Source: Myxococcota bacterium | GTDB taxonomy: Bacteria; Myxococcota_A; Bradymonadia; Bradymonadales; Bradymonadaceae | Reading direction: 5' to 3' | Length of the DNA: 32,057 nt | Assembly (NCBI GenBank): GCA_036155555.1 | Contig: JAYZVO010000125.1 | Coordinates: 1 to 32,057, forward strand | Shown: one piece after another, positions 1 through 32,057 of the stretch | How positions within the stretch are numbered: the stretch's first letter is position 1 | Layout of the letters: every line of letters begins with the position of its first letter | Made by a program: the position numbers and the translations under genes | The notes under the pieces: model-generated | What the model saw: the letters and a program-made list of their open reading frames with translations, nothing else | Told to the model about the DNA's origin: nothing | The model's database searches: none

Positions 1-140
1 GAGGTCACGCTCTCGCCGCTCTCTCTCCCGCTCTTTGGCGTGACTCTCGAACAAATTGGAGGTTCACGCGCGACAGACAGAAGAGAAGAAGAACAGCTCG
101 CGAGAAAGAATCACTGCAAAAAAACGAAGGTTCACGCATC
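1..140 (+). repeat. Three direct copies of an approximately 10-nt motif (G/A)AGGT(T)CACGC at about 1, 59 and 127, in a lower-GC non-coding leader upstream of the first lipoprotein gene
   Basis: Seen directly: 'gaggtcacgc' (1-10), 'ggaggttcacgcg' (58-70), 'gaaggttcacgcatc' (126-140). Spacing is about 60-70 bp. Region 1-430 has no convincing ORF and contains polypurine runs. Confidence 0.35.
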
Positions 141-507
141 TCAAGATAAGACGGGGGCATCAACGATGCCCCGAAGCCTCGAAAACCCTTGAAACCTTGG
201 CGTTTACTAAAATTTCTTACCTCCAGCGTCGATCCAACAACACAGGTGGGACGTAACGATCTAGACAGGCAATGCCTTCAACACAAACACACCGACACCC
301 CCCAATAAAAGATTGGATGTGTTTGTGTAGTGGTGGTGGAGATGGCTTGTAATTCTGGAGGGAACTTTCTAGGGTTTGCGAAAGTGTGTGATCACCACCA
401 ACATGTGGGGAAATATCATCTTCCTCCATACACATGCGACCTCATGCATCGTGCGGGGGGAGCATCACGGTCAAGACACAAACCCGAACACCCAAGAAAG
501 CAAGAAA

Positions 508-2185
508 GATGACCTACAACTCGTTTATGAAGTTTGGTGCGCTCAGCAGCGCAATTTTGTGTATGGCCATGTTCAGCGGCTGTGGAGAAGCTGAAGATCA
601 GTTTCTGACGCTGGACCAGGGTCTCCAGAAAGGGACCCCTGGCGCACAAAACGGAGACGGCAACTTCTGCAAAGGCGCCGAACTCTGCGCCGAGGGCGAA
701 GGTGACTGCGACCGCAACGATCAATGCGAAGCGGGGTTAATTTGTGGCCACAACATCGGCGATCGCTTCGGATTCCAGAGCGGCCTGGACGTGTGTGTGA
801 AATCACACTGCACTAACAACCGCGTGGATGGAGACGAGGTCGGGCTTGATTGCGGCGGCTCATGTGGGCAATGCCCGACGATGAACCCGTACCCGGTCGG
901 CCACCCGCTCTACTGCAAAAACCCGTCGTTCCCCTGCCAGACAGCCGAAGGACCATGTTACAACGACGGCCACTGCGACACGGGTCTTGTCTGTGGCGTG
1001 AACAAGGCAGGTTCTTATGGCGTGATGCCTCCCGAGATGAACGTTTGCGTTCTGGAGTCCTGCGACAACGACATCCTGGACAGCGGCGAGACAGGGCTCG
1101 ACTGCGGCGGCTCGTGCGGCACATGCGATCACAAGGTGATCCAAACAGCGCTTGGCGACAACCACACCTGTGCGTTGCGCGCCGACGGCACGGTGGCTTG
1201 TTGGGGCCGCAACAACGTGGGACAGCTCGGCGATGGGACGATCAGCACGCGCACTTCTCCGGTCGTGGTTCCTGGCCTGATGAATGTCCAGGAAATCGTC
1301 GCGGGCTCCTTGCACACCTGCGCGCGCCTCAAAGACTTCACGGTGCGTTGTTGGGGCAGCAACGGAAACGGGCAGCTCGGTGATGGCACCAAGACAACGA
1401 GACGTAGCCCGACGCCAGTCTCGGGCCTGGGCAGCGTGCTCTCGCTCACGGCGGGCGGCTATCACACCTGCGCGACCCGCGCCAATGGTACGGTCTCTTG
1501 TTGGGGTCGCAACAACTACGGGCAGCTCGGCGACGGGACCCAGACCGAGCGCACCTTGCCAACACGCGTCGTCGCCCTCGAAGGCTCGAAGGCCGTCGCT
1601 GCTGGCGCCAACCACACCTGTTCTCGCCTCGCGGACGGGACAGCGCGTTGTTGGGGACGAAATTATGGTGGACAGCTCGGCGACGACACGACCACGGACA
1701 GCCCGCTGCCTGTCGTTGTTGTGGGATTGACGGACATCAAACAGATGACCGCAGGTCTCGGCCACACGTGCGCGATTCAAAACAGCGGCGCCGCGTTCTG
1801 CTGGGGCTCGAACAACAACTCTCAGCTCGGCACGGGCACGAGCGGCATCCAGCGCGTCCCGACGGCGGTCTCAGGGTTGAGCAGCGGCGTCTCGCACATC
1901 GGCGCGGGCGCCAACCACACCTGCGCAGCCATCAACGATGGCACCGCGCGCTGTTGGGGGCTGAACACCAACGGTCAGGTGGGGGATGCCTCGAACACGA
2001 CGCGTGCGCTGCCAGTGACAGTGTCCGGTTTGAGCGGAGCAGTCAGGATCTCGGGCGGCGCGAGGCACACATGCGCTGCTCAATCGACAGGTGCCTCCAG
2101 TTGTTGGGGAGCAGGCAACTTCGGCCAGCTCGGCAACGGCGGAACGGCCAATAGCAACACCCCTGTCACCGTGACGTTCCCTTGA
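508..2185 (+). CDS. Secreted lipoprotein with two tandem Cys-rich modules followed by a 7-repeat RCC1-type beta-propeller
   Basis: Signal peptide plus lipobox (MKFGALSSAILCMAMFSGCGEAE). Two copies of a Cys-rich module end in ...DGDEVGLDCGGSCGQC and ...DSGETGLDCGGSCGTC. Seven repeats then follow of the type HTC..R.DGTv.CWGrNnyGQLGDGT, an RCC1 signature. Alternative start at 527. Confidence 0.8.
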
Positions 2186-2218
2186 GAAGAGGTCAGCCAG
2201 GCTGACCTCTTCTCAAGG
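2180..2218. repeat. Perfect 19-bp-arm inverted repeat (CCTTGAGAAGAGGTCAGCC-A-GGCTGACCTCTTCTCAAGG) overlapping the stop codon of the upstream gene, with no T-tract after it
   Basis: Read directly from the sequence. The stop TGA at 2183-2185 lies in the left arm. Confidence 0.8.
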
Positions 2219-2251
2219 AATGTCCTGGGCAGGCTCGCAAAATAAGGGTTC

Positions 2252-4297
2252 ATGATGAAGCATTCTCTCAAATCACTCCTCATACTCGGTTCGATGGTTT
2301 CATTGACCGCGTGTGGCGAAGCAGCCAACGAGTACTACGGCCCTGACGGTCAGATCCTACAGTCCTTGACCAAGGGGCAACCTGGCGCACAAGTAGGCGA
2401 CCTGGATTACTGCTACGATCCCAACAACCGTTGCGATGTTGGCGAAGGGAAATGCTCCAATCACAACCAGTGCCTGACTGGCCTTAAATGCGCCCTTCGT
2501 GGCGAGATTTACGGGCACCCAGGCTTGCGCGTGTGCCACCCGGCGCACTGCCTGAACTCGCGCCTGGATGCGGACAAAGGAGAGGTCGGCATCGACTGTG
2601 GCGGTGTATGTGGGGACTGTGAGTTCGCCGCGACCTGCTACAACGGGACCCAAGATCCTGGCGAGGAAGCCGTGGATTGTGGAGGCCCGGACTGCGATGC
2701 TTGCGAGACGATCGACCTCACGGTCAACTCTCCTAACCCTGACTCGGCCTACACTGGTCTCCCTCCCAGGGCTGCTGGGCGAGTGAACGCGGTGAGCATC
2801 GATCAGCGCGCCAACCGTACCGTGCAGTTCGAGATCGACGGGCAATCCGTCGGCTCGACGCAGAGCACCTCGAACGGCGCGTGGGAGTTCCGTCTCCCGG
2901 CGCGTCCTCCAGGCATCTACACGCTCCGCACGAGCGTGGACAATGGAGGCAACATCTCGGAGGACATCCGAGATTACCGCATCATCAACTCGACCAATCG
3001 CCCGGCATCGAGCCAACTCCAGCTTGGAGGAAAGTCGACGTCGATCTCGACGCGAGCGGCGACCATCGATCCTTCAAACCACTCGGTCATCGTCGGCGTG
3101 ACTTCGCTTGACTTCGTCTTCGGCTCGACCACGATCGAGCGAGGCAGCGCGGGAGGCATCGTCGCGTTCGTGGCGCGCGCGACGCCAGAAGGCGTGCCGC
3201 TGTGGGCGACGCGCGTCGCGGGCACAGGCTCGACAACGATCAACGCAGTCCGCACGCTCTCCAATGGAGAGATCGTGGTCCTGGGCGACTTCACCGGGAG
3301 CATCGACCTCGGCAGTGGCCCGGTCAACGCGGCAGGTTCACGCGATGCCTTTGTCGCCAAGTTCGACACGAACGGCCAGTTGGTCTGGGGCCGCGTGCTC
3401 TCGGCGACCGGCGCGACATCGATCCGAACGATCGCGATCACGGCACAGGATGAGATCATCGCCACTGGTAACTTCACCGGCACCGCCGACCTCGGAGGAA
3501 CGCTCACGCACCCCTCGGCGGGTGGGTTGGACATGTTCGTCACCAAGATCGACGCGAACGGCAATCACATCTGGGACCACACATTCGGCAGCTCGGGCCA
3601 GGATGTCGTCAACGACGTGAGCACCAACAATGATGGCGAGATTTACATCACGGGAGCTTACGCGAGCGCGATCTCGTTCGACGCCATCGACCTGGCAGGT
3701 CCGGGCACGAACAGCGCCTTCGTGACCAAGCTCTCGACCGTCGGGAAGGCGATCTGGGCCAAGGACATCGGCGGTGACGTGAACGATGCAGGCGGTCGCA
3801 TCGCGGTCGCACCCACTGGTGAAGTCGTGGTCACAGGGATCTTCAATGGCGATGTCGACTTTGGCGACGGCGTCTTCGTGACCACTGCCACGGACAACTT
3901 CGACATGTTTATGGCGCGCTTCTCGAGCGAGGGCGACCACGTCTGGAGCCGTCAAATCCAGGCTGTTCTTGGCGACAGCATTACGGGGTTGGGCGTCGGT
4001 CCATCCAACAACATCTACATCACAGGTCGCACCTTCGAGACGATCGACCTCGGTGATGGCCCACGCACGACGGCCAACCTCGTCGACGGGTTCCTCGCGA
4101 CCTACTCCCCGACAGGAGAGCTCGCCAGCGAGCGCTTCTTCGACGCGGGCCGCGAGGTCACGCCACGCTCACTCTATGTCAACGGGCTCAACGCTTACAT
4201 CGTCAGCGGAGATCTCATCGGCGAAGATGTGGACTTCGGGACAGGGTCGCTCCCCAACACGTCGCGACGCGCTGGCTTCTTCGCGCGTTATCAGTAA
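2252..4297 (+). CDS. Secreted lipoprotein: paralogous Cys-rich module, an Ig-like domain, and about 8 SBBP-like beta-propeller repeats
   Basis: Lipoprotein signal (LILGSMVSLTACGEA). The Cys-rich N-terminus is paralogous to the 508-2185 protein (..RCDVGEGKCSNHNQCLTGLKCA.., ..DKGEVGIDCGGVCGDC, ..EEAVDCGGPDCDAC). A Big/Ig-like stretch follows (VQFEIDGQSVG...NGAWEFRLPARPPGIYTLRTSVDNGGNIS). Repeats then follow of the type 'aG..dDafVaKfd.nG..vW...G..g.D.g..ia....geivvtG.f.G..DfG'. Confidence 0.75.
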   Translation: MMKHSLKSLLILGSMVSLTACGEAANEYYGPDGQILQSLTKGQPGAQVGDLDYCYDPNNRCDVGEGKCSNHNQCLTGLKCALRGEIYGHPGLRVCHPAHCLNSRLDADKGEVGIDCGGVCGDCEFAATCYNGTQDPGEEAVDCGGPDCDACETIDLTVNSPNPDSAYTGLPPRAAGRVNAVSIDQRANRTVQFEIDGQSVGSTQSTSNGAWEFRLPARPPGIYTLRTSVDNGGNISEDIRDYRIINSTNRPASSQLQLGGKSTSISTRAATIDPSNHSVIVGVTSLDFVFGSTTIERGSAGGIVAFVARATPEGVPLWATRVAGTGSTTINAVRTLSNGEIVVLGDFTGSIDLGSGPVNAAGSRDAFVAKFDTNGQLVWGRVLSATGATSIRTIAITAQDEIIATGNFTGTADLGGTLTHPSAGGLDMFVTKIDANGNHIWDHTFGSSGQDVVNDVSTNNDGEIYITGAYASAISFDAIDLAGPGTNSAFVTKLSTVGKAIWAKDIGGDVNDAGGRIAVAPTGEVVVTGIFNGDVDFGDGVFVTTATDNFDMFMARFSSEGDHVWSRQIQAVLGDSITGLGVGPSNNIYITGRTFETIDLGDGPRTTANLVDGFLATYSPTGELASERFFDAGREVTPRSLYVNGLNAYIVSGDLIGEDVDFGTGSLPNTSRRAGFFARYQ

Positions 4298-4437
4298 AGA
4301 ACGCCTGTCCAGGACGCCAGACTTGGCATCTTGCGACGTGGGGAGGAGTCAGCTATGTTCCTCGCCACATCGCCCTTACAAACGCTCGCGTCGCAAGGCG
4401 CGGGCGTTTTGTGATGACTCCGTAAGCCACACAGCGC

Positions 4438-5607
4438 ATGCCCAAGTCAGCCCTCTCAAACGCTTCGACGCACCCACCGCGCGCCGAAAGGCCGCTCAAG
4501 GTCCTCCATGTCCTCCCCTGGATCACCCACGGGGGTGTCGAGAAGCGACGGTTGGAGCTGATCCAGAAGCTCGACCCTGCTCGTTTCGAGCAGCGATTCT
4601 TGACCTCGCGCGCAGACGGAGCCGTCGCTGACGCGCTCGCCAGCGCGAACATCCCTGTCACAGTGATCGATGGGCCCTGGTCGATCCTCAACCTCGACGC
4701 GATCAACGCGGTGCAAAGCTACGCCGCTGAGTGGAAACCAGACATCATCCACGGCGCCGTCTTTGAAGGTTGCGTGATGGCCGCGCTCGGCGGTTATCTG
4801 GCAGGAGTGCCGCACCGAATCATCGAGGAGACCGCGGGATCGCCGCACCGTTCCTGGCGCGGAGACCTGCTACTCTCTGGCGTCGCCGCGATCGCCACGC
4901 ACTGCGTCGGGATCTCGCCATACACCGCACAGTTCCTACAGGATCGCTCGCAAGTCCCCGCGTCGAAGGTGAGCGTTATCGTCAATGGCACCCCCTTTCC
5001 CGAGGAGCTCGGCGAGGATGGCAAGCGCGCCTCGAGGGCGCGCTTCGGCATCCCCGAGGACGCGCTCGTGATCGGTTGCCTGGGGCGCATGTTCGATAGC
5101 ATCAAGCGATTCAGCGACTTGCTCGCAGCGATGACCATCCTCGAGCATCCCGAGCGACCGATTTATTTGCTGCTCGGAGGCGATGGTCCAGACCTCGAAA
5201 AACTTCGCGCGAAAGCGCGCGAACTCGGCGTCTCGGAGCGCGTGATCTTCGCGGGTTTTCATGGCGACGTCGCGCCGCTCTATGCCTGCATGGACATCTT
5301 CGCGCTGGCGTCGGTCTTTGAAGGGTTCGGGCTGGTGCTCGCGGAGGCGATGAGCGTCTCGCTCCCTGTGGTCGCCACGCGCGTGGGGGCGATCCCCTTC
5401 ATCGTCGAAGATGGCGCCAGCGGATTGCTCGTCCCGCACAGCTCCCCCAAAGCGCTCGCGGCATCGCTCCAACGCCTTATCGATGCCCCTGAACTACGCA
5501 TATCCCTGGGTCGAACAGGCCGAGAGAGGGCGCGCCGAGACTTCTCCTCCGAACGCTACGCTGGTGATGTGGAGCGCCTCTACACGGACCTCATGGCGGC
5601 GACGTGA
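4438..5607 (+). CDS. Glycosyltransferase, family 4 (GT-B fold)
   Basis: N-terminal 'KVLHVLPWITHGGVEKRRLELIQKLD'. C-terminal GT4 signature 'EGFGLVLAEAMSVSLPVVATRVGAIPFIVEDGASGLLV'. Confidence 0.8.
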   Translation: MPKSALSNASTHPPRAERPLKVLHVLPWITHGGVEKRRLELIQKLDPARFEQRFLTSRADGAVADALASANIPVTVIDGPWSILNLDAINAVQSYAAEWKPDIIHGAVFEGCVMAALGGYLAGVPHRIIEETAGSPHRSWRGDLLLSGVAAIATHCVGISPYTAQFLQDRSQVPASKVSVIVNGTPFPEELGEDGKRASRARFGIPEDALVIGCLGRMFDSIKRFSDLLAAMTILEHPERPIYLLLGGDGPDLEKLRAKARELGVSERVIFAGFHGDVAPLYACMDIFALASVFEGFGLVLAEAMSVSLPVVATRVGAIPFIVEDGASGLLVPHSSPKALAASLQRLIDAPELRISLGRTGRERARRDFSSERYAGDVERLYTDLMAAT

Positions 5608-6881
5608 GCGCCCCGAATGGATTGAAGAGAACGATGGATCGATCACGCACGTTGTTTGTCACCTGGGATGGCCCCGCGCAGAACTATATGGAGGCCCTCT
5701 TCTTCCCCATCTTCGAGCGCGCGTTGCGCGAGCAGATCGACATCGGCGTCCTCCAATTTACCTGGGCGAGCGAGGAGGTCCGCCAACGCATCGGCGCGTC
5801 GGCGGCCAAGCACGGCCTCGAGTACCGCGGCAGCGACGCGCTCCGGCGCCCTCGTCAATTAGCCGTCCCCGCCATGATCGCCTATGGCGCCGCGCGCGTG
5901 ATCGCCGAGGTCGACCGCGGCGACTGGGACACGCTCATGCCTCGCAGCATCATCCCCGCGTCGATGTGTTTGTTGGCGATGAAAGCCAGACCTCACCTGC
6001 GCCTCGTCTTTGACGCGGACGGGTTGATGGCGGACGAGCGCGTGGACTTCGCGGGATGGAGCCCCACGGGCGTACAATACCGCCTCTTTCGCGATTGGGA
6101 GGCGCAAGGCGTGCGACGCGCCAGCTCGGTGATCGTGCGCTCGGCGCATGCGAAGCGCATCCTCGCGAGCCGCGCAGGCGCGCACTGCGACCCAGATAAG
6201 ATCCATGTGATCCCCAACGCCAAGGACGACACGCTGTTCTCGCCGGGAGACGCAGCCTCTCGAGCAAAAACGCGAGAGGGGATGGGGATCGACGCCGAGG
6301 CGCCCTTACTGATTTATGCTGGCTCCCTCGGACCTCAGTATCACCCGCTCGGCATGCTCCAGCTCTTCGAGCGCGTGCACGCGCTCGATCCGCGCGCGCG
6401 CTTTCTCATCCTGAGCGGGATGCAAGAGGTCGCGAGAGAGCTGCTCCCGCGCATCGACAAGGCCGCGCGCGAGAATGTGATCATCCATCGCTGCGCCTCT
6501 CACGAGGTCGCGCCGCTGATGGCAGCAGCAGACCTCGGGCTCTCGTTGCGTCAACCGAGCTTCTCACAACAGGCGGTCTGCCCGATCAAGATCGCCGAGT
6601 ACCTGCTCTGCGGCCTCTCGGTGGTCATGCTCCGAGGCGTGGGCGATCTCGACGAACGCCTCGCGGACTCACCGGCGCTGCGCACGCTCGAGCAGGTCTC
6701 TCCAGAATCACTCGAGCAAGCCGCGCGCTGGTGCGTCGAAGACGTGATGCCAGCGCGCGCGGATATCCGCGAAGTCTCTCGTCAGGCAGGGCTCGACCAC
6801 TTTCGGCTCGATGACTGCGCGGACCAGTTGGCCGCGTTGCTCATGCCACCTCGCTCTCACACACCAAGGAAGACCTCATGA
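5604..6881 (+). CDS. Glycosyltransferase-like protein (GT-B fold, GT4-related); the start may be ATG 5634 instead of the GTG 5604 that overlaps the upstream stop
   Basis: 'LLIYAGSLGPQYHPLGMLQLFERV...RFLILSGMQE...CPIKIAEYLLCGLSVVM' resembles the GT4 C-terminal domain and E-x7-E region. The 4-nt overlap with the upstream stop (GTGA) suggests translational coupling. Confidence 0.6.
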   Translation: MSAPNGLKRTMDRSRTLFVTWDGPAQNYMEALFFPIFERALREQIDIGVLQFTWASEEVRQRIGASAAKHGLEYRGSDALRRPRQLAVPAMIAYGAARVIAEVDRGDWDTLMPRSIIPASMCLLAMKARPHLRLVFDADGLMADERVDFAGWSPTGVQYRLFRDWEAQGVRRASSVIVRSAHAKRILASRAGAHCDPDKIHVIPNAKDDTLFSPGDAASRAKTREGMGIDAEAPLLIYAGSLGPQYHPLGMLQLFERVHALDPRARFLILSGMQEVARELLPRIDKAARENVIIHRCASHEVAPLMAAADLGLSLRQPSFSQQAVCPIKIAEYLLCGLSVVMLRGVGDLDERLADSPALRTLEQVSPESLEQAARWCVEDVMPARADIREVSRQAGLDHFRLDDCADQLAALLMPPRSHTPRKTS

Positions 6882-7813
6882 AGAAAGTGCTCATCACCGG
6901 AGGCGCCGGATTTATCGGTTCGCACCTGTGCGACCGACTCGTCGAGCAAGGAGACGAGGTGATCGTCCTCGACAACCTCACCAGCGGGAACCTCGGCAAC
7001 CTGGCAGGAGTGATCGATCAGATCACCTTCATCGAGGATGACGTGACCCGTGTGCTCGATCACCGCGACGCGTTCGAGGGAGTGACACACATCGTCCACC
7101 TGGCCGCGCTGATCAGCGGTTATGACAGCCTGAACGAGCCGGATGATTACCTGGCGCAGAACGTGGGCGCCTTGCTCCGCGTGCTGGAGCTTGCCAGAGA
7201 TCTTGGTGGCGTGCGGATCTCCTTCGCGTCGAGCTCCACGGTGTATGGAAACAGCGTCGAGCCGATCAAGCTCGAGACGCAACGCCCCGAACCGATCACG
7301 ATGTACGCGCTGACCAAGCTCTCTGGCGAGCACCTGCTCGAGATGTATCGCCCGCTCTACAACTACAGCTACGTCGCGTTGCGATTCTTCAACGTCTACG
7401 GACCTCGCCAGAGCCCGAACCACCCCTACGCCAACGTGACCTGCAAGTTCTCGCAGGCCGCGGCGCTCGGCGCGGGGATCAAGCTCTTTGGCGATGGCCA
7501 GCAAACGCGCGATTTTGTCTACGTCGACGACGTGGTCAACTCTCTGCTGGTCACCATGGATGGCGCGCCGAGCAACCTCTACAACGTGGGCAATGGGGAA
7601 GATCACTCGATCTTGAAGCTCATCGACACGCTCGAGGGCATCGTCGAAAAACCCTTCGAGATCGAGCGCTGCGACCCTTGGCCAAACGACATCCGCAAGA
7701 TCATCGCGGACACCGAGCGCCTCACGAGCGAGACCTCATGGCGCGCGACGACCTCGCTTCGTGATGGGCTGGCGCGCACGGTCGAGTTCTTCCAGGCCGA
7801 GGAGCAGGCATGA
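6878..7813 (+). CDS. NAD-dependent sugar-nucleotide epimerase/dehydratase (extended SDR family)
   Basis: 'MKKVLITGGAGFIGSHLCDRLVEQGDEVIVLDNL' Rossmann motif. Catalytic 'YALTKLSGE' (YxxxK). ATGA overlap with the upstream stop. RBS AAGGAAG. Confidence 0.85.
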   Translation: MKKVLITGGAGFIGSHLCDRLVEQGDEVIVLDNLTSGNLGNLAGVIDQITFIEDDVTRVLDHRDAFEGVTHIVHLAALISGYDSLNEPDDYLAQNVGALLRVLELARDLGGVRISFASSSTVYGNSVEPIKLETQRPEPITMYALTKLSGEHLLEMYRPLYNYSYVALRFFNVYGPRQSPNHPYANVTCKFSQAAALGAGIKLFGDGQQTRDFVYVDDVVNSLLVTMDGAPSNLYNVGNGEDHSILKLIDTLEGIVEKPFEIERCDPWPNDIRKIIADTERLTSETSWRATTSLRDGLARTVEFFQAEEQA

Positions 7814-8757
7814 GCAACGTCGAGCGCGAGTATGGTGACGTGGCGTTGGTGATCGCGACCTTCAGGCAGGATGAGCCCGTGCTTCGCCTGCTCGAGGACG
7901 CGTTTGATGCAGATAACAAGCACCCCTTCGCCAAGATCGCGATCGTGGACTCGCTGGGCAGCGGGGCGATCGAGCGCGCGATCGAGGAGCGAGGCTGGGA
8001 GCGCGTCACCTATCACAACGCCGATCACAACCTCGGCTCGGCGGGCAACCTCGCCATGCGCCTCGAGCTCGCCGCACAAGATCCCGAGGTCAACTGGGCC
8101 TACGCGCTCAACCATGATGGCGAGCTGCAATGGGACGCGCTGTTGGCGCTCGTGAGCAGGGGGCGCGCGCAGTTGGCAAGGGGAACACGCGTCGGCGCAC
8201 TCTACCCGCTGCGCTACACGACGCATTTGCAAAAGTACAACCTCACAGGCCGCACCACGTTGCCGATCCCTTACGTGGGGACGAAGACAAAACCCACCGG
8301 CGACAGCTTCAGGGTTTATTGGGCGAGCTCCAACGGGGCGCTGTATGCGACCGAGCCAGTGCGAGAGGGGCTTGGCCCCTGGCCAGATTTGTGGATGGGC
8401 TGGGAGGATCTCGGCTACGGCTGGCAGCTCGACGCGCACGGCTGGCACCAGGAGGTGGTCTGCGACGCGATCTTCGAGGATGGCTACGAGTACACCGCGA
8501 AGGGAAGCGGCGCGGCCAAGGTGCAGATCACGGACAAGCCGACCTGGTATGCTTATTACCAACTTCGTAACCTGATGCTCGTCGCGAAACGCAACGAGCG
8601 AGGACCGCTGACCTGGAGCGTGATCGCAGGACGCGTCGCGCTCGAGTTTGGCCTGAGCCTGACCTTGCGTCCCGATCGCGCGCGGCGTATACCCTTCCTT
8701 CTCAATGGGATAGCGGATGGGTTGAGCGAGCAAAGCGGCAAGTGGCTCTACCCTTAA
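7810..8757 (+). CDS. Putative GT-A fold (GT2-like) glycosyltransferase
   Basis: 'VALVIATFRQDEPVL...IAIVDSLGSG...YHNADHNLGSAGNLAMRLE...ALNHDGE...WMGWEDLGYGW' resembles rhamnosyl/galactofuranosyl-transferase GT2 motifs. ATGA overlap with the epimerase gene. Confidence 0.45.
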   Translation: MSNVEREYGDVALVIATFRQDEPVLRLLEDAFDADNKHPFAKIAIVDSLGSGAIERAIEERGWERVTYHNADHNLGSAGNLAMRLELAAQDPEVNWAYALNHDGELQWDALLALVSRGRAQLARGTRVGALYPLRYTTHLQKYNLTGRTTLPIPYVGTKTKPTGDSFRVYWASSNGALYATEPVREGLGPWPDLWMGWEDLGYGWQLDAHGWHQEVVCDAIFEDGYEYTAKGSGAAKVQITDKPTWYAYYQLRNLMLVAKRNERGPLTWSVIAGRVALEFGLSLTLRPDRARRIPFLLNGIADGLSEQSGKWLYP

Positions 8758-8783
8758 CACCTTATAAAAGGAGGGCTTGCACG

Positions 8784-9551
8784 ATGGGCCAAAAATCACA
8801 CTCGAGCAATCCGGCAAGCGTCCATCACTGGCGCGATGTCAGCCACAACCCTAACGACCGGCGAGTGCGCACTTACCTGCGAGACTACTTGCGCGAGCGT
8901 TATCAGGGTCGCATCCCCTCGACGCATGATTTCCTCAAGGACTTCGTGCGTGATTGCACCGCGCTCGACATCGGCGTGGTGGCGCACGAGATCGAGCGCA
9001 CGAAGTCGCCGCTCTGGAAGCACAACATGGTCCGCAGCACCGCGACTCATGCGGTGGGCGTCGACATCATCGAGGACGCCGTCGCCGCGCTCGTCGAGCG
9101 CGGCTTCGACATCCGCTGCGTGGACGCCACGAGCGACGTCGATCTTGGCGAGCGCTTCGAGCGCGTGGTGATCGGCGATGTGATCGAGCACGTGAACAAC
9201 CCGGTCAAACTGCTCCAGTTCGCCAAGCGCCACCTCACACCTGATGGGCGCATCCTTTGCACGACGCCCAACCCCTTCTTCATCGCCACGCTCGTCAGCT
9301 CCGTGCGTGAAGGGGTCTTTATCCCGAACGCCGAACACGTCGCCTGGATCTCTCCGACGATGGCCATCGAGATCGCCCACCGCGCAGGTCTGGAGCTCGA
9401 CGCATACTGGCATACGCAAGGGGACGGCAAGACGTTCAAGCGCAAGCTCGCGGTGAAGATGCTCGAGCTCGGGAACCTCCGTGAGAGCGAGCTCTTCTCG
9501 GGGAGCTTCTACTATGTCTTCAAGCTCTCCAGCGATAGCGAACGAGACTGA
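8784..9551 (+). CDS. Class I SAM-dependent methyltransferase
   Basis: RBS AAAGGAGGG 8 nt before ATG 8784. Motif I region '...CTALDIGVVAHEIERTKSP...'. '...VVIGDVIEHVNNPVKLLQFAKRHLTPDGRILCTTPNP' is typical of Methyltransf_11/23-type post-motif II/III. Confidence 0.7.
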   Translation: MGQKSHSSNPASVHHWRDVSHNPNDRRVRTYLRDYLRERYQGRIPSTHDFLKDFVRDCTALDIGVVAHEIERTKSPLWKHNMVRSTATHAVGVDIIEDAVAALVERGFDIRCVDATSDVDLGERFERVVIGDVIEHVNNPVKLLQFAKRHLTPDGRILCTTPNPFFIATLVSSVREGVFIPNAEHVAWISPTMAIEIAHRAGLELDAYWHTQGDGKTFKRKLAVKMLELGNLRESELFSGSFYYVFKLSSDSERD

Positions 9552-9599
9552 TTCGGCCATTGCGCCGAACAACCTTCGCTCGCATCAGGAGAAGCGCGC

Positions 9600-10244
9600 G
9601 TGAAAGAGAAGAGCACCGACGCCAAGGCCAACGCGCCAGCGATTTTTGCCCCGACCGGTTATGTCTCACGCGAAGAGCACGAGACGCTCAAAGCACAGCG
9701 CGGCGCTTGCGTCTGGCTCACGGGGCTCTCGAGTAGCGGGAAGACATCGATCGCGCGCGCGCTCCAGCGCGCGCTCCACGCGCGCGGCGTGCACACCTAC
9801 GCGCTCGATGGGGACATGTTGCGGGGAGGTCTTTGCAAAGACCTCCCCTTCACACAGGAAGGGCGCGAGGAGAACATCCGACGCGCTGGCGAGGTCGCGC
9901 AGTTGATGGTAGACGCTGGGCTGATCGTCACCGCCGCGTTTATCTCGCCCTACCGTGAGGGACGAGCTCTTATCCGCGAGCGCATGCCTCGAGGGCGCTT
10001 CATCGAGTGCCACGTATCCTGCCCGCTCACGGTTTGCGAAGCGCGCGATACCAAGGGACTCTATGCGCGCGCCCGCGCTGGCGAGCTGGATCACTTCACA
10101 GGGATCTCGGCACCGTATGAAGCGCCCGAAGCGCCCGACTTGAAGCTCGAGACCGCTCCGACCGGGATCACCCCCGAGGAGTGTGCGATGAAGATCATAG
10201 CCTTGCTCGAAGAGCGAGGCTTGCTCTCGAAAGACACCCCCTGA
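9600..10244 (+). CDS. cysC: Adenylyl-sulfate (APS) kinase, stand-alone
   Basis: '[21 protein letters not shown]' P-loop. '[55 protein letters not shown]'. '...[36 protein letters not shown]' matches the conserved APS kinase core. GTG start with upstream AGGAG. Confidence 0.85.
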
Positions 10245-10262
10245 ACGCCAAAGGAAGAAGCA

Positions 10263-11543
10263 ATGAGCTGGCGAGTGGCCTCGTTTATGGAGGGGTTTCC
10301 GGCGCGCTCGGAGACCTATATTTTGTGGCACATGACCGAGTTGATTCGCGCGGGTCACGACGTGACATTGTACCCGGTGCGGCGCAACTCTCCCGAGGGT
10401 GCGCACGATGAGGTCTCTCGCTACAACTTCATGGAGCGCGTCGTCGCCCCACCCGTGTGGCCAGACGAGCGCGAAGCGCGCGCCTGGGACGCCTTCACCT
10501 CGCTCGCGCGCGCGATGACACGCGATCCGATGGCGCTGCTGCGGTTGCTCGCCCACGCCACAGGAGATCGCGGCGTCGGCTGGCCCCAGATCGTGCGACA
10601 GATCGCGTGGGCACCCATAAAGAAACGACACGACGTGGCGCACGCTTACTTTGGCCCGCCAGGACGACGCGCGCAGTTCTTGCGCGATGTTGGCATGCTG
10701 CGCGCGCCGCTCGTGGTGAGCTTCCTCGGCTTCGATCTCAACGTCCTCCCAGGCAGGACAGGCCCCGATTACTACGGGCGATTGTTTGAAGGCGCAGACT
10801 GTCTGTGCGTCTCCTCTCGGTTTATGCGTCGCAAGCTCCTCTCGCTCGGCGCTCCCGAGGAGCGCATTCGCGTCCTCCCGATCGGGCTCCCCTTGAAAGG
10901 ATTTGCCTTCCGCCCGAGGCAACTCGCTGACGGCGAGACGATGACCTTGATCGCTGCCGCTCGCCTCACGGAAGTGAAAGGAATCTCCTGGGGATTGAAG
11001 GGCCTCGCGCTCGCGCGCGAGGCAGGTTTGGATGTGCGCTGGGAGATCTTTGGCGACGGCCCACTGAGAGCAGAACTCGAAGCACTGAGAGCGGAGCTTG
11101 GCCTGGAAGACGCGGTGACGTTCCATGGGTTCGTGCCAATTCAGGAGGTCCAACGCGCCATGGAGACCGCGCACGCGTGCCTGTTTCCCGGTGTCGCAGC
11201 AGCAGATGGCGCGGAAGAGGCGCTCGGAGGAGCGGTGCTCGAGGCGCAAGCCTGCGGCTTGCCCGTGATCGCATCCGAGGTTGGAGGAATCCCGGAAGGT
11301 TTCGTCCCCGGAGTCTCGGGGTATCTCGTCCCACAGCGCGATCCTGAAGCGATCGCGAAGGCGCTACGCGACCTCCACGACAACCGCGAGCAGTGGCCGA
11401 CCATGGGCGAAGCAGGGCACGCGCACGTTCAGGAGCGCTACGATTGCGAGGCGCTCAACGAGCGATGGGAGCGGCTCTATGACGGGTTAGTCGCCGGAAC
11501 GCTCCCGACGCAGGCAGAGATCGACGCGCCGCTCACGCGCTGA
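10263..11543 (+). CDS. Glycosyltransferase, family 4
   Basis: RBS AAGGAAGAAG. 'ETMTLIAAARLTEVKGISWGLKGLA...WEIFGDGPLRAELEALRAELGLEDAVTFHGFV...GGAVLEAQACGLPVIASEVGGIPEGFVPGVSGYLV' are canonical GT4 motifs. Confidence 0.8.
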   Translation: MSWRVASFMEGFPARSETYILWHMTELIRAGHDVTLYPVRRNSPEGAHDEVSRYNFMERVVAPPVWPDEREARAWDAFTSLARAMTRDPMALLRLLAHATGDRGVGWPQIVRQIAWAPIKKRHDVAHAYFGPPGRRAQFLRDVGMLRAPLVVSFLGFDLNVLPGRTGPDYYGRLFEGADCLCVSSRFMRRKLLSLGAPEERIRVLPIGLPLKGFAFRPRQLADGETMTLIAAARLTEVKGISWGLKGLALAREAGLDVRWEIFGDGPLRAELEALRAELGLEDAVTFHGFVPIQEVQRAMETAHACLFPGVAAADGAEEALGGAVLEAQACGLPVIASEVGGIPEGFVPGVSGYLVPQRDPEAIAKALRDLHDNREQWPTMGEAGHAHVQERYDCEALNERWERLYDGLVAGTLPTQAEIDAPLTR

Positions 11544-11547
11544 AAGC

Positions 11548-12654
11548 TCATCCTCGCCTCGGCGCGCGATCATAAAGATCGTGCAGGGCGCCGATGTAAC
11601 GTGACGGCGAGAAACGACGGTGCGCGATCTCTCTCGCCGCATCACCGAGCTCCTCTCGTTCGGCATCGCTCCACTCGTGAGCGGTGCGCAAGACATCGAT
11701 CCAACCTTGCAAATCAGTGGAGTCCGTGAGGTAGGCATCTCCGAGCTCTCCCATCACCTCACGCACGCCGCTCGCGGTCGAGCCGAGCGGTGGGATGCCG
11801 GTGGCCATCGCCTCGAGCAACGCCACGCTGCATCCTTCGCTGTGGGAAGGGATGACGAACACATCGTGAGCATCGAGCAGCTCTCGGACATCTGTGCGAA
11901 AACCGAGCATGGTGACGTGCGCGCCGAGGTCGAGCGTCTCGACGAGCGCCGAGAGCTCGTCGCGCAACGCGCCATCACCTGCGATATCGAGCGTGATGTC
12001 GCGTCCTTCCTCGTGCACCAGGTGTGCGACGGCGCGGAGCAACGTCTCGTGGTTTTTCACTGGCACCAACCGCCCCGCGGTGAACAGGCGCAACGGCCCC
12101 TGACGTTTGTAACCTCGGGTACGGGCGGTGAAGAATCGAGGATTGCCGCAGTTGTAGAGCAACTCGACACGATCGCGAGGCATGCGATCCTCTGTCAAAA
12201 GGTAATCACACGTCGCCTGCGAGACGCCGATCACGACATCGACGAGCCTGGAGATCGCCGCGTAGGCGAGGTTGCCTGAAGCAGAGCGCGCGGGCACGCC
12301 TGTGTCCTCGATGATCGAGAGCGGAGTGCCCGCGAGCCAGCTCGCGATGGCGCCATGAAACATCGCCTCGGCGATGCTGGCGTGGAGCACATCTGGCTTT
12401 TGTTGCGCGAGGTAAGCCCACAATTTCAAGGTCGCGCGCGGGTTGCGCACGCTCGGGTCGACGTCGAGGACATCGACGGGGACACCGAGCTCGCGGATCG
12501 CCTCGGCCGCCTGGCCCGGCTTCCAGAAGGTGCAAACGCGCAGCTCGAAGCGCTCGTGGTCCATGAGCGAGGATTGGAGCGTCACGCGCGACTCCACGCC
12601 GCCAAAGTCAAGGACTGGCAACAGGCGCACGATCTTCTTTCTACGATGGGACAT
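11548..12654 (-). CDS. Glycosyltransferase, family 4
   Basis: 'KKIVRLLPVLDFGGVESRVTLQSSL...LRLFTAGRLVPVKNHETLLRAVAHL...DIAGDGALRDELSALVETLDLGAHVTMLGFR...EGCSVALLEAMATGIPP'. Convergent with the previous gene, with 4 nt between the stops. Confidence 0.8.
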   Translation of the reverse strand: MSHRRKKIVRLLPVLDFGGVESRVTLQSSLMDHERFELRVCTFWKPGQAAEAIRELGVPVDVLDVDPSVRNPRATLKLWAYLAQQKPDVLHASIAEAMFHGAIASWLAGTPLSIIEDTGVPARSASGNLAYAAISRLVDVVIGVSQATCDYLLTEDRMPRDRVELLYNCGNPRFFTARTRGYKRQGPLRLFTAGRLVPVKNHETLLRAVAHLVHEEGRDITLDIAGDGALRDELSALVETLDLGAHVTMLGFRTDVRELLDAHDVFVIPSHSEGCSVALLEAMATGIPPLGSTASGVREVMGELGDAYLTDSTDLQGWIDVLRTAHEWSDAEREELGDAAREIAHRRFSPSRYIGALHDLYDRAPRRG

Positions 12655-12873
12655 AAGCCAACAACTTCCGGCAGTTCCATGATTTTTGCGAGGGCCTGAC
12701 CCTCTTCGACTTCGTAAGCATGTACACCATCAAGAGGTCCAACTCCAGACGCAGGCGTTCGAAGAGGATGCCCTTCGTTTGCACACTGAGCCCGATTATG
12801 ATTGCATCGTCGCGGCGAGAGATGGGGTTAGAGATGAAGCAGCACGTTCGAGCAAATCACTGGAGACGCGACC

Positions 12874-14202
12874 ATGAATGATCTCTGGATCACCCCCATG
12901 GTCGCCATGGTAGGGGCGTTGTTCCTTGCCATCCACACGAGCAGGACGCGACGTTGGGAGACGGGCGTGCTCTGGCTAAGTTGGCTCGCGCATGTGGTGA
13001 GCGCGGTCGCCATGGTGCTCTTGACCAAGTACTTCTTTGGCGGCGGCGACATGATCGCGTATCACCGCGAAGCGCTGGTCTACGCGGACTTGCTCAAGAC
13101 GGACTCGGCCTACTTCTCGGACATCTTCCTGTACTCGATCGGACGAAACCCCCAAAACCCGATGCTCTTTTTGGCAGGAACATCCACCGGCGCGATGTTC
13201 GGCGCGGGAACGTTCCTGTCGGTGTTGTTGGGAGGATCGCTCTATGCGATCTGCATGGCGATCGCCATGCTGGGCCTCTTCTCCAAGTATATGATCTACA
13301 AGGCGCTGGCGATCTCACTGCCGGAGCGTTGCCACCGCGTGACCCTTTTGGTGTGCATGCTGTTGCCATCGATGGTGTTTTGGACAAGCGGCTTGCTCAA
13401 GGAGGCGCTCGCCATGATCGGCATGGGGCCGCTCTGCCTGGGGAGCGCCTTATTGGTGCAACGAAAGCGCTTCTTCCTCGGCGGCGCGCTGATCCTTGTG
13501 GGTGGATTCATCATCTCCATTTACAAGTCCTACATCCTCATTCCATGGCTGCTCGTGGTGGGGATCTGGTTCTACTGGCAGCGCACGTTGGCGAGCAAAG
13601 GGAGCATCCGGCTGCTGTCGCAGCCGATCTATATCGCGCTCGCGTTCGGCCTGGCCTTTGGTGGGATCGTCATGCTCGGTGAGTTCTTCCCGCGCTATTC
13701 GTTCGCGCGCGTGACGGACGAGATCGCGCAGCTGCAATCACTAGGGCAGCGCATCTCCGGTGGCTCGAACTATGTGATCGCGGACGCGCCAGCGCGCTCG
13801 GCCGGAGCACAGCTCGCCCTGTTGCCCGTCGGCCTCCTCTTCTCGCTCTTTCGACCGCTCCCGTTCGAGGCGAGGAACTTCGCCTTGTTGCTCAATGTCG
13901 CCGAAATGATCGTGGTGCTCTGGCTCTGGTGGAGGTTGTTTCGCGTGAGGCCGCTGCGCCAAACATTGCGCGCGCTGTTCACGAGCCCTGTGTTGGTCGC
14001 GTCCCTCGTCTTCGTGATCCTCTTTGGCGCCATCGTCGGCATCGCGACGACAAATATCGGGACGCTCTCGCGCTATCGCATCCCGATGATGCCCTTCTAC
14101 ATCATGCTGCTCGCGGTCCTTGGCGATCCGAAGCTTTTGGCAAAGCCGGCGACCGCGCCCACCTCGAGAGCTCGCAGGCAGCGGCGGCGAACGCGCAGTT
14201 GA
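12874..14202 (+). CDS. Polytopic membrane protein, Wzy/O-antigen-polymerase- or EpsG-like (putative repeat-unit polymerase)
   Basis: At least 10 predicted TM segments, loops rich in aromatics, and no soluble-domain motifs. It sits in a glycosyltransferase cluster and is divergently transcribed from the GT4 at 11548-12654. The family assignment is inference from topology and context. Confidence 0.5.
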   Translation: MNDLWITPMVAMVGALFLAIHTSRTRRWETGVLWLSWLAHVVSAVAMVLLTKYFFGGGDMIAYHREALVYADLLKTDSAYFSDIFLYSIGRNPQNPMLFLAGTSTGAMFGAGTFLSVLLGGSLYAICMAIAMLGLFSKYMIYKALAISLPERCHRVTLLVCMLLPSMVFWTSGLLKEALAMIGMGPLCLGSALLVQRKRFFLGGALILVGGFIISIYKSYILIPWLLVVGIWFYWQRTLASKGSIRLLSQPIYIALAFGLAFGGIVMLGEFFPRYSFARVTDEIAQLQSLGQRISGGSNYVIADAPARSAGAQLALLPVGLLFSLFRPLPFEARNFALLLNVAEMIVVLWLWWRLFRVRPLRQTLRALFTSPVLVASLVFVILFGAIVGIATTNIGTLSRYRIPMMPFYIMLLAVLGDPKLLAKPATAPTSRARRQRRRTRS

Positions 14203-14278
14203 AAGTGGGAACACCTCGTCTTGTTCGAGGTGTTGAGGTCGAGGATGGTGATGAACAAAAGTCTTATCGAGAGAGATC

Positions 14279-14830
14279 ATGCGATCTTCCACCCTGCTCC
14301 CTGTTGCCCTGGCGCTGTTTGCCTTATCGGCCTGTGATCGAGCTCGAGTCGATGATCGCGTGACGCCGACGCCACCGGTCAATCCGCTTGTCGCCGAGAT
14401 GTGCCCGGACACGACACAGATGAAGGTAGACTCGGAGAAGATGTGCACGCAGATCGGGTGCACCAACGAGCTGCGCGTCGTCCTGCCGGAGGCGTTGACG
14501 AAGACGCCAGGCATGTACCGCGTCGCGGTGAAGTCGCGCGGCGAGGATGCCACGTGCGAGTTCACGCTCCCTGTCACGTCGTGTGATCAGCGCCCGACTT
14601 GCAGTGATGAAGAGAAGCTCGTCGCGGGCGTCTCGGGGTGCGCCTCGAGCGCCGAAGATCAGATGATCGGAGAGCTTTACCTGCGCGACCTCCCTCCCGA
14701 GGTCGCGCTGACCATCGAGCGTGACGGCGCCGTCGTGCTCGATGAGAGATTCTCGCCGACCTACAGCTCGGGGCAACCCAATGGAGCGGGCTGCGAGCCC
14801 CGATGCTGTCAGGCCGAAGAGCGCCTCTGA
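14279..14830 (+). CDS. Hypothetical lipoprotein (Cys-containing, secreted)
   Basis: Signal plus lipobox 'LPVALALFALSACD'. High GC3. No recognizable catalytic motif. Confidence 0.5.
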   Translation: MRSSTLLPVALALFALSACDRARVDDRVTPTPPVNPLVAEMCPDTTQMKVDSEKMCTQIGCTNELRVVLPEALTKTPGMYRVAVKSRGEDATCEFTLPVTSCDQRPTCSDEEKLVAGVSGCASSAEDQMIGELYLRDLPPEVALTIERDGAVVLDERFSPTYSSGQPNGAGCEPRCCQAEERL

Positions 14831-14834
14831 AGAA

Positions 14835-15710
14835 TCAATCGCCCACCAGCGCGTCGCGCGCATCCGAGAGCTTCGCCATCTCGTCATCGCCCAATGTCGG
14901 GTAATTGATCGGGAGGGACTTGAGCGTATCGACGATGATCTCGGCGACGCGCAAGCGCATGTAAGGCTTGTCGTCTGCCGGAATCGCATACCATGGAGCC
15001 CAGGGACGCGAGGTCTTGTCCAGCGCCTCCTGGTAAGCGTTCATGTAGGCGTCCCAGTGGCCGCGCTCCTTGACGTCGCTCATGGCAAACTTCCAGTTGC
15101 GCGCAGGATCATCTATGCGCTTGAGAAACCTTGCCTTTTGCTCATCACGCGAGACATTGAGCCAGAACTTGATGATGACGGTGCCGTTGCGCGCCAGGTG
15201 TTTTTCGTGGTCGCGGATCGACTCCAGGCGTTGCTCGAACAGCTCCTCGAGGGAGTCGGGCTTGAAGGGGAGGCGTTGGTTGTCGAGGATGCCCGGATGG
15301 ACGCGCACGACGAGGACTTCCTCGTAGTAAGAGCGGTTGAAGATACCGATCCTGCCGCGCTCGGGGAGGCACTTGGCGGTGCGCCAGAGGAAGTCGTGGT
15401 CGAGCTCCTCGGTCGAGGGCTGCTTGAAGGAGTAGACCTGACACCCGGCGGGGTTCACGCCGCTCATCACCGCGCGGATGGTGCCATCCTTTCCGGCCGC
15501 GTCCATCGCCTGAAAAATCAGCAAGACGGAGTGATGATCGCTGGCGTAGAGCACGCGCTGGAGATCGCGCAGCTCCTCGATCTTGTCCGCGAGCATGCGC
15601 TTGGCCTTCTTCTTCCCGGGCGCTTTCTTTGGTGGTTTGCAAGAAACCTTCGAGAGCTTGAAGGACCCGTCAAAGGGCACCAAAAGCTCGTTTTCGATCG
15701 CCTCGAACAT
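14835..15710 (-). CDS. ppk2: Polyphosphate kinase 2 (single-domain PPK2)
   Basis: 'IFQAMDAAGKDGTIR' Walker A. 'IFNRSYYEEVLVVRVHP'. 'FWLNVSRDEQKARFLKRIDDPARNWKF'. 'WYAIPADDK'. All are hallmark PPK2 motifs. Strong RBS AGGAGGAG. Confidence 0.85.
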   Translation of the reverse strand: MFEAIENELLVPFDGSFKLSKVSCKPPKKAPGKKKAKRMLADKIEELRDLQRVLYASDHHSVLLIFQAMDAAGKDGTIRAVMSGVNPAGCQVYSFKQPSTEELDHDFLWRTAKCLPERGRIGIFNRSYYEEVLVVRVHPGILDNQRLPFKPDSLEELFEQRLESIRDHEKHLARNGTVIIKFWLNVSRDEQKARFLKRIDDPARNWKFAMSDVKERGHWDAYMNAYQEALDKTSRPWAPWYAIPADDKPYMRLRVAEIIVDTLKSLPINYPTLGDDEMAKLSDARDALVGD

Positions 15711-15853
15711 ACTCCGCTCCTCCTGTCGAATCGGTGGTGGGCGCGCTGCCCTCGAATCATCACGTGCGAGCCAAGGAGTGTATCAAAAGATGAGAGGGTG
15801 CACACCGCTCGATCGATCGCAGCGGGCATGTTCTCACTGACGCCAGGCGGCGC

Positions 15854-15940
15854 GGGGAGAGAGGGGGCGCGGGTTTTTCCGCGCCGTCTTCGCGCGCCCC
15901 ATGGGCTCTTCATGGAAAAACCCGCGCCCCCTCTCTCCCC
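15854..15940. repeat. Perfect 27-bp-arm inverted repeat (GGGGAGAGAGGGGGCGCGGGTTTTTCC ... GGAAAAACCCGCGCCCCCTCTCTCCCC) with a 33-nt spacer, in the divergent intergenic region between ppk2 and the NfeD/flotillin operon
   Basis: Read directly; the arms are exact reverse complements. Coordinates may be off by 1 because the sequence line at 15841 appears to be one character short. Confidence 0.75.
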
Positions 15941-15989
15941 TCGGCAACCGCCGCGTTCGCCTCTTTCTCGCGTGGCGTCACGTCGGCGC

Positions 15990-16075
15990 AGCCTTATTCG
16001 ATTTTAACAAACAAAACAATTTGATTTTTGTAATTTTCCAAACACAAAAACTCCCTACAATCATACTCGAGAGGC
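15990..16075. promoter_or_regulatory. AT-rich island of about 85 bp (roughly 25% GC) in an otherwise high-GC intergenic region; contains a 'TACAAT' -10-like hexamer at about 16058
   Basis: 'ttattcgattttaacaaacaaaacaatttgatttttgtaattttccaaacacaaaaactccctacaatcat'. A candidate promoter, UP element or nucleoid-protein site for the downstream NfeD/flotillin genes. I could not fit a convincing -35. Confidence 0.25.
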
Positions 16076-16389
16076 ATGCCGCAACGGGGCGATCGACCAG
16101 TGGGATGGAACATCGCTCTGATGTCTCTCAACGTGGGAAGGGGATGGGCGCGGCCGATCTGGTTCGTCCAGATCGGCCGCGTCTTGTCTGTCAGAGGGTC
16201 GATAGTGTAGCTTGGCACGCACTTCAAACGAGGAAAGACTCGAAATGATGGGAGAGGTACGCGACATCGCTTGCAGGCGATGACGCGGTGGGTTTGAGAG
16301 CACGCGATGTGCATGTGCGATGAGCGCCAGAGCGATGGCGAGATTCCGCGCAGGCTTCGTGCTGGATTTGGTTGGAAAGAGAGGCGCAC

Positions 16390-17235
16390 ATGCAAGAATT
16401 TTTAACCATCATCCTCTCGATGCCCACGGTCGTATACACGGTGTTGATGGGACTCATGGCCCTCTACTGGGTCACGGTCATCATGGGCGCGGTGGATATC
16501 GACCTCTTCGATCTGGATGCAGATCTGGACGCAGATATCGACCTCGACGCGGACGTGGACCTGGATGTGGACGCGGATATCGACGTCGATGTCGACGCAG
16601 GCGTGGACACAGACATCGATCTGGACGCAGCGCATGGGAGCGCAGGGGTTGTCGTCTCGCTGCTCTCGGCGCTCGGCCTGGTGGGTGTGCCGCTGACGAT
16701 CTCGCTCAGCATCCTGGTGCTCTTTAACTGGTCATTGACCTTCTTGCTCGCCTACTCGCTGGGCGCAGGCAAGGAACCATTGAGCACCTTGTTCGGCGTG
16801 GCGGTCATGGGAGGGAGCTTGATCGCTTCGACGCTCTTGACCTCGATCGCGGTTCGTCCGATCCGCCCTCTCTTCCGCAGCAAGGCTGGCGCGAAAGCTG
16901 GCCGCGCGCTGGTGGGGATGACGATCAAGGTGACCTCGGGGAGCGTGACCGACACGTTCGGGCGCGCCGAGGGCACGTTGGATGACGCGACGATCAACTT
17001 CTCGATCCGATGCGAAGAGGAGAACAGCCTCTCCAAAGGCGATGACGCCCTGGTGATCGGATACGACGAGAACGCGCACGTTTACTACGTGGAGCCGCTC
17101 GATTCGATGTTGTCCGGGAAATCAAAGCACGGAGGGAAGAGCGCGCAGGAGCTCGAGGCTGTCTTCGACGAGCTCGAAGCTCAGCAAGAAGAAGAGGTCG
17201 AGGTCGGCGTCGAAGCCGAGGTCGACAAGGGCTAG
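16390..17235 (+). CDS. NfeD/YqiJ-like inner-membrane protein: N-terminal TM, acidic D-x repeat, 2-3 TMs, C-terminal OB-fold-like beta-barrel
   Basis: ATG 16390 is preceded by a purine-rich RBS; an alternative TTG start lies at 16372. Hydrophobic segments flank 'DIDLFDLDADLDADIDLDADVDLDVDADIDVDVDAGVDTDIDLDA'. The C-terminal 'LVGMTIKVTSGSVTDTFGRAEGTLDDATINFSIRCEEENSLSKGDDALVIGYDENAHVYYVEP' has the pattern of NfeD short-form OB domains. It lies immediately upstream of a flotillin gene, as in the yqiJ-yqiK and yuaF-floT arrangements. Confidence 0.65.
   Translation: MQEFLTIILSMPTVVYTVLMGLMALYWVTVIMGAVDIDLFDLDADLDADIDLDADVDLDVDADIDVDVDAGVDTDIDLDAAHGSAGVVVSLLSALGLVGVPLTISLSILVLFNWSLTFLLAYSLGAGKEPLSTLFGVAVMGGSLIASTLLTSIAVRPIRPLFRSKAGAKAGRALVGMTIKVTSGSVTDTFGRAEGTLDDATINFSIRCEEENSLSKGDDALVIGYDENAHVYYVEPLDSMLSGKSKHGGKSAQELEAVFDELEAQQEEEVEVGVEAEVDKG
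16495..16629 (+). repeat. Coding tandem repeat with 6-nt periodicity, (GAY-hydrophobic codon) about 22 times, encoding about 45 residues of alternating Asp and hydrophobic residues
   Basis: 'gatatcgacctcttcgatctggatgcagatctggacgcagatatcgacctcgacgcggacgtggacctggatgtggacgcggatatcgacgtcgatgtcgacgcaggcgtggacacagacatcgatctggacgca'. It also generates spurious antisense ORFs at 16402-16712. Confidence 0.85.
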
Positions 17236-17250
17236 GAGACGAACTTCGAC

Positions 17251-17307
17251 GTCACATCGTGCGGCGAGCAGAGAGAGCCGCGAGGCGTACTCGCCGCACG
17301 ATGTGAC
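17251..17307 (+). other. Strong hairpin (18-bp perfect stem GTCACATCGTGCGGCGAG/CTCGCCGCACGATGTGAC, 21-nt loop) 16 nt after the NfeD-like stop and 210 nt before the flotillin start
   Basis: Read directly. No U-tract follows. A candidate attenuator or RNA-processing/stability element setting the NfeD:flotillin ratio. Confidence 0.4.
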
Positions 17308-17518
17308 GCGATTGGAGATGGACGAAAGTGTCTATCAGCTGGTAAGTACGCCTCTCAACGAGAGGACATGAAAGGAAATGTGCCTTCGGTGTGCGTAGCT
17401 CGAGCGAGCGACTTCTCACCCCCGGGCGCTGGAAAGCAAGATACGACTCACGAGAAGCACTGGTGTCGCGGCGCGTTCGGGCGCGGTGCGGGCTTGAACC
17501 TGGAAGGAGGAAGAACTC

Positions 17519-19807
17519 ATGGGTGAAGGACCACTGTCTATTTTTGGCCTGGTGATCATCGGCGCGGTGGCGCTGCTGCTCATCGGCATCGTGGCGTTCA
17601 TCGCCAAGCTCTATCAAAAAGTCCTGCAAGGTCAGGCGCTGATCGTGAACAAGCCCAACGGGACCAAGGTCTTCTTCACGGGCGCCATCGTCGTCCCGCT
17701 CGTGCACCGTTCGGAGTACATGGACATCTCGGTCAAGACGATCGAGATCGAGCGCCAGGGGCATGACGGCTTGATCTGTAAGGACAACATCCGCGCGGAC
17801 ATCCGCGTGACGTTCTTCGTGCGCGTCAACGAGACCAGCGAAGACGTGCTCCGCGTGGCCAAGATGGTGGGTTGCCTTCGCGCATCCGACCAGGACACGA
17901 TCGAGGAGCTGTTCGGCGCCAAGTTCTCCGAGGCGCTCAAGACCGCCGGTAAGCAGTTCGAGTTCGAGGAGCTCTACCAGGCTCGTCAGGAATTCCGCGA
18001 TCAGATCATCGCCGTCATCGGCGATGACTTGAACGGCTACACGCTCGAGGATGTCGCCATCGATTACCTCGAGCAGACGCGCCGCGACTCGCTCGATCCG
18101 CACAACATCCTCGACGCCGAAGGTATCCGTAAGATCACCGAGCGCACCGAGGAGCAGCGCGTGCGCACCAACGAGCTCTCCAACTCGGCCAAGAAGAAGA
18201 TCGGTAAGGACGACCTGGAGACCAAGGTCGCCATGCTCGAGTACGAGCGCCAGCAGGCAGACGCCGAGGCTCGCCAGAAGCGCGAGATCGAGGTCGTCCG
18301 CGCCACGCAGCGCGCCTCGAGCGAGCAGGAGAAGGCCAAGCAGATCGCCCTCGAGCGCAAGGCACAGCTCGAAGCCGAGGAGTCGATCAACGTCCAGGCG
18401 ATCAACAAGAAGCGCGAGGAGCAGATGGCCGAGAAGGCCCGCGAGCGCGCGCTGATCATCGAGCAAGAATCGATCGAGAAGGAGAAGTCCCTCAAGATCA
18501 TCGAGCGCGAGCGCGAGGTCGAGATCAAGCGCATCCAGAAGGAGCGCGAGGTCGAGGTCGAGAAGAAAGAGATCGCCGAGGTCGTCTCCGACCGCATCGC
18601 CGTCGAGAAGTCGGTGGCGCAGGAAGAGGAGAACATCAAAGACTTGCGCGTGGTGGCAGACGCCGAGCGCAACAAGAAGGCGACCATCATCCGCGCCGAA
18701 GCCGAGGCGCAGCAAAAGCTCGTCGTCGACATCAAGGGCGCCGAGGCCAACGAGGAAGTCGCCAAGTACCGCGCTCGCCAGCGCATCATCGAGGCAGACG
18801 CTGACCTCGACGCGGCCGATCGCATCGCCAAGTCGAAGATCCGCATCGCTGAAGGTGTGCAAGCCGAGCAAGCCGCAGAAGGACTCGCCAAGGTGCGCGT
18901 CGAAGAGGCCGAGGCGAACGTCCTCGAGAAGCGCGGCAAGGTCGAAGCGACGGTCCTTCGCGAGAAGATGCAGGCCGAAGCGCAAGGTATGGAAGACCAG
19001 GGCATGACCAAGGTTCGCCTGCGTCAAGCCAACGCCGAAGCGCGCGAGCGTGAGGGCCAGGCAGAAGCCGACGTCACGCGCGGTCAGATGCTGGCCGAGG
19101 CCGCTGGTAAGGAAGAGCAGGACATGGTGCAGGTCCGCATCAAGCAGTCGATGGCGGACGCCATCGAGCGCGAAGGTCTGGCGCAAGCCAAGGTCATCCG
19201 CGAGAAGCTTTTGGCCGAGGCCGAGGGCTCACGCGAGCAAGGTCTGGCAGACGCTCAGGTCAAGGAAGCGCTGGCTGCTGCGACCGAGAAGCAAGGTCTG
19301 GCGGAAGCTCAGGTCATGCGTCAGAAGCTCGACGCGGAAGCATCCGGCATCGAGAAGAAGAACCTGGCACAGGCTGCGGGCATCCGCGAGCGCTTGTTGG
19401 CAGAGGCCGCTGGTATCGCCGAGAAGGCCGAGGCGATGAAGCACCTCGACGAGTACAGCCGCAAGCACGAGGAGTTCCGTCTGGCGCTCGAGCACGAGCG
19501 CGAGATCGCTCTCGAGCGACTCCGCACCAACATCGACATGGCGTCGGCGCAGGCATCGGTCTACGCAGAGGCGTTCAAGTCGGCCAACATCAACGTCGTC
19601 GGTGGAGACGAAGGGTTCTACAAGAACTTCCTCGGCTCGGTGTCCCTGGGGCACACCATCGACGGGTTCGTCGACAGCTCGGACACGGCGCGCGGGATTT
19701 TGGATCGCCTCGGCGTGGTCCTGCCCTCGGCGACGACCAACGGCGAGGCCAAGGCCGAGCCCGAGGACGCCGAGGTCGTGCCAGCTGAGGACGGCGCTGG
19801 CGAGTGA
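17519..19807 (+). CDS. Flotillin-family SPFH/Band-7 protein (YqiK/FloT-like) with an extended Glu/Ala-repeat C-terminal region
   Basis: RBS GGAAGGAGG. N-terminal TM (LVIIGAVALLLIGIVAFIA). SPFH core 'ALIVNKPNGTKVFFTGAIVVPLVHRSEYMDISVKTIEIERQG...DNIRADIRVTFFVRV...'. Long EA-rich heptad-like repeats follow (…REKLLAEAEG…, …RQKLDAEASG…, …RERLLAEAAG…), as in flotillins. 762 aa. Confidence 0.85.
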   Translation: MGEGPLSIFGLVIIGAVALLLIGIVAFIAKLYQKVLQGQALIVNKPNGTKVFFTGAIVVPLVHRSEYMDISVKTIEIERQGHDGLICKDNIRADIRVTFFVRVNETSEDVLRVAKMVGCLRASDQDTIEELFGAKFSEALKTAGKQFEFEELYQARQEFRDQIIAVIGDDLNGYTLEDVAIDYLEQTRRDSLDPHNILDAEGIRKITERTEEQRVRTNELSNSAKKKIGKDDLETKVAMLEYERQQADAEARQKREIEVVRATQRASSEQEKAKQIALERKAQLEAEESINVQAINKKREEQMAEKARERALIIEQESIEKEKSLKIIEREREVEIKRIQKEREVEVEKKEIAEVVSDRIAVEKSVAQEEENIKDLRVVADAERNKKATIIRAEAEAQQKLVVDIKGAEANEEVAKYRARQRIIEADADLDAADRIAKSKIRIAEGVQAEQAAEGLAKVRVEEAEANVLEKRGKVEATVLREKMQAEAQGMEDQGMTKVRLRQANAEAREREGQAEADVTRGQMLAEAAGKEEQDMVQVRIKQSMADAIEREGLAQAKVIREKLLAEAEGSREQGLADAQVKEALAAATEKQGLAEAQVMRQKLDAEASGIEKKNLAQAAGIRERLLAEAAGIAEKAEAMKHLDEYSRKHEEFRLALEHEREIALERLRTNIDMASAQASVYAEAFKSANINVVGGDEGFYKNFLGSVSLGHTIDGFVDSSDTARGILDRLGVVLPSATTNGEAKAEPEDAEVVPAEDGAGE

Positions 19808-19824
19808 GTGAGAGGCCCTAGAGT

Positions 19825-19874
19825 GTGAGGCGAGGAGAGTGACTGGGGTCACTCTCCTCGCCTCACGCGTTTTC
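19825..19874 (+). terminator. Rho-independent terminator after the flotillin gene (19-bp perfect GC-rich stem, 4-nt loop, then GCGTTTTC)
   Basis: GTGAGGCGAGGAGAGTGAC-TGGG-GTCACTCTCCTCGCCTCAC followed by GCGTTTTCAAC. Confidence 0.6.
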
Positions 19875-19968
19875 AACATGACGATGTGGTCAAGCGGTTC
19901 CTGGCTCGGGACACGTTTGCCCTGAGGAAGGGCGCGGTGTTCTCCGTGTGAAAGCAGGTGAGAAGAAG

Positions 19969-22900
19969 ATGACGACCGAACCGATCGAGCAAGCAGAAGC
20001 GCAGGAGTCTGGCGACGCCGCGCTCGAGACAAGCAACTACGAGGTGATCCGCAAGCGCCTCGTGGATCAAGGCCGCGAGTTGGCCAAACGCGCCGAGTCC
20101 CTGAACCAAAAGCGTCAGGACTTCTTCGGCACGATCTCGATGGAGGTCGTCGGCAACCAGACGATCACCACCGAGAACAACTGCATCCCGCAGGACATCA
20201 TCAACCTCGGGGACTGCCTGCTCTTTGGCTACAACGTCCACCGCAAGATGTCCCAGACGCAGATCCCGGATGTCTTTAGCTTGCACCGATTTAGCAAGGA
20301 AGGAGAGGAGCTCAGTCTGCGGCATGTGCCGCAGGACACGGGCGAGAACTTCCTGAGCCAGCCGCAGTTCATGGAGGACTTCGACAAGCTCTACTTCTCC
20401 TTCAAGGACGCCTTCTTGCGCCAGCTGCGCCGGACCGAAGGGCGCCTGCTCGCGATCTTCCAGACGGGCTCGAAGCTCGAGGATATCCGCGTGCTGCGTT
20501 GGGCCGTCGACGCGCATGACAACGTCACCTACATCGACAACGCTGGCGAGAAAGACAACGTCCAGGCGCGCTCGCACGACTTCGCCTGGGTCGCCACGCG
20601 CCGCGAGGACATGATCACGGGGCGCCACCCGCACATCGCGATCAAGAACAAGGTCTTCGTCGAGACCGTCGGCGGCGACCTCACCATCAAGGTCGAGGAC
20701 AACACCGAAGATGGCGTCGGCGTCTACTCCGAGCCTGTCGAGGATCAAAACCAGGCGCTCGGAGACGCCGAGATCTTTTACGCCGAGGTCGGCGCGCTGA
20801 TCCTGCTCAAGATCCGCCCCTACCGAGAGGACAACTGGCGTTACCTGGTGTTTAACACCCTGACCAAGACGGCCGCGCGCATCGACTCCATCGGGCAGTC
20901 CTGCGTGGCCTTGCCCGAGGACCACGGGATCATCTTCCCCGGCGGTTATGTGTTGGAGTCTGGCGAGGTCAAGACCTTCGAGCACGACACGCGCGATATG
21001 CGGATCGCCGAGACGCGCCGTTCGCCAAACGGCGAGGACGTGCTCTTTGCCTTCACGCGTCCGCAGGATGGGCAATACCTGTTGCTCTCCTACAACCTGA
21101 TCCGCAAGGAAGTCCTGAACCCGATCCTGTGCCACGGCTACTCGATCTTTGACGATGGCACGATGATCATCTTCCGCTCGACGGGGGACCAACAAACGCG
21201 CCACCACCCGATGCAAGTCTGGGGGACGCCGTTTTTGTCGGACGAGTACGCGGCGCAGATCCCATCGGATGGATCGCTGCTCTCCAAGATCGGCAACGCC
21301 GAGCTGGTGCGCGGCATTTCGGATGGCTTGACCATCCGAAAAATGATCAACAACCAGGAGCCGACCACCGAGATCTACACCTCGATCATCTCGGCCGCCG
21401 AGCGCATGATCGACGCCTACTACTGGATCGGCGAATCAGAAGCGGGCGACATGCGCGCGCCACTGCGCGAGGTCGTCAAGACGGCGACGTTGATTATCGA
21501 GGAGTTCGAGAAAGTCCGCGCGATGCGCCAGAACGCACGCGAGGCGCTCCGTGAAGCGGAGCGCGAGCAGTCGCGCCTCTTTGGCGATATTCGCTACGCG
21601 AACTGGCGCGAGATCGGGCGCTTTGTCGACGGATTGGATGGGCTGCGCAGCCAGCGAGGTCGCCTGATCACGCTGCGCGAAATGAAGTACATGCAGGTCG
21701 AGCGCATCGACGAGCTCGAGCAGGAGGTCATCGACCACTACGACAAACTCTCGAAGGCGACCGTCAGTTTCTTGCTCGGTGAGGGCTCGCTCTCGACCTA
21801 CCGCGCGAAAATCGACGCCGTGATCAAGGGGATCGAGGAGATCCAGACGACCGTCGAGGCCACAAAGATCAAGGAGGAGCTCGACACCATCGGCGAGGGG
21901 CTCAACCTCCTGACCGAGGTCATCAGCGGACTCAAGATCGAGGACCCCACCGCGCGCACGCAGATCCTCGAGAACATCGCCGAGGTGCTCGGGCAGCAGA
22001 ACCGCGCCCGCGCCATGCTCGACGCCAAGAACCGCGCGCTGCTCGAGACGGAGGGGCGCGCCGAATTCGCCGTGCAATTCCAGCTGCTCGGGCAGTCGGT
22101 CACGAGCGCCATCTCCATGGCCGAGACGCCCGAGCGATGCGACGAGCAGCTCGAGCGCATGATGGTCCAGCTCCAGGAGATGGAGAGCCGCTTTAGCGAG
22201 TTCGACATGTTTCTGGCGCAGCTGACCGAGAAGCGCGAGGAGATCTACGAGGTCTTCGAGACGCGCAAGCAGCAACTGATCGAGGCGCGCCAGCGCAAGG
22301 CATCGACGATCAACCAGGCCGCCGAGAAGATCCTGGCGGGCATCCAGCGCCGCGCGCGCAAGATGGAGGATGTCGAGGCGCTCAACGCTTATTTTGCCGC
22401 CGATGCCATGGTCATCAAGATCCGCGAGATGGCCACGCAGCTTCGCGAGTTGAAAGAGCCCGTCAAGGCCGACGACCTCGAGAACCAGCTCAAGGCCACG
22501 CGCGATCAATCGATCCGCACGTTGCGCGACAAGCTCGACCTGTTCGAAGGGGGCGACGCCGTCATCAAGCTCGGCAAGCACCGCTTTAGCATCAACACAC
22601 AGTCGCTCGAGCTCACGATGGTGCCCCGTGATAACGAGGTTCGCCTCCACATCACTGGCACCGACTTCTACGAGCAGGTCGAGGACAAGGAGTTCCTCGA
22701 GACGCGCTACCTCTGGGATCAACAGCTGATCTCGGAGACGCGCGACGTGTACCGTGGCGAGTATCTGGCGGCGTGCATCCTCGAGGATGCACGCACCAAG
22801 GCCAAGGGCTACACGATCCCGGATCTCTTCGATCTCTCGGTCAAGGACGACGAGCTGTTGCTGGTCGTGCGCAAGTACATCGAGGAGCGCTACGACGAGG

Positions 22901-25713
22901 GTTACGAGCGCGGCGTGCACGACACGGACACGACGCAGATCCTGACCGCGTTGCTCGGGCTCTACATCACGGCTGGGTTGCTCCGGTTCGGGTCGAAGGC
23001 GCGCGCGTTGGCGACGCTCTACTGGGCCACCGAGCCAGAAGAGCTCGAGGTCGAGAAGACATCAGCGATGACGCTCGAGCAGCGTCGCAAGGCCAAGGAG
23101 TCCCCGGCGCAAAGACGCCGCAAGCTGCTCGTTCGCCGCGCGCAATCATTCGGGAGGTTGAGAAAGACCTTCTCGTCGGCCTCCGCGGTCGCGGAGCTTC
23201 GCGCCGAGGTCGCCAGAGAACTCGGCGGCTTCTGCGAAGAGCATGGCCTGGATGACATCTTCTCGGGTCGCGTGCGCGTCGAAGCTGCCGACTACCTCAT
23301 CGAGGAGCTAGCAGCTGGCGAGCACCCACACTTTATTTTGAACTCCGAGGCGGAGCAGCTCGCGCGCAAGTTCTTCGACCACCTGGACCTGAGCAACTCG
23401 CGCAAGGACTTCGAGGATGATCTCGAAACATTGACCGGCGAGCTCGAGGCGAGCTGGGAGTTGGCGAGCAGCTGGCTCGCCGCATACACCGAGCAACGCC
23501 GCGAGGACGAAACGCCCGTCGGGTACCTGATGGACGAGACCATCGCGTACCTGATCACGAGCGGACAGATCGAGCGCGAGATCTCTTCGGCAAAGACCGA
23601 GACCCAGGTCAAGGAGTTGCTCGGGCAGCACCCGAGGATCGTCTCGCAAGTGCTCACGATCCGCCTGGACGAGTTCCTCTCGAGGTTGGATCGCTACATC
23701 CACGAGCGCGCGCCGGAGTACCGCGCCTACCGCAAGCTCTCGCACACGGTGCTCGACCGAGTGCGCAAGAGGTTGCGTCTGGACGAGCTCAAGCCGCGCG
23801 TGCTCTCGACGTTCGTGCGTAACCGGCTTATCGACGAGGTTTATCTGCCGTTGATCGGTGACAACCTCGCCAAGCAGATGGGCTCGGTGGGCGAATCAGG
23901 GCGCTCGGACAGGCAAGGCTTGCTGCTGCTCATCTCGCCGCCAGGTTACGGCAAGACGACGTTGATGGAGTATGTGGCGAACCGCCTCGGGCTGACGTTC
24001 ATGAAGATCAACGGCCCCGCGATCGGGCACCACGTGGTCTCGCTCGATCCGAGCGAGGCGCCAAACGCCACGGCGCGGCAGGAGGTCGAGAAGATCAACC
24101 TCTCGCTGCGCATGGGCAACAACGTGATGCTTTACCTGGATGATATCCAGCACTGTAACCCGGAGTTGTTGCAGAAGTTCATCTCGTTGTGTGATGCCAC
24201 GCGTCGCATCGAGGGTGTCTGGGATGGCCAGACAAAGACCTACGACCTTCGCGGCAAGCGCTTCTCGGTGGTCATGGCGGGGAACCCGTACACCGAGACC
24301 GGCGAGCGATTCCAGATCCCGGACATGCTCGCCAACCGCGCGGACACCTACAACCTGGGTGATATCCTGGAAGGTTCGCAGGATGCGTTCGCGCTCAGTT
24401 ACATCGAGAACGCGCTCACATCGAACCCTGTGCTCGCGCCTCTGTCGAACAGGGAGAAGGAGGACATTCACCTCTTTATCCGCATGGCGCAGGGCGAGGA
24501 TATCGCGCTGACGGACATGAAGTATAGCTACTCTGCGGTCGAGGCGAACGAGATCGTGACCGTTCTGAAGAAGCTGTTTGTCTGTCAGGATGTCCTGTTG
24601 CAGGTCAACCAGGCCTACATCGAGTCGGCGTCACAGGATGATGCTTATCGCACCGAGCCGCCGTTCAAGCTCCAGGGTTCGTACCGCAACATGACCAAGC
24701 TGGCCGAGAAGGTCGTCTCTGCCATGAACGATCAGGAGCTCGAGGCGCTGATCGATGACCACTACCTTGGCGAATCGCAGACGTTGACCACGGAAGCGGA
24801 GCAGAACTTGCTCAAGCTCAAGGAGATCCGAGGGCGTCTCACCGCAGAGGAGAAGGAGCGCTGGGAGTCGATCAAGAAAGAATACCGCCGTCGCAAGATG
24901 ATGGGTGGTGGGGACAATGATCCTGTGAGTCGGGTCGCCGGACCGATCAGCTCGTTGGTGCAGCGCGTCGAGGAGCTCCAGGGCGTGTTCCAGGGCAACA
25001 GCCAACTCAACACACCGCTCGAGGGTATCCGGGACGCGATCACCACAGCGGTCGCGCAACTCCAGACCGAGGGCGTGGCGTCGAAGAGCAACGAGGGCCA
25101 GCAAAACACAGGCTTGAGCCCTCAGGTGATCGAGCAACTCACCGCAGCGATCGCGGCGATGGGAGCGAGCAACAGCAACAACGGCAAGCACTCTGACCAG
25201 GTCGAGGCGTTGTTGCAGCGGCAGACGTTGATGTTCGAGGGCGCCTTCGGCGCGATCGAGAAGTTGGCGGATGCACAGGCGAACTCGAACCGCCAGAGCG
25301 CGGATACGCTGCGCTCGATCGAGAAGCTGATGCAGTCAGCTCCTGTGGCGCTCAAGACACCACCTCCGGGCTCGTTCGGAGGAGCACCTGTTGCGGGTCA
25401 GGGGCACACAATGCCAGCATCCTCATCGGGAGATGGTGGGGGAGGCTTTGGCGATCGTCCTTTGACGGGGGTCAAGAAGCGGCTTCCATTCAAGGAAGCG
25501 CGCAAACAAACCGCCGAGCACGAGGCGATCTCTCGCGATGATCCTCCGACCGAGGATGAGGCGAGCAGCGCACCAGCAAACACCTCCTCGCCGCAGGAGG
25601 CGCCTTTGACAAACGAGGCAAATCCAGCGCGAGCACAGGAGCCAAACGAAGCACAAGGTGGTAAAAAGAAAGGGAAGGTTCGCCTGGAGCCGCCATTTGA
25701 CACCGAAGATTGA
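19969..25713 (+). CDS. Giant (1,914-aa) protein: about 470-aa N-terminal beta-rich domain, about 800 aa coiled-coil/helical region, single AAA+ ATPase module of the MoxR/dynein (AAA_5) type, and about 440-aa helical plus low-complexity C-terminal tail
   Basis: SD AGGTGA 7 nt before ATG 19969; a GTG start at 19948 is also possible. Walker A 'LLLISPPGYGKTTLMEYVANRLG' at nt about 23944-23961. Walker B/helix 'NNVMLYLDDIQHCNPELLQKFISLCD' at about 24128-24143. Sensor-1-like 'RFSVVMAGNPYTE'. 'IPDMLANRADTYNL' resembles the MoxR 'LPEALLDRF' region. Heptad-rich segment about 21400-22550. The C-terminus is Q/S/N/G/P-rich and ends KKKGKVRLEPPFDTED. No protease, nuclease or VWA motifs were seen. Confidence 0.8.
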   Translation: MTTEPIEQAEAQESGDAALETSNYEVIRKRLVDQGRELAKRAESLNQKRQDFFGTISMEVVGNQTITTENNCIPQDIINLGDCLLFGYNVHRKMSQTQIPDVFSLHRFSKEGEELSLRHVPQDTGENFLSQPQFMEDFDKLYFSFKDAFLRQLRRTEGRLLAIFQTGSKLEDIRVLRWAVDAHDNVTYIDNAGEKDNVQARSHDFAWVATRREDMITGRHPHIAIKNKVFVETVGGDLTIKVEDNTEDGVGVYSEPVEDQNQALGDAEIFYAEVGALILLKIRPYREDNWRYLVFNTLTKTAARIDSIGQSCVALPEDHGIIFPGGYVLESGEVKTFEHDTRDMRIAETRRSPNGEDVLFAFTRPQDGQYLLLSYNLIRKEVLNPILCHGYSIFDDGTMIIFRSTGDQQTRHHPMQVWGTPFLSDEYAAQIPSDGSLLSKIGNAELVRGISDGLTIRKMINNQEPTTEIYTSIISAAERMIDAYYWIGESEAGDMRAPLREVVKTATLIIEEFEKVRAMRQNAREALREAEREQSRLFGDIRYANWREIGRFVDGLDGLRSQRGRLITLREMKYMQVERIDELEQEVIDHYDKLSKATVSFLLGEGSLSTYRAKIDAVIKGIEEIQTTVEATKIKEELDTIGEGLNLLTEVISGLKIEDPTARTQILENIAEVLGQQNRARAMLDAKNRALLETEGRAEFAVQFQLLGQSVTSAISMAETPERCDEQLERMMVQLQEMESRFSEFDMFLAQLTEKREEIYEVFETRKQQLIEARQRKASTINQAAEKILAGIQRRARKMEDVEALNAYFAADAMVIKIREMATQLRELKEPVKADDLENQLKATRDQSIRTLRDKLDLFEGGDAVIKLGKHRFSINTQSLELTMVPRDNEVRLHITGTDFYEQVEDKEFLETRYLWDQQLISETRDVYRGEYLAACILEDARTKAKGYTIPDLFDLSVKDDELLLVVRKYIEERYDEGYERGVHDTDTTQILTALLGLYITAGLLRFGSKARALATLYWATEPEELEVEKTSAMTLEQRRKAKESPAQRRRKLLVRRAQSFGRLRKTFSSASAVAELRAEVARELGGFCEEHGLDDIFSGRVRVEAADYLIEELAAGEHPHFILNSEAEQLARKFFDHLDLSNSRKDFEDDLETLTGELEASWELASSWLAAYTEQRREDETPVGYLMDETIAYLITSGQIEREISSAKTETQVKELLGQHPRIVSQVLTIRLDEFLSRLDRYIHERAPEYRAYRKLSHTVLDRVRKRLRLDELKPRVLSTFVRNRLIDEVYLPLIGDNLAKQMGSVGESGRSDRQGLLLLISPPGYGKTTLMEYVANRLGLTFMKINGPAIGHHVVSLDPSEAPNATARQEVEKINLSLRMGNNVMLYLDDIQHCNPELLQKFISLCDATRRIEGVWDGQTKTYDLRGKRFSVVMAGNPYTETGERFQIPDMLANRADTYNLGDILEGSQDAFALSYIENALTSNPVLAPLSNREKEDIHLFIRMAQGEDIALTDMKYSYSAVEANEIVTVLKKLFVCQDVLLQVNQAYIESASQDDAYRTEPPFKLQGSYRNMTKLAEKVVSAMNDQELEALIDDHYLGESQTLTTEAEQNLLKLKEIRGRLTAEEKERWESIKKEYRRRKMMGGGDNDPVSRVAGPISSLVQRVEELQGVFQGNSQLNTPLEGIRDAITTAVAQLQTEGVASKSNEGQQNTGLSPQVIEQLTAAIAAMGASNSNNGKHSDQVEALLQRQTLMFEGAFGAIEKLADAQANSNRQSADTLRSIEKLMQSAPVALKTPPPGSFGGAPVAGQGHTMPASSSGDGGGGFGDRPLTGVKKRLPFKEARKQTAEHEAISRDDPPTEDEASSAPANTSSPQEAPLTNEANPARAQEPNEAQGGKKKGKVRLEPPFDTED

Positions 25714-25724
25714 GCCAGCTCGAG

Positions 25725-25754
25725 GCGGCGCGTAGAGCGCGCTCTACGCGCCGC
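25725..25754. repeat. 30-bp perfect palindrome (GCGGCGCGTAGAGCGC|GCTCTACGCGCCGC) 11 nt after the giant gene's stop
   Basis: Read directly. No T-tract. Possibly a weak terminator, an RNA stabilizer or a protein-binding site. Confidence 0.5.
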
Positions 25755-25777
25755 AACCACCCACAAAAGCCCTGGCC

Positions 25778-26917
25778 ATGTCCTACCACTACTTGTTGAT
25801 CGCCCTGCTCCTCGTCGCTCCTGCGGCGACTGCGTGCACGAATAAGGCGAAGAAGGCCGAGGAGCCCGTTCGCCTGACACGTGAAGAGGACTGGACCGTC
25901 GAGACGTTCGAGATCTCTGAGAGCGGCGTGTGGATCGAAGGGGACGAGCGCATCCAGCTGCCGTTCTGGGCGGTCGGCGGTGTGATCCGCGTCGATGATA
26001 AGCTGATCCCCAAGCGCGTGTTCAACGAGGTCGCGCGCCAGCAAGCCCACCGAAACATCGCCAGACACTTGCACAGAAGTTACGCGCAGATCGTCCTGGA
26101 TCGCATCGTGTCGGGCTACTTGCTCGACAAGGCCGCCGAGGATGCTGGCGTGGTCATCGAGGAAGAGGCTGTCGATGCCGAGGTGGAGAAGTCTCTGTCG
26201 AAGCTCGAAACCCAGGAAGATATCGACGCCTACTTCGACTCCGTGGGGCTCGACGCCAGGAGCTACCGCGATTTGATCCGACGGCAGCTCTACCACAAGC
26301 AATTCCTGACCGAGGTTTACGAAGTCCGCGTCACCGAGCAAGAAGCGCAAGATCACTACAAGCGCTACAAGCGCCGCTATGACAAGAAGGCCGAGGTCAA
26401 GGCGAGCCACATCCTGTTCAAGTTCAGCAGCAGCCGCCCTTCCCCCGAGGAGGTCGAGAAGAAGCGCAAGGAGGCAGTGTCAGTCGCGCAAATGGCGAGG
26501 CAACCTGGCGCGAACTTCGCGGAGTTGGCCAGGCAATACTCGGAGGGACCGTCGGGGCCAAAAGGAGGAGACCTGGGTTATTTCCAGGCGAACCGGATGG
26601 TGCGCCCCTTCTCGGACAAGGCGTTCTCGATGCAAGTTGGCGAGGTGAGCGAGCCGGTCAAGACGCGCTTCGGGTGGCATGTCATAAGGGTCGAGGACAG
26701 GAAACCTGCGCGACTTATCCCATTCGAGGAGGTGCGTGAGGAGCTCGAAATGGAGTTGCTCCAGAAGAAGCTCGTGCAGGCACAGAATGTGTTCCTGCGT
26801 CGAGCCAAGAGCGAGCATGACATCGAATACCTGACACGCAACATCCGTTATCACGAGAAGAAAGCCCCCTCGACGCAGCCGCGCCGATACCCGGAGTCGC
26901 AGCCGCGCTACCCCTGA
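25778..26917 (+). CDS. Parvulin-type peptidyl-prolyl cis-trans isomerase lipoprotein (SurA/PrsA-like)
   Basis: Signal/lipobox 'LLIALLLVAPAATAC'. Parvulin domain 'KASHILFKF...ELARQYSEGPSGPKGGDLGYFQANRMVRPFSDKAFSMQVGEVSEPVKTRFGWHVIRVEDRKP'. Confidence 0.8.
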   Translation: MSYHYLLIALLLVAPAATACTNKAKKAEEPVRLTREEDWTVETFEISESGVWIEGDERIQLPFWAVGGVIRVDDKLIPKRVFNEVARQQAHRNIARHLHRSYAQIVLDRIVSGYLLDKAAEDAGVVIEEEAVDAEVEKSLSKLETQEDIDAYFDSVGLDARSYRDLIRRQLYHKQFLTEVYEVRVTEQEAQDHYKRYKRRYDKKAEVKASHILFKFSSSRPSPEEVEKKRKEAVSVAQMARQPGANFAELARQYSEGPSGPKGGDLGYFQANRMVRPFSDKAFSMQVGEVSEPVKTRFGWHVIRVEDRKPARLIPFEEVREELEMELLQKKLVQAQNVFLRRAKSEHDIEYLTRNIRYHEKKAPSTQPRRYPESQPRYP

Positions 26918-27061
26918 ACCTGAGCGAGAATGGAGCGCCTCGCGTGTGCGGCGAGAGAGACGTGTTCGTTTCGCTCGCTCGCCTGCGGTGGCCACTCTGA
27001 ACCGTGTCCAAACCATCGCGGTGATTTTACGCGAGCCCCTTTCGTGCCCGAGGTACCCTGC

Positions 27062-28165
27062 ATGTTTCGTCCATCGATAGTGCTTCTGATTCTGTCCATG
27101 TGCGCGCTCTCAGCCTGCGCGGGTCAAAAGAAAGCGCAGGAAGATCCTGCGCCGTTGACCAACAACGAGAAGCCAACGGACCTCTTCAGGGTCACGCCCG
27201 AGGGCGTGTTGACGCGCGGCGACACCTCGATGGAGCTTTTGTTCTGGGCTGTGGGGCCTGTCGCGACCGTCGATGGAGAGGCGATCACGGAGGGGCACTT
27301 CAACCGCGAATCCTACAAGATGCAGAAGGTCACCGGGGGGAGGATTCCCCCTGAATATGCAACGATCTATGTGCAGAAGCTCGTGGAGCAGATCGTGGAG
27401 AAGACCTTGCTCGGGCGCGAGGTCGAGGCAGACGGCATCGAGGTACCAAAGGATCTGGTCGACGCAGAGCTCCAACAGATGCGCGAGTCCTCGCCCAGGG
27501 TCTTCGAGATGATCACGGGTGACGGGAAGATGACGATGGAGGAGCTCCGCGAGGAGGTTCGCCAACAGCTCGCCATCCGTTTGTTGTTGAAGAAGCGTTA
27601 TGGTTTGGAGGTAAGCGAAGAAGAGATCGCCAGGTACTACGATGAGAACGCGTACAGGTATGAGCAAGAGGAGCAAGTGAGCGCGCGCCACATCCTGTTC
27701 AAGCTCGACAGTGAGGCTTCTCCTGACGAAATCGAGGCCGCGCGCAAACGCGCCGAAGAGGTCATGTTGCTCGCGAAGCAGCCGGACGCAGACTTCGGGG
27801 AGTTGGCCAAACAATACTCGGAGGGACCGTCAGCGCCAAAAGGAGGAGACCTGGGTTACTTCCCAGCGAAGCGGATGGTGGAGCCCTTTTCGAAGGCTGC
27901 CTTCGCGCTCCAGATCGGAGAGGTGAGCGAGCCGGTCAAGACGCAGTTTGGATGGCATCTGATCAAGGTCGAAGGGAAGAAACCTGCGCGCACGGTCCCC
28001 TTTGAAGAGGTCAAAGATCAAATCCGCGAGCAGCTCGAAGCCAAGCAGCTCCGAAACGCCTACGGCACGCTTCTTGACGAGGTAAAAGCCAAGGCCGAGG
28101 TCACGATGCTCTTCGAGAACATCCGGTATCGCGGGGACGTGAGCAGCGAGACGCCCGAGCCCTGA
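27062..28165 (+). CDS. Parvulin-type PPIase lipoprotein, a tandem paralog of the previous gene
   Basis: Start at ATG 27062 ('MFRPSIVLLILSMCALSACAG', a lipoprotein signal) rather than the in-frame 26930 extension. Parvulin domain 'SARHILFKL...ELAKQYSEGPSAPKGGDLGYFPAKRMVEPFSKAAFALQIGEVSEPVKTQFGWHLIKVEGKKP'. Over 60% identical to the upstream paralog in this domain. Confidence 0.8.
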   Translation: MFRPSIVLLILSMCALSACAGQKKAQEDPAPLTNNEKPTDLFRVTPEGVLTRGDTSMELLFWAVGPVATVDGEAITEGHFNRESYKMQKVTGGRIPPEYATIYVQKLVEQIVEKTLLGREVEADGIEVPKDLVDAELQQMRESSPRVFEMITGDGKMTMEELREEVRQQLAIRLLLKKRYGLEVSEEEIARYYDENAYRYEQEEQVSARHILFKLDSEASPDEIEAARKRAEEVMLLAKQPDADFGELAKQYSEGPSAPKGGDLGYFPAKRMVEPFSKAAFALQIGEVSEPVKTQFGWHLIKVEGKKPARTVPFEEVKDQIREQLEAKQLRNAYGTLLDEVKAKAEVTMLFENIRYRGDVSSETPEP

Positions 28166-28276
28166 ATCACGCTGTTTTCGATGCCAACTTGCTCTCGAGC
28201 TGTCAGGTGAGCATAATCGGATGCACCTCGGTGGGTTCGATCTCACCACTCGATAGACTGCAATTGGGGTGCTCTG

Positions 28277-28687
28277 ATGAAGAAGATGATCGGTGTGTGG
28301 ATGCTCGGGCTCGTGGCTGTGACAAGCGTATCAGCGGTGGGTTGTGGCCCTGTGGCGACAGGCCGTGATGACGGCGCCTTCGAGCCCAGCCGCGAGCGGC
28401 GCGTGGAAGGAATCTCGAAGCAATACTGCAACCGCATCGAGCAATGCGGTGACATTGGCGAGGGGCGCGACTTCGAGAACTATAGCGAGTGCATCTCGGA
28501 TACGGAGTCCTTCTTCTATGACCTCTGGCCATCGGACGAGTGCGCGGAAGGTCAGATCGACTCGATCGCCTACGAGGGATGTTACCAGGAAGTGCAAAAC
28601 TACCCGTGTAACGCTGACTTCTTCGACGTGCTCGATTTCTTCTCGGATTGTGGCAGCGACGAGATTTGCATCGACCCACGCAACTGA
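28277..28687 (+). CDS. Small acidic Cys-rich lipoprotein (about 136 aa, about 10 Cys)
   Basis: Signal/lipobox 'VAVTSVSAVGCG'. Acidic with spaced cysteines (…YCNRIEQCGDIGEG…YSECISDTE…SDECAEG…EGCYQEVQNYPCNADFF…SDCGSDEICIDPRN). Confidence 0.55.
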   Translation: MKKMIGVWMLGLVAVTSVSAVGCGPVATGRDDGAFEPSRERRVEGISKQYCNRIEQCGDIGEGRDFENYSECISDTESFFYDLWPSDECAEGQIDSIAYEGCYQEVQNYPCNADFFDVLDFFSDCGSDEICIDPRN

Positions 28688-28721
28688 TCTGTCTTTATTT
28701 TACAAGGTCCAGAACGCAGGA

Positions 28722-28781
28722 GGGGTGCGGCGAGGAGTGTTTTCGATCACGGCTCCTCGCCGCACCCCTCTGCATTTTTTT
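28722..28781 (+). terminator. Rho-independent terminator (16-bp stem GGGGTGCGGCGAGGAG/CTCCTCGCCGCACCCC, 15-nt loop, then a T7 tract)
   Basis: Read directly; followed by 'tctgcatttttttgtg'. Confidence 0.7.
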
Positions 28782-28882
28782 GTGCGGTCTCTGTAGCAGG
28801 ATCGTGATGAATGCGATCCTGAAGCCGCGAGCGTGTCGTTAATGCTGACGGGACAGGGTTTTGGACAGACCAAGAGGACTCG

Positions 28883-29986
28883 ATGTCGAAGAGAATGATA
28901 AGAATCGCGGCGCTCGCGAGCGTGTCGCTCTGTGTGTTCGCGAGCACCGCTCAGGCGGAAGAGCTCGCGGCGAGCCCGATGGTGGCTGCGCGCGTGGCCT
29001 TCGAGAATCAGATGACGCCAGGCTTTGGCGCGTTGGCCAAGCGAGGCGCGACGTTCGAGGGCGTATTGGCGCTCGACGCGTTACCAGGAGGGGGCTGGGC
29101 CGCAGAGGTCGAGGTTTCTTACAAGAACCTGAGCGTGCGTTACCCCGTGAAGTTTCAACACGCAGAGGTCGAGGGCTGTGACAACTGGACGGTGAGTTGG
29201 ACGCCAAACGAGGCGTTCTCGACGGCCTTGTTGAACGTGGCGTCCTCGGGCGCGCTCCCCGAGGCGCCGAGCGCCAGGGAGTGGAGCGAGCATGCCAGGC
29301 TGCCAGCGCTTCCGATCTTGCTCACGCGCGACAAGATGATCACGCCTTACGGGGCGGTCGATATCCAACGTGAGTTGGCCGAGCTGGACACCTCGCAGAA
29401 AGGCGCGAGCATCGCGCCTCCTCCTTCGTTGGTAAAGCACACGAAGAAGTGGCTCGAGGAGTATCTGGAGAACGACGAGGGGGCTGCGAGCGTGGACGTG
29501 ATCGCGGACAGGAGAGCGACCTGGCAAGATCTAACGCGCGTGGTCTTTGGCACCTCGAGCGTCGGCTTCTACAAGTTGTATCTGGTGGCCTCACGAGAGG
29601 ATGGCTCGTTGGGGGCCATCGAGACAGCCGCGCCGATCTTCGGGAGCCTCCCTGGCGTCAAGAAGCCCGTGCCGCTCGTATTGGGGTATTATCCACTCGA
29701 GCAAGGATCTGGATTTCGAGTGAGTCAGGGGAGCGCGGTGCTCGAGGACAAGGACGCGTGCGCCGATGAGATGAGCTTCTGCGTCGCGGATGGCGGCGAG
29801 TTCGACAAGCGACTCGCCGCACTCGCCGCAGGAATGAGAGCAAAGAAGCCGGATAATCCTTCCTATGCGATGTTTGCCACCACGGGCGACGTGACAGTCG
29901 GCGCGGCGGTCGCGTGGCTCGAGCGCGTTGGCGCGGGGCTCTCTATCCCGCAGCGGCGCGTGTTCATCGGATACATCGAACGATAA
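28883..29986 (+). CDS. Hypothetical secreted protein (signal peptide)
   Basis: RBS AAGAGGA 4 nt before the ATG. Signal 'MIRIAALASVSLCVFASTAQAEE'. High GC3 throughout. No recognizable motif. Confidence 0.55.
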   Translation: MSKRMIRIAALASVSLCVFASTAQAEELAASPMVAARVAFENQMTPGFGALAKRGATFEGVLALDALPGGGWAAEVEVSYKNLSVRYPVKFQHAEVEGCDNWTVSWTPNEAFSTALLNVASSGALPEAPSAREWSEHARLPALPILLTRDKMITPYGAVDIQRELAELDTSQKGASIAPPPSLVKHTKKWLEEYLENDEGAASVDVIADRRATWQDLTRVVFGTSSVGFYKLYLVASREDGSLGAIETAAPIFGSLPGVKKPVPLVLGYYPLEQGSGFRVSQGSAVLEDKDACADEMSFCVADGGEFDKRLAALAAGMRAKKPDNPSYAMFATTGDVTVGAAVAWLERVGAGLSIPQRRVFIGYIER

Positions 29987-29995
29987 GGGGAGCCC

Positions 29996-30403
29996 ATGAA
30001 GTTCAAGCGAATCGATTGTTTATGTGTCGCGCTCTCGCTCCTGATTCTCGGAGGTTGTGGCGACAAGCAAACGCAGCCGGACAAGGTCCCGACTGAAAAA
30101 GCCGTGGCGAGTTGTGGTGTGGTGAAGGACCCGTGGGGGGTTGCCAGCGCGTGGGCGGTGTCTCCAGGAGAGCAGGCTGCCGATGTTCAGGAGCTTCTGG
30201 CTGGTTGGGAGAATCCAACGGTCGCGCGCCTGTGGCGAGTGGATGATGCGCGCACGTGGAGCGCCATTATCGCGAGCAAGCCCGAGCCGGGTGCTGCGGA
30301 GAAGGTCATCTTGTTGACGATCACATATGCGGCAGATGGTCCTGACTACGCGTTAAACGAGGTGAAGGTAGGATCTGCCACGGAGCTCTGGCCCGAGCTC
30401 TGA
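29996..30403 (+). CDS. Hypothetical lipoprotein
   Basis: RBS AAGGGGA. Lipobox 'LSLLILGGCGDKQ'. 135 aa. Confidence 0.55.
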   Translation: MKFKRIDCLCVALSLLILGGCGDKQTQPDKVPTEKAVASCGVVKDPWGVASAWAVSPGEQAADVQELLAGWENPTVARLWRVDDARTWSAIIASKPEPGAAEKVILLTITYAADGPDYALNEVKVGSATELWPEL

Positions 30404-30433
30404 TGCCAGGCATCGTGAGAGCCAGACACAAGA

Positions 30434-30489
30434 AACCCCACACCCTCCGACGCGGGCCGAGCGGCCTTCGTAAAGGAGGGTGTGGGGGT
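30434..30489 (-). terminator. Candidate terminator for the ERF gene on the minus strand (13-bp stem CCCCACACCCTCC/GGAGGGTGTGGGG; on the minus strand it is followed by TTTCTTGT)
   Basis: Inverted repeat read directly. Lies between convergent genes. Confidence 0.45.
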
Positions 30490-30502
30490 TGGGGAGTATG
30501 AC

Positions 30503-30566
30503 CCCTCCCTGGTGAGGTGAAGCGCGCACCCACGCGCGCTCGTTCTCACCGGGGAGGGGATTTTTT
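30503..30566 (+). terminator. Rho-independent terminator for the + strand lipoprotein gene (stem CCCCTCCCTGGTGAG/CTCACCGGGGAGGGG, then ATTTTTTC)
   Basis: 15-bp stem with one G·U or mismatch, followed by a T6 run. Confidence 0.55.
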
Positions 30567-30572
30567 CGAGGG

Positions 30573-31388
30573 TCACTCTTCGATGTTCTCGATGACACCC
30601 TCGATGTAGTTCTTGCGCGTTTCAGCGTTCATGCCACGGAGCTTGCGACACATCGCGCTGATTTTCTGGGCGTCGATCTCCTCGAGGTTCTCTGCGCCCA
30701 TGCGCTCGACGTAGAGGTTCTGGAAGCTATCGCAGACCTCGGGTTCGGCGGACTCTTCGAGCAGCGCGCGGAACTCCTTGCTGCGCTCGGACCACTTGTT
30801 CTTCTCGTTCTCGGCCTTCTCTTCGGGGGCAGCCACGGCTTTTGGAGCTGGAGCAGCCTTTGGAGCAGCTTTTGGCGTAGGCGCAGGAGCTTGTTTGCGG
30901 CCGTTGACGGGGCGAGGAGCGTCGTCGTTCTCAGGATCGTCCCCGGTCGAGATGAGGAAGGTCTTGAGGAGGAAGTACTTGATCGCGCCGGTGTAAGCCT
31001 TGTAGTAGCCCTTGTCGCCGTTATCGAGGCCCTGCCCAACCCAGGTCGTGGTCATCATGTCACCGGATTCGCCGTCGATGAGGCTAACATCGAGGGTGAC
31101 GGTGGTCAGGTAGACGGTGCGGTTGCGAGCATCCTGGAGCTCATCCACGGTGTGTTCGCGAACGCTGGGGAAGAGCGCGACGCCTTGCTCGGCGAGCTTG
31201 GTGCGGATGTGGTCGACGAGGTCAGACTCGTAAACGTAGTCGTAACCGTGGAAGTCGTTGCGGCCGTTTTTGGGGACGCGGTGCACATCCATGAGGACCG
31301 TTGCCAACTTGCGAGCCAGCGGACGACCTTGCTCGGGGAGTGCTTGAGGAGGCGTTGGGAAGTGTGTGATGTTTGGGTTGGTGGCCAT
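30573..31388 (-). CDS. ERF-family single-strand annealing protein (phage P22 Erf-like recombinase)
   Basis: 'VPKNGRNDFHGYDYVYESDLVDHI' aligns with the Erf N-terminal 'APKNQYNSFGKYKYRSCEDILEGV' as I recall the P22 sequence. '…DKGYYKAYTGAIKYFLLKTFLISTGDDPENDD' aligns with the Erf 'KGMDAAQVTGATSSYARKYCLNGLFGIDDAKDAD' region. A Pro/Ala/Lys-rich linker precedes an acidic C-terminal domain. RBS GAGAGGGA. Confidence 0.8.
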   Translation of the reverse strand: MATNPNITHFPTPPQALPEQGRPLARKLATVLMDVHRVPKNGRNDFHGYDYVYESDLVDHIRTKLAEQGVALFPSVREHTVDELQDARNRTVYLTTVTLDVSLIDGESGDMMTTTWVGQGLDNGDKGYYKAYTGAIKYFLLKTFLISTGDDPENDDAPRPVNGRKQAPAPTPKAAPKAAPAPKAVAAPEEKAENEKNKWSERSKEFRALLEESAEPEVCDSFQNLYVERMGAENLEEIDAQKISAMCRKLRGMNAETRKNYIEGVIENIEE

Positions 31389-31579
31389 GACGTCCCTCTC
31401 TTATTTAAGGCGTTGCTGTGAAAGCTTGCTCTTCTTGAAACTCATCCGCTCTATCCTGGAGCGATGTGACGGGAGATGAACCGTGTCCCCGTCGTGACAG
31501 TTTCAATTGTAGGGAGGCCCCCCAAACTCTCAATGTCTTGTTTTTACGCAATACGATCAAAAACCACCACCAACCACTT

Positions 31580-31640
31580 CTTACCATCGTTATACGACCA
31601 AAAACAAAGCTTGCTTGGCTTACCATCGCCATACAAGCCA
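31580..31640. repeat. Two imperfect 21-nt direct repeats, CTTACCATCG(T/C)(T/C)ATAC(G/A)A(C/G)CCA, spaced about 39 bp apart in a low-GC region upstream of the ERF gene
   Basis: 'cttaccatcgttatacgacca' (31580-31600) and 'cttaccatcgccatacaagcca' (31619-31640). The surrounding 31400-31800 is markedly AT-richer than the rest of the window. Confidence 0.4.
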
Positions 31641-32057
31641 ACAAGAGGTGATTTACCCCTGTTTTTGGTCACTTCGGTTGGCGAATATTCTGGCGCGAAC
31701 CACCGACGACAGCCCGCGCGATCCTGGCACGAAATTTTCAATATTTTCGACAACTTGAACAATCAACCCGCATCACTCTGACGGCAGCGACATATCGAAG
31801 GGGGCTTAAAATTTGGGGCCAGGATCGCGCGGAACGCCAGCAATCGAGCCCATTCCGTTCCATCGGGAAGAAATCGAGAGCCGCGACGCAAGATCCGCAG
31901 TTAAATCCCCGAAAACAGTATTGCCTGCCACGTCGTCTGGCCGTCGACGAGGTTGTGCCACGGATGCACCCTGCTCGTTTTGCGAGCAGCAAATCCGGCG
32001 AACCCGTTTTTTTCAATATCTTCCTGTCTGAAGGGGAGTGCTTGTTCCAAAGCGCGT

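What the first reader, a model, noticed from the sequence alone, without database searches (positions are those of the whole stretch)
508..4297. Two adjacent lipoproteins share a novel Cys-rich module (…D-x2-E-x-G-φ-D-C-G-G-x-C-x2-C) but carry different beta-propellers
Seen in sequence: the module occurs twice in the 508-2185 protein and 1-2 times in the 2252-4297 protein. It shares about 10 conserved Cys, a 'GEGxC…QC.AGL.CG' core and the distinctive 'HC.N.R.D.DE.G.DCGG.CG.C' tail. It is fused in one case to a 7-blade RCC1 propeller and in the other to an Ig-like domain plus SBBP-like repeats. I cannot assign the module to a named family. It only loosely resembles myxobacterial Cys-rich repeats, LNR or EGF. 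Inference: a secreted, disulfide-bonded ligand- or adhesin-type module shuffled between propeller scaffolds. Its placement immediately upstream of a glycan cluster suggests glycan-binding or processing exo-proteins.
Basis: partly seen in the sequence, partly recalled or inferred. Interest (0 to 1): 0.55.

Follow-up and report, generated by a model that had tools for sequence, protein, structure and literature searches.

The report
Two-part cysteine-rich module in lipoproteins
Two neighbouring lipoprotein genes share a real, widespread cysteine-rich module that the family libraries scanned do not model; it is made of two smaller disulfide units in series and most likely forms a stiff stalk between the membrane anchor and a beta-propeller, which is useful for annotation but not a surprise in kind.

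Summary
Gene B (2252-4297, 681 aa) has one full module, one tail-only unit, a weak Ig-like match and an SBBP-type propeller. Both have lipoprotein signals.

- **No named family.** The module has no Pfam, NCBIfam or PDB sequence match.
- **Widespread.** An exhaustive HMMER search finds 2,497 cluster representatives.
- **Composite.** A six-Cys N unit and a four-Cys T unit (C-x-N-G-x2-D-x2-E-x-G-x-D-C-G-G-x-C-x2-C) each also occur alone in arrays.
- **Fold.** AlphaFold with an alignment gives a confident model (pLDDT 89). It has no significant structural neighbour; the best, non-significant matches are knottin toxins and Dickkopf.
- **Not Dickkopf_N.** The window scores 8.7 bits against a 25-bit cutoff, and hhalign gives 9%.

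Full modules are mainly in Myxococcota lipoproteins. They sit right after the signal and a conserved leader, in 1-17 copies, ahead of many different C-terminal domains. My best reading is a disulfide-stapled stalk (about 0.45). A binding or docking role remains possible, because the modules are more conserved than the propellers between orthologues. Adjacency to glycan genes is lineage-specific (4 of 29 loci).

The parts
509..2185 (+). Gene A: lipoprotein with two Cys-rich modules and an RCC1 propeller (558 aa)
   Evidence: ORF list; JGI gene call of 558 aa on identical contigs; Pfam RCC1 with 7 repeats and WD40_RLD 5e-78; 84% identical orthologue in L061.
509..583 (+). A signal peptide and lipobox (MTYNSFMKFGALSSAILCMAMFSG-C25)
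   Evidence: Read from the sequence; not run through a signal-peptide predictor. The orthologue keeps ...AVASGC.
620..667 (+). A leader motif GLQKGTPGAQNGDGNF, which precedes and overlaps the start of module 1
   Evidence: The leader L-x-K-G-x-P-G-x-x-N-G-D-x-D-Y is present before 59 of 80 first modules and 6 of 210 inner modules.
653..874 (+). A module 1 (aa 49-122): N unit at nt 653-796 (6 Cys) and T unit at nt 806-874 (4 Cys)
   Evidence: Alignment; coordinates; AF2 model pLDDT 89.2; dN/dS 0.026 against the orthologue.
899..1126 (+). A module 2 (aa 131-206): N unit at nt 899-1048 and T unit at nt 1058-1126
   Evidence: Alignment; BLASTP against module 1, E 7e-17; coordinates.
1127..2182 (+). 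A RCC1-like beta-propeller, seven repeats
   Evidence: PF00415 3.3e-68 in 7 stretches; PF25390 5.4e-78.
2180..2218 (+). Perfect 19-nt inverted repeat overlapping the stop codon of A; likely a terminator or processing hairpin between A and B
   Evidence: the repeat finder; RNA fold -44 kcal/mol, z -7.2; a hairpin of different sequence sits at the same place in orthologous L061.
2252..4297 (+). Gene B: lipoprotein with one full module, one T-only unit, an Ig-like region and an SBBP-type propeller (681 aa)
   Evidence: ORF list; JGI gene call of 681 aa; NCBIfam NF047494 7e-23; 82% identical orthologue in L061.
2252..2314 (+). B signal peptide and lipobox (…GSMVSLTA-C21)
   Evidence: Read from the sequence; weak LptM-type lipoprotein signal match.
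2363..2410 (+). B leader motif SLTKGQPGAQVGDLDY
   Evidence: B aa 22-48 are 27 of 27 identical in the orthologue despite dS of about 1.6.
2396..2620 (+). B module 1 (aa 49-123), N unit plus T unit
   Evidence: Alignment; BLASTP against A module 1, E 1e-15; dN/dS 0.017.
2633..2704 (+). B extra T-only unit (aa 128-151, TCYNGTQDPGEEAVDCGGPDCDAC)
   Evidence: Alignment; motif scan; T units occur alone in other proteins.
2738..2926 (+). B possible Ig-like domain (weak)
   Evidence: Pfam Big_3_5 E 0.029, 15.3 bits against a cutoff of 35.5.
3017..4294 (+). B SBBP-type beta-propeller region
   Evidence: NF047494 LipL53-family SBBP lipoprotein 6.7e-23; Pfam SBBP 0.019. This region matches 19 other proteins that also carry module arrays, 18 of them with at least one full module.

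Best explanation
**What it is (shown).** The shared module is a genuine, widespread extracytoplasmic domain arrangement that Pfam and NCBIfam do not model. It consists of two independent small disulfide units in series.
- The N unit is about 48 aa with six Cys: Y-C-x5-C-x2-G-E-G-D-C-D-x-D-x2-C-x2-G-L-x-C-x4-G-x2-F-G-x5-D-V-C. Its predicted core is a beta-hairpin.
- The T unit is about 23 aa with four Cys: C-x-N-G-x2-D-x2-E-x-G-x-D-C-G-G-x-C-x2-C.

**How it works (inferred).** In genes A and B the order is lipid-modified Cys, a roughly 25-aa linker with a conserved leader, one or two modules, then a beta-propeller. I read the array as the membrane-proximal, disulfide-stapled and possibly Ca2+-stabilised stalk of an exported lipoprotein. 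It would hold the propeller, the working end, at a set distance from the membrane, with length tuned by copy number.
For: **Real and widespread**
- Family size: 2,497 cluster representatives at E <= 1e-3 and 846 at <= 1e-10.
- The two units occur separately: N-only arrays reach 15 copies and T-only arrays 32.
- Each unit has an even number of Cys. Cys 8 and Cys 10 are lost together in 18 of 299 full instances, which suggests that C8-C10 and C7-C9 pair within the T unit.
- The AF2 model built with an 81-sequence alignment is confident (pLDDT 89.2, pTM 0.77).

**Stalk-like placement**
- In 80 of 89 proteins whose first unit is a full module, the array begins within the first 90 residues; at least 50 of those 80 have a recognisable lipobox.
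- Copy number varies while the C-terminal domain stays the same: 2-4 modules before RCC1 (15 proteins) and, in the 19 SBBP-type proteins that carry full modules, 1-6.
- Modules within one protein are more alike (54-59%) than modules between proteins (46-49%), as expected for an expanding and contracting repeat array.
- Partner domains are very diverse.
- T-only arrays occur in Bacteroidota-type T9SS cargo that also carries protease, CAP or DUF11 domains and a C-terminal sorting domain.
- Another lipoprotein, P0180, has lipobox, then the classical myxobacterial Cys repeat PF13948, then RCC1. A different Cys-rich unit therefore occupies the same slot.
- Residues conserved across the family are almost all Cys, Gly, Asp, Glu and Asn, a structural skeleton rather than an obvious binding face.
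Against: - Between the window and its orthologous locus L061 the modules are the most constrained parts: dN 0.03-0.07 and dN/dS 0.02-0.04, against dN 0.11 and dN/dS 0.12-0.14 for the propellers. B's linker and leader are 27 of 27 identical. A purely passive spacer would not be expected to be more conserved than the working domain. This is one pair only, and dS is near saturation.
- N-only arrays often sit at the C-terminus of secreted enzymes such as GDSL lipase and beta-lactamase. That is where binding modules are usually found.
- First modules carry their own leader. Their closest relatives in other proteins are first modules in 61 of 83 cases, which points to a position-specific role.
- I could not read the model's coordinates, so neither rigidity nor disulfide topology was checked directly.
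- There are no experimental data.
Confidence: 0.45

Rival explanations
1. The module is a binding or docking element rather than a spacer. It would be a small knottin-like lectin or CBM-type unit, or a partner-docking unit, that ties the lipoprotein to the cell's own polysaccharide or to a conserved envelope partner. The propeller would be the variable part.
For: - The modules, and B's linker and leader, are under stronger purifying selection than the propellers in the one orthologue pair.
- N-only arrays sit C-terminal to secreted enzymes, as CBMs do.
- First modules carry a specific conserved leader.
- The best, though non-significant, fold neighbours are knottins. Weak Pfam matches in relatives include CBM_1 and toxin knottins.
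- Polysaccharide genes flank the window, L061, L004, L009 and L011.
- Some partner domains act on glycans: heparinase II/III, polysaccharide deacetylase, CBM96.
Against: - Glycan genes lie next to only 4 of 29 loci with full modules. Those four are not independent: L061 is the orthologue and L004 and L009 come from one MAG.
- Context is unrelated at L005, L006, L007, L010, L016, L059 and L060.
- Most partner domains have nothing to do with glycans.
- Copy number of 1-17 and within-protein homogenisation are typical of spacers.
- No conserved non-skeleton surface residues are evident.
Confidence: 0.3
2. The module is a divergent member of an already named family, so nothing new is present. Candidates are Dickkopf_N or colipase-fold, EGF, TNFR, antistasin, Notch LNR, and the myxobacterial Cys repeat PF13948/TIGR02232.
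For: Some N-only array proteins exceed Pfam's Dickkopf_N gathering score (P0011 49.1 bits, P0054 39.0 bits, cutoff 25). Dickkopf structures appear among the non-significant Foldseek matches. The start of the T unit, C-x-N-G-x4-E, loosely recalls the myxobacterial repeat; that resemblance is from my own knowledge.
Against: - The window's modules score 8.7 bits (E 2.9) on Dickkopf_N and hit nothing else at E <= 10.
- hhalign of a 46-sequence N-unit profile against DKK1-4 CRD1 gives 9.3% probability over 25 columns.
- The N unit has 6 Cys, whereas CRD1 has 10.
- PF13948 and TIGR02232 do not hit A or B at E <= 1. No family covers the module in 84 homologues.
- T-only arrays with 8 to 32 copies get no Pfam model for the repeat.
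Confidence: 0.08
3. The acidic motifs (G-E-G-D-C-D-x-D and N-G-x2-D-x2-E-x-G-x-D-C-G-G) make it mainly a Ca2+-binding module. Its folding or rigidity would then be switched by calcium, as in LDL-A, cbEGF or LNR repeats. This is compatible with either role above.
For: E62 and D66 are invariant, and D/N residues dominate the non-Cys consensus in 81 aligned modules. The analogy with Ca-binding disulfide modules rests on my own knowledge.
Against: No match to any Ca-binding family model. I could not inspect coordinates for a coordination site. This is purely motif-level inference.
Confidence: 0.12

Closest known systems
Myxobacterial cysteine-rich repeat (Pfam PF13948 DUF4215 / TIGR02232), as in the stalk of the TraA surface receptor
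   Same: Both are short disulfide-rich tandem repeats in exported Myxococcota proteins, lying between an anchor and a functional head. P0180 shows lipobox, then PF13948, then RCC1, the same slot as here. TraA's Cys-rich repeats are described in PMC3325183 and PMC3820747, which were listed but not read in full.
   Different: No model match at E <= 1. The Cys spacing differs and the DCGG signature is specific to this unit. The anchor here is an N-terminal lipid, not a C-terminal MYXO-CTERM tag (the latter from my own knowledge).
Dickkopf N-terminal Cys-rich domain (PF04706) and knottin / inhibitor-cystine-knot mini-proteins
   Same: The N unit is small, has six Cys and a predicted beta-hairpin core. 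N-only array relatives pass the Dickkopf_N cutoff. The top Foldseek matches are ICK toxins, with TM 0.65-0.70 normalised to the toxin.
EGF-like, LDL-A and Notch LNR modules of eukaryotic extracellular proteins
   Same: They share the logic of small disulfide-bonded, often Ca2+-stabilised, tandem modules that build rod-like extracellular stalks and are shuffled among many proteins. This rests on my own knowledge.
   Different: No sequence-model match. The Cys number and spacing differ. The hosts are bacterial, with a few MAGs labelled as DPANN archaea.
LipL53-family SBBP beta-propeller lipoproteins (NF047494) and bacterial RCC1-like proteins
   Same: The C-terminal propellers of B and A belong to these classes. 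Both architectures recur with the module array: 15 RCC1-type and 19 SBBP-type proteins with full modules.
   Different: These families describe the propellers only and do not include the Cys module. B scores 81 bits against the 400-bit equivalog cutoff, so it is not a LipL53 equivalog.

Membership tests
Pfam Dickkopf_N (PF04706) | Score at or above the gathering threshold (25 bits) | tested here: not met
   The window's modules score 8.7 bits, E 2.9. Some N-only array relatives pass by summing repeats: 49.1, 39.0 and 25.2 bits.
Pfam Dickkopf_N (PF04706) | Ten-Cys CRD1 pattern and profile-level homology | tested here: not met
   The N unit has 6 invariant Cys, whereas DKK1-4 CRD1 has 10 (the DKK4 sequence was verified against 5o57 and 9x64). 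hhalign probability is 9.3%.
Knottin / inhibitor cystine knot fold | Significant structural superposition and knotted 1-4, 2-5, 3-6 disulfide topology | tested here: inconclusive
Myxococcus cysteine-rich repeat (PF13948 / TIGR02232) | Match to the family HMM | tested here: not met
   No hit at E <= 1 in A or B or at E <= 10 in the isolated modules.
   No such Pfam family at E <= 10. PDB profile searches are empty apart from chance RNase hits at E of about 0.1.
RCC1-like beta-propeller (gene A, C-terminal part) | Seven RCC1 repeats above the Pfam threshold | tested here: met
   PF00415 226.5 bits in 7 stretches; PF25390 263 bits against a cutoff of 150.
SBBP beta-propeller lipoprotein, LipL53 family (gene B, C-terminal part) | NF047494 equivalog cutoff (400 bits) or Pfam SBBP cutoff (20.5 bits) | tested here: not met
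   81.1 bits (E 6.7e-23) and 15.3 bits. This is clear similarity to SBBP propellers but not equivalog membership. Thirteen of 84 module-bearing homologues hit the same model, best 3.8e-81.
Bacterial lipoprotein (Lgt/LspA substrate) | Signal peptide ending in a lipobox [LVI..][ASTG][GAS]-C | tested here: met
   A has MFSG-C25 and B has LTA-C21, read from the sequence. The orthologue keeps both. A regex screen finds a lipobox in at least 50 of 80 N-terminal array proteins. No dedicated predictor was run.

The most novel reading that the evidence does not exclude
The conserved leader (L-x-K-G-x-P-G-x-x-N-G-D-x-D-Y-C) together with the first module is a dedicated docking or sorting device of Myxococcota lipoproteins. 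It would be recognised by a surface-export or retention machinery, or would bind the cell's own polysaccharide, and it would carry interchangeable working domains. That would explain why it is more conserved than the propellers and why first modules form their own subgroup.
Probability: 0.12. Interest if true: 0.6.

Novelty: new variant of a known kind. Interest (0 to 1): 0.36.

Why it matters
- **Annotation.** About 2,500 protein clusters carry one or both units with no model in the Pfam or NCBIfam copies scanned. They include giant Myxococcota lipoproteins of 5,000-6,800 aa and T9SS cargo with up to 32 copies. Defining the N unit and the T ('DCGG') unit as two families would annotate long stretches that are now blank and would correct domain boundaries.
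- **Biology.** The architecture (lipid anchor, leader, variable-length disulfide array, interchangeable head) points to a common way of building envelope and surface proteins in predatory and social Myxococcota. The leader motif gives a concrete handle for testing lipoprotein sorting or docking.
- **Limit.** It does not change how disulfide-rich repeat modules are understood in general.

Tried and rejected
- **Full-length structure.** Single-sequence AlphaFold of full-length A gave pLDDT 32 and was unusable.
- **Word-indexed homologue searches.** With the module alone and with the 81-sequence profile they returned only fragments. With full-length A the hits were swamped by RCC1 proteins, and only P0006 and P0234 carried the module.
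- **Locus search.** A four-sequence alignment worked.
- **Dickkopf_N.** This reading was considered because relatives pass the Pfam cutoff. It was rejected after hhalign gave 9.3%.
- **Literature.** A search for the motif strings (VDCGG, DCGGSC and similar) found only unrelated proteins.
- **Glycan association.** It looked promising at 3 of 6 loci but fell to 4 of 29 in a uniform screen.
- **RNA genes.** Rfam and tRNA scans of the window were empty.
Full report
**1. Observation**

The region holds two co-directional genes. Gene A runs 509..2185 and encodes 558 aa. Gene B runs 2252..4297 and encodes 681 aa.

Identical contigs in JGI metagenomes carry gene calls of exactly these lengths. A related locus (L061) starts A at the same Met, while the upstream sequence differs.

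Both products start with a lipoprotein-type signal: ...AMFSG-C25 in A and ...SLTA-C21 in B. I read this from the sequence and did not run a predictor.

The Cys-rich module occurs at A aa 49-122 and 131-206, and at B aa 49-123. An extra tail-only copy is at B aa 128-151. Ten Cys align in every full copy.

The repeats are far beyond chance. Pairwise BLASTP gives E = 1e-15 and 7e-17. The tail motif occurs four times in all six frames of the 32 kb window, only in these two genes.

- A has seven RCC1 repeats (PF00415 3e-68).
- B has a weak Ig-like match and an SBBP-type propeller (NF047494 7e-23).

**2. No named family, but a large one**

Pfam-A and NCBIfam give nothing for the module in A, B or the isolated segments, even at E <= 10. 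The only line is Dickkopf_N at 8.7 bits, E 2.9. PDB sequence searches are empty: one with a single sequence, one with an 81-sequence module profile (only chance RNase hits at E of about 0.1) and one with a 62-sequence tail profile.

An exhaustive HMMER search of 1.84 billion cluster representatives with the window's own four copies found 2,497 proteins at E <= 1e-3, 846 at <= 1e-10 and 173 at <= 1e-30.

Across 84 of these homologues neither Pfam nor NCBIfam has a model that covers the module.

**3. The module is composite**

Domain tables for the top 150 hits show three kinds of match:
- Full modules: 266 instances.
- N-only units, matching profile positions 1 to about 51: 227 instances, in arrays of up to 15.
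- T-only units, matching positions about 50 to 77: 225 instances, in arrays of up to 32.

The N unit carries six Cys. Its consensus is Y-C-x5-C-x2-G-E-G-D-C-D-x-D-x2-C-x2-G-L-x-C-x4-G-x2-F-G-x5-D-V-C.

The T unit carries four Cys. Its consensus is C-x-N-G-x2-D-x2-E-x-G-x-D-C-G-G-x-C-x2-C.

In 299 full instances, Cys 8 and Cys 10 are missing together in 18. This suggests that C8-C10 and C7-C9 pair inside the T unit. An optional extra Cys in the N unit, and another after the T unit, may link neighbouring modules. That last point is inference.

T-only arrays lie in proteins with T9SS sorting domains together with reprolysin, M10 or M43 protease, CAP or DUF11 domains. Even 8 to 32 copies trigger no Pfam model for the repeat.

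**4. Fold**

Single-sequence AlphaFold failed. With an 81-sequence alignment, module 1 of A is predicted confidently: pLDDT 89.2, pTM 0.77, with a beta-hairpin at residues 29-32 and 47-50 plus short helices.

Several N-only array proteins exceed the Dickkopf_N gathering score, so I tested that link directly. A 46-sequence N-unit profile against DKK1-4 CRD1 gives hhalign probability 9.3% over 25 columns. The DKK4 sequence was checked against PDB 5o57. The Cys counts also differ, 6 against 10. Membership is not supported.

**5. Where it occurs and in what architecture**

In the species-level genome collection, full modules are found in MAGs labelled Myxococcota (Nannocystaceae, Polyangiaceae, Sandaracinaceae) or simply 'Proteobacteria'. 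N-only units are spread more widely: Sorangium, Haliangium, Binatia, Acidobacteria, Desulfosarcina, Saccharibacteria and DPANN archaea.

Among the top hits whose first unit is a full module, the array begins within 90 residues of the N-terminus in 80 of 89. A strict regex finds a lipobox in at least 50 of those 80.

First modules are preceded by a conserved leader, L-x-K-G-x-P-G-x-x-N-G-D-x-D-Y-C. It is present before 59 of 80 first modules and 6 of 210 inner modules. Both A and B have it at aa 38-53.

Arrays have 1-17 modules, followed by very different domains. These include RCC1, SBBP, LTD, FGE-sulfatase, trypsin, FG-GAP, spondin, CAP, heparinase II/III, polysaccharide deacetylase and others.

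Both window architectures recur with varying copy number:
- Array plus RCC1: 15 proteins, with 2-4 full modules.
- Array plus SBBP: 20 proteins. Nineteen carry 1-6 full modules and one has only an N unit.

Modules of one protein resemble each other more (54-59%) than modules of other proteins (46-49%). First modules nevertheless find another first module as their nearest foreign relative in 61 of 83 cases.

**6. Genomic context**

Downstream of B lie four GT4 glycosyltransferases, an epimerase, a methyltransferase and an APS kinase. The whole arrangement, A then B then the cluster, is conserved in L061 at 80-93% amino-acid identity.

Other loci with full modules next to polysaccharide genes are:
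- L004: Wzz/BY-kinase and CapD.
- L009: sulfotransferase, APS kinase and UDP-glucose dehydrogenase.
- L011: NeuB, CMP-transferase and GT4.

L005, L006, L007, L010, L016, L059 and L060 have unrelated neighbours.

A uniform homology screen gives 4 of 29 loci with full modules, against 1 of 41 N-only loci. The four positives are not independent, and the screen's queries came from the positive loci themselves. The glycan adjacency is therefore a feature of this lineage, not of the family.

**7. Selection**

Between the window and L061 the modules are the best conserved parts:

| Region | Identity | dN | dN/dS |
|---|---|---|---|
| A module 1 | 91% | 0.053 | 0.026 |
| A module 2 | 88% | 0.067 | 0.041 |
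| B module 1 | 95% | 0.032 | 0.017 |
| A RCC1 propeller | 84% | 0.110 | 0.121 |
| B propeller | 80% | 0.115 | 0.140 |

B's linker and leader (aa 22-48) are 27 of 27 identical, with dS of about 1.6. This confirms that both genes are under purifying selection. It also shows that the N-terminal part is not a sloppy tether. The caveats are that this is one pair, dS is near saturation, and small disulfide domains have a high share of structural residues.

**8. Mechanism**

I commit to the stalk reading at about 0.45. The array is the membrane-proximal, disulfide-stapled and possibly Ca2+-stabilised rod that presents the propeller. The steps that are shown are the domain order, the variable copy number with a constant head, within-protein repeat similarity, the promiscuous partners, and the analogous lipobox-PF13948-RCC1 protein. 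Rigidity and export to the outer membrane or cell surface are inferred.

The main rival, at about 0.30, is a binding or docking role. It is kept alive by the selection pattern, the first-module leader, and the C-terminal N-only arrays on secreted enzymes.

Assignment to a named family is unlikely (about 0.08). A Ca2+-binding role is compatible with either reading.

**9. Novelty and verdict**

The kind of thing is familiar: small disulfide-rich tandem modules in extracellular proteins. The two units appear to be unmodelled in the curated libraries available here. I found no description in the searchable literature.

I rate it a new variant of a known kind. It is of moderate interest, mainly for annotation and as a handle on the architecture of Myxococcota lipoproteins.

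Noticed in passing
window 2180-2218: A perfect 19-nt inverted repeat overlaps the stop codon of gene A (RNA fold -44 kcal/mol, z -7.2). The orthologous locus L061 has a hairpin of different sequence at the same place (about 2187-2209). This suggests a conserved terminator or processing hairpin between A and B.
   Followed up: partly
window 620-667 and 2363-2410: A conserved roughly 15-aa leader (L-x-K-G-x-P-G-x-x-N-G-D-x-D-Y-C) precedes the first module only (59 of 80 first modules, 6 of 210 inner modules). In B the whole linker and leader is 27 of 27 identical in the orthologue. It may be a cap of the first module or a sorting or docking signal.
   Followed up: partly
window 1-508: The 5' region upstream of gene A has lower GC (about 54% over the first 1 kb). 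It contains a direct repeat ending in GGTTCACGC (50-69 and 118-137), several short inverted repeats, and a terminator-like hairpin on the minus strand (172-154). No Rfam family or tRNA was found.
   Followed up: partly
window 4438-12654: A polysaccharide cluster lies downstream of B: four GT4 glycosyltransferases, an NAD-dependent epimerase, a methyltransferase and an APS kinase. An APS kinase suggests a sulfated glycan, but no sulfotransferase domain was detected. ORF 7810-8757 has no Pfam hit yet is 90% conserved in L061 and could be the missing enzyme.
   Followed up: no
window 19948-25713: A giant 1,921-aa protein carries DUF3686 ('ATPase involved in DNA repair', 2.5e-188), DUF7902 and an AAA_5-type ATPase domain. 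It is preceded by two ORFs without Pfam hits (16372-17235 and 17519-19807). I did not investigate its function.
   Followed up: no
window 25778-28165 and 30573-31388 (-): Two tandem SurA-like PPIase genes sit near the end of the window, and an ERF-family single-strand annealing protein lies on the minus strand. The ERF gene hints at a prophage or mobile element at the window's 3' end.
   Followed up: no
P0029, P0045, P0133, P0137, P0146 (proteins): The four-Cys T unit alone forms arrays of 8-32 copies. P0029, P0133, P0137 and P0146 also carry a T9SS sorting domain, with reprolysin (P0137), M10/M43 protease (P0146) or DUF11 (P0029) domains; P0045 has no Pfam hit at all. No Pfam model covers the repeat, so it is a separate candidate family.
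   Followed up: partly
P0007, P0011, P0054 and other homologues: Many modules carry one extra Cys between C1 and C2 (C-x2-C-x-C) and another just after the preceding T unit. N-only arrays have an eight-Cys unit. This pattern suggests an inter-module disulfide that staples neighbouring modules together.
   Followed up: partly

Follow-up and report, generated by a model that had tools for sequence, protein, structure and literature searches.

An APS kinase gene (cysC) lodged among glycosyltransferase genes raises the question of whether the glycan made there is sulfated. This is the arrangement found at positions 4438-14202 of a 32,057-nucleotide stretch of DNA (hereafter the window, meaning the whole stretch), for which a first-pass annotation had proposed a sulfated and/or methylated surface polysaccharide. 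The source bacterium is uncultured and Myxococcota-like. PAPS genes within polysaccharide clusters are already known: Vibrio sp. KMM 8419 (PMC11641403) and Cobetia marina KMM 1449 (PMC11766843) make capsules whose sulfation is proven by structural analysis, and PAPS-synthesis genes are found inside the corresponding clusters; there, as here, cysC sits inside a glycosyltransferase-rich polysaccharide locus. The hallmark of a sulfated-polysaccharide cluster, according to the precedent authors, is a full PAPS set together with sulfotransferases (PMC11641403).

Gene content of the locus

The locus comprises four GT-B, one GlfT2-like GT-A and one GT-C glycosyltransferase (six in total), a GalE-like SDR, a SAM methyltransferase and cysC, and thus holds the sugar genes of a sulfated-polysaccharide cluster (glycosyltransferases, SDR and methyltransferase); its reading as a glycan biosynthesis cluster is well supported. 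The three GT4 enzymes of the first-pass annotation were recovered with Pfam E-values of 1e-29 to 1e-33, namely GT4a (4438-5607, forward strand; PF13692 1.4e-33, PF00534 2.4e-32), GT4b (10263-11543, forward strand; PF13692 1.9e-30), which is WcaL-like (TIGR04005 1.3e-46, under the cutoff), and GT4c (11548-12654, reverse strand; PF00534 8.6e-32), which is convergent with GT4b. GT4a shares 47-50% identity with its orthologues at the related loci L014, L016 and L012, and GT4c 56-63% with those at L014 and L016. The SDR (6878-7813, forward strand) matches PF01370 at 7e-56, in agreement with its annotation as an epimerase/dehydratase, here taken to act on nucleotide sugars, and its translation shows the GxxGxxG and YxxxK motifs; the top NCBIfam match is GalE at 174 bits, under the GalE cutoff.

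More divergent enzymes required structural or profile comparison. The forward-strand gene at 5604-6881 (or 5634-6881), initially described as GT-B-like, is a divergent GT4: its Pfam GT4 matches are weak, on both lobes, whereas a profile built from six homologues picks out GT4 structures (GlgM at 3e-12, MshA, WaaG and PimB). The GT2-like assignment of 7810-8757 (forward strand) was likewise borne out as a divergent GT-A enzyme; the protein itself has no Pfam match, 16 of 47 homologues match PF00535, and D47, D103 and E199-D200 are invariant. Its AF2 model (pLDDT 95.4) has GlfT2 (4fiy; E 3e-14, TM 0.69) as the best Foldseek match, followed by TarS, TarP, RmlT and ppGalNAcT. The 442-aa membrane protein at 12874-14202 (forward strand), previously taken for a Wzy-like polymerase, belongs to a family without a Pfam model and is instead a GT-C glycosyltransferase. 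It has the multi-helix membrane fold common to ArnT, ALG, PMT and STT3, with a conserved acidic residue near the N-terminus, the site of the catalytic Asp in GT-C enzymes; a Wzy O-antigen/EPS polymerase was rejected, as neither a Wzy_C/EpsG-type family match nor a Wzy/WaaL-like fold was found.

The forward-strand class I SAM-dependent methyltransferase (8784-9551, in an ORF that opens with GTG at 8742) matches PF13489 at 8e-11, as do 42/42 of its relatives, in keeping with its original identification. A Cys-rich predicted lipoprotein (14279-14830, forward strand) may also be a cluster member: it has an N-terminal lipobox-like sequence (LFALSAC), matched no Pfam or NCBIfam family, and is syntenic in locus L050 (73% identity, dN/dS 0.19). 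Of the translational coupling proposed earlier, the ATGA overlaps at 6878 (SDR) and 7810 (GT-A) and the GTGA overlap at 5604 are all present in the sequence, but public gene calls start the divergent GT4 at ATG 5634 rather than at GTG 5604.

A canonical APS kinase within the operon

By family score and motifs, the forward-strand gene at 9600-10244 encodes a genuine, canonical APS kinase. Its product scores 248.6 bits against NF003013 (cutoff 163), 224.7 against TIGR00455 (cutoff 138.7) and 206.6 against PF01583 (2.6e-61; cutoff 21.1), and it aligns to Arabidopsis APK1 (3uie; E 5e-50) with the P-loop, DGD, FISPY and KGLY motifs in register. Equally in register, in the alignment with APK1 and human PAPSS1, are the equivalents of the Arg/Phe/Arg/Asn residues that we take to contact APS, on the model of the P. 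chrysogenum enzyme. With these scores above the NCBIfam cutoffs and no sulfurylase match among the window proteins scanned, the description of a stand-alone cysC with neither fused nor adjacent ATP sulfurylase holds. The gene is flanked on the same strand by the methyltransferase (gap 48 nt) and GT4b (gap 18 nt), a terminator-like site is absent from both gaps, and ribosome-binding sites precede cysC (GGAG 8 nt ahead of its GTG start) and GT4b.

With its CysC-like kinase next to a methyltransferase, the glycan cluster also resembles the capsule locus of Campylobacter jejuni, where Cj1415 3'-phosphorylates CDP-phosphoramidate for O-methyl-phosphoramidate decoration and Cj1415-Cj1418 jointly make CDP-phosphoramidate 3'-phosphate (PMC11800397). 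By analogy, the window kinase could act on a nucleotide other than APS, with the adjacent methyltransferase completing a modification of the methyl-phospho type. However, the kinase exceeds the adenylyl-sulfate kinase cutoffs and shares every motif with APK1 and PAPSS1, the residues mentioned above among them. Moreover, equivalents of Cj1418, Cj1416 and Cj1417 (glutamine kinase, cytidylyltransferase and gamma-glutamyl-CDP-amidate hydrolase, respectively) are absent, there being no Pfam match in the window for a glutamine kinase, cytidylyltransferase or amidohydrolase, and no nucleotidyltransferase, GATase or PEP-utilising-type match among the window proteins scanned. A Campylobacter-like activity is therefore highly improbable.

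Search for sulfation partners

Dedicated APS kinase activity is known from the rhizobial nodPQ/nodH and mycobacterial CysDNC/Stf systems, where it supplies PAPS for the sulfation of glycolipids or oligosaccharides and not for cysteine synthesis. There the kinase is paired with a sulfurylase (NodP/NodQ, CysD/CysNC) and a sulfotransferase (NodH, Stf0), whereas the window shows neither partner. Specifically, the window proteins scanned and the 2.3 kb upstream (seen in locus L042) gave no Pfam or NCBIfam match to a sulfotransferase, no PF01747 or cysD/cysN match to an ATP sulfurylase, and no match to PAPS reductase or CysQ; a sulfate transporter is missing from the window genes, and a PSB-like motif, [KR]xG[ST][TS], from every window ORF of at least 150 aa. 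The absence of a visible canonical sulfotransferase, pointed out at the outset, is thus upheld by family searches and motif scan alike, and the suggestion that a sulfotransferase or sulfurylase might lie in the flanking sequence found no match in those 2.3 kb. Of an in-cluster sulfotransferase and a complete PAPS set (sulfurylase and APS kinase), the locus has cysC only. By comparison, the Vibrio and Cobetia loci carry cysD, cysN and cysC, to which Cobetia adds cysQ and a sulfate permease, as well as ABC/Kps export genes and between one and three sulfotransferases, while here neither sulfotransferase nor exporter is found; chemical analysis has proven sulfation of what those loci make, whereas the present locus is known from its genes.

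A sulfotransferase might also hide among the cluster's own proteins, although each of those between 4438 and 14202 has been assigned to another fold. The first-pass annotation had offered 7810-8757 or 5604-6881 as a non-canonical one, which proved untenable: a GT-A, GlfT2-like fold in the former, GT4 structure matches in the latter and the lack of a PSB-like motif in both rule out this identity, and both proteins are conserved in relatives without cysC (for the divergent GT4, at 55-64% identity in L014/L016 and 56-67% over two segments in L012). By extension, the same role could be sought in GT4b or in the methyltransferase-fold protein beside cysC, both of them lineage-specific. In the latter, motif I is atypical (VLDIGxVEH in place of GxGxG), and a protein with this conserved DIGxVEH replacing the glycine-rich SAM loop might bind PAPS and be a sulfotransferase of a new fold; if so, methyltransferase, cysC and GT4b would make up a self-contained sulfation cassette. 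Against this, the subfamily retains the SAM-binding acidic residues D94 and D114, PF13489 is matched by all its relatives, a PDB search with its profile yields methyltransferases only (save one marginal Ktr match), and GT4b has strong GT4 matches on both lobes. We know of no sulfotransferase of methyltransferase or GT-B fold. A hidden sulfotransferase in the cluster is very unlikely, and the PAPS-binding methyltransferase fold a very long shot. A methylated glycan, the other half of the original proposal, is well supported, and methylation of the glycan is better supported than sulfation.

Related clusters and a lineage-specific block

Six related clusters (L007, L009, L011, L012, L014 and L016) have the GT/SDR/GT-A/GT-C core and are without cysC and GT4b. 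This metagenomic Myxococcota module shares orthologous GT4a, GT4c, divergent GT4, SDR, GlfT2-like GT-A and GT-C genes with the window at 35-70% identity, but in a rearranged order. No GT4b orthologue was found in any of the six, and the relatives' methyltransferases are not orthologous to that of the window (only 25-30% identity over about 65 aa). Therefore, the stretch from the methyltransferase through cysC to GT4b (8784-11543) constitutes a lineage-specific block. In several relatives, the cluster is also adjoined by a Bac_transf gene or one for a PglK/MsbA-type ABC transporter, whereas the window has neither.

GT4b is present in L050, a second lineage, where the gene order from RCC1 to PPK2 is identical to that of the window and the block lies in the same place. 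The L050 cysC is 83% identical (dS 1.24, dN/dS 0.09), and 13/13 genes compared between the two are under purifying selection; synteny at such divergence is expected from common descent and adds little. The locus is best explained as one lineage's own variant of an operon for surface-glycan assembly that is conserved in Myxococcota.

Passenger gene or dedicated PAPS supply

Instead of serving the glycan, cysC may be the sole housekeeping copy. In this explanation, a passenger APS kinase, used for assimilatory sulfate reduction via PAPS reductase or for PAPS destined for unrelated sulfated metabolites, was rearranged into the operon, and the glycan is methylated and unsulfated. The lack of sulfotransferase, sulfurylase and CysQ among the window proteins scanned is in line with this, as is the rearranged state of the cluster relative to its relatives. 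In GC and GC3, cysC cannot be told apart from neighbouring genes and so shows no trace of recent import as a cassette, and the genes most closely related to it are cysC genes of Myxococcota. Furthermore, stand-alone cysC is found among ruvX, yceG and glucokinase genes (L054), adjoining DsbD and OmpA genes (L021), adjoining AdoHcyase-like and Ppx genes (L026) and within a phosphodiesterase operon (L053 and L060), and these five unrelated placements in other Myxococcota suggest that the gene's location drifts.

On the other hand, among 24 cysC loci of other genomes none has neighbours resembling the cluster's glycosyltransferases, which together with the tight same-strand packing inside the operon speaks against a passenger; it would also be strange for a sulfur-assimilation gene to be co-regulated with genes for a glycan. 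Around 12 of these loci, scanned with Pfam, transporter and sirohaem genes predominate and no sulfotransferase was seen. In addition, organisms that use APS reductase do not need cysC for cysteine synthesis, as established for M. tuberculosis. Sulfonucleotide reductases are described in one source as taking either APS or PAPS (PMC1175818). Given the unrelated contexts of stand-alone cysC, a housekeeping passenger is quite conceivable, almost as likely as dedicated PAPS supply.

The step from cysC in a glycosyltransferase cluster to glycan sulfation is thus still inferential. In its favour, cysC is genuine, in the operon, lineage-specific and retained; against it, sulfotransferase and sulfurylase were not found among the window proteins scanned and stand-alone cysC elsewhere has unrelated neighbours. 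That the glycan is sulfated by a PAPS-dependent sulfotransferase encoded outside the window, with PAPS from the operon's cysC, is plausible and unproven, in our estimate somewhat short of an even call. In such a pathway, the cytoplasmic glycosyltransferases would use nucleotide sugars, one of them provided by the SDR, to assemble a lipid-linked oligosaccharide, with O-methylation of one sugar by the methyltransferase. A priming phosphoglycosyltransferase and a flippase would be encoded elsewhere (cf. the Bac_transf and PglK/MsbA-type genes beside the relatives' clusters), and after flipping the GT-C enzyme would draw on a polyprenyl-phosphate donor to add a sugar. CysC would turn APS, from a sulfurylase encoded elsewhere, into PAPS for the sulfotransferase outside the window. 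The coupling of PAPS supply to glycan synthesis would most probably explain why cysC is linked to the operon.

Implications

On present evidence, this is an ordinary glycan cluster in which a single additional gene is suggestive. For annotation, an entire family of Myxococcota 'hypothetical' membrane proteins can be recognised as GT-C glycosyltransferases, while GlfT2-like GT-A enzymes make up a family of 315 aa that lacked annotation. Were the glycan sulfated, the locus would offer, to our knowledge and short of a systematic literature search, the first indication from a genome of a sulfated surface polysaccharide in Myxococcota. It would also mean that cysC standing alone in a glycosyltransferase operon can flag sulfation even with the sulfotransferase encoded elsewhere, which would aid in mining metagenomes for sulfated polysaccharides.

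Gene content of the glycan cluster

Nine genes lie between 4438 and 14202 of the window (GC content about 62%), eight of them on the + strand. Scanning the window for Rfam families and tRNA genes gave no matches. The series opens with GT4a (4438-5607, +; PF13692, 1.4e-33) and a divergent GT4 (5604 or 5634-6881, +), whose start is ATG 5634 in public gene calls as opposed to GTG 5604. These are followed by a GalE-like SDR (6878-7813, +; PF01370, 7e-56), a 315-aa protein without a Pfam match (7810-8757, +), a class I SAM methyltransferase (MT; 8784-9551, +; PF13489), a stand-alone APS kinase gene, cysC (9600-10244, +), the WcaL-like GT4b (10263-11543, +), GT4c (11548-12654, on the - strand) and a 442-aa polytopic membrane protein (12874-14202, +) that has zero Pfam matches even at E <= 10. 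The gene overlaps described in the first-pass annotation (ATGA at 6878 and 7810, GTGA at 5604) are confirmed. The cluster is clearly incomplete: a priming transferase, a flippase and an exporter are all missing, so other genes, perhaps a sulfotransferase among them, must be situated outside it.

Three of these products called for reassignment or closer description. The divergent GT4 has weak Pfam matches in both lobes, and a profile built from six homologues matches the GT4 structures GlgM, MshA, WaaG and PimB; its earlier candidacy as a sulfotransferase is ruled out by these GT4 matches, and the gene is also kept in clusters without cysC. Homologues of the 7810-8757 protein number more than 400, and several carry the name GT2 or rhamnosyltransferase; PF00535 is matched by 16 of 47 homologues. 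Its AF2 model (pLDDT 95.4) has the galactofuranosyltransferase GlfT2 as its best structural match (E 3e-14, TM 0.69), followed by TarS, TarP, RmlT and ppGalNAc-transferases. The protein is a GT-A glycosyltransferase, and the family evidence, together with the GlfT2-like GT-A structure, disposes of the suggestion that it might be a non-canonical sulfotransferase. The product of 12874-14202, initially read as a Wzy-like polymerase, is a GT-C fold glycosyltransferase, and the Wzy reading is rejected. Its family is without a Pfam model and is labelled merely ‘hypothetical protein’ in the sources; the homologues bearing an organism name come from Myxococcota, and in relatives the gene adjoins a PglK/MsbA-type ABC transporter.

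The APS kinase and its missing partners

The stand-alone APS kinase appears genuine by both family cutoffs and motif alignment. Its scores exceed the NCBIfam cutoffs (NF003013, 248.6 bits against 163; TIGR00455, 224.7 against 138.7), and its P-loop, DGD, FISPY and KGLY motifs align with those of Arabidopsis APK1 (E 5e-50) and human PAPSS1. The same alignment places equivalents of the APS-contacting Arg/Phe/Arg/Asn in the cysC product; that it resembles Cj1415 (PMC11800397) and has a nucleotide other than APS as its substrate seems to us very improbable. The gene is preceded by its own GGAG ribosome-binding site and sits 48 nt downstream of the methyltransferase gene, with 18 nt between its stop and the GT4b start, and neither gap contains a terminator-like site.

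No family matches to sulfotransferase, ATP sulfurylase, PAPS reductase or CysQ were found among the window proteins scanned, and the motif [KR]xG[ST][TS] is absent from all window ORFs of at least 150 aa, in agreement with the earlier remark that no canonical sulfotransferase motif is visible. Upstream, L042, another contig of the same locus, is the only one reading past an assembly break, and the two extra proteins that it contributes have no family match and no sulfotransferase motif. Nothing useful on sulfur metabolism in Bradymonadales emerged from a literature search. At about 1-500 of the window, nearly all independent public assemblies of this locus (L001-L006, L042-L049) break some 500 bp before the RCC1-repeat gene, L042 reading through; the shared break points to a repeat there, or to a junction that varies between strains.

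Where cysC lies in other genomes

The best cysC match among GTDB representatives is only 54-57% identical, and the closest sequences outside the genus are those of contigs L053 (69%) and L060 (63%). In both (L053 852-6106, L060 246-3504), cysC closes a conserved operon and overlaps the upstream gene. The genes before it encode, in order, a phosphodiesterase-family protein (PF01663), DUF7120, a membrane protein of 267 aa and another PF01663 protein; this operon may represent a different PAPS-using system. A Myxococcota genome with a related GT cluster has its cysC in the company of ruvX, yceG and glucokinase genes, more than 500 kb from the cluster, and in two further Myxococcota MAGs cysC lies beside DsbD/OmpA genes, or beside AdoHcyase-like and Ppx genes. 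Judging by ORF lengths, about half of 24 GTDB cysC loci seem to be cysN-cysC fusions, and none of the 24 has neighbours resembling the GTs of this cluster. At 12 cysC loci, Pfam scans of the neighbours turned up transporter and sirohaem genes for the most part; the families listed included one ATP sulfurylase but no sulfotransferase. Given these varied contexts, it is usual in this phylum for a stand-alone cysC to lie far from any sulfurylase gene, and unusual for one to be embedded in a GT operon. We put a housekeeping passenger cysC at below even odds, hardly less probable than glycan sulfation by an enzyme encoded elsewhere.

A lineage-specific block in a conserved module

The same locus is present in at least 17 metagenomic contigs. 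In a second lineage, L050, gene order from RCC1 to PPK2 is identical to that of the window, cysC is 83% identical (dS 1.24), and dN/dS between the two is 0.07-0.19 for all 13 genes (0.09 for cysC). Of the genes for GT4a, GT4c, the divergent GT4, the SDR, the GT-A and the GT-C, several or all have orthologues in six more distant clusters (L007, L009, L011, L012, L014, L016), which often adjoin a PglK/MsbA-type ABC transporter or Bac_transf. Since cysC and GT4b are absent from all six, and their methyltransferases are only 25-30% identical to that of the window, over ~65 residues only, MT-cysC-GT4b (8784-11543) is a lineage-specific block within a conserved module. It has no signature of recent import in GC or GC3. 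The only informative GT4b relative, L056, has UDP-glucose dehydrogenase, MBOAT and RmlD genes nearby and no cysC in the partial view that its contig, which ends upstream, affords.

The methyltransferase is a member of a subfamily whose motif I is unusual (VLDIGxVEH) and in which the SAM-binding acidic residues are kept. PF13489 is matched by 42 of 42 relatives, and a PDB profile search found methyltransferases only, bar one marginal match to a Ktr potassium-uptake protein. The subfamily is large (2690 relatives at E <= 1e-3), VLDIGxVEH being conserved in place of the canonical GxGxG SAM loop, and the nearest plasmid-borne relative lies in a Natrinema glycan cluster. Glycan methylation is the better-supported half of the original proposal of a sulfated and/or methylated polysaccharide. 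That the block MT-cysC-GT4b hides a sulfotransferase with a new fold seems to us very improbable.

Flanking genes

Directly upstream of the GT operon (434-4297) lie genes for an RCC1-repeat protein and for a lipoprotein-like SBBP beta-propeller protein, the latter with a LipL53-family match of 81 bits, below cutoff; both are syntenic in L050. Downstream, 4.6 kb from cysC, is a PPK2 polyphosphate kinase (14835-15710, -; TIGR03709, 363 bits, cutoff 247); a + strand ORF at 14721-16007 (428 aa) is spurious, PPK2 being the real gene. In L026 (12503-14077), a Myxococcota MAG, cysC lies ~2 kb from a Ppx/GppA exopolyphosphatase gene, and PAPS synthesis might conceivably be linked to polyphosphate and ATP regeneration. 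Three consecutive genes at 16372-25713 may form a membrane-associated ATPase system: their products are a membrane protein bearing an acidic (D-x)n repeat, a 762-aa protein that matches flotillin (FloT) weakly and one of 1,921 aa containing DUF3686, DUF7902 and AAA domains. Further on lie two peptidyl-prolyl isomerase genes in tandem, both of the SurA-N plus PpiC type (25778-28165; 379 and 411 aa), and an ERF-family single-strand annealing recombinase (30573-31388, -), which suggests a prophage or mobile-element remnant at the window's 3′ end.

Implications for a possible sulfation of the glycan

PAPS-synthesis genes are well known in polysaccharide, Nod-factor and sulfolipid loci, and the present case, a Myxococcota GT operon with cysC alone and no sulfotransferase, departs modestly from that pattern. 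In the structurally proven sulfated capsules of Vibrio sp. KMM 8419 (PMC11641403) and Cobetia marina (PMC11766843), the PAPS genes lie within the clusters as a complete cysD/cysN/cysC set together with sulfotransferases, a combination that the authors regard as a hallmark; compared with these, the window locus shows half of it. We tentatively favour, at somewhat less than even probability, a glycan sulfated by a sulfotransferase encoded elsewhere, with PAPS supplied by the in-cluster cysC. The position of cysC inside the operon, the fact that the block is accessory and its retention under purifying selection speak for this supply; the failure to find a sulfotransferase and the shifting position of cysC among relatives speak against it. 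The firmer new information is the annotation of two families poorly described by Pfam models, as a GlfT2-like GT-A and a GT-C.

Follow-up and report, generated by a model that had tools for sequence, protein, structure and literature searches.

A three-gene unit of a Myxococcota bacterium encoding a flotillin of the YqiK type, a YqiJ-like membrane protein and a giant DUF3686 AAA+ ATPase

The stretch of DNA analysed here (the window) comprises 32,057 nt of a contig from a Myxococcota bacterium and contains three open reading frames in series, all on the forward strand and at the positions listed in a first-pass annotation made from the letters alone. That annotation had described three co-oriented genes for an NfeD/YqiJ-type membrane protein, a flotillin and a giant AAA+ protein, a description confirmed by the ORFs and by the family assignments of all three products (Table 1). 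The start of the YqiJ-like gene agrees with the conserved N-terminus of its orthologues (MxxFLxxxLxFPTV). The 1,914-aa form of the ATPase is identical to an NCBI protein (P0001), and its reading frame amounts to 1,921 aa if counted from a GTG at 19948. Spacers of 283 nt (YqiJ-like/flotillin) and 161 nt (flotillin/ATPase) separate the genes, and as each is long and contains a strong hairpin, co-transcription in this organism is regarded as putative. The palindrome following the ATPase gene likely marks the end of the three-gene unit. No sigma-54 promoter match was found upstream of the unit, the total number of such matches being below that expected by chance, and a scan for sigma-70 promoters returned nothing between 15.6 and 26 kb. 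A search of the window against Rfam was also empty, indicating that no known riboswitch or leader lies upstream. The genes flanking the triad, which encode a PPK2 and two PpiC/SurA-like proteins, were rejected as parts of the system, being absent from all 80 loci compared.

Table 1. Positions of the three genes, of the regions within the ATPase gene and of the neighbouring repeats in the window
Feature	Position (nt)	Strand	Details
YqiJ-type (NfeD-like) membrane protein	16390..17235	+	281 aa; ATG start, ORF from 16372
Perfect inverted repeat	17250..17308	+	19 nt, 21-nt loop; just past the YqiJ-like stop, within the spacer
YqiK-type flotillin (SPFH family)	17519..19807	+	762 aa
Perfect hairpin	19825..19866	+	19-21 bp stem, 4-nt loop; between flotillin and ATPase genes
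Giant cytoplasmic DUF3686 AAA+ ATPase	19969..25713	+	1,914 aa from ATG
Beta-propeller, core of DUF3686	20143..21225	+	aa 66-426; about 27 strands; Pfam, AlphaFold (pLDDT 87)
Helical-bundle rod	21277..22542	+	aa 444-865; includes DUF7902 (nt 21787-22035); AlphaFold models
Conserved middle region	22561..23664	+	aa 872-1239; AlphaFold model, orthologue conservation
AAA+ core	23815..24372	+	aa 1290-1475; Pfam AAA_5 and AAA
Lid and conserved C-terminal helical region	24373..25047	+	aa 1476-1700; invariant motif LQGSYRNM with R1580
Non-conserved low-complexity C-terminal tail	25048..25710	+	aa 1701-1921; 75% gaps in orthologues
GC-rich palindrome	25725..25754	+	immediately 3' of the ATPase stop codon

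The first gene product begins with hydrophobic segments, the first of which leads into an acidic (D-x)n loop (about nt 16492-16629); further on come a basic stretch and a soluble C-terminal region. It gave no Pfam match, even at E<=10, and no NCBIfam match, and the Pfam model YqiJ_N was matched by just 2 of 65 orthologues. A profile built from these 65 small proteins found no NfeD structure among PDB sequences, but was aligned by hhalign with E. coli YqiJ at a probability of 94.9 (E 4.7e-8) over 128 columns, spanning the membrane segments and the C-terminal region. Together with the hydrophobic segments this alignment bears out the proposed NfeD/YqiJ-type identity, which needs sensitive methods to be seen. 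The protein is 31% identical to a 213-aa protein of P. aeruginosa, BacC, of which it is the orthologue.

In the second product a single hydrophobic segment within aa 1-37 is followed by K-rich residues, an SPFH-homologous region and then a long E/A-rich helical repeat region. Such a single N-terminal anchor with K-rich residues behind it leads to the prediction that the bulk of the flotillin is cytoplasmic, membrane topology being deduced from the positive-inside rule only. Again Pfam returned no match even at E<=10, the Band_7 and Flot models included; the orthologues carry no precomputed Pfam match, and a profile of 76 of them found no chain among PDB sequences. The same profile was aligned with E. 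coli YqiK, which is 30% identical to it, at a probability of 99.9 (E 8.5e-34, 412 columns), whilst NCBIfam gave a weak FloT match (E 7e-4) to the window protein and JGI labels members of its cluster 'uncharacterized membrane protein YqiK'. The SPFH identity claimed at first pass is thus upheld, but only by way of sensitive methods, and the silence of Pfam is read as suggesting a divergent flotillin subfamily rather than non-membership. At 45% identity to the 688-aa BacD/PaFlo3 of P. aeruginosa, the window flotillin is the orthologue of that protein. A subfamily specific to the triad was considered and rejected: flotillins beside distant members of the ATPase family are 29-32% identical to the window protein, about the distance of E. 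coli YqiK from the profile. Since neither the flotillin nor its YqiJ-like partner is seen by Pfam, domain-based neighbourhood screens miss their linkage to the ATPase.

The third product contains no hydrophobic segment. Pfam placed DUF3686 at aa 44-492 (nt 20077-21423; E 2.5e-188), DUF7902 at aa 614-696 (E 3.4e-26) and AAA/AAA_5 at aa 1326-1449 (E 2.4e-07, above the gathering scores), the arrangement by which the family is defined, namely DUF3686, DUF7902 and a single C-terminal AAA+ module in about 1,600-2,000 aa. AlphaFold models of the protein were obtained (pLDDT 87 and 84). The predicted propeller region contains 41 invariant residues, is preceded by a conserved helix (aa 30-60) and was matched by Foldseek to generic beta-propellers only (E about 1e-5). 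Of the coiled-coil scaffold of about 800 aa described in the first-pass annotation a part survives, as the models contain helical-bundle repeats at aa 444-865, but beta subdomains and a helical domain occupy aa 872-1289. In the middle region these are a small beta subdomain (aa 872-910) with the motif VIKLG.HRFSVNTQ.LELT, the helical domain (aa 936-1200) and a second small beta subdomain (aa 1210-1239). Single-protein and profile searches of the PDB matched the Walker A region only. Aligned over 1,657 aa, the protein and its P. aeruginosa counterpart (P0131) are 47% identical, and it is the orthologue of BacE/PA3728. At 90% identity the whole family falls into more than 6,000 clusters, and at 50% it has 715 representatives.

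The claim that one AAA+ module is the single recognizable catalytic element was sustained, the AAA+ motifs being the sole catalytic motifs found in the ATPase. Walker A (SPPGYGKTT) lies at nt 23935-23961 and Walker B (VMLYLDDIQH) at nt 24124-24153; in all 64 ATPase sequences compared, GYGKTT, LDD, sensor-1 N1446, R1464 and R1580 are without variation. Walker B has DD in place of the canonical DE, which suggests that the ATPase might work as a slow switch and not as a motor. As to its branch, Pfam scored AAA_5 and classic AAA equally (31.3 and 31.4 bits), and in Foldseek searches of the AAA+ core RuvB gave the best E-value whilst the MoxR proteins NorQ and CbbQ gave the best target TM-score (0.5-0.59). 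An 'NP' after sensor-1 and an L-x-N-R-A motif resemble the MoxR signature.

Linkage of the ATPase to the flotillin, which the first-pass annotation had thought in need of phylogenomic support, was examined from the side of the ATPase. A flotillin orthologue (43-57% identity) was found directly upstream of the ATPase gene and on the same strand in all 77 genome loci with upstream sequence. The arrangement recurred in six further loci (one alphaproteobacterial MAG, P. aeruginosa and four distant members at 30-32% identity), so that 83 of 83 examinable ATPase homologues adjoin a flotillin orthologue, nearly all with a YqiJ-like gene before it (at least 70 of the 77). The enrichment beside flotillin genes on which the first-pass proposal hinged is thereby borne out. 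The spacer between flotillin and ATPase genes has a median of 68 nt, the reading frames overlap in 14 loci, and the pairwise-identity matrices of the two proteins are correlated (r = 0.94). These data indicate that the gene linkage of flotillin and ATPase is near-obligate and is kept across many bacterial phyla, and the flotillin and the YqiJ-like protein are the sole neighbours of the ATPase conserved on that scale. Genes for DUF2170 (CesT/Tir-like) and PspA lie upstream in 16 of 80 loci and a PLD-type hydrolase gene is added in 8 of 80, all of them in Proteobacteria, and TelA or PspA genes occur near distant ATPase genes.

The hairpin between the flotillin and ATPase genes had been annotated as an intrinsic terminator at 19825-19874 and taken to imply at least partly separate transcription of the ATPase gene. 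The hairpin itself is real and perfect (arms 19825-19843 and 19848-19866, extendable to 21 bp; MFE z -5.1), but it is followed by GTTTTC only and was not called by the terminator scan. It is a candidate for a partial terminator or an mRNA-stabilising element. Comparable stable hairpins are present in 27 of 38 orthologous flotillin-ATPase spacers and the genes overlap in those 14 loci, for which reasons the hairpin provides no argument against linkage.

In P. aeruginosa the gene order is DUF2170, PspA, the 213-aa protein, the 688-aa protein, the DUF3686 protein, PLD, YaeQ, RecJ and LasB, a synteny by which BacE was identified here as the DUF3686 ATPase. The genes bacA-F form a 'biofilm-associated cluster' carried on one transcript, with bacD joined to bacE by RT-PCR, and when bacA is mutated all their products rise 6-13 fold (Wallart et al. 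2024; PMC10948618). Genes for PspA, a CesT-like protein or PLD were not detected within the 32-kb window, and so the full bac-type operon, with DUF2170 and PspA upstream and a PLD hydrolase downstream, is not present there; the window locus is an abbreviated, PspA-less form of this PspA-linked operon.

On a narrow balance, we favour reading the triad as the Myxococcota copy of a widespread, self-contained module of YqiJ-type protein, YqiK-type flotillin and DUF3686 ATPase, for which the following course of action can be envisaged. The flotillin would be anchored in the membrane through its N-terminal segment, most of the protein lying in the cytoplasm, and together with the YqiJ-like protein would form an SPFH-NfeD-type assembly on the inner membrane face. 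The ATPase may oligomerise through its AAA+ module, with the propeller and rod as arms reaching that assembly. ATP binding and slow hydrolysis could then drive assembly, disassembly or reshaping of the scaffold, or of PspA polymers and clients held on it, and the triad might in this way help the cell to respond when its membrane or envelope is damaged. In favour of this reading are the near-obligate linkage, the invariant ATPase site, the DUF2170, PspA and TelA genes near other members and, in P. aeruginosa, the rise of the bac products in a bacA mutant and the induction of PA3728-PA3732 by phage; the mild phenotype of the paFlo3 deletion counts against it. As the window contains no PspA, CesT-like or PLD gene, the link to membrane stress is borrowed from other lineages. 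A more specific version, in which the DUF3686 protein is the dedicated, obligate and ATP-driven partner of one flotillin lineage, a non-proteolytic AAA+ ring whose helical-bundle arms end in propellers and which builds, takes apart or moves the flotillin/YqiJ scaffold (and PspA, where there is one) on the cytoplasmic membrane face, is put forward tentatively and on present evidence is doubtful. If true, this protein would be the first machine known that spends energy on working an SPFH scaffold itself, doing for flotillin what Vps4 does for ESCRT-III.

The ATPase might instead act on clients, with the flotillin/YqiJ cage corralling membrane proteins as a quality-control hub, the AAA+ protein serving as a MoxR-like chaperone or extractor and the scaffold not being remodelled; clients would possibly be passed to a rhomboid or other protease, as in HflK/C-FtsH or mitochondrial SLP2-YME1L-PARL. 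We consider this unlikely, though several observations fit it. By target TM-score the AAA+ fold is nearest to the MoxR chaperones NorQ and CbbQ, beta-propellers typically bind clients or peptides, and an SPFH-AAA partnership of such a type is established for HflK/C-FtsH. Of the 80 loci, 7 have a rhomboid gene beside the module, as does locus L088, but most have none, and the ATPase itself is without a protease domain. By sequence inspection no aromatic pore-loop motif was evident between Walker A and Walker B, and the VWA partner usual for MoxR proteins is absent here, no VWA gene being a conserved neighbour at ATPase loci.

That the module is a scaffold-based system of anti-phage defence or abortive infection at the membrane appears improbable. 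Genes PA3728-PA3732 are induced in all phage-infected samples of P. aeruginosa (PMC12041424), but phage induction is also classic for the Psp envelope-stress response. The module is self-contained, occurs in varying neighbourhoods and is patchily spread across phyla, with horizontal transfer proposed for paFlo3 (PMC13086221); against this, the P. aeruginosa copy occupies a fixed chromosomal site by recJ and lasB, and its 90% cluster comprises 3,222 sequences. None of the three proteins gave a PADLOC match, no homologue was found in viral contigs, and apart from PLD in a minority of loci there is no nuclease or other effector domain. That the protein is a DNA-repair ATPase which merely happens to lie beside membrane genes, as the NCBI and Pfam descriptions of DUF3686 have it, is very improbable indeed, for although its database name is 'DNA repair ATPase', RuvB is among the best structural matches of the AAA+ core and recJ lies two genes downstream in P. 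aeruginosa, the RuvB likeness is limited to the generic AAA+ core, which MoxR proteins cover better, no DNA-binding, nuclease or helicase domain was detected, membrane-protein genes are the neighbours in 83 of 83 loci whilst recJ is not conserved beside the module, and literature searches brought to light no paper that mentions DUF3686 or PF12458, or that pairs a 'DNA repair ATPase' with a flotillin.

The NCBI name is without support for the family as a whole and should not be propagated. The role of bacterial flotillins is unsettled and the phenotypes of single mutants are often weak; in the paFlo3 deletion, for example, biofilm fell by only about 20% and nothing else changed (PMC13086221). 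A large, highly conserved ATPase that always accompanies a flotillin offers a concrete handle on this question and suggests a step that consumes energy, whether in building or renewing the scaffold or in dealing with its clients. PA3728 (BacE) provides a ready genetic system, in an operon that is phage-induced and tied to biofilm and virulence phenotypes; in the literature, PA3728 and PA14_16190 turn up only in the bac paper, in lists of genes and in expression data.

Among known systems, the MoxR-family remodellers (NorQ/NorD, CbbQ/CbbO and RavA/ViaA) resemble the window ATPase in the AAA_5 match and the NorQ/CbbQ structural matches, but differ from it in having a VWA partner and in lacking both its about 1,290 aa of additional N-terminal domains and its Walker B DD. 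HflK/C-FtsH shares the pairing of an SPFH-family scaffold with an AAA+ ATPase, as do prohibitin-m-AAA and SLP2-YME1L-PARL, and loci in which a rhomboid gene lies beside the SPFH-AAA+ pair recall SLP2-PARL-YME1L. In contrast to FtsH, the window ATPase carries neither Peptidase_M41 or another protease domain nor a membrane anchor, and it is a protein of about 1,900 aa with a propeller and rod, probably from the AAA_5/MoxR-like branch and not the classic FtsH-type one. An analogy drawn by Ravi et al. (2024) is with ESCRT-III/PspA polymers and Vps4, where a membrane-bound helical scaffold is served by a dedicated cytoplasmic AAA+ ATPase, and the presence of PspA in the same operon as the ATPase in the 16 loci noted above adds to this likeness. 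The AAA+ module of the window protein is however probably not of the Vps4/classic AAA type, no MIT domain was detected and the window lacks PspA.

Pairs of an NfeD-like protein and a flotillin are known in E. coli (YqiJ-YqiK) and B. subtilis (YuaF-FloT). The YqiJ-like and flotillin genes of the window are homologues of E. coli yqiJ and yqiK and arranged as in E. coli, where no ATPase gene follows yqiK; their products are too divergent to be recognised by the Pfam Band_7, Flot, YqiJ and NfeD models. A close known system is bacABCDEF of P. aeruginosa (PA3732-PA3727 / PA14_16140-16200), orthologues of BacC, BacD and BacE being encoded in the window with gene order and strand conserved. In the window BacA (DUF2170), BacB (PspA), BacF (PLD) and a sigma-54 promoter match are lacking and the genes are set apart by long hairpin-bearing spacers. 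The first-pass view that flotillin, NfeD-type protein and giant ATPase do not form a described system did not survive comparison with Ravi et al. (2024; PMC11237479), who give the same gene order and domain content. In association with PspA, their operon encodes a YqiJ/YuaF protein, a band-7/flotillin and an AAA+ ATPase which they call novel and which carries a fused coiled coil and beta-propeller, the example being Dokdonia donghaensis ANH61663.1. Abbreviated operons without PspA are reported there as 'more widely distributed', with the ATPase in these short operons only 'in some cases'. That account occupies one paragraph, without quantification and with DUF3686 unnamed, whereas seen from the ATPase the linkage found here is without exception, and the full operon form, including PLD, is reproduced by the proteobacterial loci. 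The operon was therefore already known from the literature.

The triad lies on the + strand of a 32,057-bp contig from a Myxococcota metagenome-assembled genome, as three ORFs whose coordinates had been correctly assigned in the first-pass annotation. An alternative in-frame TTG start for the YqiJ-like gene at 16372 is less likely because its orthologues begin with a conserved MxxFLxxxLxFPTV. Neither the 281-aa nor the 762-aa protein gave a Pfam match, even at E<=10, and NCBIfam returned only a weak FloT match for the latter (E 7e-4, aa 20-307); both are named "hypothetical protein" by NCBI, the larger being named YqiK by JGI. A 76-orthologue alignment of the 762-aa protein matched E. coli YqiK (probability 99.9, E 8.5e-34; 30% identity over 412 columns), and a 65-orthologue alignment of the small protein matched E. 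coli YqiJ (probability 94.9, E 4.7e-8) across its membrane segments and soluble C-terminal portion. At the level of sequence profiles, these comparisons settle the identities of a YqiK-like flotillin and a YqiJ-like protein. A single hydrophobic segment at the N-terminus of the flotillin precedes a run of lysines, so that by the positive-inside rule the bulk of the protein is probably cytoplasmic. The YqiJ-like protein has several hydrophobic segments with an acidic loop after the first, which in orthologues is very variable in length and almost devoid of K/R. The window version of the loop is a conspicuous low-complexity repeat of (D-x)n type, DIDLFDLDADLDADIDLDADVDLDVDADIDVDVDAGVDTDIDLD (aa 35-80, nt 16492-16629), a type also present in homologous locus L009, and could be a cation-binding or surface-charge element.

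Triad genes (nt, window) and predicted domains of the ATPase (aa)
Feature	Position	Strand	Product or detail	Basis
YqiJ-like protein gene	16390-17235	+	281 aa	
Flotillin gene	17519-19807	+	762 aa	
DUF3686 ATPase gene	19969-25713	+	1,914 aa; 1,921 aa from GTG at 19948	
ATPase helix	aa 30-60			AlphaFold
ATPase beta-propeller	aa 66-426		~27 strands	AlphaFold
ATPase helical bundles	aa 444-865			AlphaFold
ATPase small beta subdomain, first	aa 872-910			AlphaFold
ATPase helical domain	aa 936-1200			AlphaFold
ATPase small beta subdomain, second	aa 1210-1239		then long helix	AlphaFold
ATPase AAA+ core	aa ~1290-1475			AlphaFold
ATPase lid and more conserved helices	up to aa ~1700			AlphaFold

When an alignment of 30 ATPase homologues was scanned over GTDB (one genome per species), at least 567 loci encoding a relative were found, and the best 80 were taken with 10-kb flanks. 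These derive from Actinomycetota (34), Gammaproteobacteria (20), Myxococcota (19) and Betaproteobacteria (2), with one each from Planctomycetota, Lentisphaeria, Acidobacteriota, a Clostridia-labelled MAG and an unclassified proteobacterium. A flotillin orthologue, 43-57% identical to that of the window, was present upstream on the same strand in 77 of the best 80 loci, the other three being uninformative because their contigs begin no more than 78 nt from the ATPase match. A YqiJ-like gene lay 5' of the flotillin gene in 64 of these 80 by BLASTP and in 70 by clustering. Their flotillin-ATPase spacer had a median of 68 nt, the two frames overlapped by 1-8 nt in 14 loci (with start codons as assigned here), and insertions separated the genes in two loci only (6.4 kb in L033; 3.4 kb, including an NYN-domain gene, in L070). 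The triad was also present in six further loci, from an alphaproteobacterial MAG, P. aeruginosa and four distant members only 30-32% identical in the DUF3686 region; BLASTP or HMM comparison confirmed what the partners are. The pairwise identity matrices of flotillin and ATPase correlated at r = 0.94, which shows that their genes are inherited as a unit, although contact is not proven by the correlation alone. Of 1.84 billion representatives at 50% identity, 715 belong to the DUF3686 family, and a search of viral contigs found no relative. The linkage suspected on first pass is real and remarkably strict, being near-obligate across at least seven phyla.

Additional genes recur beside the triad. 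DUF2170 (a CesT/Tir-like chaperone) and PspA are encoded directly upstream in 16 proteobacterial loci, and a PLD-type hydrolase downstream in 8. A rhomboid intramembrane-protease gene adjoins the triad in 7 of the best 80 loci, usually between the ATPase and PLD genes; examples are in L024 (15364-15936), 3' of the ATPase gene in L049, L050, L059, L060 and L045, and just upstream in distant locus L088 (2192-2857). Two other distant loci carry a TelA-family gene directly 3' of the ATPase gene (L085, 11001-12221) and a PspA gene approximately 6 kb downstream (L087, 16780-16866). All of these belong to membrane-associated or envelope-stress families, and the association of the triad with PspA and other membrane-stress genes is recurrent. 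The combination of SPFH, AAA+ and rhomboid proteins recalls the mitochondrial SLP2-YME1L-PARL hub.

The neighbours of the triad in the window itself are unrelated and are not conserved beside homologues elsewhere. Upstream are a divergent PPK2 gene and a polysaccharide-synthesis cluster preceded by an RCC1-repeat protein (434-2185; whole region 434-12654), with four GT4 glycosyltransferases, an NAD-dependent epimerase, a methyltransferase, an APS kinase and two ORFs without Pfam matches (2252-4297 and 7810-8757). Directly 3' of the ATPase gene are tandem paralogous PpiC-type peptidyl-prolyl isomerases with SurA-like N-terminal domains (25778-26917 and 26930-28165). An ERF-superfamily single-strand annealing recombinase gene (30573-31388, - strand) and a fall in GC to 0.55 towards the end of the contig (31001-32000) may mark the edge of a prophage or other mobile element. 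An inverted repeat with 30-nt arms is present upstream of the triad operon, and an AT-rich stretch at 16000-16070, in a contig otherwise of 60% GC and approximately 320 nt 5' of the YqiJ-like start codon, could be a promoter region, although searches with the sigma-70 and sigma-54 consensus found no match.

Pfam places DUF3686 (aa 44-492, E 2.5e-188), DUF7902 (aa 614-696) and a single AAA+ module (aa 1326-1449; AAA_5 and AAA both ~31 bits) in the ATPase, a cytoplasmic, multi-domain protein in which no hydrophobic segments were found. Two AlphaFold models built from 58-sequence alignments (aa 1-720, pLDDT 87; aa 721-1700, pLDDT 84) gave the domain order tabulated. From this order the region between propeller and AAA+ core, previously taken for an 800-aa coiled coil, is mostly helical and forms a conserved, partly globular rod rather than a featureless coiled coil; the C-terminal 220 residues are of low complexity and lack conservation. 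Foldseek matched the propeller to generic propellers only (tricorn, prolyl oligopeptidase, clathrin terminal domain, IFT-A and Vps11; E ~1e-5), and the AAA+ core to RuvB by E-value and to the MoxR proteins NorQ and CbbQ by target TM-score (0.5-0.59). In a Chondromyces crocatus homologue (P0061) a PilZ domain (PF07238) is found at the N-terminus, a hint that some myxobacteria place the ATPase under c-di-GMP control. The catalytic motifs SPPGYGKTT, LYLDDIQH, sensor-1 N1446, R1464 and R1580 are invariant in 64/64 aligned ATPases, and the site is intact and highly constrained. All 64 have DD instead of the canonical DE in Walker B (aa 1393-1402, window 24124-24153). Since the Walker B glutamate of AAA+ proteins activates water, this suggests slow or regulated hydrolysis, and the protein may act as such a switch instead of as a fast motor.

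Between the flotillin and ATPase genes, where an intrinsic terminator had been proposed, nt 19825-19866 form a perfect, stable hairpin (19-21-bp stem, 4-nt loop, folding z-score -5.1) followed by GTTTTC, but this was not called by a consensus terminator scan. Hairpins also follow the other two triad genes (17250-17308 and 25725-25754) and several unrelated window genes, with further perfect or near-perfect GC-rich examples at 15851-15943, 2180-2218, 28720-28770 and 30433-30490. They resemble terminators poor in T-tracts, or mRNA-stabilising elements, of the sort usual in high-GC genomes. Among flotillin-ATPase spacers of 60-500 nt from orthologous loci, a local hairpin scored z < -2 against shuffled sequence in 27/38 and z < -3 in 19/38. 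It recurs across phyla (e.g. L054, L073, L077, L056 and L059, the last a textbook terminator), the genes overlapping instead in 14 other loci. Such a hairpin may act as a leaky terminator or stabiliser, keeping the scaffold protein in excess over the enzyme, a reading that fits read-through in P. aeruginosa.

In that species the DUF3686 protein (P0131, 1,746 aa) is encoded within the order DUF2170, PspA, 213-aa protein, 688-aa protein, P0131, PLD, YaeQ, RecJ, LasB. This is the bac locus, and BacE (PA3728), whose identity is not stated in the bac paper (PMC10948618), is therefore the DUF3686 ATPase. Identity to the window proteins is 31% for BacC, 45% for BacD (PaFlo3) and 47% for BacE. RT-PCR shows that bacABCDEF (PA14_16140-16200) is transcribed as a single unit, for which a sigma-54 promoter was proposed, and mutation of bacA raises all of the operon products 6-13 fold (PMC10948618). 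The Pseudomonas operon is induced by phage, with PA3728-PA3732 up-regulated in every phage-infected sample (PMC12041424). Deletion of the flotillin gene paFlo3 alone lowers biofilm by only ~20% (PMC13086221). Otherwise PA3728 was found in the literature only in lists of mutated genes; three studies (PMC8190622) list it as repeatedly mutated in cystic-fibrosis isolates, which may simply reflect gene length. A literature search for DUF3686 or PF12458 found no paper mentioning either.

The flotillin and YqiJ-like protein would form an SPFH-NfeD-type assembly on the cytoplasmic membrane face, as in solved SPFH-NfeD and flotillin complexes. The ATPase may oligomerise via its MoxR-like module, its propeller and helical-bundle arms contacting this assembly, and its nucleotide state could be coupled to the building, dismantling or reshaping of the scaffold, or of PspA or clients upon it. 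Client handling instead of scaffold remodelling is the main rival, because the two are indistinguishable here. A role in defence is possible, though support for it is weak. The 1,914-aa protein is identical to NCBI "DNA repair ATPase [Myxococcota bacterium]", but this family name follows the Pfam description line and is unfounded, nothing in sequence or context supporting DNA repair.

The combination had been put forward as undescribed, which does not stand: Ravi et al. (2024; PMC11237479) described computationally a four-element operon of CesT/Tir-PspA, a band-7/flotillin protein, an AAA+ ATPase fused to coiled-coil and beta-propeller, and a YqiJ/YuaF-type 3TM protein, and the Pseudomonas version is under study. 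Their operon passage reports PLD in some Proteobacteria and a wider distribution of abbreviated, PspA-less operons, and does not mention a rhomboid. The proteobacterial loci match this description gene for gene, so the DUF3686 protein is their ATPase. The present analysis quantifies the linkage starting from the ATPase, identifies BacE/PA3728 as the DUF3686 protein and maps its domains; it also brings out the DD present throughout in Walker B, the hairpin that recurs between the genes, the association with rhomboid genes and the lack of foundation for the database name. The triad is of a known, mechanistically uncharacterised kind and, the system having already been described computationally and studied in Pseudomonas, the window adds one member, which compared with the operon described by Ravi et al. 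is the short, PspA-less form.

What the first reader, a model, noticed from the sequence alone, without database searches (positions are those of the whole stretch)
16495..16629. A 45-residue perfectly alternating Asp/hydrophobic repeat (D-φ)n in the NfeD-like membrane protein, encoded by a 6-nt-periodic DNA repeat
Seen in sequence: 'DIDLFDLDADLDADIDLDADVDLDVDADIDVDVDAGVDTDIDLDA' lies between the first TM helix and the next TM bundle. Inference: an alternating D/φ pattern would form a beta-strand or hairpin with one fully acidic face, a candidate divalent-cation (Ca2+/Zn2+) binding or membrane-surface-interacting element. I recall that E. coli YqiJ-type proteins carry short D/H-x-D stretches, but a 22-unit run is extreme. 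At the DNA level the 6-nt periodicity makes the tract slippage-prone, so its length may vary between strains and act as a contingency locus.
Basis: partly seen in the sequence, partly recalled or inferred. Interest (0 to 1): 0.55.

Follow-up and report, generated by a model that had tools for sequence, protein, structure and literature searches.

The report
Acidic repeat loop in flotillin partner
The Asp/hydrophobic repeat is real, but it is one lineage's version of a fast-evolving, strongly acidic loop found throughout the YqiJ/NfeD family of flotillin partner proteins, so it is an ordinary family trait of unknown function rather than a unique element or a genetic switch.

Summary
The 45-residue tract sits exactly at 16495-16629, as residues 36-80 of a 281-aa protein (16390-17235, +) from a Myxococcota MAG. 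It is far beyond chance: an uninterrupted run of 15 D-x units against a maximum of 9 in 20,000 shuffles. It is not perfectly alternating.

The protein is a YqiJ/NfeD2-type flotillin partner, with three TM helices and a C-terminal NfeD OB fold. It heads a conserved operon: yqiJ-like, flotillin, then a giant DUF3686/AAA+ ATPase.

Asp identity is held by selection on the protein. Asp codons show 8-10 synonymous but only 0-1 nonsynonymous changes between lineages. DNA repetitiveness is no more than the peptide forces.

In a sample found without using the tract, 99% of family members have a net-negative low-complexity loop here. The repeat type varies: (D-phi)n, (DGAL)n, (AEGLADAA)n or His-rich. 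AlphaFold2 predicts the tract disordered, and K/R counts place it in the cytoplasm.

Length changes by in-frame multiples of 6 nt. One example is a 60-nt deletion between 10-nt direct repeats in a sister lineage. No length variation was seen in the window's own lineage, and nothing indicates phase variation.

The most likely role is a disordered polyanionic, cation-binding or electrostatic loop under the flotillin assembly. This is inferred, not shown.

The parts
16390..17235 (+). yqiJ/NfeD2-like gene, 281 aa (inner-membrane partner of a flotillin)
   Evidence: ORF listed. 210 homologues were found, some named DUF1449, YqiJ family, OB-fold-containing or NfeD-like by their sources. hhalign against E. 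coli YqiJ gives probability 97%, E 7e-11. 47 of 89 aligned homologues hit PF21001 YqiJ_N. The protein is identical to MEC9399588.1 from a Myxococcota bacterium MAG.
16426..16485 (+). TM helix 1 (residues 13-32)
   Evidence: AlphaFold2 helix 13-32 with pLDDT above 90. Part of PF21001 in homologues.
16489..16518 (+). Conserved TM1-exit motif AVDIDLFDLD (residues 34-43), the family-wide anchor that precedes the variable repeat
   Evidence: Position-specific composition over 195 homologues: D36 in 154, D41 in 157, D43 in 140, and F or L at position 40 in 130. The motif is also kept in members whose repeat is of another type. pLDDT is higher here, with short helices at 37-46.
16495..16629 (+). The (Asp-hydrophobic)n tract, residues 36-80: 21 Asp, net charge -21, no Lys or Arg
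   Evidence: sequence; chance test; Asp codons: 8-10 synonymous against 0-1 nonsynonymous changes; pLDDT below 50 for residues 48-82.
16639..16671 (+). Short amphipathic helix (residues 84-94) before the invariant Pro101
   Evidence: AlphaFold2 helix 84-94. P101 is invariant in the 89-sequence alignment. The flank before TM2 carries at least one K/R in 62% of family representatives.
16693..16854 (+). TM helices 2 and 3 (residues 102-123 and 133-155)
   Evidence: AlphaFold2 helices 102-123 and 133-173. This region aligns with E. coli YqiJ.
16921..17097 (+). C-terminal NfeD-type OB-fold domain (residues 178-236)
   Evidence: Five strands in the model. Foldseek PDB hits: 8z5g QmcA-YbbJ (E 1e-4), 2k14 YuaF (TM 0.70), 2exd, 3wwv. 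Profile against PDB sequences: YuaF, E 0.024.
17143..17226 (+). C-terminal acidic helix (residues 252-279, SAQELEAVFDELEAQQEEEVEVGVEAEV)
   Evidence: AlphaFold2 helix 252-279. Kept only in close relatives.
17519..19807 (+). Flotillin/YqiK-type SPFH gene, 762 aa, operon partner
   Evidence: Band_7 PF01145, E 2.4e-9, when the N-terminal 294 aa are scanned alone. tblastn against E. coli yqiK gives 30% identity, E 5e-32. It lies immediately downstream of the yqiJ-like gene in nearly all related loci.
19948..25713 (+). Giant DUF3686-DUF7902-AAA+ ATPase, about 1,910-1,921 aa, third gene of the conserved module (start codon uncertain)
   Evidence: Pfam PF12458 (E 2.5e-188), PF25472, AAA_5 and AAA. 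Found downstream of the flotillin gene in essentially every locus whose contig reaches that far, across at least 7 phyla.

Best explanation
What it is.
The tract is the TM1-TM2 loop of a YqiJ/NfeD2-type protein. This protein is the small membrane partner encoded just upstream of a flotillin (YqiK-like SPFH) gene. Here it belongs to a three-gene module: yqiJ-like, flotillin, giant DUF3686/AAA+ ATPase.

Shown:
- The loop is a protein-level, selection-maintained polyanion. Asp positions are conserved while their codons drift. The intervening positions accept any of V, A, L, I, M, F or T.
- The whole family carries a low-complexity, net-negative or His-rich repeat of 7-120 residues at this position. 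The repeat type differs between lineages.
- The tract grows and shrinks by in-frame indels of 6n nucleotides at short direct repeats.

Inferred:
- The loop lies on the cytoplasmic face, on the same side as the OB fold and directly under the inner leaflet. It would therefore sit inside or beneath the flotillin assembly.
- It is intrinsically disordered in the isolated monomer.

Proposed mechanism (inference, roughly 35-40% likely).
The loop is a multivalent, low-affinity binding or electrostatic element for cations such as Mg2+, Ca2+, transition metals or polyamines. Oligomerisation with flotillin would concentrate many copies. If the stoichiometry resembled the 26 QmcA-YbbJ heterodimers, that would be several hundred carboxylates. 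Such a cluster could set the local ionic or electrostatic environment of the flotillin-bounded membrane patch, or report on it.

It is not a phase-variable switch.

The confidence of 0.45 is for the whole statement: about 0.9 for the identity and family-trait part, and about 0.35-0.4 for the cation/electrostatic role.
For: Identity:
- Searches place the protein in the YqiJ family.
- Searches show three TM helices plus an NfeD OB fold.
- Searches show synteny with flotillin and the AAA+ gene in about 50 loci from Myxococcota, Bacteroidota, Actinomycetota, Planctomycetota, Acidobacteriota, Firmicutes and Proteobacteria. The same operon type is described.

Protein-level selection:
- Between the window, L002 and L060, Asp codons show 8-10 synonymous but only 0-1 nonsynonymous differences.
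- Hydrophobic-slot codons show 9-12 nonsynonymous differences yet stay hydrophobic or small.
- Asp codon usage equals the rest of the window, and DNA repetitiveness equals the synonymous-resampling null.

Family-wide property (query lacking the tract):
- 1,243 clusters match at E<=1e-3.
- Among 136 full-length representatives the loop is net negative in 99%, at most -5 in 95%, with a median of -12.
- Repeat flavours vary.

Hints of ligand chemistry:
- Acidic slots in (D-phi) runs are 96% Asp and 4% Glu.
- Hymenobacter and E. coli have mixed D/H stretches. 11% of representatives have at least 5 His.
- Knock-out of the flotillin gene of the homologous SO1376 (DUF1449)/SO1377 pair in Shewanella changed free iron and H2O2 sensitivity (PMC1468410).

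Topology:
- Mean K+R counts are 3.55 after TM3 and 1.01 in the flank before TM2.
- They are 0.13 at the N-terminus and 0.37 in the TM2-TM3 loop.
- NfeD-SPFH cages face the cytoplasm (PMC13086221).

Disorder:
- pLDDT is below 50 with no secondary structure for residues 48-82, in a model whose overall mean is 84.6.
Against: - No binding was measured, and no tool here can model ions or the oligomer.
- Some family members have Lys-containing repeats such as (EGAAKGVL)n, or nearly no loop at all: E. coli has about 10 acidic/His residues and Glycomyces about 12-15 loop residues. A large cation-binding capacity therefore cannot be essential to the family's core function.
- The Shewanella phenotype concerns the flotillin gene and may be indirect, as its authors say.
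- A low pLDDT may reflect a poorly alignable repeat rather than true disorder.
- Topology is predicted, not measured.
Confidence: 0.45

Rival explanations
1. First reader's model. The alternating D/hydrophobic pattern folds into an amphipathic beta-strand or hairpin. One face is fully acidic and binds Ca2+/Zn2+. The hydrophobic face lies on the membrane surface, possibly as an intermolecular sheet in the oligomer.
For: - The pattern is a strict polar/non-polar alternation over 15+4 units.
- Beta-branched V and I make up 41% of hydrophobic slots, and Asp is strongly preferred over Glu, in 117 homologous runs.
- Ala tends to alternate with larger residues: adjacent A-A pairs occur at 0.038 against 0.074 expected.
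Against: - AlphaFold2 predicts no strand and gives pLDDT below 50.
- 27% of hydrophobic slots are Ala, a weak membrane anchor.
- Orthologous operons replace the tract with period-4 or period-8 Gly/Ala-rich repeats, or with His-rich repeats, which cannot form such a strand.
- 21 uncompensated carboxylates next to an anionic inner leaflet oppose membrane adsorption unless cations bridge them.
Confidence: 0.12
2. Passive spacer. The loop is a tolerated low-complexity linker whose length and sequence drift by replication slippage. Its only requirement is to be flexible, soluble and unable to insert into the membrane. No ligand is bound.
For: - Length ranges from 7 to 120 residues, and repeat types are many, within one orthologous family.
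- E. coli YqiJ and Glycomyces homologues have almost no loop.
- Indels arise at short direct repeats.
- Otherwise identical proteins differ by 20 residues in the tract.
Against: - Composition is tightly constrained. 99% of loops are net negative with a median K+R count of 0.
- Asp codons show synonymous but almost no nonsynonymous change.
- A purely neutral linker would not keep Asp at 96% against Glu at 4%.
- The recurrent His-rich variants also call for an explanation.
Confidence: 0.25
3. AAA+ handle. The unstructured acidic loop is the docking site or threading substrate for the co-encoded giant DUF3686/AAA+ ATPase. The ATPase would remodel or extract the YqiJ-like protein or the flotillin assembly.
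For: - The ATPase gene follows yqiJ-like and flotillin in essentially all loci long enough to show it.
- The association is noted in the PSP comparative-genomics paper.
- E. coli, which lacks the ATPase gene at this locus, has the shortest loop.
- AAA+ machines engage disordered segments (general knowledge).
Against: - About 30 Hymenobacter species keep the ATPase but have loops of only 20-30 residues.
- The loop is internal, between two TM helices, not a free end.
- Gly/Ala-rich and acidic low-complexity sequences are generally poor grips for AAA+ pore loops (general knowledge).
- No co-variation was tested.
Confidence: 0.1
4. Contingency locus or artefact. The tract is a slippage-prone simple-sequence repeat that switches expression or function at high frequency, or it is a mis-assembled repeat.
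For: - The DNA has 6-nt periodicity.
- Length differences occur between proteins at least 90% identical in several clades.
- A 60-nt deletion lies between 10-nt direct repeats.
Against: - The longest exact repeat is 12 nt and equals the null. TRF matches are only 70-76%.
- Every indel seen is a multiple of 6 nt, so the frame is never lost.
- No length variant occurs among 8 full-length variants of the window's lineage on about 40 contigs.
- P0002 and P0003 are each found unchanged on more than 20 contigs.
- Independent assemblies agree on the sequence.
Confidence: 0.03

Closest known systems
E. coli YqiJ (DUF1449; Pfam YqiJ_N PF21001 + YqiJ_OB PF07290), encoded upstream of the flotillin YqiK
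   Same: The architecture matches: TM1, a loop, an amphipathic helix ending in 'G-x-x-P', TM2, TM3 and an OB fold. The gene order yqiJ then flotillin also matches. hhalign gives probability 97%.
   Different: E. coli has only LDAHLDHYDS in place of the 45-residue tract. It is 209 aa against 281 and lacks the C-terminal acidic helix. No DUF3686/AAA+ gene lies downstream. The window protein itself falls below both Pfam thresholds.
B. subtilis YuaF (NfeD2) with FloT; S. aureus NfeD with FloA
   Same: Each is a small membrane protein with a cytoplasmic OB fold that partners a flotillin. Fold match to 2k14 has TM-score 0.70. Co-evolution of NfeD2 with SPFH2 is described in PMC2636767. FloA-NfeD binding through the OB fold is described in PMC11222466.
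   Different: No acidic repeat loop is reported in those papers. Sequence similarity is marginal (E 0.024).
E. coli QmcA-YbbJ SPFH-NfeD cage (PDB 8z5g)
   Same: It is the best structural match of the whole model (E 1e-4). It provides the only solved picture of an NfeD inside an SPFH cage, with 26 heterodimers facing the cytoplasm.
   Different: YbbJ belongs to the NfeD1 branch paired with a stomatin-type SPFH, not a flotillin. Whether it has a comparable acidic TM1-TM2 loop was not examined here, and none is known to me (own knowledge).
His/Asp-rich variable cytosolic loops of metal transporters (RcnA, CDF/ZnT, ZIP families). Comparison from my own knowledge, not tested here
   Same: These are low-complexity, length-variable loops between TM helices. 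They are rich in metal-liganding Asp and His and are thought to bind, buffer or sense cations. The YqiJ family shows both Asp-rich and His-rich versions.
   Different: There is no homology. The YqiJ-type protein has no transport domain. The window's tract has a single His nearby and is almost purely Asp.
[quoted passage not shown]
   Same: It has the same (Asp-hydrophobic)n alternation. It forms anionic beta-sheets that adsorb Ca2+ (PMC9078708).
   Different: It is synthetic, uses Phe throughout, and works at interfaces or as a hydrogel. The natural tract uses 27% Ala and is predicted to be disordered.
Ser-Asp repeats of staphylococcal MSCRAMM adhesins (SdrC/D, ClfA/B)
   Same: These are dipeptide repeats with Asp at every second position. 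They were the only NCBIfam hits for the tract (E about 0.01).
   Different: Scores are 11-13 bits against cut-offs of 999-2500. Those repeats are extracellular stalks with Ser rather than hydrophobic residues. The resemblance is compositional only.

Membership tests
YqiJ / DUF1449 family | Direct match of the protein to Pfam PF21001 (YqiJ_N) or PF07290 (YqiJ_OB) above the gathering score | tested here: not met
   hmmscan of the full protein, and of residues 81-281 alone, returns no family even at E<=10.
YqiJ / DUF1449 family | Homology to bona fide members, shown by a transitive or profile-profile search | tested here: met
   47 of 89 aligned homologues hit PF21001. The profile of those 89 against E. 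coli YqiJ gives hhalign probability 97.1%, E 6.9e-11, over TM2 to the OB fold. Sources name hits 'DUF1449 family' or 'YqiJ family protein'.
YqiJ / DUF1449 family | Architecture of three TM helices followed by a C-terminal OB fold | tested here: met
   AlphaFold2 model: helices 13-32, 102-123 and 133-173, with a five-stranded domain at 178-236. Mean pLDDT 84.6.
YqiJ / DUF1449 family | Gene lies directly upstream of a flotillin (YqiK/FloT-type SPFH) gene | tested here: met
   The downstream ORF 17519-19807 has a Band_7 domain and matches E. coli yqiK at E 5e-32. The same order holds in about 50 related loci.
NfeD superfamily | C-terminal domain adopts the NfeD OB fold | tested here: met
   Foldseek against PDB: 8z5g YbbJ, 2k14 YuaF (rmsd 2.7, TM 0.70), 2exd (TM 0.60) and 3wwv (TM 0.72) are among the best hits.
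NfeD superfamily | Match to Pfam PF01957 (NfeD C-terminal domain) | tested here: not met
   No hit for the window protein. One distant homologue (P0116) has a sub-threshold hit at E 0.017.
NfeD superfamily | Physical association with the SPFH partner | not testable with these tools
   Only conserved gene adjacency is available.
Simple-sequence contingency (phase-variation) locus | Long, perfect or near-perfect tandem DNA repeat of a short unit | tested here: not met
   TRF finds 70-76% matches with a best score of 74. The longest exact repeat is 12 nt and its copies are not adjacent. This equals the synonymous-resampling null of 12.7 +/- 2.2.
Simple-sequence contingency (phase-variation) locus | Changes in repeat number switch the reading frame or expression | tested here: not met
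   The unit is 6 nt. All observed length differences are even numbers of residues: 2, 4, 6, 8, 14 or 20 aa.
Simple-sequence contingency (phase-variation) locus | Length heterogeneity within one population or lineage | tested here: inconclusive
   None was found among 8 full-length variants of the window's cluster at 90% identity or above. A sister lineage has a 60-nt deletion allele in 2 independent runs. No read-level data were available.
Amphipathic beta-sheet (alternating polar/non-polar) element | Strict two-residue alternation over a length sufficient for a strand | tested here: met
   15 uninterrupted D-x units plus 4 more after Gly71.
Amphipathic beta-sheet (alternating polar/non-polar) element | Adopts beta structure | tested here: not met
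   The AlphaFold2 monomer shows no strands and pLDDT below 50 for residues 48-82. Cation-induced or oligomer-induced folding cannot be tested with these tools.
MSCRAMM Ser-Asp repeat adhesins | Score above the NCBIfam cut-off | tested here: not met
   11-13.5 bits against cut-offs of 999-2500.

The most novel reading that the evidence does not exclude
The flotillin / YqiJ-like / AAA+ module builds a membrane-attached nanocompartment. Its interior is lined by hundreds of loop carboxylates, or imidazoles in the His-rich lineages. The loops would act as a high-capacity buffer or sensor for cations such as Mg2+, Ca2+, Fe2+ or polyamines. On loading, the (D-phi)n version would switch from disorder to an amphipathic beta-sheet lying on the inner leaflet. 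That switch would couple local ion status to the organisation of the flotillin microdomain. The variety of repeat flavours would then reflect adaptation to different cations or habitats.
Probability: 0.1. Interest if true: 0.75.

Novelty: new member of a known kind. Interest (0 to 1): 0.3.

Why it matters
What bacterial flotillins and their NfeD partners do is still unsettled. This window adds one more YqiJ-type partner, which is not news in itself.

The family comparison it prompted gives a concrete lead that I did not find in the papers I could search. The TM1-TM2 loop of YqiJ-type proteins is almost always a net-negative or His-rich low-complexity repeat that evolves fast in length and in repeat type. 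In this lineage Asp identity is under purifying selection.

That points to an electrostatic or cation-related role at the cytoplasmic face of flotillin assemblies. It fits the unexplained iron and oxidative-stress phenotype of the Shewanella SO1376/SO1377 pair. It can be tested cheaply with peptides and loop-swap alleles.

It also removes the more exciting readings. This is not a unique element, not a demonstrated beta-hairpin, and not a phase-variable switch.

Tried and rejected
- Direct Pfam and NCBIfam scans of the 281-aa protein gave nothing useful. Pfam found no family. NCBIfam gave only compositional Ser-Asp-repeat hits far below cut-off.
- The full-length flotillin also failed Pfam until its N-terminal 294 aa were scanned alone.
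- A PADLOC scan of the three operon proteins found no defence-system match.
- Rfam over the whole window found no family. The promoter/terminator scan around the operon found nothing above shuffle expectation.
It worked with 8 close sequences.
- The afdb50 fold library was unavailable.
- A literature search for DUF3686 returned zero papers. Of the 25 listed papers that mention YqiJ (39 hold the term), I read the two that looked relevant; neither describes the loop, and none of the listed titles or abstracts suggests it.
- Loop length against flotillin length across 49 loci gave Spearman rho 0.43, p 0.002. I reject this as evidence for a 'ruler'. The points are phylogenetically non-independent (about 30 Hymenobacter), and two flotillin ORFs in the set are obviously truncated.
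- Contigs encoding identical P0002 or P0003 show no nucleotide change in the tract. This is uninformative, because the look-up is by exact protein identity and few changes are expected in 144 nt.
- The alternative-frame and antisense ORFs over the tract (16320-16727 +, 16517-16696 +, 16402-16635 -, 16464-16712 -) are by-products of the periodic sequence. The codon-substitution pattern supports only the yqiJ-like frame.
Full report
1. THE OBSERVATION

Window 16495-16629 translates in the frame of the ORF 16390-17235 (+) to DIDLFDLDADLDADIDLDADVDLDVDADIDVDVDAGVDTDIDLDA, 45 residues, which are residues 36-80 of a 281-aa protein. The start codon at 16390 (MQEFL...) matches the conserved N-terminus of homologues.

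The alternation is strong but not perfect. D36 and D38 are in one phase. A double hydrophobic L39-F40 then shifts the phase. D41 to D69 form 15 uninterrupted D-x units. Gly71 replaces an Asp, and four more units follow. In all there are 21 Asp, no Lys or Arg, and one polar residue (Thr74) in a hydrophobic slot.

This is far outside chance. Shuffling the same protein 20,000 times gives a mean longest run of 2.9 and a maximum of 9. No other open frame of at least 100 aa in the window exceeds 5.

The identical protein is on 10 contigs from three repositories, and near-identical variants are on dozens more. It is therefore not an assembly artefact. The window is a Myxococcota MAG contig (MEC9399588.1).

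2. THE DNA

TRF reports periods 6, 12, 18 and 24 with only 70-76% matches. The longest exact repeat inside the tract is 12 nt, and its two copies are 39 nt apart. Re-drawing synonymous codons for the same peptide from the window's own codon usage gives 12.7 +/- 2.2 nt, so the DNA is no more repetitive than the peptide forces it to be. Asp codons in the tract (12 GAC, 9 GAT) match the rest of the window (62% GAC).

Overlapping ORFs in other frames and on the minus strand are by-products of the periodicity.

3. THE HOST GENE AND ITS NEIGHBOURHOOD

Pfam finds nothing for the protein directly. A homology search, however, gives 210 hits. Several are named DUF1449, YqiJ family, OB-fold-containing or NfeD-like by their sources. 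Further evidence:
- 47 of 89 aligned homologues hit PF21001 YqiJ_N, a model that spans TM1 to TM3 and so includes the tract position.
- The profile of those 89 sequences aligns with E. coli YqiJ at hhalign probability 97%, E 7e-11.
- An AlphaFold2 model (mean pLDDT 84.6) shows TM helices 13-32, 102-123 and 133-173, a short amphipathic helix 84-94 before the invariant Pro101, a five-stranded domain at 178-236 and a C-terminal helix.
- The best PDB fold matches of that model are the NfeD chain of the E. coli QmcA-YbbJ complex (8z5g), YuaF (2k14, TM 0.70), PH0471 (2exd) and 3wwv.

The next gene (17519-19807) is a flotillin. It has a Band_7 domain when its N-terminus is scanned alone and matches E. 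coli yqiK at E 5e-32. The gene after that (19948-25713) is a protein of about 1,900 aa with DUF3686, DUF7902 and AAA+ domains.

The order yqiJ-like, flotillin, AAA+ recurs in essentially every one of about 50 related loci that is long enough to show it. These come from Myxococcota, Bradymonadales, about 30 Hymenobacter species, Glycomyces, Planctomycetaceae, Thermoanaerobaculia, Oscillospiraceae and Janthinobacterium. The operon type has been described before in a comparative-genomics study of PSP systems. The NfeD2-flotillin pairing was described in 2009.

The 'NfeD-like membrane protein' part of the finding is therefore correct.

4. SELECTION ACTS ON THE PEPTIDE, NOT ON THE DNA REPEAT

I made codon alignments of the window gene with two related lineages, L002 (encoding P0002) and L060 (encoding P0003). 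The proteins are 83-88% identical.
- Asp codons show 8-10 synonymous but only 0-1 nonsynonymous differences.
- Codons in the hydrophobic slots show 9-12 nonsynonymous differences, yet remain A, V, L, I, M or T.
- Gaps are units of two codons.

Over 117 homologous runs the acidic slot is 96% Asp and 4% Glu. The other slot is V 31%, A 27%, L 19%, I 10%, M 4%, F 4% and T 3%. Ala tends to alternate with larger residues.

5. THE TRACT IS A FAMILY TRAIT, AND ITS FORM IS NOT CONSERVED

In the first search almost every homologue had a (D-x)n run at the same place, from 3 to 31 units. That search is biased, because the tract itself supplies the words used to collect candidates.

I therefore searched 1.84 billion cluster representatives with residues 81-281 only. 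This gave 1,243 clusters at E<=1e-3. Among 136 full-length representatives:
- the loop core is 7-120 residues, median 50;
- it is net negative in 99%, at most -5 in 95%, with a median of -12;
- the median K+R count is 0.

Only 15% have a (D-x) run of at least 8 units, and 1.5% of at least 15. The rest carry other low-complexity repeats at the same position: (DGAL)n, (AEGLADAA)n, (EGAAKGVL)n, or His-rich (HGxG)n.

The same diversity appears inside orthologous three-gene operons:
- (DGAL)n in L010 and L012;
- (EAKAEALG)n in L013, L015 and L016;
- D/H-rich stretches of 20-30 residues in Hymenobacter.

E. coli YqiJ has only LDAHLDHYDS.

What the family conserves is the TM1-exit motif (here AVDIDLFDLD), the position of the loop, its low complexity and its negative or metal-liganding character. 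The two-residue alternation is not conserved. The window's tract is in the upper tail for length, but it is not unique.

6. LENGTH EVOLUTION

No length variant was found among the 8 full-length sequence variants of the window's own cluster at 90% identity or above. The only difference in the tract is one V/L exchange. P0002 and P0003 each recur unchanged on more than 20 contigs.

Elsewhere, proteins at least 90% identical differ by 2-22 residues, always an even number and always inside the tract. The clearest case is P0133. It is identical to P0003 at all 264 aligned residues but lacks 20 residues of the tract. At the DNA level this is a 60-nt deletion bounded by the 10-nt direct repeat GATGTCGACG, and it appears in two independent sequencing runs.

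The tract therefore evolves by ordinary slippage or microhomology-mediated indels that keep both the reading frame and the alternation. Nothing indicates reversible high-frequency switching, and no indel can change the frame.

7. WHERE THE LOOP LIES AND WHAT SHAPE IT HAS

With three TM helices, the tract is on the same side of the membrane as the OB fold. Across the 136 representatives, mean K+R counts are as follows:
- 3.55 after TM3;
- 1.01 in the seven residues before TM2;
- 0.13 at the N-terminus;
- 0.37 in the TM2-TM3 loop.

By the positive-inside rule, the tract and the OB fold are cytoplasmic. This agrees with NfeD-SPFH cages that protrude into the cytoplasm. This topology is predicted, not measured.

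AlphaFold2 gives pLDDT below 50 and no secondary structure for residues 48-82. That argues against a stable hairpin in the monomer. It cannot exclude cation-induced or oligomer-induced order.

8. MOST LIKELY MECHANISM

I commit to the following reading. The tract is a disordered, cytoplasmic, juxtamembrane polyanion that many copies of the protein present under the flotillin assembly. It acts as a multivalent, low-affinity cation-binding or electrostatic element.

Support is indirect:
- the composition is constrained (net negative, Asp far more common than Glu, almost no K/R);
- His-rich and mixed D/H variants recur;
- deleting the flotillin gene of the homologous SO1376/SO1377 pair in Shewanella altered free iron and H2O2 sensitivity;
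- designed (Phe-Asp)n peptides adsorb Ca2+.

Evidence against it:
- Lys-containing repeat variants exist;
- some members, such as E. coli and Glycomyces, have almost no loop;
- no binding data exist.

I put about 0.9 on the identity and family-trait part and about 0.35-0.4 on the cation/electrostatic role.

9. COMPARISON AND NOVELTY

The gene is a new member of the known YqiJ/DUF1449 (NfeD2) family in a known operon type. The D-x tract is common among its relatives in sequence databases.

I found no paper that describes it. Of the 25 listed papers that mention YqiJ (39 hold the term), I read the two that looked relevant, and the single paper mentioning DUF1449; none describes the loop, and none of the listed titles or abstracts suggests it. 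No paper mentions DUF3686.

The family-wide, fast-evolving acidic or His-rich loop is a modest, testable lead about what flotillin partners do. It is not a surprising new kind of element.

Noticed in passing
window 17250-17308: A perfect 19-nt inverted repeat (CGTCACATCGTGCGGCGAG / CTCGCCGCACGATGTGACG) with a 21-nt spacer starts 15 nt after the yqiJ-like stop codon. No T-run follows it. The inner part (GCGGCGAG...CTCGCCGC) is kept in two related lineages. It may be an attenuating or stabilising hairpin between the yqiJ-like and flotillin genes.
   Followed up: partly
window 17310-17371: This block of the 283-nt intergenic region is about 90% conserved across three lineages (GATTGGAGATGGACG...CTGGTAAGTACGCCTCTCAAYGAGAGGAC). 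That is much higher than its surroundings. It contains a CCTCTC/GAGAGG hairpin and a possible small ORF (ATG at 17318). The ORF is 17 codons here and is called as 38 aa in L060-L062 and L064. It could be a small peptide or an RNA element. There is no Rfam match.
   Followed up: partly
window 19948-25713: A protein of about 1,900 aa with DUF3686 (E 2.5e-188), DUF7902 and AAA+ domains always follows the flotillin gene, across at least 7 phyla. It is 97% identical between lineages whose YqiJ-like proteins are only 85% identical. No paper in the library mentions DUF3686. Pfam's description, 'ATPase involved in DNA repair', fits poorly with this membrane-module context.
   Followed up: partly
window 17519-19807: The 762-aa flotillin gives no Pfam hit at all when scanned whole. 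Band_7 is found at E 2.4e-9 when only residues 1-294 are scanned. The long Glu/Lys/Ala-rich coiled-coil region probably triggers HMMER's bias correction. Automatic annotation would leave this gene, and its relatives, without a domain.
   Followed up: partly
L013, L015, L016, L021 (about locus positions 9100-9300 in L013); P0158, P0262, P0277, P0286, P0291: In orthologous operons the same loop is replaced by quite different, sometimes nearly perfect, tandem repeats. Examples are (EAKAEALG)n, (AEGLADAA)x10, (DGVDGAL)n, (EGAAKGVL)n and His/Gly-rich runs. The near-perfect ones look like recent expansions.
   Followed up: partly
window 17143-17226: The YqiJ-like protein ends in a second acidic segment (SAQELEAVFDELEAQQEEEVEVGVEAEVDKG). 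It is predicted as a confident helix after the OB fold. It is present only in the closest relatives.
   Followed up: no
window 14835-15710 (-): A polyphosphate kinase 2 gene (PF03976, E 1e-66) lies upstream of the yqiJ-like gene and is transcribed divergently. It keeps that place in the closest relatives (L002-L004, L006; on the other strand in L008) but not in more distant loci.
   Followed up: no
window 25778-26917 and 26930-28165: Two adjacent paralogous genes for SurA-N plus PPIC-type peptidyl-prolyl isomerases lie directly downstream of the AAA+ gene.
   Followed up: no

Follow-up and report, generated by a model that had tools for sequence, protein, structure and literature searches.

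A gene for a giant AAA+ ATPase of 1914 amino acids (19969..25713) was identified on the plus strand of the analysed window, a stretch of 32,057 nucleotides from a member of the Myxococcota; all features described below are likewise located on the plus strand unless stated otherwise. The ORF starts with ATG at 19969, 7 nt upstream of which a ribosome-binding site (AGGTGA) is situated, and ends with the stop at 25713. Its translation is 100 % identical to one NCBI protein, derived from a Myxococcota MAG, and displays the domain order DUF3686-DUF7902-AAA_5. No TM-like segment was detected by scanning the whole protein, which is predicted to be soluble. Long minus-strand ORFs inside the gene, among them 19873-21216 and 21436-22920, were dismissed as shadow ORFs of a GC-rich gene; their clustering across loci is explained entirely by the overlap with the ATPase gene.

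The two genes preceding the ATPase gene form a conserved trio with it. The first (16390..17235) codes for a YqiJ/YuaF (short NfeD)-like membrane protein of 281 aa, with hydrophobic segments at about residues 4-40, 80-125 and 131-155, the first of which precedes an enlarged acidic loop of (D-x)n type. Assignment to the YqiJ/NfeD-like family is based on the literature (PMC11237479; PMC13086221), the Pfam NfeD profile matching only 1 of 25 homologues (E 0.021). The second (17519..19807) encodes a flotillin-type SPFH (band-7) membrane scaffold of 762 aa, composed of a TM segment, an SPFH domain and a coiled-coil (flotillin) region. Within its N-terminal 330 aa, Pfam Band_7 was recognized at residues 35-181 (E 6.5e-8; 33.3 bits vs a cut-off of 23.6); on whole proteins the profile was found in 5 of 23 homologues (best E 5e-11), and NCBIfam FloT yielded a weak match. 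An N-terminal TM-like segment and long E/A-rich repeats are apparent from the translation; together with the Band_7 match, they supply the three elements of a flotillin-type protein (membrane anchor, SPFH domain and coiled coil). PDB sequence and profile searches with the flotillin-like and NfeD-like proteins returned nothing or chance-level matches. These conserved genes directly upstream, the most informative fact about the locus, had been overlooked in an earlier note made from the DNA letters.

Eighty loci from Myxococcota, Actinomycetes, Gamma- and Betaproteobacteria and one Planctomycetota MAG were compared, 78 of which are informative, as the remaining two end before upstream DNA. In each of the 78 informative loci, the ATPase gene is preceded by a flotillin homologue in the same orientation, in nearly all of them directly, constituting a near-obligate linkage across phyla; the gaps between both genes are often -4 nt and mostly <200 nt. 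A YqiJ/NfeD-like homologue upstream of the flotillin gene was retrieved both by tblastn (61 loci) and by ORF clustering (74 loci). The order of the trio is constant, at about 45-57 % identity across phyla, and no other conserved neighbour was found among the 80 loci. DUF2170 and PspA genes are added upstream in 16 proteobacterial loci and a PLD gene downstream in 8. PspA is absent from the 32-kb window (tblastn), and neither DUF2170 nor PLD was found by Pfam in its ORFs. The full bac/PspA-type operon (CesT-like DUF2170, PspA, YqiJ, flotillin, ATPase and PLD) is not present; what the window contains is its shortened version without PspA, as described by Ravi et al. The downstream genes of the window (PPIases, PPK2, DUF6184 and other neighbours) are not kept beside the ATPase gene elsewhere and were regarded as lying outside the system.

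The N-terminal beta-propeller domain of the ATPase (20077..21423; residues 37-485) represents DUF3686 (Pfam PF12458), profile positions 1-448 of 448 being covered (E 2.5e-188), and corresponds to the beta-rich domain of about 470 aa proposed in the earlier note. It is preceded by a helix (residues 23-53) and modelled mostly as strands (residues 59-420; AlphaFold2 pLDDT about 90). Foldseek matches of this domain are propellers (clathrin terminal domain, prolyl-oligopeptidase propeller, PON1 and trilobed protease). The top Foldseek matches of the N-terminal model were IFT-A, Elp1 and nucleoporins, all of which combine a propeller with a solenoid; at TM-scores of about 0.1 they were not read as kinship with coat proteins. 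DUF3686 always occupies the N-terminus, in proteins of about 1600-2000 aa, and comprises 718 clusters at 50 % identity.

A first helical scaffold (21277..22542; residues 437-858; AlphaFold2 pLDDT 80-94) contains DUF7902 (PF25472; nt 21787-22035; residues 607-689; E 3.4e-26). A second helical region (22753..23838; residues 929-1290; pLDDT mostly >90), for which a Pfam scan of the segment gave no family, leads into the ATPase module. Between them, a small conserved beta unit (22561..22683; residues about 865-905, VIKLGKHRFSINTQSLELTMVPR...) interrupts the helices; it was modelled as strands with pLDDT 89-96 in a second AlphaFold2 model and represents one of the ten most conserved 25-residue stretches. 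The helical region is gap-free in the alignment across phyla. Of the roughly 800 aa of heptad-rich helices described earlier, the helical nature held for residues 437-858 and 929-1290; a long continuous coiled coil was not apparent in the models, where the helices measure 58 residues at most, with short breaks between them, and the beta unit intervenes.

The alpha/beta core of the AAA+ module (23896..24363) is of the MoxR/dynein/midasin (AAA_5) type. All motifs quoted in the earlier note, including the basic C-terminal end, were located in the translation: Walker A SPPGYGKTT (residues 1323-1331, nt 23935-23961; key residue K1329), Walker B MLYLDDIQH (residues 1387-1395, nt 24127-24153; key residues D1391-D1392), VVMAGNPY (residues 1434-1441, nt 24268-24291) with N1439 as sensor-1, and LANRADTYNL (residues 1454-1463, nt 24328-24357) with key residue R1457. 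The previously claimed single module of AAA_5 and not classical type was borne out by Pfam on the isolated module, AAA_5 scoring 34.7 bits over positions 2-126 of 139 vs positions 1-69 of 131 only for classical AAA; a full PF00004 core with second region of homology, as expected for the classical clade, was not found. AlphaFold2 placed beta-1 at 1319-1322, Walker B at 1386-1392 and a pre-sensor-1 beta-hairpin at 1413-1426, the latter together with the AAA_5-type core agreeing with membership of the MoxR family, and the predicted model of the module is closest in structure to CbbQ and NorQ, which are remodelling chaperones. In sequence searches against the PDB, made with the single protein as well as with the family profile, similarity was confined to the P-loop of p97, VAT, Rix7 and RuvB, which tells nothing of the remaining protein. 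No variation occurs across the family in the intact Walker A and Walker B motifs, sensor 1 or R1457, which was counted for an active ATPase on sequence grounds. Throughout the family, Walker B reads DD instead of DE, and ATP hydrolysis could therefore be slow or switch-like; an aromatic pore loop of the canonical kind was not recognized.

MoxR proteins such as CbbQ, NorQ and RavA are about 250-500 aa in size, and CbbO, NorD and ViaA exemplify the VWA/MIDAS partners with which they cooperate. The present ATPase differs from MoxR proteins by the DD of Walker B and by an N-terminal fusion to propeller and helical scaffold of about 1300 aa. Residues 1349-1366 form a conserved loop between beta-2 and helix 2, for which no helix-2 beta-hairpin is predicted (AlphaFold2 model only). 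Moreover, no VWA gene accompanies the ATPase: in line with the earlier note, no VWA domain was detected by Pfam in the ORFs of the window, and none occurs among the conserved neighbours of the 80 loci. Within the ATPase itself, Pfam searches of the whole protein and of separate segments did not turn up a nuclease, protease or VWA domain or a further ATPase domain, again in agreement with the note.

The core is followed by the lid and a conserved C-terminal helical region (24364..24933; residues 1466-1655; AlphaFold2 pLDDT mostly >85; conservation 0.74) and by a lineage-specific tail (24934..25710). The low-complexity, disordered character attributed to this tail applies to its P/A/G-rich part at residues 1791-1914 (pLDDT below 50), which is variable or absent among homologues, whereas residues 1656-1790 were modelled as low-confidence helices. 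The C-terminal end reads KKKGKVRLEPPFDTED (residues 1899-1914), and the terminal motif K(V/L)..PPF(D/E) is common only to the closest relatives.

A database search yielded 6,640 homologues sharing the whole architecture, which bear the NCBI name 'DNA repair ATPase'; among the matches listed, 120 homologues display 50-71 % identity over 86-100 % of the length. Comparison with a Pseudomonas aeruginosa homologue (P0126) revealed 47 % identity over 1657 aa, colinear over the full length. The gene order at the P. aeruginosa locus is DUF2170, PspA, a 213-aa protein, a 688-aa protein, ATPase, PLD, YaeQ, RecJ and M4 protease, which fits the published sizes of PA3730 (23-kDa) and PA3729 (76-kDa; PMC2587700) and thereby identifies the P. 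aeruginosa ATPase as PA3728, PA14_16190 and BacE. The present ATPase is thus an orthologue of BacE from the sigma-54 bacABCDEF operon. The bac operon is under the control of sigma-54 and BacA and has been tied to osmotic stress and biofilm (PMC10948618, PMC2587700); bacD, PA14_16190 and PA14_16200 are co-transcribed according to RT-PCR, and BacB to BacF are 6- to 13-fold up in a bacA mutant (Wallart et al. 2024, PMC10948618). The published P. aeruginosa phenotypes stem from bacA and bacB mutants. PA3729 also appears in an Arc3 pull-down table, as background only. The AAA+ ATPase of the present family in PspA/flotillin/YqiJ operons, along with the abbreviated form of the operon, was described by Ravi et al. 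(2024), who propose membrane-associated assembly or remodelling and, for PspA-AAA+ associations, ATP-dependent remodelling (PMC11237479). Literature searches for DUF3686, and for flotillin together with 'DNA repair ATPase', found nothing.

The architecture, called unusual in the earlier note, is consequently no orphan: more than 6,600 proteins share it, and Pfam domains, an NCBI name, the 2024 description and BacE exist for it. The ATPase belongs to a widespread and already noted family, defined by an N-terminal DUF3686, a central DUF7902, a single C-terminal AAA+ module and flotillin and YqiJ/NfeD-like genes upstream, all of which are present here. Placement in a named, characterized family, which the note itself had set against its view, was attained as far as the name is concerned; an established biochemical role does not come with it. 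In addition to full-length colinearity, the ATPase shares with BacE the same Pfam domains and the position directly 3' of the flotillin and YqiJ/NfeD-like genes. It differs in that its operon in the window lacks DUF2170 (BacA) and PspA (BacB) upstream and PLD (BacF) downstream, in having no sigma-54 promoter match upstream, and in a longer, clade-specific disordered tail.

The linkage to flotillin shows a functional association and does not single out the component that is the substrate. It makes action on membrane scaffolds, not on DNA, the most likely role of the ATPase. Specifically, a reading is somewhat favoured in which the ATPase uses ATP to remodel, or acts as a chaperone of, the membrane assemblies of flotillin (and PspA). 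The ATPase would be the soluble subunit of a three-gene membrane module further comprising the YqiJ/NfeD-like 3TM protein and the flotillin-type SPFH scaffold. We infer its oligomeric state to be a ring, as formed by the MoxR-like AAA+ modules of CbbQ and NorQ. Built-in adaptor arms, consisting of the beta-propeller and a helical scaffold of roughly 850 aa, would replace the usual VWA partner of MoxR and, through physical contact with flotillin, attach the ATPase to the flotillin/NfeD assembly on its cytoplasmic side. ATP hydrolysis would then remodel its presumed substrate, the scaffold or clients held by it, in the direction of assembly, disassembly or extraction. PspA polymers may be a further target where PspA is present, the setting being envelope stress. 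The absence of a VWA partner, which the MoxR relatives normally need, counts against this remodelling, as do the DD of Walker B, the missing canonical pore loop and the lack of PspA in the window.

Flotillin and NfeD could alternatively provide only a membrane platform, at which other membrane complexes accumulate as clients; the ATPase would then mature these complexes or control their quality in the manner of MoxR chaperones, without acting on flotillin or PspA themselves. Maturation of other enzymes is the task of the chaperones CbbQ and NorQ, the nearest structural relatives, the beta-propeller is a generic protein-binding platform, and HflK/C offers an analogy in corralling the AAA+ protease FtsH. 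No third-party client gene is linked, however, the conserved genes being those for flotillin and the NfeD-like protein only, and the ATPase system possesses neither a VWA/MIDAS adaptor nor a protease domain; we regard such a role as unlikely, if well worth considering. FtsH is a membrane-anchored AAA+ protease of the classical clade. HflK/C-FtsH, in which an SPFH scaffold is paired genetically and functionally with an inner-membrane AAA+ ATPase, represents a functional analogue, from which the present system differs by a soluble, protease-free ATPase of the AAA_5 type and an SPFH partner of flotillin and not HflK/C type.

A membrane-acting abortive infection system against phages, with the ATPase as sensor or effector, would accord with the large NTPases with repeat domains common in conflict systems, with the small HKD/PLD gene 3' of the ATPase gene in some Proteobacteria and with an ERF recombinase gene 5 kb downstream in the window. 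PADLOC nevertheless assigned 0 families to ATPase, flotillin and NfeD-like protein (E up to 0.01), leaving the previously noted likeness to BREX or defence-island ATPases without a match. Conserved defence genes are missing around the trio, the order and ~45-57 % identity of which are kept across phyla. Furthermore, the P. aeruginosa cluster of 3,222 member sequences is located in a housekeeping neighbourhood beside recJ and lasB, and the regulation of the bac operon by sigma-54/BacA and its connection to osmotic stress and biofilm point elsewhere; anti-phage defence is therefore improbable. A role in DNA repair is suggested only by the NCBI name and the Pfam description of DUF3686, along with a weak local P-loop similarity to RuvB, and appears very improbable; neither an ABC-type split head nor a DNA-binding or nuclease domain was found (Pfam, NCBIfam). 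In the ABC-type ATPases SbcC, RecN and SMC, a coiled coil separates the Walker A and Walker B halves; the ATPase has only the name and a long helical region in common with them, its AAA+ module being contiguous and near the C-terminus and no SMC or AAA_23 match being obtained. The 'DNA repair ATPase' label on thousands of proteins is probably wrong. Hardly conceivable is a dynein- or midasin-like mechanical motor with coiled-coil stalk; the earlier note had loosely compared the layout to a dynein stalk plus AAA. In contrast to the six concatenated AAA modules of these proteins, only one is present; the helices are short (<=58 residues), often broken and N-terminal to the ATPase instead of emerging from its ring as a stalk, and linker, MIDAS domain and track are all lacking.

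Bacterial flotillins are commonly viewed as scaffolds that are passive and need no ATP. A large and very conserved AAA+ ATPase, encoded directly 3' of the flotillin genes of one class in organisms ranging from Myxococcota and Actinomycetes to Pseudomonas, represents a concrete candidate for an active partner. As a more far-reaching and rather doubtful proposal, the family may be the dedicated energy source of bacterial flotillin assemblies, its ring docking with propeller and helical arms on flotillin/NfeD domes and assembling, opening or recycling them via ATP. If true, SPFH scaffolds would have a counterpart to Vps4 or NSF, and the dynamics of membrane microdomains in bacteria would for the first time be explained by an ATP-dependent mechanism and be tied to the PspA/ESCRT-III stress response. 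Similar to Vps4/ESCRT-III and PspA/Vipp1, the proteobacterial ATPase and flotillin genes share their operon with PspA, a member of the ESCRT-III superfamily. Vps4 differs as a classical AAA protein with MIT domain, neither of which applies to the ATPase, and the operon in the window is devoid of PspA.

The gene in the window is one more member of the family, its special features being only the clade-specific tail and an unusually strong hairpin preceding it. Matches to the sigma-54 promoter consensus were no more frequent than by chance, with none upstream of the trio, and scans for sigma-70 promoters and terminators remained at chance level. The 161-nt spacer between flotillin and ATPase genes harbours a perfect 21-bp hairpin followed by GCGUUUUC (19823..19868). 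RNA folding of 19808-19968 yielded -80.8 kcal/mol (z -6.9 vs shuffles), and the hairpin could act as a putative partial terminator or attenuator.

The longest ORF of the GC-rich contig (about 62 %) extends over positions 19948-25713 on the + strand; the sequence AGGTGA is located 7 nt 5' of the ATG at 19969, from which a product of 1914 aa is encoded. NCBI lists an identical protein from a Myxococcota MAG. Pfam domains identified were DUF3686 (residues 37-485, E 2.5e-188) and DUF7902 (residues 607-689, E 3.4e-26), next to a weakly matching P-loop region (residues 1319-1442) for which AAA_5 and AAA scored about equally in the whole-protein scan. On the isolated module, AAA_5 was the sole model to span Walker A through sensor 1 (positions 2-126 of 139), and the AAA_5 assignment made in the earlier note is therefore correct. 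Each of the four ATPase motifs, as well as the basic patch at the C-terminus, was found where that note had placed it. The segment-wise Pfam scans that it had suggested revealed nothing beyond the whole-protein domains, and Pfam detected neither nuclease, protease or VWA domains nor a second ATPase domain in the whole protein or its segments. The protein, in the sequence of which no transmembrane-like segment was found, is soluble.

The earlier note had regarded a single-module AAA_5 protein of this size as unusual and its layout as matching neither dynein nor BREX/defence-island ATPases, a claim of novelty that does not hold: the ATPase is another member of a known, named and widely distributed family without biochemical characterisation. 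A search of 5.8 billion proteins yielded 6,640 homologues, the best 120 of which (1668-2029 aa, identity 50-71%, query coverage 86-100%) all possess DUF3686, DUF7902 and AAA, many of them bearing the name "DNA repair ATPase". When the first 500 residues were used as the query of an exhaustive search, 718 clusters at 50% identity were returned, this domain being N-terminal wherever the match was full length (about 1600-2036 aa). Across 18 sequences from diverse phyla, residues 23 to about 1655 align gap-free, the AAA core is the best-conserved part (mean top-residue frequency 0.89) and the tail is variable or missing. Walker A GKT, Walker B DD, sensor-1 Asn1439 and Arg1457 are invariant in these homologues. 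Walker B thus reads hhhhDD versus the usual hhhhDE, both D1391 and D1392 (24139-24144) being invariant, so that all family members have another residue in place of the customary catalytic Glu.

Two overlapping AlphaFold2 models based on 78-sequence alignments covered residues 1-1100 (mean pLDDT 84.2) and 850-1914 (mean pLDDT 80.4). They predict a helix (residues 23-53), a strand-rich domain (59-420), helices of at most 58 residues each with short breaks (437-858), a small beta unit (about 865-905), further helices (929-1290) and the AAA+ alpha/beta core (1319-1462), followed by the lid and more conserved helices to residue about 1650, low-confidence helices (1656-1790) and a P/A/G-rich disordered end (1791-1914). 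Within the core, beta-1 (1319-1322), the Walker B strand (1386-1391), a beta-hairpin (1413-1426), beta-4 (1432-1438) and beta-5 (1459-1462) were discerned. According to Foldseek, the predicted N-terminal domain resembles beta-propellers, i.e. the clathrin terminal domain, the prolyl-oligopeptidase propeller, PON1 and trilobed protease.

The key clue, overlooked in the earlier note, is provided by two upstream genes on the + strand. These encode a YqiJ/NfeD-like membrane protein of 281 aa with three hydrophobic segments (16390-17235) and a flotillin-type protein of 762 aa (17519-19807) composed of an N-terminal TM segment, SPFH/Band_7 (E 6.5e-8 when the N-terminal fragment was scanned) and an extended E/A-rich stretch. 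For comparison, 80 related loci were collected from one-genome-per-species contigs, including Myxococcota, many Actinomycetes, Pseudomonas, Xenorhabdus, Pseudoalteromonas, Lysobacter, Methylomonas, Lampropedia and a Planctomycetota MAG. Synteny is near-obligate: in 78 of the 80 loci, tblastn placed a flotillin-like gene upstream of the ATPase gene in the same orientation, the other two lacking upstream DNA. The two genes often overlap by 4 nt, and most gaps are below 200 nt. Exceptions are Lampropedia hyalina (locus L074, 4566-7212), where two unrelated genes intervene, and one Myxococcales MAG (locus L035) with the flotillin homologue 6.3 kb upstream. Tblastn detected the small membrane protein gene in 61 loci, ORF clustering in 74; no further conserved neighbours were found across the 80 loci. 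After its first hydrophobic segment, the YqiJ/NfeD-like protein contains an expanded (D-x)n acidic loop (residues about 35-80), DIDLFDLDADLDADIDLDADVDLDVDADIDVDVDAGVDTDIDLD. The low-complexity loops at the matching place in homologues vary (D-, H- or G-rich), suggesting a cation-binding or lineage-tuned loop. In 16 proteobacterial loci, genes for DUF2170 (E 1.9e-50) and PspA/IM30 (E 3.4e-43) precede the trio. Eight loci have a small PLD/HKD gene (PLDc_2, E 7.2e-33) 3' of the ATPase gene. It comes immediately after the ATPase gene in gammaproteobacterial loci and P. aeruginosa (L026, L041, L052, L057, L063, L064, L072, L076 and L081, 12260-12952), being bacF in the latter, and its product may act on phospholipid or on nucleic acid.

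An operon of exactly this type, of which the window holds an abbreviated form, was described by Ravi et al. (mSystems 2024, PMC11237479), who read the associations as a membrane-proximal assembly and remodelling machinery. In P. aeruginosa, the six-gene version bears the name bac ("biofilm-associated cluster"). Mutation of bacA or bacB impairs biofilm, rhamnolipid production, swarming and virulence; upon osmotic shock, BacB accumulates; a sigma-54 site is located 5' of bacA; and PA14_16190 (bacE) and PA14_16200 (bacF) were assigned to the operon by RT-PCR and because they are co-induced 6- to 13-fold when bacA is mutated (PMC2587700, PMC10948618). The P. aeruginosa "DNA repair ATPase" (1746 aa) shares 47% identity over 1657 residues with the ATPase studied here and resides in the order DUF2170, PspA, 213 aa, 688 aa, ATPase, PLDc_2, YaeQ, RecJ, M4 protease. 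This order is consistent with the PAO1 map, on which we take recJ to be PA3725 and lasB PA3724. It also agrees with the published sizes of PA3730 (23 kDa) and PA3729 (76 kDa) for the 213-aa and 688-aa products (PMC2587700). BacE (PA3728) is thus the ATPase, and the protein studied here is orthologous to a co-transcribed and co-regulated operon member. Experiments on the ATPase itself are reported neither in the bac papers nor in a P. aeruginosa SPFH survey (PMC13086221) or the 2009 SPFH phylogeny (PMC2636767).

On balance, we lean towards the ATPase being a soluble, ATP-driven partner of the flotillin/NfeD scaffold. The MoxR-like module would assemble into a ring, propeller and helical scaffold would form a fused adaptor standing in for the absent VWA partner and docking to the scaffold, and ATP hydrolysis would remodel the flotillin assembly, its clients or, where present, PspA polymers during envelope stress. 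The main alternative, possible if rather unlikely, retains this complex and takes third-party membrane complexes as the substrate, in a MoxR-like maturation role or by analogy with HflKC-FtsH. A defence function appears improbable, as PADLOC gave no match, the genomic context is stable and of housekeeping type, and the operon is under stress regulation. Still less credence is due to a role in DNA repair, the sole support of which is the database name, a name probably wrong. Least plausible is a dynein-like motor, which would comprise six modules where a single one was found. As a candidate active partner for bacterial flotillins, the family represents an attractive open problem.

What the present ATPase contributes to this family is little more than a tail specific to its clade and a strong hairpin in the spacer before its gene. 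Following the disordered tail, a terminal K(V/L)(K/R)LEPPF(D/E) (25663-25710) is shared by the closest relatives only (P0003-P0011, identity at least about 64%) and could represent a short linear motif particular to this clade; tails of other homologues are unrelated (50-350 aa). Between the flotillin stop and the ATPase start, a GC-rich hairpin, perfect over 21 bp and with GCGUUUUC after it, is located at 19823-19868, the spacer (19808-19968) having a folding energy of -80.8 kcal/mol (z -6.9 versus shuffles). The hairpin might attenuate read-through and thereby keep flotillin in high excess over the ATPase; in many other loci there is no such spacer, the two genes overlapping by 4 nt.

Directly 3' of the ATPase gene, tandem genes for SurA/PrsA-like parvulin PPIases (25778-26917 and 26930-28165) were identified; neither these nor the other neighbours outside the trio have a counterpart in any of the 80 loci. 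A small ORF matching DUF6184 (28277-28687, E 1.3e-13) is flanked by the PPIase genes on one side and an unannotated ORF of 367 aa on the other. Further upstream are genes for an RCC1-repeat protein of 583 aa (434-2185) and PPK2 (14835-15710, minus strand). A polysaccharide-type cluster (4438-12654), which comprises four GT4 glycosyltransferases and one each of an NAD-dependent epimerase, methyltransferase and APS kinase, suggests a sulfated or otherwise modified glycan. An ERF-superfamily single-strand annealing recombinase gene (30573-31388, minus strand, E 6.3e-13) adjoins the window end, where GC falls to 0.55 (31001-32057), and may represent a prophage or mobile-element remnant.

Follow-up and report, generated by a model that had tools for sequence, protein, structure and literature searches.

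The question raised by this locus is whether a gene for a phage-type recombinase, found near the end of a contig, marks the border of a mobile element or is a resident gene of the bacterial chromosome. The analysed stretch of DNA (32,057 nucleotides, hereafter the window) comprises an entire MAG contig, which breaks off 669 bp upstream of erf; the end of the window at that point is simply the end of the contig. Erf proteins are mostly phage-borne, and their occurrence in bacteria is described as sporadic, with phage genes on either side (PMC8987985). The first-pass annotation proposed that the right end of the window enters a prophage, satellite or genomic island. Based on the results below, we estimate at roughly three in four the probability that the region 30573-31388 is a solitary, chromosomally fixed erf of an uncultured marine Myxococcota lineage, and that the adjoining 670 bp on the right belong to the gene as regulatory and intergenic DNA and do not begin a mobile element. 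All sequences compared were metagenomic contigs or MAGs.

According to the ORF list, the coding sequence of erf (30573..31388, minus strand; ATG at 31388..31386, stop codon TGA at 30573-30575) encodes a protein of 271 aa. Its assignment to the ERF family, made at first from the letters alone, was borne out by matches to Pfam ERF (PF04404; E 6.3e-13, 49.4 bits, cut-off 25, aa 25-174) and to PHROG_155 'Erf-like ssDNA annealing protein' (E 3e-31, aa 24-256). An identical protein is labelled by NCBI as 'ERF family protein [Myxococcota bacterium]'. The N-terminal Erf motifs named earlier are present in approximate form (VPKNGRNDFHGYDYVYESD and DKGYYKAYTGAIKYFLLKTFLISTGDDPE), and they are the most invariant segments of the family alignment. 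In addition, the N-terminal peptide MATNPN(V/I)T(H/Q)FP was found in all orthologues and is near-invariant in most of them.

Based on the Pfam match and the AlphaFold2 model, the ERF/Rad52-like annealing domain occupies aa 25-174 (30867..31316, minus strand). It is modelled as helix-helix-three long strands-helix with pLDDT of 84-94, the strands being residues 70-85, 91-105 and 111-122, followed by a helix at 128-147. The core fold of the Rad52 superfamily is a three-stranded sheet crossed by a helix (PMC11783212), and the predicted fold of Erf corresponds to it. A sequence search found no solved structure for Erf. The best Foldseek matches of the model were the human RAD52 N-terminal domain (E 1.6e-4) and the phage SSAP Gp77; RAD52 chains topped the list with a probability of 1.0 and E 1.6e-4, yet with low TM-scores (0.26-0.47). 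The annealing domain leads into a Pro/Ala/Lys-rich variable linker (aa 156-188; 30825..30923, minus strand), which has pLDDT <50 and differs in length and sequence among orthologues. The C-terminal domain (aa 189-270; 30579..30824, minus strand) is conserved, contains the motif AMCRKLRGM and is modelled with pLDDT of 93-97 as four helices (189-213, 216-229, 240-251 and 255-270). It is kept in 25 of 25 aligned orthologues and is also covered in the phage-context relatives L091-L093 (query residues 31-252 and 31-269), while the Erf+SSB phage type L089 does not have it. The family matches together with the predicted structure identify the erf product as a single-strand annealing protein of the ERF/Rad52 fold, with an annealing domain, a disordered linker and a four-helix C-terminal domain.

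Orthologous loci were obtained from the metagenome scan (12) and, for close relatives, from the genome scan (3), their contexts being retrieved mainly via exact-protein look-ups. Flanks were covered to 10 kb, and 30 kb on the left lay within the window. In locus L010, which encodes an identical Erf, the DNA to the right of erf consists of about 1 kb of intergenic sequence followed by genes for an amidohydrolase, DUF3592 and Bac_transf. Further right, within the 10 kb covered, genes for a PglD-like protein, DegT, a flavoprotein, glycosyltransferases and a heparinase were found. The first-pass annotation had named some 30 kb for a rightward search; over the 10 kb covered in L010, no integrase, SSB, replication or structural genes were found, and the same applies to L013-L016. 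An integrase family was likewise absent among the called genes within 10 kb on either side of erf in L010, L013, L006 and L009. The 10-kb flanks of these four loci, as well as the flanks present in L080-L083 and L096-L098, contained only host-type genes. Across the loci, the neighbours of erf are amidohydrolase, DUF3592, polysaccharide genes, lipoproteins, PPIases, DUF3686 and TetR/P-type ATPase. The remainder of the window is also host-like. The secreted proteins at 28883-30403, for which the earlier reading offered either island cargo or flanking host genes, belong to the latter, and their orthologues are located near the giant DUF3686 gene in L006 and L009. Neither a tRNA gene in the window nor long direct repeats flanking erf were detected, and no orthologue of Erf was found in 2.9 million IMG/VR viral contigs. 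The same neighbour search did pick up phage modules around outgroup Erfs.

Conserved synteny, which the first-pass annotation had itself set against a mobile element, was in substance what we observed. In 12 lineages, in which Erf is 55-100% identical, erf stands alone at a syntenic site of the chromosome. The polysaccharide genes DegT and Bac_transf lie near erf in 8 of the 12 lineages (adjacent to erf in six of them, and at a distance of 1-5 kb in the window's own lineage and its sister). These genes diverge in step, with identities of 50-69% for DegT, 51-73% for Bac_transf and 58-69% for Erf. The erf orthologues are monophyletic (31/31), and about 30 orthologue clusters have an intact ORF. 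Within the flanks covered, the locus shows no integrase, att site or tRNA and no contiguous phage genes, and across the 12 lineages no patchy presence combined with odd composition. With host genes in the right flanks of L010 and L013 and around erf in the 12 lineages (flanks of up to 10 kb), the proposed entry into a prophage, satellite or island was rejected.

The family signature and the predicted Rad52-like N-terminal fold are common to Erf of the window and to the phage Erf SSAPs (PF04404; PHROG 155; prototype P22 Erf). In contrast to the latter, erf is located here outside any phage or prophage, without an adjacent SSB, exonuclease, Abc-like or replication gene, and in a conserved chromosomal position with a conserved private promoter. 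The N-terminal peptide of the orthologues is a further difference. The nearest cultured example is the SSAP of the Salinibacter phages M31CC-1 and M8CC-19 (51% identical over aa 15-155); none of the cultured-phage records covers at least 80% of Erf, the C-terminal domain being unmatched there. The nearest relatives outside the orthologue group are uncultured phage-module Erfs from the same environment. L089 (Erf+SSB+methyltransferase+dNMP kinase+helicase) and L090 (Erf+RecE-like exonuclease) are 57-71% identical in the ERF domain, while L091-L093, found near DnaB/DnaC (as in the L091 module), are 39-42% identical across almost the whole protein, C-terminal domain included. All of these phage-module Erfs (L089-L093) fall outside the orthologue clade and do not have the GATCGTAT box described below. 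Since the nearest outside relatives are in phage modules, the gene looks like an old capture from a phage, and we suggest that the ancestor of the clade acquired erf in this way and retained it.

RecT of the E. coli Rac prophage is likewise a phage annealing protein residing in a bacterial chromosome (PMC8987985). However, RecT belongs to a recognisable defective prophage with the exonuclease RecE and is confined to close relatives, whereas erf stands alone and is common to lineages down to 55% protein identity. Host-kept proteins of the Rad52 superfamily are Deinococcus DdrA and eukaryotic RAD52. Like erf, their genes stand alone in the cell, have their own regulation and encode proteins of the Rad52 fold that anneal ssDNA or bind ends, which makes them a model for host use; the difference is that the protein considered here belongs to the ERF family and not to Rad52/DdrA. 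The Deinococcus RDRM damage-response motif was not found upstream of erf.

By analogy with these systems, we suggest that Erf, like P22 Erf and RAD52, would form rings, bind ssDNA and anneal complementary strands without RecA. It would serve the host in ssDNA-annealing repair, for instance when double-strand breaks are mended by single-strand annealing or when gapped DNA is rescued, with host nucleases and SSB standing in for the lost phage partners. A more far-reaching reading, with the odds rather against it, is that a whole clade of marine Myxococcota has adopted a phage Erf as a standard recombination protein of the cell, a bacterial counterpart of eukaryotic RAD52, expressed from a dedicated promoter whose conserved GATCGTAT operator would belong to a putative LexA-independent stress or DNA-damage regulator.

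An unlikely alternative, although the best of those considered, is that Erf acts in conflict with phages or mobile DNA, through phage exclusion, as a defence sensor or decoy, or through the uptake of foreign ssDNA that varies the polysaccharide locus. The phage ancestry of erf is consistent with such a role, as is its position next to a polysaccharide-synthesis cluster whose gene content varies between lineages. Moreover, phage SSAP rings are known to trigger at least one defence system, PDB entry 9y6u being described as a RAZR:Gp77 complex. Against this, neither Erf nor its neighbours matched any PADLOC defence family, no conserved partner gene adjoins erf, and adjacency is the sole tie between erf and the glycan genes.

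Compared with the sister lineage L013, erf showed an overall dN/dS of 0.079, and the ERF domain a dN/dS of 0, with zero non-synonymous changes in aa 20-155 at dS 0.18. For every erf pair except the closest, dS was saturated; the apparent dN/dS of 0.5-1.1 of the C-terminal domain in some distant pairs is unreliable at such divergence. The closest comparison indicates strong purifying selection on erf. The GC content (0.60), GC3 (0.765, host range 0.61-0.85) and codon-usage correlation (0.78) of the gene are all within the host range. The sharp GC drop reported upstream of erf is real: GC is 0.514 in 31389-32057 and 0.472 in 31500-31800, as against 0.614 for the whole window. However, other intergenic stretches in the window have a GC content of 0.49-0.60, and since the drop matches them, it is no sign of foreign DNA. 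The comparison of GC and codon usage recommended by the first-pass annotation thus showed a host-like erf beside ordinary intergenic DNA, and a foreign composition was ruled out.

The erf gene is preceded by a predicted sigma-70-type promoter (31506..31533, minus strand), which consists of the -35 hexamer TTGAGA (31533..31528), a 16-nt spacer and the -10 hexamer TACAAT (31511..31506). It matches the consensus at 10 of 12 positions and is the sole promoter-like match in 30300-32057. In an ungapped alignment of the orthologous loci, 12 of 12 showed ATCGT (offset 0), TTG (+24) and TAnnnT (+46), while the surrounding intergenic DNA cannot be aligned among them. The same alignment revealed the element AAGACRTTG (31531..31539, minus strand; consensus aAGaCgTTG), which overlaps the -35 hexamer. 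From the position of the -10 hexamer, we infer that transcription starts at about 31499. The predicted 5' untranslated leader (31389..31499, minus strand) would comprise about 111 nt and contain a hairpin near its 5' end as well as the Shine-Dalgarno sequence GAGAGGGA. Folding of the 12 orthologous leaders gave a 5' hairpin in all of them, without a common alignable sequence, and no Rfam family matched the region upstream of erf at E up to 1. An ORF of 75/79 aa at 31405-31644 (minus strand) was rejected as a gene: in the sister lineage a 1-nt indel disrupts it, so the stretch is non-coding.

These data bear on the possibility that erf is a decaying relic, that is, the last gene left from an ancient prophage, of no use to the host and awaiting deletion. 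As a lone gene of phage ancestry, without the SSB and exonuclease partners of its relatives, it could be taken for one. Nevertheless, the intact ORF in about 30 orthologue clusters, the dN/dS of 0.08 with no non-synonymous change in the ERF domain, and a promoter held in rigid register at 12 of 12 loci amid unalignable intergenic DNA make this very unlikely.

The conserved ATCGT belongs to a box designated O1 (31551..31563, minus strand; roughly -64 to -51 relative to the inferred start), which is composed of a T-tract and GATCGTAT (TTTTTGATCGTAT on the erf strand) and is a candidate regulator site. At all 12 loci it is located exactly 24 nt ahead of the TTG of the -35 hexamer. In L097, L098 and L083, O1 is extended to the palindrome TGATCGT-N3-ACGATCA; the palindromic form of the box can be written as TTTTGATCGT(N3)ACGATCAAAA. 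The dyad is good in these three loci, in L019 and L080 and in the second box of the window (O2), and poor in L006, L009, L081 and L018; 4 of 12 loci have a poor right half. This leaves the options that the box is a half-site or, in place of a regulator site, a portion of an UP-like element. The 9-mer TGATCGTAT has no other occurrence in 203 kb of clade DNA, and no further gene carrying the box was found in these 203 kb, a small sample for a regulon.

Box O2 (31584..31605, minus strand), a palindromic copy consisting of GGTCGTATAACGATGG and a T-tract, is located 41 bp upstream of O1 and is the sole match in the window to ATCGT-N3-ACGAT at ≤1 mismatch. It is kept in the sister lineages L013-L016 and missing from more distant orthologues. 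O2 lies inside the proximal one of the two imperfect direct repeats already seen in the first reading (31580-31602 and 31619-31641), which proved real: they are identical at 18 of 23 positions and are spaced 39 bp start to start, and a match this good within 100 nt occurred in 1 of 100 dinucleotide-preserving shuffles. Tandem Repeats Finder reported no array for this region. The distal copy (31619..31641), 78% identical to the proximal one, is a degenerate third unit; in L013-L016 other sequence stands in place of its CGATGGTAAG half. A further pair of repeats, ATACGATCAAAAAC/ATACGACCAAAAAC, at 31551-64 and 31592-605 with a spacing of 41, had been overlooked.

Of the two functions initially offered for the repeats, repressor operators or replication iterons, the operator-like one is favoured, since the proximal repeat is a lineage-specific second copy of the box and the distal copy is unconserved. 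An iteron origin is expected to have at least three near-identical repeats of 17-22 bp beside a replication initiator gene; here two copies at 78% identity and a degenerate third were found, with no rep gene and with the distal copy unconserved in the sister lineage, and an iteron origin was rejected. As a conserved site in a fixed position at 12 of 12 loci, the box resembles a transcription-factor operator in its placement. A putative regulator would bind the phase-locked T-tract/GATCGTAT box upstream of the weak -35 hexamer and control transcription, a position that suits an activator. The repeats would be lineage-specific duplications, of about 40 bp, of the box, giving O1, then O2, then a decayed O3.

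Several known regulators were considered. The DriD operator of Caulobacter is ATACGAC-N7-GTCGTAT (PMC10853764). It shares the half-site TCGTAT with the box, which is also located upstream of the -35 hexamer, as at DriD-activated promoters (PMC9186387). However, the half-sites here are arranged as ATCGT-N3-ACGAT or occur singly, and the DriD core CGAC-N7-GTCG was present in 0 of 12 loci, so that only the half-site is in common and a DriD-type operator was rejected. A LexA (SOS)-type promoter was rejected as well: of nine regulator consensus patterns (LexA-box types and DriD), none occurred at ≤1 mismatch in more than 2 of the 12 orthologous upstream regions. For DdiA of M. xanthus, the published work provides no binding motif against which the box could be compared.

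Further upstream of erf, a polymorphic palindromic element (31714..31832) with arms of 24-29 nt and a core of 67 nt was found. Its 25-nt inverted repeat (31714-31738/31808-31832) was missed in the first reading. In L003 and L010-L012 the arms match perfectly; in L013 and L084 the same arms enclose an unrelated core, and the element is absent in L014-L016. Contigs L001, L002, L004 and L005 end inside the element or at its edge. With terminal inverted repeats and presence/absence polymorphism, it resembles a MITE in these two features. A multicopy MITE was considered as a cause of the contig breaks; neither the window nor the 1.1 Mb of retrieved loci contained a second copy, and no clear target-site duplication was seen at its junction. 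A sigma-54 promoter in the arms (TGGCACG-N4-TTTC) was rejected on account of a poor -12 element and of the arm not being intact where the palindromic element is missing.

It might be argued that erf and its upstream region form a minimal mobile unit which inserts site-specifically beside DegT/Bac_transf, the shared position resulting from repeated insertion and not from descent. The polymorphic palindromic insertions upstream, at which assemblies break, and the two extra genes between erf and Bac_transf in the window lineage would fit this. Even so, it is slightly less probable than a relic: there is no recombinase, transposase or flanking direct repeat around erf, the divergence of Erf tracks that of its neighbours, the orthologues are monophyletic, and the palindromic elements are separate small indels at least 330 bp from erf. 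Least probable of all is that erf forms the left border of a prophage, satellite or genomic island continuing to the right, with the repeats as its operators or iterons, for which the mostly phage-borne nature of Erf, the lower GC and repeats upstream and the phage modules of the nearest outgroup Erfs speak, but against which stand the 10 kb to the right of erf in L010 and L013 with only amidohydrolase, DUF3592 and polysaccharide genes, the synteny in 12 lineages with co-diverging neighbours, the host-like composition with a GC drop like that of other intergenic DNA, and the missing tRNA, integrase and att.

As a lone, vertically inherited gene under purifying selection, whose private promoter is conserved among lineages with protein identities as low as 55%, chromosomal erf is a counter-example to the usual treatment of Erf as a marker of phages and prophages, and an Erf match alone is unfit for calling a prophage boundary in these MAGs. 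For bacteria, the locus also provides a clear-cut candidate for a Rad52-superfamily protein domesticated by its host. Erf is presumably adapted to the host SSB and might for that reason be of use as an annealase in the recombineering of Myxococcota. The cis-element TTTTGATCGTAT, which sits 24 nt before the -35 hexamer, provides a defined sequence for tracing the regulator of erf and its regulon.

A 244-aa ORF called upstream of erf in L014-L016 was rejected as a gene owing to junk-like sequence, frame breaks and a GC3 of 0.60. Downstream of erf, the terminator scan revealed a terminator-like G+C-rich hairpin with a T-rich tail (30427..30490, minus strand; stem 30456..30437, tail GTTTCTTGTG). 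Together with the predicted sigma-70-type promoter, this hairpin, which has the inverted repeat CCCCACACCCTCC/GGAGGGTGTGGGG and is shared with the convergent lipoprotein gene, delimits erf as a monocistronic unit.

The minus-strand gene erf (30573..31388) encodes a protein of 271 aa. Based on Pfam annotation, residues 25–174 of Erf belong to the ERF family (PF04404; E 6.3e-13, 49.4 bits against a cut-off of 25), and PHROG_155, "Erf-like ssDNA annealing protein", matches residues 24–256 (E 3e-31). NCBIfam offered no specific model for Erf, and the identical protein is named "ERF family protein [Myxococcota bacterium]" at NCBI. In an AlphaFold2 model based on 25 orthologues, the N-terminal domain has a helix-helix-three-strand-helix arrangement (pLDDT 84–94), residues 156–188 form a disordered linker, and the C-terminal domain is a confident four-helix unit (pLDDT 93–97). 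The nearest Foldseek match was human RAD52 (E 1.6e-4, probability 1.0, with low TM-scores), and the phage annealing protein Gp77 was also among the matches; a solved structure was not detectable by sequence. PF04404, PHROG_155 and the RAD52-like model thus bear out the Erf gene recognized in the first-pass annotation; the family is known, and Erf is a new addition to it.

Approximately 30 orthologue clusters of Erf are intact. They share the C-terminal motif AMCRKLRGM and a mean identity of 81% in the ERF domain, while the linker is variable. The N-terminal peptide MATNPN(V/I)T(H/Q)FP (residues 1–11; 31388–31356), near-invariant in most of these orthologues, lies outside the ERF domain, is predicted to be disordered and is missing from the phage-module relatives. 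It may serve as a docking peptide.

The same annotation had placed erf at the likely edge of a prophage or integrative element, a reading that its surroundings do not support. The longest contig of the identical NCBI protein measures 32,057 bp. The window is thus a whole MAG contig, and on the right it stops where the assembly stops, not at a biological boundary. The other genes in it are host-like, encoding an RCC1-repeat protein, glycosyltransferases, an epimerase, a methyltransferase, APS kinase, a 1921-aa DUF3686/AAA protein, two SurA-like PPIases, DUF6184 and two secreted/lipoproteins; no tRNA was found within the window. Contigs continuing rightward were found by exact-protein look-ups. 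L003 extends 664 bp beyond the window end, to the start of a divergent gene, and L010, with an identical Erf, has 10 kb of flank on each side. Right of erf in L010, about 1 kb of intergenic DNA is followed by genes for amidohydrolase, DUF3592, Bac_transf and a PglD-like acetyltransferase, and further by those for DegT aminotransferase, a flavoprotein, glycosyltransferases and heparinase. The sister lineage from marine TARA samples (L013–L016; Erf >90% identical) has the same arrangement. Within the 10 kb of right flank read (30 kb had been proposed) there are no phage genes, and synteny is conserved, which in substance refutes the prophage-edge reading by the test proposed with it.

Distant orthologues are likewise lone genes amid host genes: L006–L008 and L080 (Erf identity 69%), L096 (68%), L081 (67%), L097 (65%), L009 (63%, on a 286-kb contig), L083 and L098 (58%), and L082/L019 (55%). 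Most of these loci have erf directly adjoining DegT and Bac_transf; a TetR gene and a P-type ATPase often come next, ahead of hypothetical secreted proteins of the window type and the giant DUF3686 protein. According to a tblastn matrix, the divergence of DegT (50–69% identity), Bac_transf (51–73%) and the 367-aa secreted protein (45–47%) tracks that of Erf. Among IMG/VR viral contigs there was no Erf orthologue, only two distant ERF-domain relatives. The composition of erf (GC 0.60, GC3 0.765) and its codon usage (correlation of 0.78 with the other window genes) are all within the host range.

Some of the other genes deserve mention in their own right. In L006 (11036–15342), L009 (10992–14140) and L080 (12038–12715), erf is immediately followed by the TetR-family gene and the heavy-metal P-type ATPase; the window lineage lacks them and has amidohydrolase and DUF3592 genes inserted between Bac_transf and erf. 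The 1921-aa protein (19948–25713) matches DUF3686 and DUF7902 and, weakly, AAA; distant lineages (L009, L010, L013) also keep it close to erf. At 434–2185, adjoining the polysaccharide cluster, a 583-aa protein carries seven RCC1 repeats (RCC1-like domain, E 6e-78), a propeller that is mostly eukaryote-type.

A neighbour-joining tree based on the ERF domain recovered the Erf orthologues as monophyletic (31/31). The relatives just outside this clade, where their context is readable, sit in phage-type modules. The Erf of L089 (71% identity in the domain; 222 aa, without the C-terminal domain) forms an Erf-SSB pair followed by DNA methyltransferase and dNMP kinase, with a helicase nearby, and that of L090 (57%) precedes genes for a RecE-like exonuclease and for repressor-like regulators. 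The Erfs of L091–L093 are 39–42% identical over nearly the full length, and that of L091 is near DnaB- and DnaC-like genes. Since the modules of L089–L091 were found, our approach does detect phage neighbours where present. From these outgroup modules we infer that a phage erf was captured by an ancestor of the clade. The best cultured-phage match was the SSAP of Salinibacter phages M31CC-1 and M8CC-19 (51% identity, Erf residues 15–155). Bacterial ERF genes have been described as occurring sporadically, with phage genes on their flanks (PMC8987985), a picture that does not fit the present clade. What is unusual about erf is its long-term, solitary and regulated residence in a bacterial chromosome.

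The GC content of 31389–32057 is 0.51, compared with 0.61 for the whole window; its remaining intergenic stretches range over 0.49–0.60, so this is ordinary intergenic composition. A sigma-70-like promoter, TTGAGA-16-TACAAT, is located on the erf strand at 31533..31506 (10/12 positions match), the only such site in 30300–32057. Twelve orthologous upstream regions were aligned ungapped on a common ATCGT. TTG at +24 and TAnnnT at +46 occur in all 12 loci, with the consensus tTTTTGATCGTa...aAGaCgTTG...TAnAaT...gtGT; the remainder of these regions was not alignable. The box palindrome TGATCGT-N3-ACGATCA is good in L097, L098 and L083, partial in several other loci and a mere half-site in four. In 203 kb of clade DNA, TGATCGTAT was found at the erf promoter only; in the window this copy (O1) occupies 31551–31563, spanning approximately −64 to −51 relative to a start site inferred near 31499. 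The −35 hexamer is weak, TTG alone being conserved, and together with the phase-locked upstream site this suggests an activator-dependent promoter. No LexA-box type among the nine patterns compared, nor the DriD core, is conserved there. The predicted leader of about 111 nt includes a 5′ hairpin and a Shine-Dalgarno sequence, and an Rfam search of the upstream region returned nothing. ORFs called in this region (75/79 aa at 31405–31644 (−); 244 aa in L014–L016, L014 7696–8430 (−)) were rejected as spurious because their composition is atypical and their reading frames are broken from one close lineage to another.

Downstream of erf there is a terminator-like hairpin, so the gene is a monocistronic unit. 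Two G+C-rich inverted repeats, CCCCACACCCTCC...GGAGGGTGTGGGG and CCCCTCCCTGGTGAG...CTCACCGGGGAGGGG, the latter followed by TTTTTT, lie between erf and the convergent lipoprotein gene (30404–30572) and probably act as terminators for both genes.

The direct repeats noted earlier, at 31580–31602 and 31619–31641, do exist: they are 18/23 identical and 39 bp apart, a match reached in one of 100 shuffles, and TRF detected no array in the region. The proximal repeat holds O2 (31584–31605), a second, palindromic box copy 41 bp upstream of O1, which is kept in the sister lineage and missing from more distant orthologues. The distal repeat is a degenerate third unit whose matching half is replaced in L013–L016. 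The best reading of the repeats is that a unit of about 40 bp bearing an operator was duplicated in this lineage; the suggested operators hold as operator-like sites, and the iteron reading falls.

P22 Erf and RAD52 assemble into ssDNA-binding rings, and their annealing of complementary strands needs neither ATP nor RecA. By analogy, the N-terminal domain of Erf would do the same, while the C-terminal domain and linker would probably make partner contacts, like those of other annealing proteins. Since neither a phage exonuclease nor a phage SSB adjoins erf, Erf would depend on host nucleases and host SSB. What is shown for Erf is its family, fold, gene unit, conservation and context. Its likeliest role would be to repair the cell's DNA by RecA-independent annealing, with expression turned on via the conserved operator (probability of roughly 0.45). 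A role in phage conflict or foreign-DNA uptake seems unlikely; a PADLOC search gave nothing. It is highly improbable that erf is a neutral relic, its overall dN/dS against the sister lineage being 0.079 and the 136 codons of its ERF domain, at dS 0.18, showing no non-synonymous change (distant pairs have saturated dS, and their ratios are indicative only).

The intergenic region also contains palindromic elements. One (31714–31832; L010 9559–9673; L013 9557–9671) has arms of 24–29 nt (GCGCGATCCTGGCACGAAATTTTC) around a 67-nt core. Perfect arms occur in L003 and L010–L012, and in L013/L084 of the sister lineage identical arms surround an unrelated core; L014–L016 have the same Erf protein as L013, yet lack the element. 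Four independent contigs end within or at the edge of it, which explains the assembly breaks here, including that of the window. No further copy was found in the 1.1 Mb of DNA from the loci compared. A sigma-54-like TGGCACG-N4-TTTC lies in the arms. Another palindromic insertion, about 165 bp long and TA-flanked with inverted ends AGAGGGTGTTGAAGATATTC, is present only in L013 (9239–9400) and L084 (7240–7400), at a site corresponding approximately to 31960–31975, and looks like a small MITE. Amid otherwise diverged intergenic DNA, a nearly invariant island between lineages at 31994–32030 (TCCGGCGAACCCGTTTTTTTCAATATCTTCCTGTCTG) contains TTTTCAATATCTTC, a motif that recurs at 31735–31748 and at the ends of the L013 insertion. 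This island is a possible regulatory site of the divergent amidohydrolase gene, whose start is approximately 330 bp past the window.
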